Source: Haplodiscus bocki (Eukaryota). Taken from it: a stretch of 64,000 nucleotides of DNA. Within the stretch, counting starts at the first letter, position 1. Every line of letters begins with the position of its first letter. The notes beneath the pieces were generated by a model that did no database searches, had not been told where the DNA came from, and saw nothing but the letters and a program-made list of their open reading frames with translations. The position numbers and the translations under genes are program-made. This document shows, piece after piece, positions 1 through 64,000 of this stretch. The stretch is taken from contig OZ296659.1 of NCBI GenBank assembly GCA_965655095.1, positions 54,746,001 to 54,810,000 of the forward strand, written 5' to 3'.

Positions 1-383
1 CCAGATTATGGATCCGGTCAATTCGACAACAGATCCAACAGAACCTCTGCCCAACCGGGCACTTTCCCTCGAAGGTGGCAAAGTCAAAACGATTTTCAAG
101 CCAATTTTCGAACGATAGTTGGACTGCACCTGACCCCGGCTTCCAACAAGATGAATATATCGAATGAGATTTAGATGATGTTTGGCTTGCAGAAAAAGAA
201 ACTGACATGAAAGAACATATTACTGACTTTTAAGCAGTCTATGAAGGAGGAATTTCTATGCCCCAAAGAACACCATACAATGATGAAGAAGCGGTTGAAG
301 TTGAGGAGAAAAGATTTACATTTGAGCATCATGAACAACCAGATCGAAAAAAAACGTCTTGTGGTAATCCTTGGTTCCGATAA
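1..383 (+). pseudogene. Acidic C-terminal tail of Polinton family B pPolB (duplicate of 35435-35817)
   Basis: Near-identical to the sequence starting at 35435, which follows the family B pPolB end; encodes WTAPDPGFQQDEYIE*DLDDV. Confidence 0.6.
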
Positions 384-434
384 GGAAATATAGCCTTTCT
401 ACATCTAATTCATAAAAAATTTCATTCATATAGA

Positions 435-1013
435 CACTTTTTCATTTTTGTTTTGTTCGAATGTTAGCCTCCCATAATATCACAAAATATCAAGGTCGAC
501 TTATTGTAAATATTCGACATAAGTGGGAAGACATTTTTTTGATAAGACTCTATGCACAGCTTGTAGAGCCAGCTTGAGCCGAGCAACTACGTTGATAAAG
601 TCCCAGTTATACAGAAAACCACAGATCGAAAACGCTACCGTTCCCATGCTATAGCGAATAGTTCGCAAAGGACGCTGCTTGATCAAGAGATGAGTTTATG
701 TGGGTCGAAATAAAACCGTCTAAATGTTTGTTTACAATTCATATTTAAAGAAATCAAGGGTTTAGAAAAGACGAGAGCATTCAAGGCTGCAGCGCAGCGG
801 CCGGTCCCATTAGTCGTGTCACAACAAACAACTCGAAAGGGATGAGAATTGAAGAAATGGAGCTCGTGAATACAAATCAAATACAAGTTTACGGAGCACA
901 CGCGCAGTGAAAAACCTTAGCATGTGGGAATGAGACTCACTAATAGACCATACAAAGGCGCTTCAAATGCCCACCTTGGCGAAAACCTGGAAATGCACAA
1001 TTTACTAAAACAG
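435..1013 (+). pseudogene. Polinton family B minor capsid (penton) remnant, duplicate of about 35870-36450
   Basis: Broken reading FCSNVSLP*Y...IFDISG...QVY...HVGMRLTN...RRFKCPPWRK resembles family A penton motifs (LISNAS, ITLSGDW, ILGDTQT, FSNLQWK). Confidence 0.45.
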
Positions 1014-1589
1014 CAAACTCGTGAAAAAAAATTGGCGAAATTAAGAATGCATGGGGGAACACTAGCGCTCGCAAACAACTCCTCCCCCCTCGATAGCACA
1101 CTTCATGTCAGTTCGAAGGGTTTCAACCCCGCGCTGAGAAGTTCCTAGTTGCAGATATATTCACAGAAAGCAAGAAAAAAACAATTTGGAAAAGTTTTTT
1201 CAACCGAAGTCGTTCAACGATGGCAAAAATTCTTTAAACGCCGAACAAAACAATCGTCCAATGGTACCAACCGCCAACATGGGGGAACCTAGACATGGAG
1301 AGTGTCAAAAAACATCGAAAAATGCGAAGAGAAAATAATTCCTCCTGAGCCAAAAATCGAGGAAAATCCATTGAAAGATTATTAGCGACCGGGAAAACAG
1401 CCCCTGATAGGTCACTTCATGGTGGTTCGAAAATATTTAACCCCCCTACGCCTTGAGATAATACCATGCGGATACAATTAAAAAGAGAAAAACTGAAAAA
1501 ATTATCAACTAGCAGTTTCTCCCAATTGAACAAAAGTTGATCGGGAAGTTGACCTAATGAGCTTCAATAAGCGAAACTCTATTATAGGT

Positions 1590-1780
1590 CTAAACTCCGG
1601 TAAATCTAATAAGGCGGCCGGTTACCACTGGCATATTATGCGCCTTACCATGTTGGTAAAGATGCCTTTTTGAACGAAAGCGTTTTTTCCAAAATACTCC
1701 GTTCTTCATCATATTTTTAAATTCTTCCAACTTTAAAAAGCTTATGATTTTTAGCCGAAAAATCGCGCTAAAACTTGGTA
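1590..1780 (-). repeat. Dispersed repeat fragment (also about 11545-11730, 37025-37210; related copies near 54300-54480, 59560-59780, 62640-62830)
   Basis: The reverse complement GCGCATAATATGCCAGTGGTAACCGGCCGCCTTATT matches ACGCAAAATATGCCGGTGGTAGCAGGCTGTCTT (about 59745) and similar motifs at about 54450 and 62800. Confidence 0.6.
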
Positions 1781-1984
1781 TACGCGGCTTTTGGGGCAAG
1801 TGTTAGAGTCCCCTCTTGTTTATACACCTCGTGTTGTCCGAAATTTTCCGATTGGATCTCTCCTACAGGTTCGATTCACTCCTACAATTCAATTTACCGA
1901 GTATGGCGCCACTATTATAGCATGGAGAATACATTTTCTATAAGGAACTCAGAACGAGAAACTATGATAGCTCCTTTTCAAATA

Positions 1985-2448
1985 CAGTAATCCCTCGATT
2001 TATCGCCAGCATTCATGCTTCATCTTTCCTGTCGGATAACTGAGGGTGGCGGTTAAACGAGAGTAGACCCCAGTTGAATCATCCACTTTTCAACAACGCG
2101 TTGGAAATAATTTTTCCACCAAAAAACAGTATTTATTTCTATTGACAAACAACATTTTAACACGTTTTTGGCAAGGTGTTTTGAAGCCAACCAATGTAGC
2201 CAACACAGACCGATACTTTCCTGAAAGGACGAAACCTGTTAGTTAGTTCAAATTATTTGCAGTTCGAGTGAGGAAGCTTTCAAACATGTGGCGGTTATTT
2301 ATGAGGGACGAAAACTGCAATTGGACAAATTCCACGGGCGGAGGCGGATAAGAGAGTTTGGCGTTTATTTACACCCAGCGAAAAACCTTCCACGGCGTTA
2401 GCGCGAAGGTGGCGGTTGATCGAGTCGCGGATAATCAAGGGATTACTG
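1985..2448. mobile_element. Tc1/mariner (pogo/Tigger-like) MITE
   Basis: TIRs CAGTAATCCCTCGATTTATCGC / GCGGATAATCAAGGGATTACTG, flanked by TA at 1983-1984 and 2449-2450; no transposase. Confidence 0.85.
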
Positions 2449-2717
2449 TACCAAAAAACCACAAAACCATGTTTTTCGGGACCAGCTGTTCTCGGCTTGT
2501 AGCTTGTATAATCAATTTCGGAGATATACTGGTAAAAAAAATTAATCAAAAAAATTCTCAACTAAAAACAATTTAAAACCAATGACCCGAATCTATTTAG
2601 AAACCTGTATTTACAATTTATCGAAACAAGAAAAATAAAACTGTACATGTTGCATTTACAATCCTATTATATGTTCCTGTAACGAAAACTGTAACAATTC
2701 ATCGTATTTCTTGCCAG

Positions 2718-3077
2718 TCAACTAGAACCAAAATGAGCGAAAGAATAAATCCGAAAAGAAGCAGAAACAGGACAAAACTTTTCACCCCGATCAACAGGTA
2801 AATATTCTCTCTCGACATAAAAACTCTCCACAGGTTTCACACACCCCCTAGAAGCCATATGATTATTTGGAGAGGGTGCATAGCATAAAGCGAGATCACT
2901 TTGGCTAATTTCTCGCCAGTTGTCGAGATTGTTTTTACTCTGTCTGTGGCAACATGGGGACGGAAAAGGCAATTTGAAGTTGTATCCATTTATGGTGGAG
3001 TTGCTTTCTTGACTTTTGACCCATCTGGATACGAGCCAGTCATCTGGACCGGACACGCCACAGCATCCGAACCTGAC
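2718..3077 (-). pseudogene. Duplicated tetraspanin terminal exon, frameshifted before TM4
   Basis: Acceptor TTTTAG|GTC is intact. Reads VRFGCCGVSGPDDW...PSPCC...GCVKPVESF, then an indel near 2810-2820 shifts the frame (YVEREYL...). Confidence 0.85.
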
Positions 3078-3646
3078 CTAAAACACAGTTTGTTAATAGA
3101 TATTAATTAGGCAGGCAAGTAGTAAAGGAAGGGGGGGAGGTTGCTGCAATTTTTGACTCCCAAACCAAAAAAATTCGAAGTCAAAAAGGCCAAAGTACCA
3201 AATCAACCGAAACTGAATTTCGTTTACCAAGCACACAGTAAGTAAAACAACTGTCAATAATCTGTCAGAAGGCAAATTTTCTACTTTGATCTCACTGTTG
3301 GAAACCGAAACTGACCAAAACCAATAAAATTGATTGTCGACTGTCTTTTTTGAAAATTTCAAACTGATAAATCCTTTTCTCAACTATTGTAACGCAAGCA
3401 AAAATCAGCTTCTCGAACTATTACTAACCAGCACACCATCTAGAAAAGTTCTGTTTTACTTTTATTTAAATTCAATTTATCGGAAAACGGGAACCAGCAG
3501 AAAAAAGTCGTGGTCCATTGAAAATGGAAAATGAACAAAAACAAAAAATTCGAACGTTTCCGGCATGTTTTGCGTGAAGCTGACAATTGAACACCTCGGG
3601 ACGACGACTTTTGCGTGTTACACATCTGTTAATTCGAACCTGTACA

Positions 3647-6600
3647 ATGTTTCCCTGTTGTAAATGTGATAAATTGTTGAGCTCAAAACTTGCTTTAAAT
3701 GATCACAAGCGAAAGAAGCACAATTTTGAAGTCATTGATTTGGTCAAAGTTTTCACATGTGGTCATTGTGAGGTTTCTTTCGCAAAGTCTTGCAATGTAT
3801 TGCGCCATCTGAAGAGCCAAGGCAAATCATCGGGCAACTATCAATGTTTCTCTAGTCCAACCTACTTTGGAAACCTCTGAACAATGACTCAACACCAAGA
3901 ACAGTATCATAGCGATGTATCTCTTGGTAGACCGAATATCAACGTCTCCGATCTACTCGATTTCACAACTGAACCAGTTAATTCTAAATTTCAATTTCAT
4001 CGACTCGAGCTTGAGGACTCGGATGGTTTGGAACCGTTCAACTACATTATTTCTCAGAAAGATGGAATCATTGCATTTGTGAAATCTTTATTGAGCGTGA
4101 CCCCAAACGTTAAACTCGGTCTAAGCATTGCAGTGAAACTGGAAAAGCCTTTGGAGAGCGAGGTAGTAAAGCTTTTTTCAATTCGACTATGTCTCGGGTT
4201 TCTTCTACGCTCACCGATGTCGAGTTTTTGCAGGATATGGATCCCTTGATAACACAGTTGAATGTCTACGCCACAGGTGGTTCGGGATGGGCGGTGGGAA
4301 TATTAACACGATTGGAAATCAAAACAGTCTCCTGTAGTAAAGTTAATGCCGGCTCATATATAGAAAAGCCACCAATTTTCAAACCACTGAATCCCTCAAT
4401 TTCGAATGTTGTGAAGAAACGTGATAACTTCTGCTTCTTGTATTGTGTTGCAGCTGCTCTATTCTCTTTCATCCGAAGAGCTAATAGTCCAAAGACCCAT
4501 AAAAAAACATCGAGCGACTGTCTTTCAACTCAAAGCTATTGCCAATACCTCTGTCCGCCATTCCATTTTTTGAAAAACGGATTTGTTGCTCAATCAATGT
4601 TTATCAGATGGAGAACTCCAAGTTGGTGTCCGTGTATCATAGTAAGAATCGAAAAGGGAGGCACAAAATTGACCTTCTCTGCCTAATAGATAACCAAGAC
4701 AGTCATTATTGCCTGGTTAAAAATTTTTCGAATTTTATTCATTTCCTAAATAGGTCCAGAAGGAAGCAGGACAAGGGACCAGAATCCCGCTTTTGCCGAA
4801 CCTGCTTCCAACAGATAATTAAAAAGATTTTCGAGAAACACGTTTCGTTTTGCGAAAGTAACACAACGCTTCAGATTCGAATGCCTCTTGAGTCACCAAC
4901 CACTGAGTTCGTCATTTGGGAGAAAACACAAAAGAGTCCTTTTGTTGTTTGTGCTGACCTTGAAGCAATCAATGTGACTTCAGCACAATTTCCTCGAACT
5001 AAAGGTCGGACAAGAGAAATTGAAAGGCAGCATGCAGCCAGCTTTGGAGCAGTCCTGGTTGATTCTAGGAATTAGTTAAACTTTGCATATATCTCCGTGA
5101 GGTTTTGGAAAAAATCTAATCTTTACCCCTACTGTTGCTCTTATTCAAAATTTAACTTGATTGTAGTCAATGTGATTTTCGTTTCAGCGAGTGGAATTGT
5201 TAAACAAGGTTTCTACCGGAGATTGGATTGTATTGAAGAGTTGTTGGATACGTTGCGTGATTGGGTATTTTGGTGCTATGGTGAAAAACACGTTTAAGAC
5301 GTTTAGGGGTTTCGGAGCAGCAGCGAAAGCGGATGTTAAACTTGGCAAATGTTTCGTGCTGCTTATGTGGCATGGATGTCGAAATATCAGCTCGAGTGAT
5401 TCATCACTGTCATTTTCCGGGAACAATTTTTGGCGCTGCCCATTCAAAATGAAATTTGAGAGCCAGAACGACGAAGTTCTTACCAGTCTTTTTCCACAAT
5501 TTATCGAGATACGATGCTTACCAGATTTTGAAACACCTGAAACTAAAGGTGGGTGAAGAGCTGTCCGCAACTGCCAAAACTGATGAAACATTCATTTCAT
5601 TCAGCATCAATATACCTGTCGGCACTTACAGAAAGCAATCGGGACAACTGGTTGAAATGTATCAATCTCTTCGCTTCCTCGACAGTTATCAATTTGTTTC
5701 TCAAAGTCTAGAGAATCTCGCTAAAACACTGAAAAAAGATGACTTAATTTTACTTCAGCAATTCTTTCACAACGTTCCGGACCAAGTTTTTTTCAGGCTC
5801 GCTCAGAAAGGTTTTTTCCTTACGTTACCTCGACAGTTTCGAAAAATTCAAAGAGCCTTTTCCAAACTATGCTGAAGCTTGGAAAATAGCCTCATTGGTG
5901 AAATCGATATTACTTATTCTGGCTATTAACATGCAGTCAGTGTTTAGAAAGATTTTGGTTGCCAAAACCTGGGAGACTATCAGGACTTGTATCTAAAAAC
6001 TGATGTGCTTCTTTTACCTGATATTTGTGAAAAGTTTAGAAGTGTCTGCCTAAATGTTTATAGGCTGGATTCCTCTCATTTTAATTCGGCTCCGAATTTG
6101 AGCTGGGAGTCTATGCTCATTTCAACAAGGGTTAAGTTGGGACTGTTGCAAGACATTGACATGCTATTAATTTTTGAACGTGGCATTCGCGGTGGAATTA
6201 ATGGAGTTGGAGATCTACGTCATTTCACCGCAAACAATGCTCAATTCCACAATTTTGATCCGAGCCAACAAACGACATTCAGCGCTTTTTACGATGTAAC
6301 ATCACTTCACGCAAAAAATGATGCTTTTAGATAACTACCGGTGGAACACAGAAATCAACATCGAGCAAATTTCGCAAACTTCTGAAAATTAAAGCGTTGG
6401 GTACTTTGTAGAAGTTGATCTGAAATATCCCCAATATCTACACGATCTGCAGAATGGACTGCTTTTAGCACCTGAAAAGTTGATCATACGGTCCTCATGG
6501 CTTTCACTTTTTGAAGTCTTTCGGAATTAAAAGTTATAAAGTTATAAAGTTTGTCCAATCCTCAGCAAGCACAAACATTTGATCAGAGAGCAACTTTCAA

Positions 6601-7929
6601 ATCCTTCCAGATTATCAAGCAAGATTTGGTTTCTGTATCTTTCGAAAAATCGTATGTGGTATGGACAAAGCCTACTCGTGTGGAAGTTGCCATTCTAGAC
6701 TTGCCCAAATTGTCTTTGTAAAAGTTTAAATACGAAGAAACGATCCCTCGCTATTGGTCAAGTCAATTGAAAGTAGCCTATAAAGACACCGACTTTCTGT
6801 TATACTGGATTGAAACCCCTGATCTCTGAAAAGATATGGCGTCATTCAAACACTTCCTTGATCTTTCAGATCACCCACAAGATCACTTTTGTGGTGATCC
6901 AACAAATAGCAAAGTTCCGCTAGCCATGACAGGTGAAGTACTACGCAAAGTTTTACGCGGAGTTGTTTGTTTACGATCCAAACTGTATAGCATCAATTAC
7001 GTTGGTGGGTTGAAACAGAGCGAGAAACGCGTACAATAGTCAGTTAAAAAGACTTTACATCACGATTTATTTAGACATTGCCCACTCTCAAAAGACAAAG
7101 TTGCCCGAACAATGACACAGTTGCGTTCACACTTTCATCAAATTGTAGTCATTGAGATTGATAAAGTCGCAGTCAGCTCATTTGACTACAAACGCTTCCT
7201 TCTGGAGAATGGTATTTCTTCACTTCCTTATGGGCGCTACAAAACTGGAAACACCTTCAGTGACACTACAAATCGACAAACAGGTCGGTGTTTCAAAATG
7301 TTCGCAATTCTTTGGTTTCTTCAACTACAGTCTTTGGGAAACTCTTTACACTTTTTCTTCTGTTAGAGTACTCAAATTGTTACGATTTTTCGTCACTCTA
7401 TAGTGACTCAACCTCTTTCACTGGTAGTTCCTCTTCTTCCACTAGTGACCTTAACTCTGAGTCGTCGAATTACAGCGAGAAAACGGAACCTGGTGGCTCT
7501 CCGCATGATAGGCTCAAAACATTACCTTCTTCTTGTAAATGGTGGCAAAAGCAAAAATTTTCTTTCCGTAACATCAAACTTCTACAGCAGTTACATTTTC
7601 ATTGGTGTTTAAATACGTATGGTAAATGCTTGCGTGGTTCTTTTTTTATCTGTTCGTTATAGTCGAGGCTTTCTATTTTAGCACCGAACACAGATACTGG
7701 TTTCAACCAGCCTCCTATATGGGATAGCGATCTATCCGACGTTGCTGACTGGGATCAACTATCTTCAATGGCTAACGATAATGATGACTCTTCTAGTCAA
7801 GGCCAAATACGCCCCTTCATTGACTGGGAAGCCGAAGGAGAAGACCCAGTAGATGTGCTAGCTTGCAAAAGAAACAGGAAGCGAGCCTGCTTTAGCGAAG
7901 GCAGTGACACGGATGAAACTGTGGCCTAA
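3647..7929 (+). pseudogene. POLB: Protein-primed family B DNA polymerase (copy 1), with N-terminal C2H2 fingers and predicted introns; motif B deleted
   Basis: CKCDK...H...H and CGHC zinc fingers, GSGW, ADLEA, FHNLSRYD, RFLDS, YLKTDVLLL, GIRGG, YDVTSL, YKDTD; several stops and frameshifts. Confidence 0.9.
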
Positions 7930-8002
7930 AAATTACTAAACTATCAACGTCCTCGCAACAAAGTCTTGCCATAAACTTCGAAATCATTACAAATCGACAA
8001 AA

Positions 8003-8548
8003 TTACCAGCTTCTATATTTAAATTGACTATATTTAACATGTTCATTAAGGAAGCGTACTATATCAATTTCAAAGGTTTTCATTAAAGTGGGATTTTTTT
8101 GCAGTCTGTAGACGTTGAAGGGTTTCCTGATCAAATAGTGTACTATATACCAGCAGTACAGACCAAAGGTTAGAATGAAGGTTTTGCAAAGGTAGATTGA
8201 TCGCTTGGAATCCTCCGCATTTTCCGTATAGGTTCCAGAGTCTCCTGTTAGAATTGATCGTAATAGCATAGAGGCCTGCCGAGGCAATCCCAAACAAAAA
8301 TTCCAATGTGATCACCATTGTGTCGATTGCACACAGCATAATCCAATGCTCAGCGCTTTTATTTGACGGCGAGGAGTTTCTTATTTGAAATTTTCAAGCT
8401 TGGTTCTTTTGTTCAGGGTACTGGTTTCCTGTTTTTCTACGTAGTCTATCTTGCATTTAGGGAAATTGTCCGACGACCAAACGCCACCAAAAATGTGCAA
8501 TGCACTGGAACAATTTGTTGCAAATTTTGCAATTGGGATATTATCCAT
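8003..8548 (-). pseudogene. PRO: Adenain-type cysteine protease (copy 1)
   Basis: FGGVWSSDNFP, EHWI, VWDCLG, PLQNLHSNL/GLYC; a frameshift falls at the catalytic Cys. Confidence 0.82.
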
Positions 8549-8573
8549 CGAATAATGCATTCTTGGCGATGTT

Positions 8574-9814
8574 TCAAGCACAATCGGTTAACACTTGACT
8601 GAACCGCTGGCCAATTCGAAATAATCCAAATGCATCTTCAAGAGCAGTGGAAAAATACAATTTCAAGGTTCAACTCGGCCAGTGAGTTCGGGAAACAAAT
8701 TTGAGCTTGCGCTAGCCTCTTCCGTTGATGTTATAACGGAAACGAGGAAAAAATTATTGACCTCGAAACCTTTCAATTTTATTCCGCTTCCATTTTTGGT
8801 AAAACCAAGAGCCGTAATTGTATTGTAATAGAGCGTAACCTTGATGCTCGTGTCTATTGGTGTCCCAGCGCTAAATTTTTACACGATGTGGGTTGAACTT
8901 CTGGTTGGAAAAAGGCGAATACTTTAGAGCTGTACTTCGAAACAGCGAAGTTTTGACCATACACAAAGCTAACCTTCTAATTGGCTCCGTTCCAAACACG
9001 TTTTCTTTCACAAAAAAGCTTTGACCTGCTTGAATGATGAAACTTTTGTTAAAAATTTCAATATAGGGGTAAAAAGCCGAACCCTTTACGAGAGCTTTCT
9101 CACTGTCCGTAACCACTAGTTTCCTCATAAAGAGATGCTTTCTCAAAAATTGCTTGCACTTTACAATCAAGCACCTTAGCTTCGTCATCGGTTCCCTTCA
9201 TAAAAAGCATCGTGTTACTGGGAGAAGGAAAAGTCGTAAATGAAGTGTGACGCCGGGTACCAAAAGTTTCTCCTAGTTAAAAAATTCAATATGTAATGCT
9301 CCAAAGAGCTCGGTCGTGCATCGTTTTTGGCGGACAAAATCCACCTTCAATTTATTGAACTGCTGATTTTACTCAGTTTTTTTGCCAACTAATCATACCC
9401 CTGACACTTTGTCCAAGTTTGCTTTCCGTTTGTGTTATCTGTAAGTTCGGGTTCGAGGAACGCAGCATGAAAATAACAGTTGTTGCTGTGTGAAATGAGT
9501 TTACCGTCCAAAAACAATTCAGCGTCGGAGAACATTTTGTGAACCGTGTTGTTCGAAAAAACTAATGGATGATCATTGACTTTGGTGCGGGTCTTCCCGT
9601 CCTCCGTGTAGACTCCAACTTTTACACTCAACAGAATACGATTCAAGTCAATCAAGTTTTTTTGCTTCACCTGTAACAAAAAAGTCCAACTGGCGCCGCA
9701 ACATCCTACATATGGGAAATCCTCGTGATCGTAGGAACCTTCGTAATTGATTAACACGTTCCGCTTCTCAAAAAATTCTAGAGCGCTGTGAGTGACCCGG
9801 ATCTCAATTTCCAT
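8574..9814 (-). pseudogene. PY: Major capsid protein (double jelly-roll), copy 1
   Basis: HSALEFF, NLIDLNRILL, NNTVHKMFSDAELFLDGKLISHSNNCYFHAAFLE, KLLVPGVTLHLRL, ENVFGTEPIRRL match Polinton MCP patterns. Confidence 0.85.
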
Positions 9815-9818
9815 CGCA

Positions 9819-10495
9819 CTACCAGAAAAAGTCGTTGTTTTTGCAGCTGTTGGTAGGGCCAGATTGCTTGCTCTTTTTCCTTGTTGTCGGTGTGGTTTTA
9901 CTATCAAGCAAACTGAATTTCAGATAGAATATCTGACCGAATTCTCTTGGCGGGACTTGATTTGGAAATGGTTTGTGTCGTTGTCGATTCGGGCAAGGAT
10001 GCTGTTGAAATGTTCCGTCGCTTTCGATTTGTACTGCCGGTCCGCCGCGGCCATCCCCTCGCGCACCATCCGGCCGCCTCCGGAACGCGCCGCCCGCTGC
10101 CGTGCAACGGTCGCCCCGACCGAGCGGCCAGCAAATCTTGGCGCCGAGGTCTTTATAGTCTTCTTGGTGGCAGTCTCTAGAGCATTTTTCAACATCTTGC
10201 CACTGAGTCTCTTCTTCCCGGCCAAAAGCTGAGCAATTTCAGGTAGTGCCGCTTCCAACAAATTTCTTCCAGGTTGTTTAGGTACCGGCAAAACGTACCT
10301 CCGCACAAATGGAATTGCCAATCTTCCCATTCGCATGGCAAACGCGGCCAAGCCACCAGCACCCGCTCCCATTTGGCATGCCGGGCCGCTAAAAGAGGCG
10401 TTTCGGTGAGTTCCACGATGATGATTGTGATTACTTCGTATTTGAGAATCACATTCAGCATCCATATTTTTGTGTGTAATCAGCCAACTAAACAT
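9819..10495 (-). pseudogene. Basic, Gly/Ala/Arg-rich virion core protein (PM/pX-like), most complete in this copy
   Basis: FSGPACQMGAGAGG...RLAIPFVRRYVLP...GRNLLEAA, located between penton and MCP; locally GC-rich; C-terminus frameshifted. Confidence 0.65.
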
Positions 10496-10639
10496 AAATA
10501 CACACGACTAACTTATGTAATGATCATTAAACCGTTGGTAAAACTGTTTCGTTCCGTGACTGATTGTCAAATGGCGTCGACTAGAGAGAAGAATAAACAA
10601 CCTTCTTCTGCTTGGTTATCCCTCGGTTAATCGTTCTCG

Positions 10640-10969
10640 TCAACATGGCTTGGTCCTAAGTGCCAAAGTAATGCTTGTGCGGCCGCAGCTCAAAAAGGGC
10701 ATCATTTCACCCATTTCATTGGCCAGAGTCAGAGTGATTGATTGAGATTGTGAATTGTATAATTGTTTCCACTGCAAATTTGAAAAACTCATTTGGTTCA
10801 CTTCTTTCCTTCGTCGTTGGTCCATCGACAACAAGCTTTCAAGTGGAATGGAACGCAAAAAAGCAGTTTGTGTCACCCAGGATCTCATTTCCAGTCAAGT
10901 CGCATTACAAAAACATTGTGTGATTTCCGGTTTTCCAGTCAACCGGCCATTGACCTGATTTCTTTACAA
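10640..10969 (-). pseudogene. PX: Minor capsid (penton) C-terminal fragment, copy 1
   Basis: Same sequence as 45996-46325 (TAFLRSIPL...FSNLQWK...MPFLSCGRTSITLALR). Confidence 0.75.
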
Positions 10970-11942
10970 AATTGTGAAAAAAAATTGGCGAAATTAAGAA
11001 TGCATGGGGGAACACCAGCGCTCGCAAACAACTCCTCCCCCCCCCCTCGATAGCACACTTCATGTCAGTTCGAAGGGTTTCAACCCCGCGCTGAGAAGTT
11101 CCTAGTTGCAGAGATATTCACAGAAAGCAAGAAAAAAACAATTTGGACAAGTTTTTTCAACCGAAGTCGTTCAAGGATGGCAAAATTTCTTTAAACGCTT
11201 TAAACAAAACAATCGTCCAATGGTACCAACCGCCACCATGGGGGAACCTAGACATGGAGAGTGTCAAAAAACATCGAAAAATGCGAAGAGAAAATAATTC
11301 CTCCTGAGCCAAAAATCGAGGAAAATCCATTGAAAGATTATTAGCGACCGGGAAAACAACCCCTGATAGGTCACTTCATGGTGGTTCGAAAATAATTAAC
11401 CCCACTACGCCTTGGGATGATACCATGCGGATACAATTATAAAGAGAAAAATTTATCAACTAGCAGTTTCTCCCAATTGAACAAAAGTTGATCGGGAAGT
11501 TGACCTATTGAGTTTCAATAGGCGAAACTCTATTATAGGTCTAAACTCCGGTAAATCTAATAAGGCGGCCGGTTACCACTGGCATATTATGCGCCTTACC
11601 ATTTTGGTAAAGATGCCTTTTTGAATGAAAGCGTTTTTTTTTTCCAAAATACTCCGTTCTTCATCAGATTTTTAAATTCTTCCAACTTTAAAAATCTTAT
11701 GATTTTTAGCCAAAAAATCGCGCTAAAACGTGGTATACGCGGCTTTTGGTGCAAAGGTTAGAGTCCCCTCTTGTTTATACACCTCGTGTTGTCCGAAATT
11801 TTCCGATTGGATCCCTCCTCCTACAGGTTCGATTCACTCCTACAATTCAATTTACCGAGCATGGCGCCACTATTATAGCATGGAGAATACATTTTCTATA
11901 AGGAACTCAGAACGAGAAACTATGATAGCTCCTTTTCAAATA

Positions 11943-12406
11943 CATTAATACCTCGATTTATCGCCAGCATTCATGCTTCATCTTTCCTGTCGGATAACTG
12001 AGGGTGGCGGTTAAACGAGAGTAGACCCCAGTTGAATCATCCACTTTTCAACAACGCGTTGGAAATAATTTTTCCACCAAAAAACAGTATTTATTTCTAT
12101 TGACAAACAACATTTTAACACGTTTTTGGCAAGGTGTTTTGAAGCCAACCAATGTAGCGAACACAGACCGATACTTTCCTGAAAGGACGAAACCTGTTAG
12201 TTAGTTCAAATTATTTTCAGTTCGAGTGAGGAAGCTCTCAAACATGTGGCGGTTATTTATGAGGGACGAAAACTGCAATTGGATCAATTCCACGGGCGAA
12301 GGCGGATAAGAGAGTTTGGCGTTTATTTACACCCCGCGAGAAAGCTTTCACGGCGTTAGCGCGAAGGTGGCGGTTGATGGAGTCGCGGATAATCAAGGGA
12401 TTACTG
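11943..12406. mobile_element. Tc1/mariner MITE, duplicated copy
   Basis: Same element and flanks as 1985-2448; left TIR mutated (CATTAATACCTCG). Confidence 0.8.
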
Positions 12407-12796
12407 TACCAAAAATTTTCAAACCACAAAACCATGTTTTTCGGGACCAGCTGTTCTCGGCTTGTAGCTTGTATAATCAATTTCGGAGATATACTGGTAA
12501 AAAACATTACTCAAAAAATTCTAAACTATAAACAATTTAAAACCAATGACCCAAATCTATTTAGAAACCTGTATTTACAATTTATCGAAACAAGAAAAAT
12601 AAAACTGTACATGTTGCATTTACAATCCTATTATATGTTCCTGTAACGAAAACTGTAACAATTCATCGTATTTCTTGCCAGTCAACTAGAACCAAAATGA
12701 GCGAAAGAATAAATCCGAAAAGAAGCAGAAACAGGACAAAACTTTTCACCCCGATCAACAGGTAAATATTCTCCTTTAAAAAACTCTCCACAGGTT

Positions 12797-13033
12797 TCAC
12801 ACACCCCCTAGAAGCCATATGATTATTTGGAGAGGGTGCATAGCATAAAGCGAGATCACTTTGGCTAATTTCTCGCCAGTTGTCGAGATTGTTTTTACTC
12901 TGTGGCAACATGGGGACGGAAAAGGCAATTTGAAGTTGTATCCATTTATGGTGGAGTTGCTTTCTTGACTTTTGACCCATCTGGATACGAGCCAGTCATC
13001 TGGACCGGACACGCCACAGCATCCGAACCTGAC
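12797..13033 (-). pseudogene. Duplicated tetraspanin terminal exon with a 4-bp deletion
   Basis: Acceptor intact; VRFGCCG...PSPCCHR then a frameshift (TGTC missing near 12900); the TM4 sequence remains out of frame down to 12663. Confidence 0.85.
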
Positions 13034-13602
13034 CTAAAACACAGTTTGTTAATAGATATTAATTAGGCAGGCAAGTAGTAAAGGAAGGGGGGGAGGTTGC
13101 TGCAATTTTTGACTCCCAAACCAAAAAAATTCGAAGTCAAAAAGGTCAAAGTACCAAATCAACCGAAACTGAATTTCGTTTACCAAGCACACAGTAAGTA
13201 AAACAACTGTCAATAATCTGTCAGAAGGCAAATTTTCTACTTTGATCTCACTGTTGGAAACCGAAACTGACCAAAACCAATAAAATTGATTGTCGACTGT
13301 CTTTTTTGAAAATTTCAAACTGATAAATCCTTTTCTCAACTATTGTAACGCAAGCAAAAATCAGCTTCTCGAACTATTACTAACCAGCACACCATCTAGA
13401 AAAGTTCTGTTTTACTTTTATTTAAATTCAATTTATCGGAAAACGGGAACCAGCAGAAAAAAGTCGTGGTCCATTGAAAATGGAAAATGAACAAAAACAA
13501 AAAATTCGAACGTTTCCGGCATGTTTCGCGTGAAGCTGACAATTGAACACCTCGGGACGACGACTTTTGCGTGTTACACATCTGTTAATTCGAACCTGTA
13601 CA

Positions 13603-16600
13603 ATGTTTCCCTGTTGTAAATGTGATAAATTGTTGAGCTCAAAACTTGCTTTAAATGATCACAAGCGAAAGAAGCACAATTTTGAAGTCATTGATTTGGT
13701 CAAAGTTTTCACATGTGGTCATTGTGAGGTTTCTTTCGCAAAGTCTTGCAATGTATTGCGCCATCTGAAGAGCCAAGGCAAATCATCGGCCAACTATCAA
13801 TGTTTCTCTAGTCCAACCTACTTTGGAAACCTCTGAACAATGACTCAACACCAAGAACAGTATCATAGCGATGTATCTCTTGGTAGACCGAATATCAACG
13901 TCTCCGATCTACTCGATTTCACAACTGAACCAGTTAATTCTAAATTTCAATTTCATCGACTCGAGCTTGAGGACTCGGATGGTTTGGAACCGTTCAACTA
14001 CATTATTTCTCAGAAAGATGGAATCATTGCATTTGTGAAATCTTTATTGAGCGTGACCCCAAACGTTAAACTCGGTCTAAGCATTGCAGTGAAACTGGAA
14101 AAGCCTTTGGAGAGCGAGGTAGTAAAGCTTTTTTCAATTCGACTATGTCTCGGGTTTCTTCTACGCTCACCGATGTCGAGTTTTTGCAGGATATGGATCC
14201 CTTGATAACACAGTTGAATGTCTACGCCACAGGTGGTTCGGGATGGGCGGTGGGAATATTAACACGATTGGAAATCAAAACAGTCTCCTGTAGTAAAGTT
14301 AATGCCGGCTCATATATAGAAAAGCCACCAATTTTCAAACCACTGAATCCCTCAATTTCGAATGTTGTGAAGAAACGTGATAACTTCTGCTTCTTGTATT
14401 GTGTTGCAGCTGCTCTATTCTCTTTCATCCGAAGAGCTAATAGTCCAAAGACCCATAAAAAAACATCGAGCGACTGTCTTTCAACTCAAAGCTATTGCCA
14501 ATACCTCTGTCCGCCATTCCATTTTTTGAAAAACGGATTTGTTGCTCAATCAATGTTTATCAGATGGAGAACTCCAAGTTGGTGTCCGTGTATCATAGTA
14601 AGAATCGAAAAGGGAGGCACAAAATTGACCTTCTCTGCCTAATAGATAACCAAGACAGTCATTATTGCCTGGTTAAAAATTTTTCGAATTTTATTCATTT
14701 CCTAAATAGGTCCAGAAGGAAGCAGGACAAGGGACCAGAATCCCGCTTTTGCCGAACCTGCTTCCAACAGATAATTAAAAAGATTTTCGAGAAACACGTT
14801 TCGTTTTGCGAAAGTAACACAACGCTTCAGATTCGAATGCCTCTTGAGTCACCAACCACTGAGTTCGTCATTTGGGAGAAAACACAAAAGAGTCCTTTTG
14901 TTGTTTGTGCTGACCTTGAAGCAATCAATGTGACTTCAGCACAATTTCCTCGAACTAAAGGTCGGACAAGAGAAATTGAAAGGCAGCATGCAGCCAGCTT
15001 TGGAGCAGTCCTGGTTGATTCTAGGAATTAGTTAAACTTTGCATATATCTCCGTGAGGTTTTGGAAAAAATCTAATCTTTACCCCTACTGTTGCTCTTAT
15101 TCAAAATTTAACTTGATTGTAGTCAATGTGATTTTCGTTTCAGCGAGTGGAATTGTTAAACAAGGTTTCTACCGGAGATTGGATTGTATTGAAGAGTTGT
15201 TGGATACGTTGCGTGATTGGGTATTTTGGTGCTATGGTGAAAAACACGTTTAAGACGTTTAGGGGTTTCGGAGCAGCAGCGAAAGCGGATGTTAAACTTG
15301 GCAAATGTTTCGTGCTGCTTATGTGGCATGGATGTCGAAATATCAGCTCGAGTGATTCATCACTGTCATTTTCCGGGAACAATTTTTGGCGCTGCCCATT
15401 CAAAATGAAATTTGAGAGCCAGAACGACGAAGTTCTTACCAGTCTTTTTCCACAATTTATCGAGATACGATGCTTACCAGATTTTGAAACACCTGAAACT
15501 AAAGGTGGGTGAAGAGCTGTCCGCAACTGCCAAAACTGATGAAACATTCATTTCATTCAGCATCAATATACCTGTCGGCACTTACAGAAAGCAATCGGGA
15601 CAACTGGTTGAAATGTATCAATCTCTTCGCTTCCTCGACAGTTATCAATTTGTTTCTCAAAGTCTAGAGAATCTCGCTAAAACACTGAAAAAAGATGACT
15701 TAATTTTACTTCAGCAATTCTTTCACAACGTTCCGGACCAAGTTTTTTTCAGGCTCGCTCAGAAAGGTTTTTTCCTTACGTTACCTCGACAGTTTCGAAA
15801 AATTCAAAGAGCCTTTTCCAAACTATGCTGAAGCTTGGAAAATAGCCTCATTGGTGAAATCGATATTACTTATTCTGGCTATTAACATGCAGTCAGTGTT
15901 TAGAAAGATTTTGGTTGCCAAAACCTGGGAGACTATCAGGACTTGTATCTAAAAACTGATGTGCTTCTTTTACCTGATATTTGTGAAAAGTTTAGAAGTG
16001 TCTGCCTAAATGTTTATAGGCTGGATTCCTCTCATTTTAATTCGGCTCCGAATTTGAGCTGGGAGTCTATGCTCATTTCAACAAGGGTTAAGTTGGGACT
16101 GTTGCAAGACATTGACATGCTATTAATTTTTGAACGTGGCATTCGCGGTGGAATTAATGGAGTTGGAGATCTACGTCATTTCACCGCAAACAATGCTCAA
16201 TTCCACAATTTTGATCCGAGCCAACAAACGACATTCAGCGCTTTTTACGATGTAACATCACTTCACGCAAAAAATGATGCTTTTAGATAACTACCGGTGG
16301 AACACAGAAATCAACATCGAGCAAATTTCGCAAACTTCTGAAAATTAAAGCGTTGGGTACTTTGTAGAAGTTGATCTGAAATATCCCCAATATCTACACG
16401 ATCTGCAGAATGGACTGCTTTTAGCACCTGAAAAGTTGATCATACGGTCCTCATGGCTTTCACTTTTTGAAGTCTTTCGGAATTAAAAGTTATAAAGTTA
16501 TAAAGTTTGTCCAATCCTCAGCAAGCACAAACATTTGATCAGAGAGCAACTTTCAAATCCTTCCAGATTATCAAGCAAGATTTGGTTTCTGTATCTTTCG

Positions 16601-17885
16601 AAAAATCGTATGTGGTATGGACAAAGCCTACTCGTGTGGAAGTTGCCATTCTAGACTTGCCCAAATTGTCTTTGTAAAAGTTTAAATACGAAGAAACGAT
16701 CCCTCGCTATTGGTCAAGTCAATTGAAAGTAGCCTATAAAGACACCGACTTTCTGTTATACTGGATTGAAACCCCTGATCTCTGAAAAGATATGGCGTCA
16801 TTCAAACACTTCCTTGATCTTTCAGATCACCCACAAGATCACTTTTGTGGTGATCCAACAAATAGCAAAGTTCCGCTAGCCATGACAGGTGAAGTACTAC
16901 GCAAAGTTTTACGCGGAGTTGTTTGTTTACGATCCAAACTGTATAGCATCAATTACGTTGGTGGGTTGAAACAGAGCGAGAAACGCGTACAATAGTCAGT
17001 TAAAAAGACTTTACATCACGATTTATTTAGACATTGCCCACTCTCAAAAGACAAAGTTGCCCGAACAATGACACAGTTGCGTTCACACTTTCATCAAATT
17101 GTAGTCATTGAGATTGATAAAGTCGCAGTCAGCTCATTTGACTACAAACGCTTCCTTCTGGAGAATGGTATTTCTTCACTTCCTTATGGGCGCTACAAAA
17201 CTGGAAACACCTTCAGTGACACTACAAATCGACAAACAGGTCGGTGTTTCAAAATGTTCGCAATTCTTTGGTTTCTTCAACTACAGTCTTTGGGAAACTC
17301 TTTACACTTTTTCTTCTGTTAGAGTACTCAAATTGTTACGATTTTTCGTCACTCTATAGTGACTCAACCTCTTTCACTGGTAGTTCCTCTTCTTCCACTA
17401 GTGACCTTAACTCTGAGTCGTCGAATTACAGCGAGAAAACGGAACCTGGTGGCTCTCCGCATGATAGGCTCAAAACATTACCTTCTTCTTGTAAATGGTG
17501 GCAAAAGCAAAAATTTTCTTTCCGTAACATCAAACTTCTACAGCAGTTACATTTTCATTGGTGTTTAAATACGTATGGTAAATGCTTGCGTGGTTCTTTT
17601 TTTATCTGTTCGTTATAGTCGAGGCTTTCTATTTTAGCACCGAACACAGATACTGGTTTCAACCAGCCTCCTATATGGGATAGCGATCTATCCGACGTTG
17701 CTGACTGGGATCAACTATCTTCAATGGCTAACGATAATGATGACTCTTCTAGTCAAGGCCAAATACGCCCCTTCATTGACTGGGAAGCCGAAGGAGAAGA
17801 CCCAGTAGATGTGCTAGCTTGCAAAAGAAACAGGAAGCGAGCCTGCTTTAGCGAAGGCAGTGACACGGATGAAACTGTGGCCTAA
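13603..17885 (+). pseudogene. POLB: pPolB copy 2 (same lesions as copy 1)
   Basis: ORF fragments match copy 1 at +9956. Confidence 0.9.
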
Positions 17886-17958
17886 AAATTACTAAACTAT
17901 CAACGTCCTCGCAACAAAGTCTTGCCATAAACTTCGAAATCATTACAAATCGACAAAA

Positions 17959-18504
17959 TTACCAGCTTCTATATTTAAATTGACTATATTTAACATGTTC
18001 ATTAAGGAAGCGTACTATATCAATTTCAAAGGTTTTCATTAAAGTGGGATTTTTTTGCAGTCTGTAGACGTTGAAGGGTTTCCTGATCAAATAGTGTACT
18101 ATATACCAGCAGTACAGACCAAAGGTTAGAATGAAGGTTTTGCAAAGGTAGATTGATCGCTTGGAATCCTCCGCATTTTCCGTATAGGTTCCAGAGTCTC
18201 CTGTTAGAATTGATCGTAATAGCATAGAGGCCTGCCGAGGCAATCCCAAACAAAAATTCCAATGTGATCACCATTGTGTCGATTGCACACAGCATAATCC
18301 AATGCTCAGCGCTTTTATTTGACGGCGAGGAGTTTCTTATTTGAAATTTTCAAGCTTGGTTCTTTTGTTCAGGGTACTGGTTTCCTGTTTTTCTACGTAG
18401 TCTATCTTGCATTTAGGGAAATTGTCCGACGACCAAACGCCACCAAAAATGTGCAATGCACTGGAACAATTTGTTGCAAATTTTGCAATTGGGATATTAT
18501 CCAT
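17959..18504 (-). pseudogene. PRO: Adenain-type protease, copy 2
   Basis: Same as 8003-8548. Confidence 0.8.
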
Positions 18505-20068
18505 CGAATAATGCATTCTTGGCGATGTTTCAAGCACAATCGGTTAACACTTGACTGAACCGCTGGCCAATTCGAAATAATCCAAATGCATCTTCAAGAG
18601 CAGTGGAAAAATACAATTTCAAGGTTCAACTCGGCCAGTGAGTTCGGGAAACAAATTTGAGCTTGCCAGCAGTAACAATCAGGCAATCCTTCGTTACAGA
18701 AACGGATTAAAATCAATCAACTTTCGAGTGAACAATACTCTCGTTGATAATGATTAAAGATGATTAAAAAATAACAAAAATGAAAAACCGCAATTTGATA
18801 AAAGCTCAAAATTATTTGCTAAACAAGCATAGACTTTTTCAGTTTTCCAAATTTTCTTTGCGCATTCCATATTATTTAAAGTTTGTCTTGCAACTTCATA
18901 ACGTCACTTTACAAAGATTTCATCTACAAGTAGAGCTTGCGGGGGCTAACAAATCAGTTTCCTTGAAGGAAAACATTTTGGCATCTCCTCTATTTTCTTT
19001 TAGGATATGAGAACAAATGAAACAAAATACATCACACAACCATACTTTCATTCATTTCATCAGCGGTGAAGACAGAGATACGTCATCATGAAAAAACCCT
19101 CTAATGAGAATTGTTGTTTTTGTGAAATTCCAGCGTAACTGGAAAGGATTTCTCCCTTGAATTTCCATGGGCTCCAGGTATTTCGGCACGTTTGGCAGTC
19201 GCATGCATACTGCCAGGCACATGAGTTATGTTCGGCGTATCGTTTCTCGCCATATTTGCAGAAGAATATTGTGATGCGTTTCTTAAATCCAATGGAGTTA
19301 CAGAGATCAAAGCTAGAGGGCAGATGGTTGGCTGATCTGCAAGTTCAGTAGAAAAAATCAGCCCGCGCTTCCTCGATTCTGACTTGTGGAAGGATAAATA
19401 TGTTTGTCATTGTCCAGTTATTTAGCGCAATAATAAGAGATTCCACACAATCTAAATTTTGTTGGCAGAATGTTGACAATTGAAACAAATCCAGAATTTG
19501 GAAGAGCAGAAAAAGAGGTAGTGCTGATTTTTTAACAGAAGAGACTCGCATGTCGATTAAAAATCAAACAATACCCACTTTAGCACCCAATTTTGGAATA
19601 TTTCAAGTTTGAATAAGGTAGTTTATTAAGATGTACACAGGGAGAAGCATATGTAATAAATTGGAGAATCATCGATTCAAAGAGGCATAATTTAGCATCT
19701 ACGTTCACATTTGGAGACGAGTTGCGTTTGACAAAATAGAATATTCGTACTGTTTTCACAAGTTCCTTATCAATGTGCATGTTCCGCGTGAGATCATCCT
19801 TACATACACTCCAAGATCCTTCATATAATCTGCCTACTGAAGGGTTTTCATTGTTCAGTCCAGAACACATATTTGATCCACAAAATGCAGAAAGCCATTC
19901 TTGCCATTTGCAAAATACCCTTTGTTTTGACCATTCCATCCTTCAAATCGTTTGAGATCAAGGTTTATCCAAACTTAATAGTTGGCTTTCGCGACAAACT
20001 TCAGATCATCAGCAAAGAGCAGTGTGTCGAAGTTTCAAAGATACCTGGTTAGTCGTTTATAAAACATA

Positions 20069-21748
20069 CGCGCTTAGATGCTTAGAGCAAGGCCCGCGAA
20101 GGTACTCAACCTCTTGACTACAAAGCTGACCCGATTCTTATGCAATCCCAGAGAGCATGTAATGAAATCTGGGGAGATTAGGCAGAAAACCATGAGATGA
20201 CAGCGGAGGTGCAAGGTAACTATCCTAACTTCAAGAAAAAATTAGCTGAGAAAGAAAACTTTGTCAAGTTAAAAGTCAACGGAAGCCAGCTGCTTTTTAG
20301 CATATGCTATATCAGAGCAGCGAGGTTCCGAAAGTTGACAACTGTATGTTAAGTAAGATTAACGAAATTGGAAACAAAAAATATCCCAAAAAGCCGTGTT
20401 TTCTCGATAAACAATCTCAGAAAACTCGACTAAAGATTTTTGGCGCAACCCTGAGGACATATGGGCCCTCCGGAAAGGCTGAAGGATAATAGTAGACACA
20501 CTTGAGGCAATTTTCCAGGTGATGAGAGTCGTAGTAAATTATCGCAAAGGGCAAAAACAATTGAAAAAAAATGTTCTACATCTAGAGTACCTCGGCCGTA
20601 AGACCCATCTACGACTGACCGTAACCAGAAAGCCTTTCAACTGCTTCTATAGGCAATCTGCTGAAAATCACGAAGCCTAGTTCACTTTTATTGTTTGTGC
20701 AACTGGATACAAAGTTTTTGGAAGAGTCGACAAAGGTTAAGGAGACCGACTTTTTGACATTAGGCAATAAATACAAGAGAAAAAATCGCTCCAGTCGAAA
20801 CTTGCATCAAAACTCATTGCTATACACACCGCTTAAACTGCTCCTCAATTCGAGTGATAAGCATCTCTTTGAGACGTGCTGAACGCGCTAAACTTTAGAT
20901 AATGCCAAAATTTATTTGAAAATTCAATTTTTTGTTTAAAAATTTTATGCAAAAATTTATTTGAAAATTCAATTTTTTGTTTAAAAACTTTCGGCCGAAA
21001 AATTCTGAAAAATCAGACAAAATCGGCTAAAGATTGAATGCAACTGATGTTTGATATTCCATCGCCTAACCAGAATTGAGATGCCATACAAAGGTTATTA
21101 GGGCAGAGAATTGTGAAAAAGTAACATTTGTTCTCTGAAAAAAATCTTGGTTTTCAGTTATTTTCGCCAAAAACTCGCCGGCCGAAAAATTCGGCACCGG
21201 TCAATTACGACGTTGCCAGTCCAGCTAAGCAAAAAGCAAATGGACCCTCCAATTAAATCTGCAGAAAAAGAGCGTCAAAGTTAAGAAACGCATACGGCAA
21301 TGGGGAATGTCGAATCTGTCTCAAAAAATTTCCAAAAATTCAGCTTTTTCTGACAAAAACTGGCCGCAAAAAGATTTCTGCCTAAAACTATCACAGTACG
21401 CCGCTCAAAGTGAAGAGTGTTCCTTCGATTAATGCAAAAAAATTACATTTCGAAGCTTACTGTAACGACAGGACTCAAAAATATACCGATTGCCCTCTAA
21501 AAAATCCGAAATTTGAAATTTTTATCGCTAATAACTCACCGAAAAAAACTTCTCGGCGGCCGAAAGTTTGGAATACAATAGATCCTGAACCCGTGGTAGT
21601 GTATATGCAAAAATAGGATGAATCCGACCATTAGCTGCCGAAAAAATTAGATTCAAAGAGATCAAACGCAGAGGGATGTCACGGACGGGAAGAAAAAACG
21701 AAATCATTTTGACGTGTCCTTGTGCGAAAAGGCTTCGCTTCGCTCGCC
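20069..21748. mobile_element. 1.68-kb insertion (possibly composite) flanked by duplicated TA inside the LINE RT
   Basis: Removing it plus one TA rejoins LLFL-CFIND; internal AT-rich repeats with CGGCCGAAAA motifs; no clear TIR. Confidence 0.7.
20904..20988. repeat. Two-copy tandem repeat of about 45 bp
   Basis: AAAATTTATTTGAAAATTCAATTTTTTGTTTAAAAA occurs twice in tandem. Confidence 0.8.
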
Positions 21749-23689
21749 TAAAAATAGAAGCGGCCAGACCACAGAACTCTTCGGAACGCCACTGCTTACT
21801 CTCATTTTTGTTGATTCTGTTCAACCAAGACGCAGATTTTGCTGTCTATCTTTCAGGTAGTTTTCCTGTATCTGCATGAAACAGTCCCCGACTCGAATTT
21901 TCTTCATTTTGTTAAAACTCCAGGTGCGGCACTTTATCGGATGCCTTTGCAAAATTTGTGTAGAAAGACAGTACTTCAGTTTTGGGTCGTCATCAAGCAA
22001 GGTATGAATAGTTTTGAGATATGCAATAAAGTTCGTCTCTGTCAGCCAAAAACGTACTTAATTTTCTTCCAATAAGGAGATAGAAACTGCCACCTTTCAG
22101 CAAGAGCGTTGCTTTCGTTGAGTTTTGTGGATTTACTTTATGATGGTGTTTGATGTGATACGCATCGAGAAATATCTGCGGAAAGACCATGTAATAGCTT
22201 AAGAACTATTTCTGGTTCTGCTTTTGGAGGTTCGTTTTACAAAAACTTTCAATCCGCATTCCTGCATATCTGTAGTTCCAGCAAAAACCTGTTAATGCAG
22301 CAAAACCTGCACAAGATTGATCCGACAATTCATTTATTTCCCACCACCCAGCAACCCATGTAGACTCGTGTTTTCTACGAGTGGAAGTATGAAATCTTAC
22401 CAACGAGGTGCATTTTTCATAATGGAATCCATTGATTAGGAGGCATTTCCCAGATTCTGATTTGCAAAAACCAACCACGGAAGACGGTTATCACAGCATC
22501 ATTTTGTTGCGAGTGGAGCAACCTCAGCTGTCACCTTACCTTGATGCGAGACAGACTACCCACCCCATCACCGAGACAAAGATGTTACTCCTTACCAAAA
22601 GGCGATTTCATTGACACAGCGGCTCTGGATTGAGACGCCTTTGTTCCCATCCTGGGGACAAACTTTCATGAGGTGGTTAGCTACACCAAGGTCAACTGGA
22701 GTGCCGCCATTTTGGACAACCGTTACCCCGGATTGACGCACTTTCTGGATTTTCAGTTGTTGGCAGACCTGTTATAATTATGAGCAGCTTGCTTCATTAG
22801 ACGAGGATAATTTTTGTATCGTGTCCAGAATGCCTTTGAAATTAAATTGGTTCAAACGAAAACTTCATTGTCATATAGGTAACCCGCACTCGACCACTCT
22901 CATTTGCCAGCATTCAGGTTTGCACAGGAGGTAAACTGTATTACTTGTACATGTGAGGTGTAGGTTGTCGACACCGTCTTTTTGGTGCTAGAATTTCATT
23001 TTCAACGAAGTGGACCAAAACCATTTAGAGATAGTGCAACAACCCTTCCGCTGGGGCGACTGTTATCTGGAAATCGCATCCCAATTTTGAGAAGGAACCG
23101 ATATATCGGGAAGTTTCCAGAATCTAGAAAAAAGATCAGATGCTCGCCTAAAAACCGACATAACAAAAAAGGGGAAAGTTCTCAGGATAAACCGACGTAT
23201 GAACAAGAAGCGCCCGTACAAAACCTGGAAGAAGAACTGCCAAGTTACATTTGCTGATAGCTCCTTTGTGTACTTGCCTGGGAATCAGCAAGACCTCCAA
23301 AATTGAAGGGCTGTCCTGGTTAATAAAAAAGTGATATACAATGGCTCTACCATTCTATTAAAAACTGAGAATCAATTTTTGTGAAATCTCTTCAGAGGAT
23401 TGGAAAAGAACCGGATTAAAACTTTCAATTCAAGTGCAATAAAAAAGTTCACATCAAAGGTGAAGAACTAAGCTTCGCAGGGTCCTAGGAATCGGTTTTA
23501 CATTTGTTTGCAGGGGAATGAAGTTGCTTCACTTGGACATATCCTTTCGTATCGCCCGTTCATCGTTCTCCTTCATCGGGAATGGGTTTTTCAGAGGAAT
23601 ATCCTCCAATTGTCGATGATGGCATGGAATTCGTTTACTCAGAGACCATGCCTCTGATCGATCATATAATCACTCGAAGTGTTCTCTCG

Positions 23690-26600
23690 CTTGAACAGCT
23701 TGATAAACACATAGACCAGTCTTATTCCAGGTGATGTTACTGATTCTGAGAATGCGTTTTTCAGCTCTTGTGACGTCAGATTTCGAGACACTAAAGACTT
23801 CTTTAAATTTTGCGGAGAAAGGCCTTCCGGGGAAACTGAAGAGAGAAGACACAGTTCTATCAGCAAGAATGAAGTCGAAAAAACTTCAGTAACGATCTAT
23901 TGGATTTTTCCAAACCATCGGCAATTAGAAGTTCAAATAATGATACTACCGAGAAAAATTCAAAGTTAAATTAGGTTTGTCAATTAATTCACTCAAATCG
24001 ACATCTCTCTCCTGATGATTAAATTAAAGTTACCACAAGTCCAGAAAGAAGAGAAAGCTTTGTGTCTGGACAACCCATTTCTTCTTCATTAGATTGTATG
24101 TAATTCCAAAAATCGAAGTTGCGAATCATTATGAGGATGAACGATCAAACGTTGCACTGTCTGCTCAATTAAATGTAAAACCATAGGTGAACAAAACGTC
24201 CAGCCTGAACAATCAAGCTCCACTTATTATCAAAGTAGAAGATTCCGTCAGTACAGACATGAGCCGATGTTGCTTGTATCGGCAAGCGTGATCACTTTTA
24301 CAACATTGCAAAGATTTTTTTTTCAATTCACAGCTCAAAGACCTACAAGTATAAAGAAAACAATTGAGCATTCCGCTTTTAGCCATTTATATGTATAATC
24401 CTCATTTATAAAAACTACAAAGAAACAGTCTGGTCTGCATTTCATTGATCTTCAAATAGGCACAAGTTTATTGAAGAAAACTGAACAATTCATAAATGTT
24501 TGTTATTCTTCGAGGCGAACAGCAACTGCTTTCTATCGAAACTTCATTGCACTTTCTCTCAGATCGACAAAATGTGTGAAGTTGAAATATTCGAAAATGA
24601 AAAATCTCGAACACGCTACACTCTGTATGAAGCTTATTTCAATGATTCAGTGGTGATGGAGAATGAATCCTTTACATGTGGTGGTTGGACAATTGAGTCT
24701 TCTATGAAATTACCACCGGAAGTGTTTGAGGAAGTCGAAGAATGCTAACTTTCTTCAAAGCAAAAATCCGAAGACGAAGTGAACGATCGAACTACTCTCC
24801 TTGGAACCTAAATGAATTTAACATTCCAAGTTAGACGAGTGTTATTCGACCATGACTGTAGGAACATACCATGTAGAGAAAATTAGACTGGATAATGGAG
24901 ATATTGGGACCAAGACTTTTGGAACATTGAAAAAGGTGAATACCGAAAAACTGCTACTGGAAGCACTGAAATGCTATCAACGCCAGTAAGAAAGAAAAAA
25001 ACCCATCAGAAGTGTGGTCAAACTGAAGGTAAAGTAATGAACTTTGATGAACATTGCTATCTAATACGATGCCTAAGCATTTGCCTTCAAAAAATCTTGA
25101 GGAAAAAGTATTTTTTTCACGAAGATGATTCTGTCCCATGAACAGTCCACTATTAATTACATAGTTAGAACAATCAAAATGGGAAAAAATACATGGATCA
25201 AAAAAGCTCAGAAAAGTACAAAAATACTCAGCGGATTAGCTTTAGTCGAACGCGCTGGAAACGTTCTGAACGTTCTCTAATAGGTTGAAATATTTGCAAC
25301 CACTTGAAATGAGATCTCGGTGATCGATGAGATGCAGAAGAAAAGTAGACTCGAAGGACCAGATGCTGATTGCACCGATGGCAACTTCAAGCATGGTAAC
25401 TGTGGACAAAACCGCCCGGCCCGTTGCAGCTTCACAGACGTAGGGAAACAGTTTATTGAAGTTTAACCAGTTGCACGCGTTCGGAAAGTGGGACAGACAA
25501 AATTTGTTTTGCATGAAATGTGTGCACTTAGAAGTCTCCGCTTGGAATTCTCAAAATTGTTGTTGAACCCGATCACTTTCCATGTTAAAACACCATCCCG
25601 ACATCTCCAAGCTATCACTTCTTGGAGCCAGCTGAAGGATATGGTTATCAGAACCATTAGCTATAGGTTTCTCGTGTATTCCTAAGCTTTTTTCCAAAAT
25701 GATCACATTAACCAAAGGCTCCTCAATTTGTCCAGAGTGGTGCATACTAGTGGTTGCAGGACCAAATAGGCTGGGTCGCATGAACTCTGGGTGCACTTCA
25801 TCGCCTCGCAATTGTTCCAAATTGGATTTTGCTCCAAAGGTCGATGTACTCTGTACGTTCAAGTAGTTCAATTTATAAGCAGAATCGGAAATTCTGTTAC
25901 TTCTTATCAGTGTTCCGCGTAAGTGGTAAGCGATCAATAAGGTGGACTTTTCCAAAAAAAAATCAGATGAAACGTCATGATAGAGTTGACAGCAGTTTTT
26001 CCCGAAAAAAGTAGTTACCATTTAATCAAACTTTATTAGTTCAGCTGTTAAAGCAGAAGAGTTCACTGAATATATAAGGACAATCGCAGAAGAGCATCGC
26101 AAGGAAAACCATTTCATCTCGAGGAAAATTAAACAGTGAATAAAATTATTTCAATCATGAAGCGTTTTGATACTGTTCCAAGACTTTCGCTAATAACCAA
26201 ACATTGGATCGACACAGGAAAAACATGGCTGGAAAAAAATGATTATGACTTGTTTTGTCGGTCATGCAGACTCAATTGCTAAACGTTACTAAAAATACAC
26301 AGTTAAGGTCCCCACACAACGGGAAACTTTTATAGGTTTCTTTTTTCTGTAAGAAAGTTTTCAAGACCGAAAGACTTCAGGAAACACTTACAAGAACACC
26401 ACACACTACCCATTCACAAACAGAACATGTTCGCCGAAGGAACAAGTACATTCCCTTTCAACAACACGTTCAAAATTTTCCACATACAGACAGACCAAAA
26501 AGTGGACTTGCTGGAGAAACTCTGATTCGACAAATTTTGATGGAAAAAGCCTTAACGAAACAGTTGGACACACAACTATCAGTGAAAAATGTGGTAACTG

Positions 26601-29600
26601 AAGCAATTAAGAAGATACACAAGAAGTTCATTTGACTACAGACATGATTCCAGTACTTGCGAACGGCTTATCGGAAGAGACATTGAGACATTTCACGACA
26701 TGGTAAATAAATGCTATCAATTTTATTCTCTTTCACAGCTCAGGGAAGTGGACAGACAGTGGACAAGATCAATTACCCAGAAATGAAAGCGGAGGAGTTG
26801 TCTCGGTAGTGGATCGTCCGACAGGTCTTCGCCAACGGAAATACGGTGTCCGAAGCCTTCTTCACATCCGGAATCATCTTGACCAGAAACGCTTTCTTTA
26901 TAGTCTAACTGCAGTCACTGATCTGTAAACTTAAAGGAAACAAACAATTATTGCCATTACGTTTATTAAAAAACTCGACTTGTAATCACAATGGTTTTTT
27001 TGCTGCAGGATGATGAAACTTATGATTATGTTCTCATCACCAATATCTTGAGTCTAGTAAACCACATTCGACCGAGAAACTGCGAAGCGGTAACAAATCA
27101 CGCAAAGATTGTTCTCACATAAACTCACTGGAGAATTACATTATCGCACCAATTGTGTAAATTTGAGGAACCAGCGATTGAGACTCCAGCAGCAGGAGCC
27201 ATTAAAGTTAAATTCAAAAGCTTCAATGCACCAGCGTATGCTCCAGTTGTTGTATACTTTGACATGGAATGGCTCATCGGCCCAATATAAAGTTGTAAAG
27301 ACCACCCGTCGAACAGCTGGACTCTCAGTTTGCAGAAGCAGACACTGCGGCACTTGCCTGCTGAAAATTGACATCGGTTCAGTAAAGCCAGTGCATGTTT
27401 CCATACATCGGCTATCTACGTTGATGAAGAAATTAGGAGCTCAACTTAACAATTGTCAGAGACAACCAAAGTAAGCAAAGTCATCGCACACAAACGGGTA
27501 GACCAGATCAACCAAGAGCTAAGGTCGGTGGGTTTTGGATATGTGGTGAGCGCTTTGAAGAAGATTCGAAGGTTTAAGACCACTGTCACTAAAAAGAAAA
27601 GTTCTCAGGCTACGCTCACAATCAATGCAATTTGAAAATGCGAAGCAATAATTACGTAAAAATGTAAAAAAACCTAACTCCTCGAACCATGGTATACGTG
27701 GTATATGCAAGATTCTGCATGAATTGGATTCAGATTGCAGAACAGAAATCTTATCCGTCGATAAGGAAAAGACATTACTGTCAATATTGGTGCGCAAGAC
27801 AATTAGTTCACGGATAAAAGAGGTAATACCAAAAACGTTTTCAACAAATTGAGATTTCTTGATTTTTCGGATCCTATAATCGACGTAAAAGAAACTGGTT
27901 TCCATTAACCTAAACTAAATATGCGCAGGTTGAAGAAGTTTCGATTGTCGAAGATTGAGCCACTACCATGATATGTACTTGGGAAAGGATACATTACTGC
28001 TGTGCTCTAAAAAGCAAGAGTTTAGAAAAATTTTATGTGCTGTACGGTCTCGATAGCGCGAACTATTTTACCAGCTCTCATCAAGTGATGCATTTTTCAG
28101 ACACACAACTTTCACCTGTCAACATCAAGTGATAGTAGAAAACATGATTTGAGGTGGTGTAGCTATTCTCTTTTAGGAGATTCTTTAGAGCTAACAACAA
28201 ATGTAAAAACAGTTTTCATCCTCAAGAGGACTACACTTTTGGACCACTTCTTTATGCTACAACTGGTATGGCAGTCAGACGGAAGAACTACCCCTAACCC
28301 TTAAAGATTTTCAAGATGTTTAGATTCTACTGGAACACACTCTCAATACGAGCATCGACTCGAACTTTGGATACAATTGCGAGGTAGATCTGGAACACCC
28401 AGACTAGTCACACACCTCGCATACAGAATTCCTTTGAGCACCCAGAAAAGAAAATATGAAAGGTCGATCAGTGAACTTCATTTGAAACTCCTGGAAAAAA
28501 GGATTGTGAAAACTGAACAAACAGAAAGTATTGCAGACACTCAACCACAAAAACAACTACACAGTTCATTATTTTAATTTGAAGCTATGTTGAGATTGGT
28601 TTCATCATCAAAAAAGTACATCGGGTTTTATTATTCCCCCAGTCAGTCCGGCTACCACCATAAAGAAGAGACAACGATCGGAGATCAAGCTCCAAGAAGG
28701 ATTATTCAAGTTAATGAACAACTGCTACGGAAAAACTCGCGAAGATAAGCGGAACAGAGTTCAAGTTCATCTGATGCGACCAATCGACGAACTGCAACGC
28801 ACGACCGAAAAATCTTTGAAGTCATTCAAAAACTTTGACAAGAACTTAGCTGCCCTGAATGTCAAGCATACAAGAATGTTATGACACAAACCGACTTTAG
28901 TAGCAGTATGCGTCGTCGATTTTGCCAAGTTTCACAAGCTTTCTTTTCACAATACAGCTATGAAAAATATATGATTGTCAATTAATCTACCCGAATACCG
29001 ACTTACTAGTATACGAAATCAAACACCGTGATGTCTACAAAAAGTTAACAGATAATGAGCAGTAGAGAAATTTTCGACTTCTACAACTATCCCCAAAATC
29101 ACCCCTGGTATCACAATGGAAACAATAGGCCACCATCTTGTTGACAAAAAAGATAGCTGGCAAAATAATAGAAGATTTTAAAGGACTCAAACCAAAAACG
29201 TTTTCTATACAGTATGGAGACAGACAAAAGCTGTCAGCCAAAGGAGTTTCTCCGCTTGCGCACAATATGCTTGAACATGCTATTTATTAATAACCAACAT
29301 CATTAGAACTAGAAGCATACGCATCGGATCGAACCATCATCAATTGGCAACAGTTTCCAGCAGTTAAAATATCGCTATCCGCAATCGATGAAAAACGCTA
29401 AATTCTTGGGAACGGTATCAACACTTTACGATTTGGTCATTATTTTGTGAGAGGCAAAGCAGCGTTCCGTGAAATAACAGAAGAGCCTGACTTGGGTGAA
29501 GAAAACTAATGCAGCTGATTGGCAAACATTATCCAGATTAATGATCCAGTCAATTCGACAACAGATCCAACAGAACCTCTGCCCAACCGGGCACTTTCCC

Positions 29601-32600
29601 TCGCTTGAACAGCTTGATAAACACATAGACCAGTCTTATTCCAGGTGATGCTGCTGATTCTGAGAATGCGTTTTTCAGCTCTTGTGACGTCAGATTTCGA
29701 GACACTAAAGACTTCTTTAAATTTTGCGGAGAAAGGCCTTCCGGGGAAACTGAAGAGAGAAGACACAGTTTTATCAGCAAGAATGAAGTCGAAAAAACTT
29801 CAGTAACGATCTATTGGATTTTTCCAAACCATCGGCAATTAGAAGTTCAAATAATGATACTACCGAGAAAAATTCAAAGTTAAATTAGGTTTGTCAATTA
29901 ATTCACTCAAATCGACATCTCTCTCCTGATGATTAAAGTAAAGTTACCACAAGTCCAGAAAGAAGAGAAAGCTTTGTGTCTGGACAACCCATTTCTTCTT
30001 CATTAGATTGTATGTAATTCCAAAAATCAAAGTTGCGAATCATTATGAGGATGAACGATCAAACGTTGCACTGTCTGCTCAATTAAATGTAAAACCATAG
30101 GTGAACAAAACGTCCAGCCTGAACAATCAAGCTCCACTTATTATCAAAGTAGAAGATTCCGTCAGTACAGACATGAGCCGATGTTGCTTGTATCGGCAAG
30201 CGTGATCACTTTTACAACATTGCAAAGAATTTTTTTCAATTCACAGCTCAAACACCTACAAGTATAAAGAAAACAATTGAGCATTCCGCTTTTAGCCATT
30301 TATATGTATAATCCTCATTTATAAAAACTACAAAGAAACAGTCTGGTCTGCATTTCATTGATCTTCAAATAGGCACAAGTTTATTGAAGAAAACTAAACA
30401 ATTCATAAATGTTTGTTATTCTTCGAGGCGAACAGCAACTGCTTTCTATCGAAACTTCATTGCACTTTCTCTCAGATCGACAAAAATGTGTGAAGTTGAA
30501 ATATTCGAAAATGAAAAATCTCGAACACGCTACACTCTGTATGAAACTTATTTCAATGACTCAGTGGTGATGGAGAATGAATCCTTTACATGTGGTGGTT
30601 GGACAATTGAGTCTTCTATGAAATTACCAGCGGAAGTGTTTGAGGAAGTCGAAGAATGCTAACTTTCTTCAAAGCAAAAATCCGACGACGAAGTGAACGA
30701 TCGAACTACTCTCCTTGGAACCTAAATGAATTTAACATTCCAAGTTAGACGAGTCTTATTCGTCCATGACTGTAGGAACATACCATGTAGAGAAAATTAG
30801 ACTGGATAATGGAGATACTGGGACCAAGACGAAGACTTTTGGAACATTGAAAAAGGTGAATACCGAAAAACTGCTACTGGAAGCACTGAAATGCTATCAA
30901 CGCCAGTAAGAAAGAAAAAAAACCCATCAGAAGTGTGGTCAAACTGAAGGTAAAGTAATGAACTTTGATGAACATTGCTATCTAATACGATGCCTAAGCA
31001 TTTGCCTTCAAAAAATCTTGAGGAAAAAGTATTTTTTTCACGAAGATGATTCTGTCCCAAGAACAGTCCATTATTAATTACATAGTTAGAAGAATCAAAA
31101 TGGGAAAAAATACATGGATCAAAAAAGTACAAAAATATTCAGCGGATTAGCTTTAGTCGAACGCGCTGGAAACGTTCTGAACGTTCTCTAATAGGTTGAA
31201 ATATTTGCAACCACTTGAAATGAGATCTCGGTGATCGATGAGATGCAGAAGAAAAGTAGACTCGAAGGACCAGATGCTGATTGCACCGATGGCAACTTCA
31301 AGCATGGTAACTGTGAACAAAACCGCCCGGCCCGTTGCAGCTTCACAGACGTAGGGAAACAGTTGATTGAAGTTTAACCAGTTGCACGCGTTCGGAAAGT
31401 GGGACTGACAAAATTTGTTTTGCATGAAATGTGTGCGCTTAGAAGTCTCCGCTTGGAGTTCTCAAAATTGTTGTTGAACCCGATCATTTTCCATGTTAAA
31501 ACACCATCCCGACATCTCCAAGCTATCACTTCTTGGAGCCAGCTGAAGGATATGGTTATCAGAACCATTAGCTATAGGTTTCTCGTGTATTCCTAAGCTT
31601 TTTTCCAAAATGATCACATTAACCAAAGGCTCCTCAATTTGTCCAGAGTGGTGCATACTAGTGGTTGCAGGACCAAATAGGTTGGGTCGCATGAACTCTG
31701 GGTGCATTTCATCGCCTCGCAATTGTTCCAAATTGGATTTTGCTCCAAAGGTCGATGTACTCTGTACGTTCAAGTAGTTCAATTTAAAAGCAGAATCAGA
31801 AATTCTGTTACTTCTTATCAGTGTTCCGCGTAAGTGGTAAGCGATGAATAAGGTGGACTTTTCCCAAAAAAATCAGATGAAACGTCATGATAGCGTTGAC
31901 AGTAGTTTTTCCCGAAAAAAGTAGTTACCATTTAATCAAACTTTATTAGTTCAGCTGTTAAAGCAGAATAGTTCACTGAATATATAAGGACAATCGCAGA
32001 AGAGCATCGCAAGGAGAACCATTTCATCTCGAGGAAAATTAAACAGTGAATAAAATTATTTCAATCATGAAGCGTTTTGATACTGTTCCAAGACTTTCGC
32101 TAATAACCAAACATTGGATCGACACAGGAAAAACATGGCTGGAAAAAAATGATTATGACTTGTTTTGTCGGTCATGCAGACTCAATTGCTAAACGTTACT
32201 AAAAATACACAGTTAAGGTCCCCACACAACGGGAAACTTTTATAGGTTTCTTTTTTCTGTAAGAAAGTTTTCAAGACCGAAAGACTTCAGGAAACACTTA
32301 CAAGAACACCACACACTACCCATTCACAAACAGAACATGTTCGCCGAAGGAACAAGTACATTCCCTTTCAACAACACGTTCAAAATTTTCCACATACAGA
32401 CAGACCAAAAAGTGGACTTGCTGGAGAAACTCTGATTCGACAAATTTTGATGGAAAAAGCCTTAACGAAACAGTTGGACACACAACTATCAGTGAAAAAT
32501 GTGGTAACTGAAGCAATTAAGAAGATACACAAGAAGTTCATTTGACTACAGACATGATTCCAGTACTTGCGAACGGCTTATCGGAAGAGACATTGAGACA

Positions 32601-35505
32601 TTTCACGACATGGTAAATAAATGCTATCAATTTTATTCTCCTTCACAGCTCAGGGAAGTGGACAGACAGTGGACAAGATCATTTATCCAGAAATGAAAGC
32701 GGAGGAGTTGTCTCGGTAGTGGATCGTCCGACAGGTCTTCGCCAACGGAAATACGGTGTCCGAAGCCTTCTTTACATCCGGAATCATCTTGACCAGAAAC
32801 GCTTTCTTTATAGTCTAACTGCAGTCACTGATCTGTAAACTTAAAGGAAACAAACAATTATTGCCATTACGTTTATTAAAAAACTCGACTTGTAATCACA
32901 ATGGTTTTTTTTTGCTGCAGGATGATGAAACTTATGATTATGTTCTCATCACCAATATCTTGAGTCTAGTAAACCACATTCGACCGAGAAACTGCGAAGC
33001 GGTAACAAATCACGCAAACAAAAAACATAAACTCACAGGAGAATTACATTATCGCAACAATTGTGTAAAATTGAGGAACCAGCGAATGAGACTCCAGCAG
33101 CAGGAGCCATTAAAGTTAAATTCAAAAGCTTCAATGCACCAGCGTATGCTCCAGTTGTTGTATAGTTTGACATGGAATGGCTCATCGGCCCAATATAAAG
33201 TTGTAAAGACCACCCGTCGAACAGCTGGACTCTCAGTTTGCAGAAGCAGACACTGCGGCACTTGCCTGCTGAAAATTGACATCGGTTCAGTAAAGCCAGT
33301 GCATGTTTCCATACATCGGCTATCTACGTTGATGAAGAAATTAGGAGCTCAACTTAACAATTGTCAGAGACAACCAAAGTAAGCAAAGTCATCGCACACA
33401 AACGGGTAGACCAGATCAACCAAGAGCTAAGGTCGGTGGGTTTTGGATATGTGGTGAGCGCTTTGAAGAAGATTCGAAGGTTTAAGACCACTGTCACTAA
33501 AAAGAAAAGTTCTCAGGCTACGCTCACAATCAATGCAATTTGAAAATGCGAAGCAATAATTACGTAAAAATGTAAAAAAACCTAACTCCTCGAACCATGG
33601 TATACGTGGTATATGCAAGATTCTGCATGAATTGGATTCAGATTGCAGAACAGAAATCTTATCCGTCGATAAGGAAAAGACATTACTGTCAATATTGGTG
33701 CGCAAGACAATTAGTTCACGGATAAAAGAGGTAATACCAAAAACGTTTTCAACAAATTGAGATTTCTTGATTTTTCGGATCCTATAATCGACGTAAAAGA
33801 AACTGGTTTCCATTAACCTAAACTAAATATGCGCAGGTTGAAGAAGTTTCGATTGTCGAAGATTGAGCCACTACCATGATATGTACTTGGGAAAGGATAC
33901 ATTACTGCTGGGCTCTAAAAAGCAAGAGTTTAGAAAAATTTTATGTGCTGTACGGTCCCGATAGCGCGAACTATTTTACCAGCTCTCATCAAGTGATGCA
34001 TTCTTCAGACACACAACTTTCACCTATGAACATCAAGTGATAGTAGAAAACATGATTTGAGGTGGTGTAGCTATTCTCTTTTAGATTCTTTAGAGCTAAC
34101 AAATGTAAAAACAGTTTTCATCCTCAAGAGGACTACACTTTTGGACCACTTCTTTATGCTACAACTGGTATGGCAGTCAGACGGAAGAACTACCCCTAAC
34201 CCTTAAAGATTTTCAAGATGTTTAGATTCTACTGGAACACACTCTCAATACGAGCATCGACTCGAACTTTGGATACAATTTCGAGGTAGATCTGGAACAC
34301 CCAGACTAGTCACACACCTCGCATACAGAATTCCTTTGAGCACCCAGAAAAGAAAATATGAAAGGTCGATCAGTGAACTTCATTTGAAACTCCTGGAAAA
34401 AAGGATTGTGAAAACTGAACAAACAGAAAGTATTGCAGACACTCAACCACAAAAACAACTACACAGTTCATTATTTTAATTTGAAGCTATGTTGAGATTG
34501 GTTTCATCATCAAAAAAGTACATCGGGTTTTATTATTCCCCCAGTCAGTCCGGCTACCACCATAAAGAAGAGACAACGATCGGAGATCAAGCTCCAAGAA
34601 GGATTATTCAAGTTAATGAACAACTGCTACGGAAAAACTCGCGAAGATAAGCGGAACAGAGTTCAAGTTCATCTGATGCGACCAATCGACGAACTGCAAC
34701 GCACGACCGAAAAATCTTTGAAGTCATTCAAAAACTTTGACAAGAACTTAGCTGCCCTGAATGTCAAGCATACAAGAATGTTATGACACAAACCGACTTT
34801 AGTAGCAGTATGCGTCGTCGATTTTGCCAAGTTTCACAAGCTTTCTTTTCACAATACAGCTATGAAAAATATATGATTGTCAATTAATCTACCCGAATAC
34901 CGACTTACTAGTATACGAAATCAAACACCGTGATGTCTACAAAAAGTTAACAGATAATGAGCAGTAGAGAAATTTTCGACTTCTACAACTATCCCCAAAA
35001 TCACCCCTGGTATCACAATGGAAACAATAGGCCACCATCTTGTTGACAAAAAAGATAGCTGGCAAAATAATAGAAGATTTTAAAGGACCCAAACCAAAAA
35101 CGTTTTCTATACAGTATGGAGACAGACAAAAGCTGTCAGCCAAAGGAGTTTCTCCGCTTGCGCACAATATGCTTGAACATGCTATTTATTAATAACCAAC
35201 ATCATTAGAACTAGAAGCATACGCATCGGATCGAACCATCATCAATTGGCAACAGTTTCCAGCAGTTAAAATATCGCTATCCGCAATCGATGAAAAACGC
35301 TAAATTCTAGGGAACGGTATCAACACTTTACGATTTGGTCATTATCTTGTGAGAGGCAAACCAGCGTTCCGTGAAATAATAGAAGAGCCTGACTTCGGTG
35401 AAGAAAACTAATGCAGCTGATTGGCAAACATTATCCAGATTATGGATCCAGTCAATTCGACAACAGATCCAACAGAACCTCTGCCCAACCGGGCACTTTC
35501 CCTCG
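23690..35505. repeat. Tandem duplication of a 5.9-kb Polinton B segment (23690-29603 and 29604-35505)
   Basis: Paired ORFs at an offset of about 5.9 kb; junction TTCCCTCG|CTTGAAC at 29600-29603 with CTCG microhomology. Confidence 0.92.
26230..29450 (+). pseudogene. POLB: Polinton family B pPolB, heavily degraded, copy 1
   Basis: C2H2 remnant (KDFRKHLQEHH), FTAQGSG, PVVVYFDME, EVDLEHP, NYTVHY, KKVHRVL, FKLMNNCYGK (28705), LSAKGVS, DEKR...GINTLRFGHY. Confidence 0.85.
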
Positions 35506-35817
35506 AAGGTGGCAAAGTCAAAACGATTTTCAAGCCAATTTTCGAACGATAGTTGGACTGCACCTGACCCCGGCTTCCAACAAGATGAATATATCGAATG
35601 AGATTTAGATGATGTTTGGCTTGCAGAAAAAGAAACTGACATGAAAGAACATATTACTGACTTTTAAGCAGTCTATGAAGGAGGAATTTCTATGCATCAA
35701 AGAACACCATACAATGATGAAGAAGCGGTTGAAGTTGAGGAGAAAAGATTTACATTTGAGCATCATGAACAACCAGATCGAAAAAAAACGTCTTGTGGTA
35801 ATCCTTGGTTCCGATAA
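32140..35817 (+). pseudogene. POLB: Polinton family B pPolB, copy 2, with acidic tail
   Basis: Same motifs (FKLMNNCYGK at 34607), followed by the PDPGFQQ acidic extension. Confidence 0.85.
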
Positions 35818-35869
35818 GGAAATATAGCCTTTCTACATCTAATTCATAAAAAATTTCATTCATATAGAC

Positions 35870-36450
35870 ACTTTTTCATTTTTGTTTTGTTCGAATGTTA
35901 GCCTCCCATAATATCACAAAATATCAAGGTCGACTTATTGTAAATATTCGACATAAGTGGGAAGACATTTTTTTGATAAGACTCTATGCACAGCTTGTAG
36001 AGCCAGCTTGAGCCGAGCAACTACGTTGATAAAGTCCCAGTTATACAGAAAACCACAGATCGAAAACGCTACCGTTCCCATGCTATAGCGAATAGTTCGC
36101 AAAGGACGCTGCTTGATCAAGAGATGAGTTTATGTGGGTCGAAATAAAACCGTCTAAATGTTTTTTTACAATTCATATTTCAAGAAATCATGGGTTTAGA
36201 AAAGACGAGAGCATTCAAGGCTGCAGCGCAGCGGCCGGTCCCATTAGTCGTGTCACAACAAACAACTCGAAAGGGATGAGAATTGAAGAAATGGAGCTCG
36301 TGATTACAAATCAAATACAAGTTTACGGAGCACATTCGCAGTGAAAAACCTTAGCATGTGGGAATGAGACTCACTAATAGACCATACAAAGGCGGTTCAA
36401 GTGCCCACCTTGGCGAAAACCTGGAAATGCACAATTTACTAAAACAGCAA
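35870..36450 (+). pseudogene. Polinton family B minor capsid (penton) remnant
   Basis: Degenerate penton-like motifs as at 435-1013; truncated at its 3' end. Confidence 0.45.
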
Positions 36451-37423
36451 AATCGTGAAAACAAATTGGCGAAATTAAGAATGCATGGGGGAACACTAGC
36501 GCTCGCAAACAACTCCTCCCCCCCCCCTCGATAGCACACTTCATGTCAGTTCGAAGGGTTTCAACCCCGCGCTGAGAAGTTCCTAGTTGCAGAGATATTC
36601 ACAGAAAGCAAGAAAACAATTTGGAAAAGTTTTTTCAACCGAAGTCGTTCAAGGATGGCAAAAAATCTTTAAACGCTGAACAAAACAATCGTCCAATGGT
36701 ACCAACCGCCAACATGGGGGAACCTAGACATGCAGAGTGTCAGAAAACATCGAAAAATGCGAAGAGAAAATAATTCCTCCTGAGCCAAAAATCGAGGAAA
36801 ATCCATTGAAAGATTATTAGCGACCGGGAAAAGAGCCCCTGATAGGTCACTTCATGGTGGTTCGAAAATAATTAACCCCCCTACGCCTTGGGATAATACC
36901 ATGTGGATACAATTACAAAGAGAAAAATTGAAAAATTTATCAACTAGCAGTTTCTCCCAATTGAACAAAAGTTGATCGGGAAGTTGACCTATTGAGCTTC
37001 AATAGGCGAAACTCTATTATAGGTCTAAACTCCGGTAAATCTAATAAGGCGGCCGGTTACCACTGGCATATTATGCGCCCTACCATTTTGGTAAAGATGC
37101 CTTTTTGAATGAAAGCGTTTTTTTCCAAAATACTCCGTTCTTCATCATATTTTTATATTCTTCCAACTTTAACAATCTTATGATTTTTAGCCAAAAAATC
37201 GCGCTAAAACTTGGTATACGCGGCTTTTGGTGCAAGTGTTAGAGTCCCCTCTTGTTTATACACCTCGTGTTGTCCGAAATTTTCCGATTGGATCTCTCCT
37301 CCTACAGGTTCGATTCACTCCTACAATTCAATTTACCGAGTATGGCGCCACTATTATAGCATGGAGAATACATTTTCTATAAGGAACTCAGAACGAGAAA
37401 CTATGATAGCTCCTTTTCAAATA

Positions 37424-37889
37424 CAGTAATCCCTCGATTTATCGCCAGCATTCATGCTTCATCTTTCCTGTCGGATAACTGAGGGTGGCGGTTAAACGAG
37501 AGTAGACCCCAGTTGCATCATCCACTTTTCAACAACGCGTTGGAAATAATTTTTCCACCAAAAAACAGTAATTATTTCTATTGACAAACAACATTTTAAC
37601 ACGTTTTTGGCAAGGTGTTTTGAAGCCAACCAATGTAGCCAACACAGACCGATACTTTCCTGAAAGGACGAAACCTGTTAGTTAGTTCAAATTATTTGCA
37701 GTTCGAGTGAGGAAGCTTTCAAACATGTGGCGGTTATTTATGAGGGACGAAAACTCCAATTGGATCAATTCCACGGGGGCGAAGGCGGATAAGAGAGTTT
37801 GGCGTTTATTTACACCCAGCGAAAAACCTTCCACAGCGTTAGCGCGAAGGTGGCGGTTGATCGAGTCGCGGATAATCAAGGGATTACTG
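37424..37889. mobile_element. Tc1/mariner MITE downstream of the tetraspanin stop codon
   Basis: CAGTAATCCCTCG...AAGGGATTACTG with TA on both sides. Confidence 0.85.
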
Positions 37890-38146
37890 TACCAAAAATT
37901 TTCAAACCACAAAACCACGTTTTTCGGGACCAGGTGTTCTCGGCTTGTAGCTTGTATAATCAATTCCGGAGATATACTGGTAAAAAACATTAATCAAAAA
38001 AATTCTAAACTATAAACAATTTAAAACCAATGACCCAAATCTATTTAGAAACCTGTATTTACAATTTATCGAAACAAGAAGAATAAAACTGTACATGTTG
38101 CATTTACAATCCTATTATATGTTCCTGCAACGAGAACTGTAACAAT

Positions 38147-38521
38147 TCATCGTATTTCTTGCCAGTCAACTAGAACCAAAATGAGCGAAAGAATAAATCC
38201 GAAAAGAAGCAGAAACAGGACAAAACTTTTCACCCCGATCAACAGGTAAATATTCTCCTTTAAAAAACTCTCCACAGGTTTCACACAACCCCTAGAAGCC
38301 ATATGATTATTTGGAGAGGGTGCATAGCATAAAGCGAGATCACTTTGGCTAATTTCACGCCAGTTGTCCAGATTGTTTTTACTCTGTCTGTGGCAACATG
38401 GGGACGGAAAAGGCAATTTGAAGTTGTATCCATTTATGGTGGAGTTGCTTTCTTGACTTTTGACCCATCTGGATACGAGCCAGTCATCTGGACCGGACAC
38501 GCCACAGCATCCGAACCTGAC
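38147..38521 (-). CDS. Tetraspanin, last coding exon (EC2 loop with CCG, PxxCC, GC; TM4; stop)
   Basis: TTTTAG|GTC AGG TTC GGA TGC TGT GGC joins in phase 0 to WDLLQ of the exon at 53589, giving WDLLQVRFGCCG; six EC2 cysteines; hydrophobic TM4; open frame. Confidence 0.92.
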   Translation of the reverse strand, partial: VRFGCCGVSGPDDWLVSRWVKSQESNSTINGYNFKLPFPSPCCHRQSKNNLDNWREISQSDLALCYAPSPNNHMASRGCVKPVESFLKENIYLLIGVKSFVLFLLLFGFILSLILVLVDWQEIR

Positions 38522-38561
38522 CTAAAACACAGTTTGTTAATAGATATTAATTAGGCAGGCA

Positions 38562-38665
38562 AGTAGTAAAGGAAGGGGGGGAGGTTGCTGCAATTTTTGA
38601 CTCCCAAACCAAAAAAATTCGAAGTCAAAAAGGTCAAAGTACCAAATCAACCGAAACTGAATTTC
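38562..38665 (+). repeat. Left terminal inverted repeat of Polinton A
   Basis: AGTAGTAAAGGAAGGGGG...TTGCTGCAATTTTTGACTCCCAAAC...AAGTCAAAAAGGTCAAAGTAC pairs with 52285-52385. Confidence 0.9.
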
Positions 38666-39090
38666 GTTTACCAAGCACACAGTAAGTAAAACAACTGTCA
38701 ATAATCTTTCACAAGGCAAATTTTCTACTTTGATCTCACTGTTGGAAACCGAAACTGACCAAAACCAATAAAATTGATTGTCGACTGTCTTTTTTGAAAA
38801 TTTCAAACTGATAAATCCTTTTCTCAACTATTGTAACGCAAGCAAAAAACAGATTCTCGAACTATTACAAACCAGCACACCATCTAGAGAAGTTCTGTTT
38901 TACTTTTATTTAAATTCAATTTATCGGAAAACGGGAACCAGCAGAAAAAAGTCGTGGTCCATTGAAAATGGAAAATGAACAAAAACAAAAAATTCGAACG
39001 TTTCCGGCATGTTTCGCGTGAAGCTGACAATTGAACATCTCGGGACGACGACTTTTGCGTGTTACACATCTCTTAATTTGAACCTGTACA

Positions 39091-42000
39091 ATGTTTCCCT
39101 GTTGTAAATGTGATAAATTGTTCAGCTCAAAACTTGCTTTAAATGATCACAAGCGAAAGAAGCACAATTTTGAAGTCATTGATTTGGTCAAAGTTTTCAC
39201 ATGTGGTCATTGTGAGGTTTCTTTCGCAAAGTCTTGCAATGTATTGCGCCATCTGAAGAACCAAGGCAAATCATCGGCCAACTATCAATGTTTCTCTAGT
39301 CCAACCTACTTTGGAAACCTCTGAACAATGACTCAACACCAAGAACAGTATCATAGCGATGTATCTCTTGGTAGACCGAATATCAACGTCTCCGATCTAC
39401 TCGATTTCACAATTGAACCAGTTAATTCTAAATTTCAAATTCATCGACTCGAGCTTGAGGACTCGGATGGTTTGGAACCGTTCAACTACATTATTTCTCA
39501 GAAAGATGGAATCATTGCATTTGTGAAATCTTTATTGAGCGTGACCCCAAACGATAAACTCGGTCTAAGCATTGCAGTGAAACTGGAAAAGCCTTTGGAG
39601 AGCGAGGTAGTAAAGCTTTTTTCAATTCGACTATGTCTCGGGTTTCTTCTACGCTCACCGATGTCGAGTTTTTGCAGGATATGGATCCCTTGATAACACA
39701 GTTGAATGTCTACGCCACAGGTGGTTCGGGATGGGCGGTGGGAATATTAACACGATTGGAAATGAAAACAGTCTCCTGTAATAAAGTTACTGCCGGCTCA
39801 TAAATAGAAAAGCCACCAATTTTCAAACCACTGAATCCCTCAATTTCGAATGTTGTGAAGAAACGTGATAACTTCTGCTTCTTGTATTGTGTTGCAGCTG
39901 CTCTATTCTCTTTCATCCGAAGAGCTGATAGTCCAAAGACCCATAAAAAAACATTGAGCGACTGTCTTTCAACTCAAAGCTATTGCCGATACCTCTGTCC
40001 GCCATTCCATTTTTTGAAAAACGGATTTGTTGCTCAATCAATGTTTATCAGATGGAGAACTCCAAGTTGGTGTCCGTGTATCATAGTAAGAATTGAGAAA
40101 GGAGGCACAAAATTGACCTTCTCTGCCTAATAGATAACCAAGACAGTCATTATTGCCTGGTTAAAAATTTTTCGAATCTTATTCATTTCCTAAATAGGTC
40201 CAGAAGGAAGCAGGACAAGGGACCAGAATCCCGCTTTTGCCGAACCTGCTTCCAACAGATAATTAAAAAGATTTTCGAGAAACACGTTTCGTTTTGCGAA
40301 AGTAACACACCGCTTCAGATTCGAATGCCTTTTGAGTCACCAACCACGGAGTTTGTCATTTGGGAGAAAACACAAAAGAGTCCTTTTGTTGTTTGTGCTG
40401 ACCTTGAAGCAATCAATGTGACTTCAGCACAATTTCCTCGAACTAAAGGTCGGACAAGAGAAATTGAAAGGCAGCATGCAGCCAGCTTTGGAGCAGTCCT
40501 GGTTGATTCTAGGAATTAGTTAAACTTTGCATATATCTCCGTGAGGCTTTGGAAAAAAAATCTAATCTTTACCACTACTGTTGCTCTTATTCAAAATTTA
40601 ATTTGATTGTAGTCAATGTGATTTTCGTTTCAGCGAGTTGAATTGTTAAACAAGGTTTCTACCGTAGATTGGACTGTATTGCAAAGTGGCTGGATACGTT
40701 GCGTAATTGGGTATTTTGGTGCTATGGTGAAAAACATGTTTAGACGTTTAGGGGTTTCGGAGCAGCAGCGAAAGCGGATGTTAAACTTGGCAAATGTTTC
40801 GTGCTGCTTATGTGGCATGGATGTCGAAATATCAGCTCGAGTGATTCATCACTGTCATTTTCCGGGAACAATTTTTGGCGCTGCCCATTCAAAATGAAAT
40901 TTGAGAGCCAGAACGACGAAGTTCTTACCAGTCTTTTTCCACAATTTATCGAGATACGATGCTTACCAGATTTTGAAACACCTGAAACTAAAGGTGGGTG
41001 AAGAGCTGTCCGCAACTGCCAAAACTGATGAAACATTCATTTCATTCAGCATCAATATACCTGTCGGCACTTACAGAAAGCAATCGGGACAACTGGTTGA
41101 AATGTATCAATCTCTTCGCTTCCTCGACAGTTATCAATTTGTTTCTCAAAGTCTAGAGAATCTCGCTAAAACACTGAAAAAAGATGACTTAATTTTACTT
41201 CAGCAATTCTTTCACAACGTTCCGGACCAAGTTTTTTTCAGGCTCGCTCAGAAAGGTTTTTTCCTTACGTTACCTCGACAGTTTCGAAAAATTCAAAGAG
41301 CCTTTTCCAAACTATGCTGAAGCTTGGAAAATAGCCTCATTGGTGAAATCGATATTACTTATTCTGGCTATTAACATGCAGTCAGTGTTTAGAAAGATTT
41401 TGGTTGCCAAAACCTGGGAGACTATCAGGACTTGTATCTAAAAACTGATGTGCTTCTTTTACCTGATATTTGTGAAAAGTTTAGAAGTGTCTGCCTAAAT
41501 GTTTATAGGCTGGATTCCTCTCATTTTAATTCGGCTCCGAATTTGAGCTGAGAGTCTATGCTCATTTCAACAAGGGTTAAGTTGGGACTGTTGCAAGACA
41601 TTGACATGCTATTAATTTTTGAACGTGGCATTCGCGGTGGAATTAATGGAGTTGGAGATCTACGTCACTTCACCGCAAACAATGCTCAGTTCCACAATTT
41701 TGATCCGAGCCAACAAACGACATTCAGCGCTTTTTACGATGTAACAACACTTCACGCAAAAAATGATGCTTTTAGATAACTACCGGTGGAACACAGAAAT
41801 CACCATCGAGCAAATTTCGCAAACTTCTGAAAATTAAAGCGTTGGGTACTTTGTAGAAGTTGATCTGAAATATCCCCAATATCTACACGATCTGCAGAAT
41901 GGACTTCCCTTAGCACCTGAAAAGTTGATCATACGGTCCTCATGGCTTTCACCTTTTGCCAAGTCTTTTGGAATTAAAACCCTACAAACCCTACTCTAGG

Positions 42001-43652
42001 AATCTCGGCCTAAACTGGTCGAGACGCTATTGGACAAGAAAAATTATGTCCTTCATTACCAAAATTCGAAGTTTTATATGAAACATGGTTTGGTAGTCGA
42101 TAAAATGCATCGTGTGTGCGAGTTTGAATAAAGCAAGTGGTTAGGTGTGTACATAAAAAAAACACTTATGCGCAGACAAGCTAAAAATGACTTTGCAGAG
42201 AACTTACAAGTTGATGAGCAACGCATGTTTCGGGAAAAACATGCCAAACTTGACAAAGCGATCGGTTATAAATTTTGTCCAATCCTCAGCAAGCACAAAC
42301 ATTTGATCAGAGAGCAACTTTCAAATCCTTTCAGATTATCAAGCCAGATTTGGTTTCTGTATCATCCAAAAAATCGTATGTGGTATGGACAAAGCCTACT
42401 CGTGTGGAAGTTGCCTTCTAGACTTGCCCAAATTGTCTTTGTAAAAGTTTAAATACGAAGAAACGATCCCTCGCTATTGGTCAAGTCAATTGAAAGTAGC
42501 CTATAAAGACACCGACTTTCTGTTATACTGGATTGAAACCCCTGATCTCTGAAAAGATATGGCGTCATTCAAACACTTCCTTGATCTTTCAGATCACCCA
42601 CAAGATCACTTTTGTGGTGATCCAACAAATAGCAAAGTTCCGCTAGCTATGACAGGTGAAGTACTACGCAAAGTTTTACGCGGAGTTGTTTGTTTAGGAT
42701 CCAAACTGTATAGCATCAATTACGTTGGTGGGTTGAAACAGAGCGAGAAACGCGTACAATAGTCAGTTAAAAAGACTTTATATCACGATTTATTTAGACA
42801 CTGCCTACTCTCAAAAGACAAAGTTGCCCGAACAATGACACAGTTGCGTTCACACTTTCATCAAATTGTAGTCATTGAGATTGATAATGTCGCAGTCAGC
42901 TCATTTGACTACAAACACTTCCTTCTGGATAATGGTGTTTCTTCACTTGCTTATGGGCGCTACAAAACTGGAAGTACCTTCAGTGACAATACAAATCGAC
43001 AAACAGGTCGGTGTTTCAAAATGTTCGCAATTCTTTGGTTTCTTCAACTACAGTCTTTGGGAAACTCTTTCCGCTTTTTCTTCTGTTAGAGTACTCAAAT
43101 TGTTACGAGTTTTCGTCACTCTATAGTGACTCAACCTCTTTCACTGGTAGTTCCTCCTCTTCCACTACTGACCTTAACTCTGAGTCGTCGAATTACAGCG
43201 AGAAAACGGAACCTGGTGGCTCTCTGCATGATAGGCTCAAAACATTACCTTCTTCTTGTAAATGGTGGCAAAAGCAAAAACTTTCTTTGCGTAACATCAA
43301 ACTTCTACAGCAGTTACATTTTCATTGGTGTTTAAATACGTATGGTAAATGCTTGCGTGGTTATTTTTTTATCTGTTCGTTATAGTCGAGGCTTTCTATT
43401 TTAGCACCGAACACAGATACTGGTTTCAACCAGCCTCCTATATCGGATAGCGATCTATCCGACGTTGCTGACTGGGATCAACTATCTTCAATGGCTAACG
43501 ATAATGATGACTCATCTAGTCAAGGCCCAATACGCCCCTTCATTGACTGGGAAGCCGAAGGAGAAGACCCAGTAGATGTGCTAGCTTGCAAAAGAAACAG
43601 GAAGCGAGCCTGCTTTAGCGAAGGCAGTGACACGGATGAAACTGTGGCCTAA
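39091..43652 (+). pseudogene. POLB: pPolB of the full-length Polinton A (predicted introns 40515-40633, 43007-43089, 43345-43404)
   Basis: All motifs as in copy 1, plus the retained motif B YKLMSNACFGK (about 42205) and an HHCH-type motif; multiple stops. Confidence 0.92.
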
Positions 43653-43725
43653 AAATTACTAAACTATCAACGTCCTCGCAACACAGTCTTGCCATAAACT
43701 TCGAAATCATTACAAATCGACAAAA

Positions 43726-44270
43726 TTACCAGCTTCTATATTTAAATTGACTATATTTAACATGTTCATTAAGGAAGCGTACTATATCAATTTCAAAGGT
43801 TTTCATTAAAGTGGGATTTTTTGCAGTCTGTTGACGTTGAAGGGTTTCCTGATCAAATAGTGTACTATATACCAGCAGTACAGACCAAAGGTTAGAACGA
43901 AGGTTTTGGAAAGGTAGATTGATCGCTTGGAATCCTCCGCATTTTCCGTATAGGTTCCAGAGTCACCTGTTAGAATTGATCGTAATAGCATAGAGGCCTG
44001 CCGAGGCAATCCCAAACAAAAATTCCAATGTGATCACCATTGTGTCGATTGCACACAGCATAATCCAATGCTCAGCGCTTTTATTTGACGGCGAGGAGTT
44101 TCTTATTTGAAATTTTCAAGCTTGGTTCTTTTGTTCAGGGTACTGGTTTCCTGTTTTTCTACGTAGTCTATCTTGCATTTAGGGAAATTGTCCGACGACC
44201 AAACGCCACCAAAAATGTGCAATGCACTGGAACAATTTGTTGCAAATTTTGCAATTGGGATATTATCCAT
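43726..44270 (-). pseudogene. PRO: Adenain-type cysteine protease
   Basis: HW, D and Q...GLYC motifs, frameshifted. Confidence 0.82.
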
Positions 44271-44295
44271 CGAATAATGCATTCTTGGCGATGTT

Positions 44296-45514
44296 TCAAG
44301 CACAATCGGTTAACACTTGACTGAACCGCTGGCCAATTCGAAATAATCCAAATGCATCTTCAAGAGCAGTGGAAAAATACAATTTCAAGGTTCAACTCGG
44401 CCAGTGAGTTCGGGAAACAAATTTGAGCTTGCGCTAGCCTCTTCCGTTGATGTTATAACGGAAACGAGGAAAAAATTATTGACCTCGAAACCTTTCAATT
44501 TTATTCCGCTCCCATTTTTGGCAAACCCAAGAGCCGTAATTGTATTGTAATAGAGCGTAACCTTGTTGCTCGTGTCTATTGGTGTCCCAGCGCTAGATTT
44601 TTACACGATGTGGGTTGAACTTCTGGTTGGAAAAAGGCGAATACTTTAGAGCTGTACTTCGAAACAGCGAAGTTTTGACCATACACAAAGCTAACCATCT
44701 AATTGGCTCCGTTCCAAACACGTTTTCTTTCACAAAAAGCTTTGACCTGCTTGAATGATGAAACTTTTGTTAAAAATTTCAATATAGGGGTAAAAAGCCG
44801 AACCCTTTACGGGAGCTTTCTCACTGTCCGTAACCACTAGTTTCCTCATAAAGAGATGCTTTCTCAAAAATTGCTTGCACTTTACCATCAAGCGCCTTAG
44901 CTTCGTCATCGGTTACCTTCATAAAAAGCATCGTGTTACTGGGAGAAGGAAAAGTCGTAAATGAAGTGTGACGCCGGGTACCAAAAGTTTCTCCTAGTTA
45001 AAAAATTCAATATGTAATGCTCCAAAGAGCTCGGTCGTGCATCGTTTTTGGCGGTCAAAATCCACCTTCAATTTATTGAACTGCTGATTTTACTCAGTTT
45101 TTTTGCCAACTAATCATACCCCTGACACTTTGTCCCAGTTTGCTTTCCGTTTGTGTTATCTGTAAGTTCGGGTTCGAGGAACGCAGCATGAAAATAACAG
45201 TTGTTGCTGTGTGAAATGAGTTTACCGTCCAAAAACAATTCAGCGTCGGAGAACATTTTGTGAACCGTGTTGTTCGAAAAAACTAATGGATGATCATTGA
45301 CTTTGGCGCGGACTCCAACTTCTACACTCAACAGAATACGATTCAAGTCAATCAAGTTTTTTTGCTTCACCTGTAACAAAAAAGTCCAACTGGGGCCGCA
45401 ACATCCTACATATGTGAAACCCTCGTGATCGTAGGAACCTTCGTAATTGATTACCACGTTCCGCTTCTCAAAAAATTCTAGAGCGCTGTGAGTGACCCGG
45501 ATCTCAATTTCCAT
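44296..45514 (-). pseudogene. PY: Major capsid protein
   Basis: As 8574-9814; small in-frame deletion near 45310. Confidence 0.85.
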
Positions 45515-45518
45515 CGCA

Positions 45519-45851
45519 CTACCAGAAAAAGTCGTTGTTTTTGCAGCTGTTGGTAGGGCCAGATTGCTTGCTTTTTTTCCTTGTTGTCGGTGTGGTTTTA
45601 CTATCGAGCAAACTGAATTTCAGATAGAATATCTGACCGAATTCTCTTGGCGGAACTTGATTTGGAAATGATTTGTGTCGTTGTCGATTCGGGCAAGGAT
45701 GCTGTTGAAATGTTCCGTCGCTTTCGATTTGTACTGCCGGGCCGCTAAAAGAGGCGTTTCGGTGAGTTCCACGATGATGATCGTGATTACTTCGTATTTG
45801 AGAATCACATTCAGCATCCATATTTTTGTGTGTGATCAGCCAACTAAACAT
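45519..45851 (-). pseudogene. Core protein remnant with an internal deletion of about 345 bp
   Basis: TGCCGG|GCCGC junction near 45740 joins positions equivalent to about 10040 and 10385 in copy 1. Confidence 0.65.
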
Positions 45852-45995
45852 AAATACACACGACTAACTTATGTAATGATGATTACACCGTTGGTAAAAC
45901 TGTTTCGTTCCGTGACTGATTGTCAAATGGCGTCGACTAGAGAGAAAAATAAACAACCTTCTTGTGCTTGGTTATCCCTCGGTCAATCGTTCTCG

Positions 45996-47017
45996 TCAAC
46001 ATGGCTTGGTCCTAAGTGCCAAAGTAATGCTTGTGCGGCCGCAGCTCAAAAAGGGCATCATTTCACCCATTTCATTGGCCAGAGTCAGAGTGATTGATTG
46101 AGATTGTGAATTGTATAATTGTTTCCACTGCAAATTTGAAAAACTCATTTGGTTCACTTCTTTCCTTCGTCGTTGGTCCATCGACAACAAGCTTTCAAGT
46201 GGAATGGAACGCAAAAAAGCAGTTTGTGTCACCCAGGATCTCATTTCCAGTCAAGTCGCATTACAAAAACATTGTGTGATTTCCGGTTTTCCAGTCAACC
46301 GGCCATTGACCTGAGTTCTTTACAACGGCGATATCACTTTGATTTTGCTGAAGTTCTTGGCTGTGGCCATAAAATTTCTTTTTTGACTTCTGTCTCTGCT
46401 CGCCGTGTTGGCAGTCTATGACTGTGGTCAAGCCCAGTATGTTTTTCAAATCCCGTGATTTTGCTCGAATAACCAAAACCGTTTTGCTCCATATTCCCAA
46501 AAACTTAATGTGAAGTTCTTGCGTCTTCTTATCAACATTCCACGAAATACTTGTTGATCGCCATGTTGCATCTGTAGGGTGATGAGTTGTTGACGGGAGA
46601 AGTTTTTCATGGTCGTTTCGTGTACCACTTTTGACTAATGCCTCCATGATATCATCAATGGATGAATAGCAACCTGGCTATATATAGCGTCCTTCTGGAG
46701 CAGTGAACCTCAATGCTGGTTTCACTTCTCCACACTGGCGCGGCACTCATTGAGACAACCCCTGGTCGTCTGCTTGGAATATTTTTGCTCGGTGATTGAT
46801 GGGGCGGCGGTGACTTTGGGCACGGCGCAATTTTTGAAACAGTGATTTGGTGCTCAGTTATATTGCGAAGCATTACCGGCCAAGAAATTTCCACAAAAGC
46901 CACCTGCCAATCCCCGGAGAGAGTGATAGGCGTGGGTAGTTTGTTTCCTGGAAAAGTTTCTATGGACGCATTGGAAATTAAGTTTAGCGTGGATTCAGCA
47001 CTGCCAGAAGAAGTCAT
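45996..47017 (-). pseudogene. PX: Minor capsid protein (penton, single jelly-roll)
   Basis: LISNASIETFPGN, LPTPITLSGDWQVAFVEISWP, PGCYSSIDD, ILGDTQTAFLRSIP. Confidence 0.85.
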
Positions 47018-47107
47018 GCCCTGGGGAGATGAAAGCGTCCGGTTTTGACAGATTGTTGATGTTATGGGGTTTAGTAATTGCAGACACGTGCCCTCTTATC
47101 TTCTTCT

Positions 47108-48086
47108 TCAATTTGTTGTGACAAATTTCACAAGTTCAGGTTCATAAAATTTACCCTGTATGATTCCGTTGTTTATGTCCTTCAAAAAGTACGTAGGCGG
47201 TTTTTTTGTAGGTATGTCTGAAACTGTATAAAGCATTTCAGTGAACTGTATCCTGTAACTACGATGAACTGTTTCAATTTTCCTTCGTATGCGAACTCGA
47301 TCGCCGACATTAAACTTTGGTCGTTTTGGTGACACAGTATTGCAAAGAGAGATTAAGTAAGGCACGTCTTTTTGAGACACTTCGATTGGAGCCAAGTTAG
47401 TCATACGATTGATTCCATTGTTTTTCATTGAGACAAACTTTTCAAGTTGGTCAATGCATCGATTTGTGTCAAACTCAAGTAAGTATTTCAAAATGATAGT
47501 TTTCGAGGTTCTTATGTATCTCTCAGCCACAGCAGATTTTGTCTCGCTTCTTGTAGAGTAAATTTTTATACCATTATCTTTGCAGAATTTTGCAAATGCA
47601 CCAGCAAAATCTTTACCTTGATCAGCCCATATCTTTTCCGGATATTTTTTGGTTGCACAAACTTTTGGAGCATTTCGTTGCTTATTAATTGCAATAAATA
47701 TTTTCAGCGCTTCTGAACAAGCTTTAGATGTCTTAGACTTCACGCCCACGACCCAAAGAAAGTGACTCGAACTGTCGACCGCCACAAAGAGATACCTAAC
47801 TCCCAAATTTCTCTCTGGAAAGTTGCTGTATAACAGCCAAGTCAATAGACCAAACCTCATTCAGTCGATAACTGATAACTTTAAGTGTCGGAAAATGTTT
47901 TCGGGTAAGTTTAAACTTCGTGTAAGTTTCAATCGAAATCAAGTAGCGATTAACATGTTTGAGCGAGCAGTTCGTTGCCCTAGCTATATTTACTTGACTA
48001 TCAAACGCCATTGCTTCTTCTGGGTGTGTATAGGCATCGTGAATCTTGGTATATGCAACTGCGAACAGATCATCATCTTCAATCAT
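47108..48086 (-). pseudogene. INT: Retroviral-like DDE integrase (c-INT), one frameshift
   Basis: VWSIDLA...YLFVAVD...IWADQGKDF...KSAVAERYIRT; C-terminal KFNVGDRVRI...GKFYEPELV. Confidence 0.92.
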
Positions 48087-48283
48087 AACTCGACTTCCTG
48101 AACATTTTCAACAGGGAAAGTTGTCATGATTAGCACTTTTGTTTTCCAACCCTGAACAAGTGAAGTGAACCCAACCAAACACATGGTACCACACCGTATG
48201 GGTTTCGTTTTGATCCTTTACCCAACCGCTTTTGGCAGCACCCACAGAACCATTTCTTTGGCACCATTTGTGGAACAGTAGAT

Positions 48284-48965
48284 TCAGAGAGTCAGCCAAC
48301 TGCTGGGGGCTTCAGTGTCAAGTTTGAGACGTTTGCTTGGGGATTCGCCGTACGCTGTCCGGTTTTGGATTCTAGAACTCGTCTGTCTAGCGTACGTGTC
48401 TGCCAGCAGAAATTGCGGCAGAGCAAGTATCTCAACCAAATTGAGAAATTGCCAGGGCAGCTGTTTAGTATTCACTTAGAGAGTGGTTAGGAAGTCAGTT
48501 ATACCTATTGATGTATGTTGTTCATCAAGGAAAATGTTTTGGTTTATCTCGTCAACGGTGAGGCGGTTGTTTTTTTTGATGGCCTTTAAGACTTGTCTTG
48601 ATCGTTCAATTTTTCCTACAGTTAGTCCCGATTGAAGGAGGCCGGCTAGAACTTTGTCTGGTGTTTTGTTCTGTTGATGGTCAGTGTTTACTTGTGACGT
48701 CGATGTTTCTGCACTTGGTTTCTTCTGATCCTGAAACCTTGAGTTCAAATTGATTTGAGCACTCAACGCTTATTCCTTGTCGCAAGGTGGATTCGTGGTC
48801 CCTTCACTTTCGCTGTTTAAGGAGGTTGATGCTGGTACCTTAGCGGGGAATTGCTCCTTTCTGTTAATCCAGACGTTTGCTTTCGTTTTGTTGTTGATTT
48901 TTCAGAAAGCAGTACTTGTCGTTAGTTATTAGAAGAAACACTTTAAGGCTACCAGTTGATGCCAT
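48284..48965 (-). pseudogene. Conserved Polinton hypothetical protein (PW-like)
   Basis: RQVLKAI...IFLD...IGITDFL...FLNLVEILALP...WLTL; lies between integrase and ATPase; one internal stop. Confidence 0.5.
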
Positions 48966-48966
48966 G

Positions 48967-49287
48967 CTAGGACTTTAAAAGATTTAGAACCGACGGAAGA
49001 ATGACTTTCAATAAACGTAAACCTCTAAAAGCCAGCAGTTGACGCTTACGTTCGAGTGAAATGTTTTTCTTTGAACAGAGAGTCGCTATAATGATCTTTC
49101 CCCGTGAAACTGTTGATATTTTTGTTTGCACTCTTTTCCCAAGTTTGACATTCCCTCCTATCACGTTGAAGATGCAGTCGAAGAATAATTTAAATAATTC
49201 TTCAGAACAGTTCAAATTGAAACATCTTTTCAATGTGAGAGGAAATTTTTTGTACAAATCAACTTTATAAAAATTTCGTGAACGCAT
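48967..49287 (-). CDS. Small basic Polinton core-like protein (open frame)
   Basis: DCIFNVIGGNVKL...KRQLL..RG..LL..ILPSVL resembles the recurrent Polinton ECxxNxLxGNV family. Confidence 0.6.
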   Translation of the reverse strand: MRSRNFYKVDLYKKFPLTLKRCFNLNCSEELFKLFFDCIFNVIGGNVKLGKRVQTKISTVSRGKIIIATLCSKKNISLERKRQLLAFRGLRLLKVILPSVLNLLKS

Positions 49288-49300
49288 TGCCTATCTTCAG

Positions 49301-49955
49301 TTATAGTTGATCTGTTGAAGAGTAAAACAACGAGGGCTCGTCACCAGAACGCTAGGAATAATAACTCAGAGCTTTACTACTTCTCACGTCTAAATCAATC
49401 ATCAAACGACTCCAGGGTTTGCGAGTAGCTCTTTTATATGCTTCCATTGTGAGGTGTCGCTCATCTAAATGACGTCCCAAAATACCAACCTGTTCTGAAT
49501 CTCCCGGGCTATTGAAGAAAATAATCTGCGTGACATTCAAGTCGATTGTTTTTGAGCTTTTTGTATGTTGAAATAGATCGTATCTTGAAACCACCAAATG
49601 GATGTTGCTATGTCGACCGGCAATAACTAGTGCTAGAAATTTTTTCTCGCCGCTTCATCGAATAAATCATCCAGAACTAACAAGATCCCTTTCTTCTGCG
49701 CTTCAGCTTTTGCCAAAGACTTCCATTCTAATCCCTGAACAAATTCAATATCAACATGTGTAGACTCGCAATTCATTAAAATAATTCCATAATGTTCTTG
49801 ATAATGATTATAAAAGTAGACAATTTTGTCAAAGCTAGGTGAAAATAGTTTTGTTTGATTGACAATCATACGCCTAATCAGTCTGGTTTTCCCCAATTCT
49901 GCAGGACCCACAACAGAAACAAAGCAGTGAAGTTAGGATTTATTCGACAGTTCAT
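49301..49955 (-). pseudogene. ATP: A32/FtsK-like DNA packaging ATPase
   Basis: Walker A GPAELGKT, Walker B LLVLDD, GRHSNIH, AYKRATRKPW.RLMIDL; frameshifted. Confidence 0.9.
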
Positions 49956-50482
49956 TACTTTGGAGTGGGTAAAATATGACCTAAGCAAGCTGACAAGAGA
50001 ACTAGTATCCCTGATGCGAATCTATTGTCCGCCTCGCAAAATGTAGGGAAAGTTAAACAAAAACTGACAAGAATCAAAATAACTAAGTGATGAATCAATA
50101 TTACGAGTAAAGACCGATCGAGCTTTAAATCGTCAGCGCCGCAAAGGTTTACACTAAATGATGGTCGTTCCTGATGATTTCCATCAAAAACAAGGCGATC
50201 GATGTTACAGTGAGAAATGTTTGCGAAATCAGCTTCATCCATCACCTGTTGTTTTTGATCTACAAAAAGTTCACTGTAATAACCATTGGAACTTTTCGAT
50301 TCCAAAGTTTACTGTAATAACCACTGGAACTTTTCGATTCAACGTCTTGCATGGCAAACAAATTAATCGCTGGAAACTTTGCCTGCGCTGGAGAAACCCA
50401 ACCGTTTTCCACTTCGAATAAATTGAAGAGGTTAGAACGGAAAATTATCGAAATAATCAGACTTTAAAATTTTTAATGACGT

Positions 50483-50839
50483 TTACAGTAAAATTCCCGA
50501 AAAATGACCCAATAGCACGTTGTTTTTGAAATATTTCTCAGAAGTTAAGGTATAAACAAAACCGGGTCCCACGCTGTTGACAATCCTCATAAAACCATAG
50601 GCATCATGAAAGATTGAATGCATTCGTAAACTTTTTGAAAACTTCAAGTAGTTGTGTAGAAGGCTATCGCCTGCTCCAATATTGCCAGCACAAGGTGCCC
50701 TTGAAATTACTTCATTCAAATCTATTGTTTTGTCTACATAGAGACAAACTGCAAGAAAACTGTTTTTAGATGTTGTGTTTCTTGGGAACCAGTATGTTAC
50801 TTTCACAAAGTTTTCGCAAATGTCCTTCGAAGAAAACAT
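50483..50839 (-). CDS. Accessory protein, possibly PLA2-like
   Basis: IGAG-x20-HDAYG...GPGF; this GxG-to-HD spacing is similar to secreted and parvoviral PLA2. Inference only. Confidence 0.45.
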   Translation of the reverse strand: MFSSKDICENFVKVTYWFPRNTTSKNSFLAVCLYVDKTIDLNEVISRAPCAGNIGAGDSLLHNYLKFSKSLRMHSIFHDAYGFMRIVNSVGPGFVYTLTSEKYFKNNVLLGHFSGILL

Positions 50840-50849
50840 TTAAGTGCGC

Positions 50850-51700
50850 AAGTTTGAATGAGAAGAGTCTGTCCAAGAACAAAACTTTTACAAAAATGAT
50901 GTATCAATAAATGTATTCCCATCATAAGGAGAAAAAAGCTGCGAAGCGTAGTTGTTGCCTTCTTGAGCCGCCGAACCGATGATTTGAAGTGGTTGACTCA
51001 TACATTCGAAACAAGTGCATTGAGCATTTGTTACCACCAAATCAAAATCGAATGTCCGGCTGTGCCCAGTTACGTAAAGTCGCCCAAATTATTTCTGAAG
51101 AAGAGCAATGTATGACAATATGCTGTCTTTGAAAGGTCCATCTGAACTTTCAAGCTCGAGCAGACGTTGAAGAACAAACAATGCTTTCTCCGACCCAACG
51201 GATGCTCCCAGCGAATTGTGTTTTTCGTACTACCACAAACTTTTGAATTTGCAACCAAGTCTGTGGTCTTCTGATTCATGAGGGATTGCATCTTCTCACC
51301 TCTGGCTGAAATGAAAATGGCGTTTGATTTGTTGTTTGTTTCTGCTCTGAAAGTTTTCCGGATATGACACTGTCATCAATTTTACATGCGCATTGTTTGT
51401 TGTCGATAAAGCTTGAAGAATAGTCTTCTGCTTCACAAAAATTTCCACTTCAGCACAATCAGGAACATAAAGCAGGGTATTATGATGGTTCGAGGGCATC
51501 TTTTGGCAAATTCCTTCCAATTGCCCACAGCTGAATTTATTCTGAAGGTGTTCTCGGCTTAAAAAGTGAGCGTTGTGCGAGCACACGAGAATTTGAAGAG
51601 CATTGCACAGACTGGGAGACATCGAATCAGGAAACGTATTTCATGTGGTTTCAGAAAGTTTCTCCATAGTGGTAGTTTCGTCCGTATGAAATAGGAGCAA
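50850..51700 (-). pseudogene. Unidentified accessory ORF remnants of Polinton A
   Basis: Co-oriented ORF pieces 51070-51291 and 51296-51622 inside the element; no recognised motif. Confidence 0.35.
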
Positions 51701-52284
51701 CCAAAAGTTCGACGGAACTTGTTTGAAAACAGTTGTCATTTGTTTCAACTAGCGATTTTTTTTTAGAAACTGATTGTGGTACTAAATCTTTCAAAAATGA
51801 ATCGTCTCACAGTTGTTATCTCACCCACCTCTTACTGGAATTTTCCATTCGGTCCTCAGGAGTTTTCCATCAAAATGGAAGAAAAGCATACTTGCCACAG
51901 TCATGATCCTTGATAAGTCCGTGTTTGCAGCTGGTCCACGTGAATGTGCCAAGTGTGCTAGCAATCTGTAATGTATGAACGCGATACTGCTGCTACCGTT
52001 TTTCCTAGGTTTTGGGTTTGAATTCATCACTTATCGAGTGCTCGAGAAAAAAATTATTTATACGTTGGTGCTTCATGCTTTGAAAGGTTGGTTTGGCATC
52101 ATTTATTCTTTTCTCAGGGGGTACAATGCTTTATTTCCACTTTCCGAATAGACAAATTCTCGAAAGTGAAATATTTCTCTCTTTGTGGAACCAGTTGTCA
52201 CAGTTTGACTGATGAACAAATAAGTGTCAAAAGAATCGAAGCGATGTGTCAGAAACGACAACGACATTCAGCGTACTCAGTCAG

Positions 52285-52385
52285 CAAAATTCAGCTTTAG
52301 ATGATTTTGTACTTTGACCTTTTTGACTTGCAAAATTTTCCGTTTGGGAGTCAAAAATTGCAGCAAACCCCCTTCCTTTACTACT
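52285..52385 (-). repeat. Right terminal inverted repeat of Polinton A
   Basis: GTACTTTGACCTTTTTGACTT...GGGAGTCAAAAATTGCAGCAAACCCCCTTCCTTTACTACT. Confidence 0.9.
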
Positions 52386-53588
52386 CAGGCGGCAATCTTT
52401 TTTAGGAACTTTGATCTCTAAATGGGAAAATAAACTTCCATATATCAGTCTGTCAAAAAAGATCGGTCAAAAATAGGAATTTCTCCAAAAAGTAAAGCGT
52501 AAACATGAATGATGCTAGGCTTTTAGCGCTAAGAAATTAAATACAAAAACAAAATTAGAAACACAGAGGCGAAGCTTGGCTTCACAACCAACACTTCCGC
52601 CAAAGCAAAATTAGTGAACAAATCGAACAAGTAAAAGTGATTTTTGAAGGCACCATGGTACAACAAAACCTACTGATTAACCAATTAACCGGAAATTTAA
52701 TTAACTGTTAATTCTTTTATACAAGTGCAACAAGTACAAACTGATATAGCAGTTAATTTGCTTCATATTTAAAACAAGAGCGCACGCTGGAAAATAGGCC
52801 ACGTGAACACATTTTTCAACTGCGCGAGAACTTTTTGCAAAAAAGCGAGAGCGCATGAACAAACTCTAGGCAACATTAGAATCTACGCACAAATGCGAGT
52901 TGTGAACGGATCAGAAAAAAAAAGAATTGGAAGCCTGTGGTATCAATAACAATTGCTTGCGCAAGTGTAAAAATAATTACCTTCAATTTATTGCTCAACC
53001 GGCCAGTCATGAATCGATGGGCGAAAGCTGCACGTAACGGCTTGAAGAAAAAAAACACGAAAATAACATCTATAACTTAAGCTAACCAACTTTATGCCCA
53101 AAAATAGAGTCGAAAGGCTTTAAACTAATCGCTTAATGCCTTAAAATGAAATATCATGACTGCGTTTCCAGAACGTACCTCCTGCGTAAAAAATTGGACT
53201 CAGCCACAGGAACACGCATGAAAATCTCAAAAATCCCCGAATTTCAAAAAGTGAGGAAAATTATGAAAAAGAACACTTTGCCATCAATGATTTTTCTTCA
53301 CTTTTAAAATATGGCGAAAAGTAACAAACATATTCTTGACAGAAGTCTTTAGCTTACTTAAAGGTTAATTTCAAGCTCGCCCCAACTGATAATCAAAACA
53401 GAATGAGAAATTGCAGAATAGGTTTTCAATGGCTTCGAAAAGTCTAACTGACATTAAATTTTTCTAATTCAAGCTTTTTTTTCAAAGATTCGCCCAGAAT
53501 GTTATGGGTGTTTATTAGACGAAAAATTTTTGTATAATAGCTTCCTCTGATCAGAGGCGAATTTCCAAATCATCTAGAGGTTGTTCAC

Positions 53589-53770
53589 CTGTAACAGGTC
53601 CCAGGCTTTGGACTCAGAATCGGGGTTGTTACTAGAGGTGTAAGTTGATTCCAGAGAATTTCTCATCTGGTCGGAGAGCAAGTTGTCGATCATGAGCGAG
53701 TAGATGAGCACTGATATTATGAAGGTGGCTGTGATGATCACAAAGACCAGGTTAATAAATGAGTAGAAAC
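53589..53770 (-). CDS. Tetraspanin coding exon 2 (TM3 and start of EC2)
   Basis: TGTCAG|GT TTC TAC...AWDLLQ CAG|GTGAAC; phase 1 in, phase 0 out, consistent with both neighbouring exons. Confidence 0.9.
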
Positions 53771-54677
53771 CTGACAACATGAGAGACTATTTGTTATGCT
53801 CATGCGATTAGGGTCAATCAAACAATAGATTCCTATGCATGAATTCGGCAAAAACTAGGAACATATTTCAAACATGAAAGTTTTTGAAAATCTTTCTCAA
53901 ATCAAAGCTTTTACATGAATTTTTCTCACAGCTTGAGTTTTGGTTTCAATCTATTTCTGAATGTCATATTTTTAAGGTTTTTCATATGATACCGAAACGT
54001 CTACAAATTCAATCGCAATCGTATTTGATTATGATTTTCCACTCATATTTATACTATGGAAGGAAAATTTTTCTCACCCCGCGTGCGTTTTTTACGTTTC
54101 CTTGCCAATTGCACGATTCTGGCAAATTGCACGATTTCCAACTTTGAAAATTTTAGCACCAAGTTACAGCAGATATCCTCTAGAACAAGTCTCAAACAGT
54201 AATATTTCTCCAAAACTGTTTTGGCCAAAGTATCGTTATTTTTTTTGAAAAAACCCTGAAATTTTATGAAAAATTTTTAAATGAAGAAAAAGCAGAAAAT
54301 TTGTTCTAGAATGCGTATAAAAGGGCCATAGCTCCAAAATTTAGGGTTTTTCCGGAATATATTTCTCCAACTCATAAAAAACTGCAATTTTGCAGTAGAA
54401 TGTCTTTTTTTTCATCTAAAACACTTTTTAAACAAAATTGGAGAGAGGAAAATATCCCGTTGGTATCCGGGCTTATCGTTGTCTCAATAAACAAATATTC
54501 AAACAAGTCAGTCGAAGAATGCCGGGACACATAGCCGTTCTATATTACACAATAATCTAGATTCCATCAAAAACCTTCATTCTTACCTCAAAATTGATTT
54601 CGAAAAATTAATCAAAAAATTTCTACACCACACATTATCAATTACAAAATTGTGTTCAGAACAGCCTTGAGACGTAC

Positions 54678-54939
54678 CTAGTATCAGTTTATTGTTATTC
54701 AAAGTGCCCAAAAGCAGTAGAAAGGTTATCATGGCTCCAAAAATGGCGATGGCTATGAGATAGTTGGCACAGTTGGTGAGAGTTCCATTCGGAATTATGG
54801 CCACGATTTCTTCTCTGTGTGGTCGAATTCTGTACCATGCTCCGACGACGAGAGAAGTTGCAAATGAAAAAACTTTCACTAAACAGAGTCCGTAAACTAT
54901 ATAGCGTATCACCACTAAAACACCAGATTCCTTGGCCAT
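54678..54939 (-). CDS. Tetraspanin coding exon 1 (TM1, EC1, TM2); spliced protein about 272 aa
   Basis: MAKES...VVGAW...YLIAIAIFGAMITFLLLLGTLNNNKLIL G|GTACGT. The start could lie in a further upstream exon. Confidence 0.85.
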
Positions 54940-55593
54940 AATTTCATTCCATTTCTGAAAATTTATTGCTCCACTTTTATCCAAATTAGACCAAAATCAA
55001 AATTTGAAAACAAGCGCCCAAGGTGGATAGGATTTCGGAAATTTTTTTGACTCACGCACTATCACCACTAATATGATGCGTATGGACCCTTCTGTACTCC
55101 CACGTAGCTTTGCTGCTTTTTGACTTAAGAAACTTTTCAAATGTCCCACGAAATTTTTTTTTTCAGTTGAAGTCGCAAAATGCCGTACAAAAAAGCGTCA
55201 AAAATCAAAAACCGAATAACAATTTCGTAAAATTGAAATTTTCTGTAGGGCTTAAAATTATCTACCACATCCACGTCATTGCAGTGATGCAAAGTCGTCA
55301 AAATTCAAATCATTTTGGATTTTGCATTCAGTAGAAAGATTCTTTTCAAGATTTTGTAAAAATCAATGGAAATTTTCTATAGGCCGATCTTTGTTTAGAG
55401 AACACAAGGAGAGCAAAATTAAACATCTCATTTCAGATTGGACTAAAAAAATACCAATTGCATTCCAGCTAAATCATTTTAAGACCATGTTCAACCATCA
55501 ACTAGAATTTCGGTTGAAAACTGGCAAAAATATACATTTTTTATTCGTAAATTAACTGGAATCGAAAACTCATTTTGCTGAATTACACAACAA

Positions 55594-56318
55594 TTAAGAA
55601 AAACTGGCATATTCATCTTTCATTTTATTTACAAGATAGTCTGCGATTGCTAAACTAGATGTAGCTCCAGGCGAAGGAGCATTTCGAACATGTAGAATTC
55701 GACACCCTGTTTCTGAGGCATCCGAATCGAAAACAAAATCATCAACTAGCGATCCATCTGGGTTCAACGCCTGGGCGCGAACACCTGCACTCACTCTGAA
55801 AACCGCGTTTTTTGGCAGTTTTGGAACATATTTCTGCAGTTTTCGGATCTGCCTGTCCATGAAAACGGAATCCAGGACCTCATTGAGACCCATTTTGAAA
55901 TACCCAGATGCTAGTCTTACAAACCCAGGGTTCCGCACAAGTACTAAAGTATCTTTCAAGTCAACATCGCAAAAAGAATATCCTTCCCTCTTAGAAGCAA
56001 CAATTGCGTTGGGTCCAAGCCACAAACTTCCATCCATTCTGGGGGTAAAATGAACCCCCAAAAACGGGAAACTTGGGTCTGGAACTGGGTAGATATTCGT
56101 GGAAACTAGGGTTTGCGCTACTTCTTTGGAGACGCCCAGGTATTCTCCGCGCACTGGGACTACTTTTGGGTGTCCCGTGCTTCCACTTAGAGCTGCAATT
56201 CTGTCCGATTGGAGTCCACAGCAAGTAAGAATATACTTCGACTTCACTATTTTGTGACCATTTCTGTGAGTTACGTGAATCGGGTAGTCATTGTCAAAGT
56301 GATTACTCTTCGTGTGAT
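55594..56318 (-). CDS. L2HGDH: L-2-hydroxyglutarate dehydrogenase, last exon
   Basis: CCGLQSDRIA, VPVRGEY, IYPVPDPSFPFLGVHFTPRMDG, GPNA, AGVRAQA, HVRNAPSPGATSSLAIA; acceptor GAAAG|AT. Confidence 0.93.
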
Positions 56319-56714
56319 CTTTCAGAGAAAGCAATGTTCTATGATGTTTGACGAATCAAACAAACTTTCAGAGACGCATATATTTGGTTTCGACTCATTT
56401 TGAAACAAATCATTAGACAGCAGTTTTTCGTCAGCATTTTCAAACTCAATTCCAATTACATTCAGCTTCATCAGAGACATTGATACTTCCATCGGTTCAT
56501 TGAAAAATTTACTATAGTCGAAAACACATTTACATGCAATCACGCCCAATTATTGTTTGGCATTTTGATAATTTGAAGCTGAAAGTTGTAGCGCTATTTT
56601 GGGCTTCCAAATTTCGCGTACTCTCCCAGGACAACTAAGAAAAATGAAAACTCTAAGTTCCTATGTTTACATTTAAAAAAGACAGAAATTTTGACACTGC
56701 TTTTTCGTAATAAC

Positions 56715-57051
56715 CATTTTTCTTGATACTAGAAACTTCAAAACCCAAATAAATCTCTCCGCCGAGACTTTCAAACTTTTGCGCATAAGAACGTGTGACG
56801 TCACCCCAATCAACAATTGACGTACTAGGCGAGTGTATAGCAGCCAGTCCCTGGCAATTTGACTCAATGCTCTGGATTTCATCCAAGTTTTCACACATTC
56901 TGACATCAGGAACTTCGTTTTTGAGGCTGTTTGTGAACAGGTTTTCGAGACGACCCAACTCAGATTGATCCACAGCAACAACTAGTTTCCCGCACTTTTT
57001 GTAGGGTATATTGTTAGCGTTGAAATAATCGACTGCCTTCCGGGCTCCTTC
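56715..57051 (-). CDS. L2HGDH: L2HGDH middle exon
   Basis: EGARKAVDYF...YKKCGKLVVA...AIHSPSTSIVDW; pyrimidine tract plus AACAG acceptor; donor G|GTTATT in phase 1. Confidence 0.9.
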
Positions 57052-58419
57052 CTGTTCAAGAGAAGGAATGCAAACAAAGAATAGTGAATATTTGCTACTT
57101 TCCGTCCCCACAAATTGAGGACTTATAAAAAACAACACCTATGATTACGAAAATTCCTATCATATCACATAGAGAGAGACTTATCACTTTACCAGCATTC
57201 TAATTTCGGAGTTCAACAAAAATTCGACTAACTGGCCTTTAGAAAGTTCTGATTTGAATTGTTCTCGATCAGCTTCTGATGAGATCATCATGGGTGTAAA
57301 TCAAAACTCGTGATCAAAAACAATCACAGTGCCAATAAGTTGCGAAACTTTCCCGAAGTATAGACTCTATGATTTCCCAAAAGGAGGCGCAAATTTGACT
57401 AACTACCATAAACAATCAGAGGAAACAAAATAATTCCGATTACATTTTATATGTGCTTCAATTTAGATTTAGTTCATTCAACTCACATACACGTTCCGCG
57501 TTCACGAAAGCCAAAAATTACGGTACAAGAACTTGCCCAAAACCTCTTCAGTATTTCAAAAAAAATTGTCAACGAGACAACCAGCTACCACTAGGATATT
57601 TTCCGCATTCCAAATTTATCTGATTTTGAAAAAAATCATGTTTTTCCCCAAAAAAACTACTTTGAGCGTATTTTACATATGCTAGTATTTAATTCGCATT
57701 CCAAGGCAAATTTGTTAGATTTTGGTGTCAAAACTTTTGGCAGCATCGCGTTACAGAGAACGCTCAAACCTTAAAAAAGGCGCTATTTTATAATCCAAAA
57801 ATAGCGTAAACTTGAAACTAACTTGGAAGAACTTTCGACGACAAATGAAGAACTCGAGAAAAATTAATTATCGGATAAATACCCAAAGTGATTAGTGCAG
57901 TTCGTTTACTTGCTGTTTAAACTTGACTTACGAAAATTATGAGATGACGACGAAGGAAACATTATTTCACTTACCCAGTTAGCTAAGAGAACTTGCAAAA
58001 CTCATTTGAGCAAAGCATACAAAAAGCCCAGACAGGCAGGTAGTGGCGAAGAAATAAACGAGACCAAGCGGCTACAAAAAGAATACAAAGTTTGCGAAAA
58101 AAATTTACCGTCACAACGGCGGCAAGATGAAGATTGATGGACAGTTCGATTTATTCGGTTAAATTCTAGATTAAATTCTACAGAAACAAAAATTCCAATT
58201 CGCCTAGCCTAGCGGGATTTTCCTATTTGCTACATGACCAACATGCTCGGTCCCGTAACCAAAGGAAGTATAAATACCAAGTGCTCAGCCCTAAATTTCA
58301 GTTGCTCGCTCCCGATCATTTGCCTGATTACCCGAGCCGAAACTCTCTTACTCTTAACTTCGAACTTCTCTTCCCTTCGATTCTTACTTTACCAATTCTT
58401 CCTCTCTTCTTGGAGCGAG

Positions 58420-58698
58420 CGAAATTATTCTAAGACTTTTTCAAATTGTATTTTAGGCGAAATTCAATCACAACTCACGGAATTAACCTAAGATTTTTCA
58501 AATTGTGTTTCAGCCGAAATTCAATTTCACCTTATCGAAATTATTCTACGATAATTCCGAATTGTGTCTCAGCCAAAATTCAATCACATCTTATCGAAAC
58601 TATTCTAAGACAGTTCGAAAATGTGTGTGAGCCGAAATTCAAATACAACTCATCGAATTATTCTAAAACAATTCCAAATTGTGTCTCAGCTAAATTTA
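58420..58698. repeat. Diverged minisatellite, unit about 58-59 bp, about 5 copies
   Basis: CGAAATTATTCTAAGAC...AAATTGTGT.TCAGCCGAAATTCAATCAC recurs at about 58420, 58478, 58536, 58595 and 58654. Confidence 0.85.
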
Positions 58699-58930
58699 TC
58701 GCCAGGATAATCCTGGCTGCACTACTGGACGGATCTCCACCCGTAGCAAACACAAAGATCAAAAACTATCACCCAGTGACCGACTAGCCAATGCAAGATA
58801 CCTGAAAGGTGTTTCGACCAGCTGAAAAACCACGGAATTCTTCCGCTTCATTTTGGTATAAGTTGATCATTATTCTGCTTGATCTAGTGGAGTTAATCTC
58901 ACTAGTCACTTTCTCTTAAGTAATCCCTCT

Positions 58931-59165
58931 CGATAAATCGCGAAGGAACTGCCGCGTTCGAGATGAAAAGGGACTAACAGAAAATCACCAGTTTGCCGCT
59001 CACAGCGAGCTTCACGTGAGTCGTAGATAAAAGCCAAAATGAACATGCAACCATTTTCGATAAATTGCGAAGGAACTGCCGCGTTGGAGATAAAAAGAGA
59101 CTGAGAAAAAATCACCAGGTTGCCGCTTACAGTGATCTTTACCTGAGTCCTAGATAAAACCTAAA
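58931..59165. repeat. Two-copy tandem repeat with a 127-bp period
   Basis: CGATAAAT.GCGAAGGAACTGCCGCGTT.GAGAT at 58931 and 59058. Confidence 0.8.
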
Positions 59166-60331
59166 AAAAATCAACCCCTCCAAGAAATCCAGAGATTTAT
59201 TCACGGTTTGGAAATTTGGGGAAAAATAAGATCTTTCAAGCAGTCGCTATGCTAACGCAAGTACTGAGATGTAAATAAAAGGCAAAAAAAATTATTTTGC
59301 GCCATTTTCTTAAGAATAATAAAAGCAAAAGCTTCCTCTCAAATGGTCCATTTCTGACGATCTCGAAGTTTGCCAATTGCGTTCACGATGTTCGTTCAGG
59401 TTTCCGAACGGGAAAATTTTTTCACTAAATTGTTGCAAGTTTGCCGTAGAATGCGACTGAAATAGTAAGATTTCTCAAAACGGTCAAGGTTTGGGATTTT
59501 TCGAAAAAATTGATGGGTTTTTCGAAAAACTTGATTTTTTTTCAAAATCGAGAAAGGTAGCAAATTTGCTGTAGAATGCGTATCAAACAGCATTATTTCG
59601 TAAAAATGTCTTTTTCGTCCTGATTATAGTTTTTTTTTGCAAAAATTCAGAAAATTTTTAAAGTTGGAAAAATTAGATGAAGTTTTTTTCGAGAAAAATC
59701 TTTTTCATCTTCTTATAGGCCTTCTTTACAAAAAAAATGGAAGACGCAAAATATGCCGGTGGTAGCAGGCTGTCTTGCTTATCATAAAATCAAAAAGCAT
59801 GTAAATTCCTCGTCAGCGGTTCACGCTTGACAAAAAGAGGACCTAAGATGCTTGACTTGGTTGACTGCTTTTATGGCATGTCAATAGAGTCTTAGATAAA
59901 ATAGATATCCCGTTCGGTAATTCCACAAGATTCAACTCTTGGTTCGGACCTAATTGGGATTTAAAAGAAATGACTGTAACTCAAACTTGAAAAGGCAAAG
60001 CCTATGGTAGAAAAAACGAATGTAATCATTAATCATAGACTAAAAAGGCCAAAAAAACATTACCTCAACTCACTCCTTAGATTTGTTAAATATTTTCATT
60101 TCGAAATATTTGTAAATTAATACTATCGATGACTATCTTCATTTGTGTCATCAATTTAAATTTGGATGCATTTAATCTCTACTAATTATGTAGTAAAATT
60201 ATTGTGAAGTATTTATTATTATCGTGCAATTTCAATCTTACGTCAAAGCAGTACTGGCAGAGAAGCTGAATAGGAATGTGGCACAGGCTAACCGCGCACC
60301 ACCTACCGCAATACCCGCAGGCTTAATCGAG

Positions 60332-60823
60332 TTAAAGAAATCCTCCGGACTCCGCGAGCCCTTTAATTTGAGCCCGGAAAACTGTCCGTGAACACGGATC
60401 AAATTGGTCTAGCCAAACTCGCTTCAGCCGGCGGGTCAGCTTGCCATAGCCAGTATATAGTGCATATAATTGTTCAATTATCATCGTCTGATGAACCAGA
60501 ACCCTTTTTTCCCAGTTCGAGCCAAACATTATAATCAGAAATTGCTTATAGTCGTCTGTTATTTCTGGCTCTTGCACGACAATTCCTGAGCTCCACTTCA
60601 TAAATCTGGTACCTGTGGCCCAGTCATTTAACGCCTCAACGTTCACTCGATAATACAGACCAAGAAAAATATCGTTACTTTGTTGGGGAGCCAATAGTGA
60701 AGGTGTCATTTCTGGCTGTGGTAAATGTTCAGGAAGGCCCAAAAGAATTTCAATTCCCAGTTTTGGAATATTCGATACTTGCTTCCGCAAAGGCGGAAAT
60801 TGGGGAGAATTCCTGTTTGCCAT
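60332..60823 (-). CDS. Orphan intronless 163-aa ORF nested in the L2HGDH intron
   Basis: AAAATGG start context, open frame, less AT-rich than its flanks; no recognised motif. Confidence 0.4.
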   Translation of the reverse strand: MANRNSPQFPPLRKQVSNIPKLGIEILLGLPEHLPQPEMTPSLLAPQQSNDIFLGLYYRVNVEALNDWATGTRFMKWSSGIVVQEPEITDDYKQFLIIMFGSNWEKRVLVHQTMIIEQLYALYTGYGKLTRRLKRVWLDQFDPCSRTVFRAQIKGLAESGGFL

Positions 60824-61471
60824 TTTGTAAATTCTTGAAAAAAATTAATGAATTATGCGGTTGGTTATATTATGAAAGTTGCTGGTGAATTTGAATAATT
60901 GACTTTGCTCAAATCTTGTCCCTAATAATCTCAACGATCCGAAAAATAATCTCATATTGTGCACGTTTACATTTATGAGATTGACTGCCATTTCCGCATA
61001 TTCACCAAATAATTCATCTCTCATTTTGTATTATCTCTTTGCAAGTAGAATTTACGCAACTTTGTCCGCGCGGTTTAGCAAGGCAAAATTTCAAAGCTAA
61101 TAACAGTATAAGCTTTTGAGACTTTCTTACACGATAACGTAGACGTATGGCCGCACACGCCGCTTAGCAATATCAGATAAGGCGAACAATAGCAAATATA
61201 CTTGATAACACCTCTCCTTTGTCCGCGCGACAGCAGTCAGAAATTGGACGATCGATTTTATGTTTCCGTGAAATTGGCAAGTAACTTTCAAAAAACACGC
61301 CTTGAGTGCATGATTTTCCTTCCATATTATAAATATGGCAGAAAATAATAAATTCCCGCAACCAATCCATTTTCAAATGCTCTTTTTGAATTCCTTATTT
61401 ATTTACTCTTTCATTCGTTCGATCAATTACTCTTTCACTGTTTTTGAAATGTAAGACTCGACTTTACATTC

Positions 61472-61765
61472 CTGACATAATTTAGCCTTGAGAGAGTTGG
61501 GCTTGTAATAGAGACCCATATGCACAACTCCACTGTTTCTGCCGCTCTGATGAAAAGCAACACTTTTCTCCTTCTCGATCAGCGCAACTTTCAAACTTGC
61601 AGGCATCAATTGTTTCACTCTCATCGCAGTAGCACAACCGATGATACCACCTCCAATTATGGTGAGGTCAAAGCAGTTGCTAGCCACACTTCGAGCTGTT
61701 CTTGCCATCTCAAAATCAGCAAAAGCTGCTGCTGTTGAATTGTTCACAATCTGATCACACCATGG
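61472..61765 (-). CDS. L2HGDH: L2HGDH exon with the FAD-binding Rossmann motif (true start uncertain: ATG 61708 or an upstream exon)
   Basis: DLTIIGGGIIGCATA...LIEKE...HQSGRNSGVVHMGLYYKPNSLKAKLC. Confidence 0.9.
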
Positions 61766-62950
61766 CTAAATTCTAAAACCAGCAACTACGATTTTCTTAA
61801 TGCCTAAAAATTGAAGTTATTCAGCATCTCAGCAGTTATTGGTAGTTTTCAACTACATACATGCACAGCAATTTATACATTTAGCTTCAAAATTTGTCCC
61901 ATTGATGCCACATCAAATAAAGGTGCATTCACTCACCTAGCTAACAACACCCTAATTTTTCGTGCAAGTATAGAAATTAAGCGCTTGTCTCTCAACGCTA
62001 TGAACAAACAAATGTTTGTTTCAAAATTGCAATGATTAATAAAGTTATTTGAAAACTGCAAAATCGAAAATTTCGATCGTCTGCATACATTTTTGTCCTT
62101 GAATAATGATCAAAAAATGATAAAATAAAAACGAGTAAAATCATGTCACTGAATAATGATGAAAATTAGAACATTGCACCTAATCTAGTTATTTCTGCCC
62201 TTATTTTCAATTTATAAAGGACAATTATTCATTCAACATTCATGTTTTTTATTCTCCGCCCATATTTCATATATGGAAGTAAAATTGTTCTTTCAACATT
62301 CACCTATTTTCCGCTCATACTTTCAATATATGGCGGGAAAGTTTTTCATTCAATATTCGTTTTTCAAAATAAGATTTGCCAATTGCACGATACAATTTAT
62401 GTGCATCTTGACGCTTCGGGAAGGATGGTTGACATAGAGGTATATGCAGAGAGAGAGAGAGATTGCGCGTGCATGGGTGTGTGTGGGGCATCACAAAGGT
62501 TGAGTGTTCGAGTCTCGGAGGGAACTTAAATTTTTTCAATTTCCCGACGAAAAAATTCACGTCGAATTCAAAATTCATCCATCTTTCCAAAAATTTTATG
62601 TTTCTTCAAAATTTTTTCACAAGTAATTTTTTCTAAATGGGAAAAGAAAACAAATTTTTCACAGATTGCATAATAAACGGAGGTTTTTGGGAAAACGTTT
62701 TTCAAAATTTATTTTTATTGAATGAAGAAGTCTGATAAATTTGAAAAAATCGAAAATGCACTTTCCCTACGCCTTTTTTTGTAGAAAAATTGTGTGGCGG
62801 AAAATATCCCGGAGTTATCAGGGCGTCTTATATATTAGTAGTTGTCCGTCGTAAGTATTATAAAAGGACGTAGTTCAATTCAGTGACACCATTTTTGAGT
62901 CGGCGCTTTACTTTTACTAAAGAGGCTGACTACTGCAATAACTAATTTTC

Positions 62951-63716
62951 GGTGGCAGGACAAAATACCCAAGCCCAAAATACCCAAGGCCAAAATACCC
63001 AAAGTCCCAAAATTTAAATAGCCATACCAAATGAATAATTAACAGCGTCTTGAACTAAAAGTTTCAAGATGCTACTAACTGAGTAAACTTAATAATACTT
63101 CAAAATATTAGTGGTGTCAGACCGAAATACGAGTCAAAATATTTACAGAAAATTACTTTGAACGGAAAAACATTCTTAAAAAATTCCAAACTAGTTTTCT
63201 GTTAAAATAAACGGAAACTTGCAGTTCCAAAATTCCGTATTTTTTGTCCAAAAATTTTCACACAATATAATTTTCTAAAAATTGTAATTCACCTCACAAA
63301 ATTTCCGGCAGTGTGGGACAAAATTGTAATTCATCTCATAAATTTTTGGATACAGCCGACACTGTGGGACAAACCCCCACCCCCAAGCAAAATTTTCGTT
63401 ACTCAGGAAAATTTTAAATTTCAAAAGGATGAGTTTTTGCAAAATTGATCCTACATGCGGTAGTAATTTTGTACAGTGTATTTATTATGGCACATCGAAG
63501 TTTATTGTAAGAAGCAATGATAGTGCCATCATAAAAAAGATATCAATTAAGTAAATAATCGACATTCAAGTATTTTAGGTCTTTTTAAAGTTAAGACGCT
63601 TTTAATTATTTAATTGGTACTGCTCTTTCAATCTTGGGTATTTTGGGACTTTGGCCTTGGGTATTTTGGGATTTTGGCCCTGGGTATTTTGGGTTTGGGT
63701 ATTTTAGGGTGGAACC
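62951..63716. mobile_element. Mutator (MULE)-like MITE with tandemly repetitive TIRs
   Basis: GG...CAAAATACCCAAG arrays on the left, TTGGGTATTTTG arrays on the right; 9-bp flanks CTAATTTTC / CTATTTTTC (8 of 9 match). Confidence 0.75.
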
Positions 63717-63766
63717 CTATTTTTCATGAGACGGCAGATTTCACATCGAATTGATTTAATTTCAAC

Positions 63767-64000
63767 GATGGCAGGACAAAATACCCAAGCCGAAAATACC
63801 GAAACCAAAATTACCCAAAGCCCCAAAATTGAAATGACTACTAATTAAATAATTAACAACGTCTTAACGATAAAAGTCTCAAGACGCTATTTCAAGACAT
63901 TATGTAAGTTTAATGACGGTTCGAAATATTGGTGTCAGAAAAAAATACAACAAGCTAAAATATTCACAGATAATTATCTTGAACAAAAAACGATTTTTAA
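63767..64000. mobile_element. Second diverged copy of the same MULE-like MITE, cut by the window end
   Basis: GATGGCAGGACAAAATACCCAAGCC, with internal sequence colinear to 62951-63170. Confidence 0.7.

Follow-up and report, generated by a model that had tools for sequence, protein, structure and literature searches.

The window, by which we mean the whole 64,000-nucleotide stretch of Haplodiscus bocki DNA analysed here (the genome assembly is 1.50 Gb), carries a three-exon tetraspanin gene with an old Polinton/Maverick in its last intron. The parts of the host gene, in the order of its transcription, are these:

54678-54939, minus strand: tetraspanin exon 1, with the ATG, TM1, TM2 and a phase-1 donor (GTACGT), placed by alignment to the orthologs P0001, P0002 and P0019
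53589-53770, minus strand: tetraspanin exon 2, with TM3, the start of the large loop and a phase-0 donor (GTGAAC)
38522-53588, minus strand: last intron, 15,067 bp, or 1,243 bp without the element, partly another high-copy repeat
38522-38561, minus strand: 40-nt host spacer, with the branch-point-like motifs CTAAT/TTAAT/TTAAC, the acceptor TTTTAG and one copy of the target site duplication (TSD)
38147-38521, minus strand: tetraspanin exon 3, with CCG, PxxCC, the six conserved loop cysteines, TM4 and the stop

The first-pass annotation of the window had proposed a three-exon, four-helix tetraspanin with GT-AG introns and matching phases, and the splice ends, the Pfam matches and the ortholog alignment all bear this out. 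The spliced exons encode 272 amino acids and a stop, the junctions being in phases 1 and 0, and the product has four hydropathy peaks (on a simple scale only), corresponding to four transmembrane helices. Pfam Tetraspanin (PF00335) matches exon 3 over profile positions 141-223 (E = 1.6e-13) and exon 2 over positions 79-138 (E = 0.0023, below the curated cut-off), and the two segments lie back to back on the profile. Exon 1 gave no Pfam match at 0.01; it is identical at 27-29 of 87 positions to three full-length orthologs, which themselves score above the Tetraspanin cut-off. The PxxCC and GC motifs that had been claimed are present along with CCG, and all six of their cysteines (C153, C154, C190, C191, C213 and C227) are kept in the three orthologs. 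Two of these, P0001 (270 aa) and P0002 (267 aa), were among 18 relatives found by HMMER with exon 3, and the third, P0019 (268 aa), came from a separate search; a word-based homolog search with exon 3 gave no match, and scanning metagenomes for ortholog-encoding DNA gave a single weak match of 29 residues.

The 272-residue product is colinear with these orthologs from end to end and across both junctions, with gaps of at most four positions per exon and none in exon 2. Exon 2 is single-copy in the genome, and unspliced read-through of its donor meets a stop after four codons. The use of a different CCG exon ahead of the element had also been considered, and an ortholog scan between exon 2 and position 38521 found none. 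The upstream neighbour is an L-2-hydroxyglutarate dehydrogenase gene. Among the 120 matches listed, its best named relatives are from Symsagittifera roscoffensis (66%) and Convolutriloba macropyga (68%), and no other animal exceeds 56%, which makes an acoel worm the most probable host.

The element filling the last intron has the following layout:

38556-38561: left TSD, CAGGCA
38562-52385: Polinton/Maverick fossil, 13,824 bp, colinear with siblings of ~14.3 kb
38562-38733, plus strand: left terminal inverted repeat (TIR), ending in AGTAGT, ~170 bp as judged by the siblings
39080-43100 (approximate bounds), plus strand: broken pPolB region with 11 net frameshifts
43729-44300, minus strand: broken adenovirus-type cysteine protease, 5 frameshifts, projected from a sibling frame
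44270-45620, minus strand: broken double-jelly-roll (DJR) major capsid gene, 9 frameshifts, projected from a sibling frame
45720-45750 (at 45734): site of a ~345-bp deletion, in the main copy only, the stretch being retained in duplicate A (below) and in the siblings
46000-47107, minus strand: broken gene, candidate minor capsid by position only, 4 frameshifts
47111-48311, minus strand: broken retroviral-type integrase with 2 frameshifts, open over at most 250 aa
49262-50021, minus strand: broken A32-type packaging ATPase, 2 frameshifts, projected from a sibling frame
52220-52385, minus strand: right TIR, ending in ACTACT, 123 of 159 aligned bases matching the left TIR
52386-52391: right TSD, CAGGCG, matching the left at five of six positions

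The integrase is recognised on the window sequence itself (Pfam rve, PF00665, E = 1.9e-8), pPolB by DNA_pol_B_2 (PF03175; E = 1.4e-5 on the window fragment, under the cut-off, and 2.2e-9 on the sibling frame) and the ATPase by Pox_A32 (PF04665) on the sibling frame (E = 5.9e-8). The capsid and protease frames, which are unbroken in the sibling used, gave no Pfam match. By atlas feature matching the protease frame matches Peptidase_C5 clusters at 0.96-0.97 and the capsid frame DJR capsid clusters at 0.94-0.97; the capsid call is the weaker, since its recognition score is below the tool's threshold and the family occurs on 10-23% of the cluster members. The gene at 46000-47107 matched no Pfam family in either window or sibling frames, and it is a candidate minor capsid by its place in the usual Polinton gene order.

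The element therefore combines the (AGT)2 TIR ends, 6-bp TSD, pPolB, integrase and A32 ATPase that define a Polinton/Maverick, together with, through the sibling frames, the adenovirus-type protease and the less firmly called DJR capsid. Both TIRs and the TSD noted earlier are there, but neither pair is perfect, and the TSD, mismatched at one position here, is 6/6 in five siblings. That the capsid, integrase, ATPase and protease genes are co-oriented with the host transcript, with pPolB antisense to it, is upheld by the Pfam matches and the projected frames. Element identity is 85-88% to five siblings and ~72% to five copies of a second subfamily; a first look through the genome gave 919 candidates for the left end (40 scored) and 19,382 for the integrase (150 scored).

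The description of the Polinton as complete is apt for its layout but not for its coding capacity. All six gene regions are broken, by 2-11 net frameshifts each (46 in total once adjacent gaps are merged), 14 of 1913 codons are stops, and the ~345-bp stretch is missing; the copy therefore lacks the unbroken core ORFs of an intact (coding-complete) Maverick. Only two stop-to-stop frames of at least 150 aa remain, the longest of 250 aa; ten siblings, all of them broken as well, have 8-16 each. Counted over columns where at least four of the five other copies agree, the window copy has 1115 private substitutions in 13,388 (8.3%), compared with 1.6-6.1% in the siblings, and the private changes are spread over codon positions 1, 2 and 3 as 150, 136 and 166. 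The element has decayed like neutral DNA, although some of the private divergence, with a pN/pS of 0.66-0.72, may predate the insertion.

Two further copies of exon 3 and the left part of the element lie downstream of the gene. They do not appear in the first-pass account:

1-10969, beginning ~8 kb before the window: duplicate A, comprising the 3' flank, exon 3 and the left 7.8 kb of the element
2699-3077, minus strand: orphan exon-3 copy A, frameshifted by a net gain of 4 bases, with its acceptor intact
10967-18666: duplicate B, comprising the 3' flank, exon 3 and the left 5.6 kb of the element
12663-13033, minus strand: orphan exon-3 copy B, frameshifted by a 4-base deletion, acceptor intact

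Over 3405 columns of the element's left part, 260 changes predate the duplication, while the main branch carries 33 and the stem of A and B 17, which makes the duplication roughly one-eighth as old as the insertion. As duplicate A keeps the ~345-bp stretch, its loss from the main copy is recent. The copies are ~98% alike, and A and B differ from each other at only three of the same columns, with ten gaps in 7.7 kb; at this rate ~0.5 gaps are expected per exon length, so that a frameshift in both orphan exons is not clearly beyond chance. Such close similarity is also what would be seen if the triplication were an assembly artefact made of uncollapsed haplotypes. We consider this very unlikely, because contigs over exon 3 have 1.6-4 times the depth of those over exon 2 in all four runs (two samples, one study) and carry letters common to A and B, and contigs from single-copy sequence differ from the assembly by only 0-3 letters in 1.2-2.3 kb. 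The raised depth indicates that the duplication is likely to be real.

The decay of the element acts as a built-in clock, and the two orphan exons as a built-in control, for selection on the host gene. At the decay rates of the element, the 816-nt host frame should have collected ~4.7 breaks (2.7 frameshifts and 2.0 stops), and it has none (P ~ 0.009, or 0.004 with unmerged gaps); the test is post hoc, the gene having been noticed for being intact, which inflates these P values. In exon 3, all three changes that separate the main copy from both duplicates are synonymous, with no nonsynonymous change where 4.4 would be expected (P ~ 0.012); the deficit becomes weak if only the main branch is counted (none against 2.8, P ~ 0.058). 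Read against this clock, the pattern supports selection on the host gene and shows a frame that appears to have been under purifying selection since the insertion.

A silent pseudogene left unbroken by chance would be the obvious alternative, and the protein is indeed somewhat divergent, at 36-42% identity to three orthologs that are 47-58% identical among themselves, and keeps 65 of the 95 columns that are invariant in them. Nevertheless, over a shared 68 residues it has more identities to those orthologs (27-35) than does its nearest relative, P0003 (23-28), so that the distance is better read as phylogenetic. With this, the absence of breaks and the purely synonymous changes against the duplicates, a pseudogene seems highly improbable. 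Since the frame is unbroken and exon 3 has changed only synonymously, the gene most likely still splices across the element. Given selection on the frame and a single-copy exon 2, the host pre-mRNA probably reads through the element as well; this had been described as transcription of a whole viral genome, and what would be transcribed is a dead fossil, not a coding genome.

How an insertion of this size could be accommodated is suggested by the surroundings of the acceptor. Only 40 nt separate the TIR from exon 3, a spacer without an AG before the acceptor and identical in the main locus and both duplicates. The AG-free stretch as a whole is 66 nt, 26 of them contributed by the pyrimidine-rich tip of the TIR, and the nearest cryptic AG, a CAG inside the TIR, would add 66 nt in frame with a stop before exon 3. 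We infer from their sequence that CTAAT, TTAAT and TTAAC include a working branch point. The branch-point region and acceptor had been called intact, and the insertion, lying upstream of both, did leave them untouched; likewise the growth of the intron from about 1.2 kb to about 15 kb is confirmed by the lengths given above. The exon-TIR junction is bridged by contigs in both samples examined and, among the 15 of 89 contig joints listed, none bypasses the element, the right flank being a high-copy repeat.

Our preferred explanation, to which we give a probability of about 0.8, is that an old, broken Polinton lies in the last intron and is likely to be removed by ordinary splicing, leaving the protein unchanged. 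The insertion spared the acceptor and the branch-point-like motifs, landing just upstream of them, and their retention, together with the 66 AG-free nucleotides, would account for its being tolerated. The element then decayed neutrally and the host frame stayed unbroken. A much later event duplicated exon 3 and half of the element twice downstream, and those copies broke. This account supposes that the element is transcribed, that the 53589-to-38521 junction is used and that drift fixed what is presumably a fossil without function, long, element-filled introns being normal in the genome.

It is possible, though we think it doubtful, that the gene is functional yet hypomorphic or mis-processed, with a sizeable share of its transcripts being polyadenylated inside the element, using the cryptic AG 66 nt upstream or skipping to the orphan exons. 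The host strand of the element contains ten AATAAA and many donor- and acceptor-like motifs, the CAG lies within the TIR, and the acceptors of both orphan exons are perfect. In mammals, moreover, DNA elements of nearly full length are depleted within 2 kb of exons (PMC3088655), and the available text on eri-6/7 of Caenorhabditis elegans (PMC11414722) provides a precedent: there the exons downstream of an intronic Polinton remnant are expressed at a lower level because of it, so that splicing across the element may be inefficient here too. In contrast, the insertion is old and is found in both samples examined, and we found no selective loss of motifs from the host strand relative to the other strand, whether of AWTAAA (5/9 against 5/10), donor-like motifs (4/11 against 7/17) or acceptor-like motifs (9/32 against 10/32). 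This equal loss on the two strands indicates that any pressure from mis-splicing has left no trace. Some mis-processing would be compatible with ordinary removal of the element by splicing, from which it differs in degree only.

The arrangement is not confined to this gene. Exons of one gene were found on both sides of a family copy of 11-14 kb in five further genes:

RtcB: 13.0-kb copy in the last intron, ~170 nt from the donor
TFIP11: 13.5-kb copy in an intron
formin: 14.1-kb copy, 96 nt from the acceptor, perfect TSD, oriented as in the tetraspanin
neprilysin: 11.4-kb copy in an intron
G-alpha: 12.7-kb copy in an intron

These came from four Pfam scans of host-side flanks. The first took 98 frames at 31 distinct ends, and the second 148 at 55 (of 60 ends, five were dropped for containing Polinton in the flank, and two duplicate frames were omitted). 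The third widened the stretches around six one-sided matches and took 140 frames; the fourth took 150 of 1389 frames, ranked by codon score, from the 7-kb flanks of 30 elements that had not been selected for lying near genes. The last three genes listed come from those 30 unselected elements, a lower bound of 3/30. The intronic arrangement is thus routine in the H. bocki genome, and the 40 nt of the tetraspanin, the shortest distance to a splice site among the six genes, is a difference of degree. An apparent orientation bias, the first six host-exon neighbours all being oriented as in the window, was rejected when a wider sample, the window excluded, gave three against two among confirmed intronic copies and seven against five with one-sided cases included. 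Long introns also occur in paralogous tetraspanins (8,419 bp and ~38 kb). The element's proteins matched nothing in these, and the ~38-kb intron contains, on the host strand, a reverse-transcriptase element.

It had also been suggested that read-through of the intron could feed small-RNA silencing of the Polinton family. The host transcript would by geometry be antisense to pPolB, and since the intronic copies in at least six genes lie in both orientations, the family would be transcribed from both strands. For most of the viral genes, however, read-through of the window copy would give sense RNA, and the copy shares only 11% of exact 25-mers with its five close siblings and 0.1% with the second subfamily (for comparison, sibling C2 shares 55% with the other four close siblings). 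Nor do neutral decay and the recent loss of ~345 bp speak for a small-RNA role, which we regard as unlikely. In a broader form of the idea, near-full-length Polintons would have spread through the introns of conserved housekeeping genes, namely those for tetraspanin, RtcB, TFIP11, formin, neprilysin and G-alpha, right up to their splice sites, and read-through of these copies in both orientations would form a distributed small-RNA memory that has shut the family down. Were this so, a TIR tip that is AG-free, pyrimidine-rich and nearly invisible to the spliceosome would be why copies reach splice sites, but we judge this, too, to be improbable.

Taken as a splicing-tolerated insertion, the tetraspanin copy is real, ordinary and probably harmless. 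Taken by itself, the locus is of little consequence, since introns commonly contain dead transposons and the genome has at least five more cases of the same family. It does illustrate that a 14-kb virus-derived insertion can be tolerated 40 nt from an acceptor. Together these cases suggest a contribution of Polintons to the giant introns of acoels, and gene-annotation pipelines for this group should allow for introns enlarged in this way.

In its structure the element resembles the animal Polinton/Maverick fossils described in the available text of PMC8097293, with AGTAGT...ACTACT ends, a 6-bp TSD, pPolB, integrase, A32 ATPase, DJR capsid and protease, arranged in two inward-pointing gene blocks on opposite strands and degraded. 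It differs in that its ATPase lies in the block on the capsid strand rather than with pPolB. Intact Mavericks are defined there by unbroken ORFs, TIRs and a 6-bp TSD; the window copy, at 13.8 kb, falls outside that definition, as do most vertebrate loci, 96% of which are degraded. As to position, the accessible part of PMC3088655 reports that full-length DNA elements are depleted less than 2 kb from exons and that some nevertheless persist. The near-full-length tetraspanin element, less than 50 nt from its acceptor, lies well inside this zone, although that study is of human and mouse and Polintons are outside its coverage. The zone looks leakier in H. bocki, where 96 nt separate the formin copy from its acceptor and ~170 nt the RtcB copy from its donor.

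Acoel genomes consist of 61-70% repeats, Mavericks making up 4.5% of the P. naikaiensis assembly, with 32,110 elements in introns, and the mean intron of S. roscoffensis is 2.5 kb (PMC6451197, PMC9911081). The main text of these papers, as available, does not describe near-full-length Mavericks within named conserved genes, which their supplements may. Our literature search, which covered sources outside subscription journals, found none in introns of acoels, though supplements may list some; the accessible part of PMC8504770 gives no intronic Maverick. Within the literature searched, the only direct precedent for a Polinton inside a host gene is eri-6/7, where, in the available text of PMC11414722, the intronic remnant of ~5 kb drove rearrangements as well as lowering expression. 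There, no strain has a full-length copy, the exons are inverted, and expression effects and trans-splicing have been measured; the tetraspanin locus has a near-full-length copy and no inversion. What the two loci share is a Polinton lying between coding exons, followed by a local rearrangement that duplicated host exons along with pieces of the element.

Within the duplicated region of the window there is a separate tandem duplication of 5.9 kb (98.4% identity), and more duplications, at 97–98%, lie 16–31 kb before the window start. When duplicates A and B, the downstream copies of tetraspanin exon 3 and the left part of the Polinton, are compared over 3118-6532 and 13074-16488, only 3 of 3405 columns differ, whereas the flank next to this stretch has 48 differences in 1673 columns, and this disparity suggests gene conversion. 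Local tandem duplications of element parts are also seen at other copies of the Polinton family (four loci in the same assembly, G000, are given), so that the window duplication is not unique in the family.

Window 23682-29603 and 29596-35505: 5.9-kb tandem duplication
Family copies with local tandem duplication:
G000:C6:2098500-2134944
G000:C7:39974490-40006678
G000:C2:10051055-10085730
G000:C5:92507678-92533105

Polinton copies of 11–14 kb also lie in introns of five further genes of the assembly.

G000:C9:91329698-91342693: RtcB
G000:C4:68262220-68275726: TFIP11
G000:C10:4569918-4584039: formin
G000:C6:76452854-76464213: neprilysin
G000:C2:129405705-129418358: G-alpha

The pPolB region of the window's family has an endonuclease-VII-like segment ahead of the polymerase core. 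Two open frames were found in stretches around family copies (L103 and L184): one hits PF24664 (E 4.5e-16), a viral fusion glycoprotein of Monjiviricetes type, and probably comes from an endogenous element, and the other, 1.3 kb from a Polinton end, had no match in a Pfam search.

Window 40622-40894, plus strand, and L033:5720-6934 (sibling copy): endonuclease-VII-like segment
L103:9148-9999, minus strand: glycoprotein-like frame
L184:1294-5262, minus strand: 1323-aa frame

Both tetraspanin introns carry very high-copy short repeats (52436-53099 and about 54110-54400), over which the summed contig depth is hundreds of times single copy. The full-length orthologs P0001 and P0019 were called on long ENA contigs (187 and 98 kb); if these calls are single ORFs, the gene would be intronless there and both introns would have been gained in the lineage of the window gene. 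The C1 and C4 paralogs have intron positions unlike those of the window gene, and in six paralogs one open frame covers nearly the whole Tetraspanin profile.

The tetraspanin ATG lies ∼650 bp downstream of the end of a three-exon L-2-hydroxyglutarate dehydrogenase gene on the same strand.

Window 55597-61687, minus strand: L-2-hydroxyglutarate dehydrogenase

The TTTTCAG found 15 nt upstream of this ATG may be a 5′ UTR acceptor or a spliced-leader acceptor; in S. roscoffensis, trans-splicing affects 30% of genes (PMC9911081).
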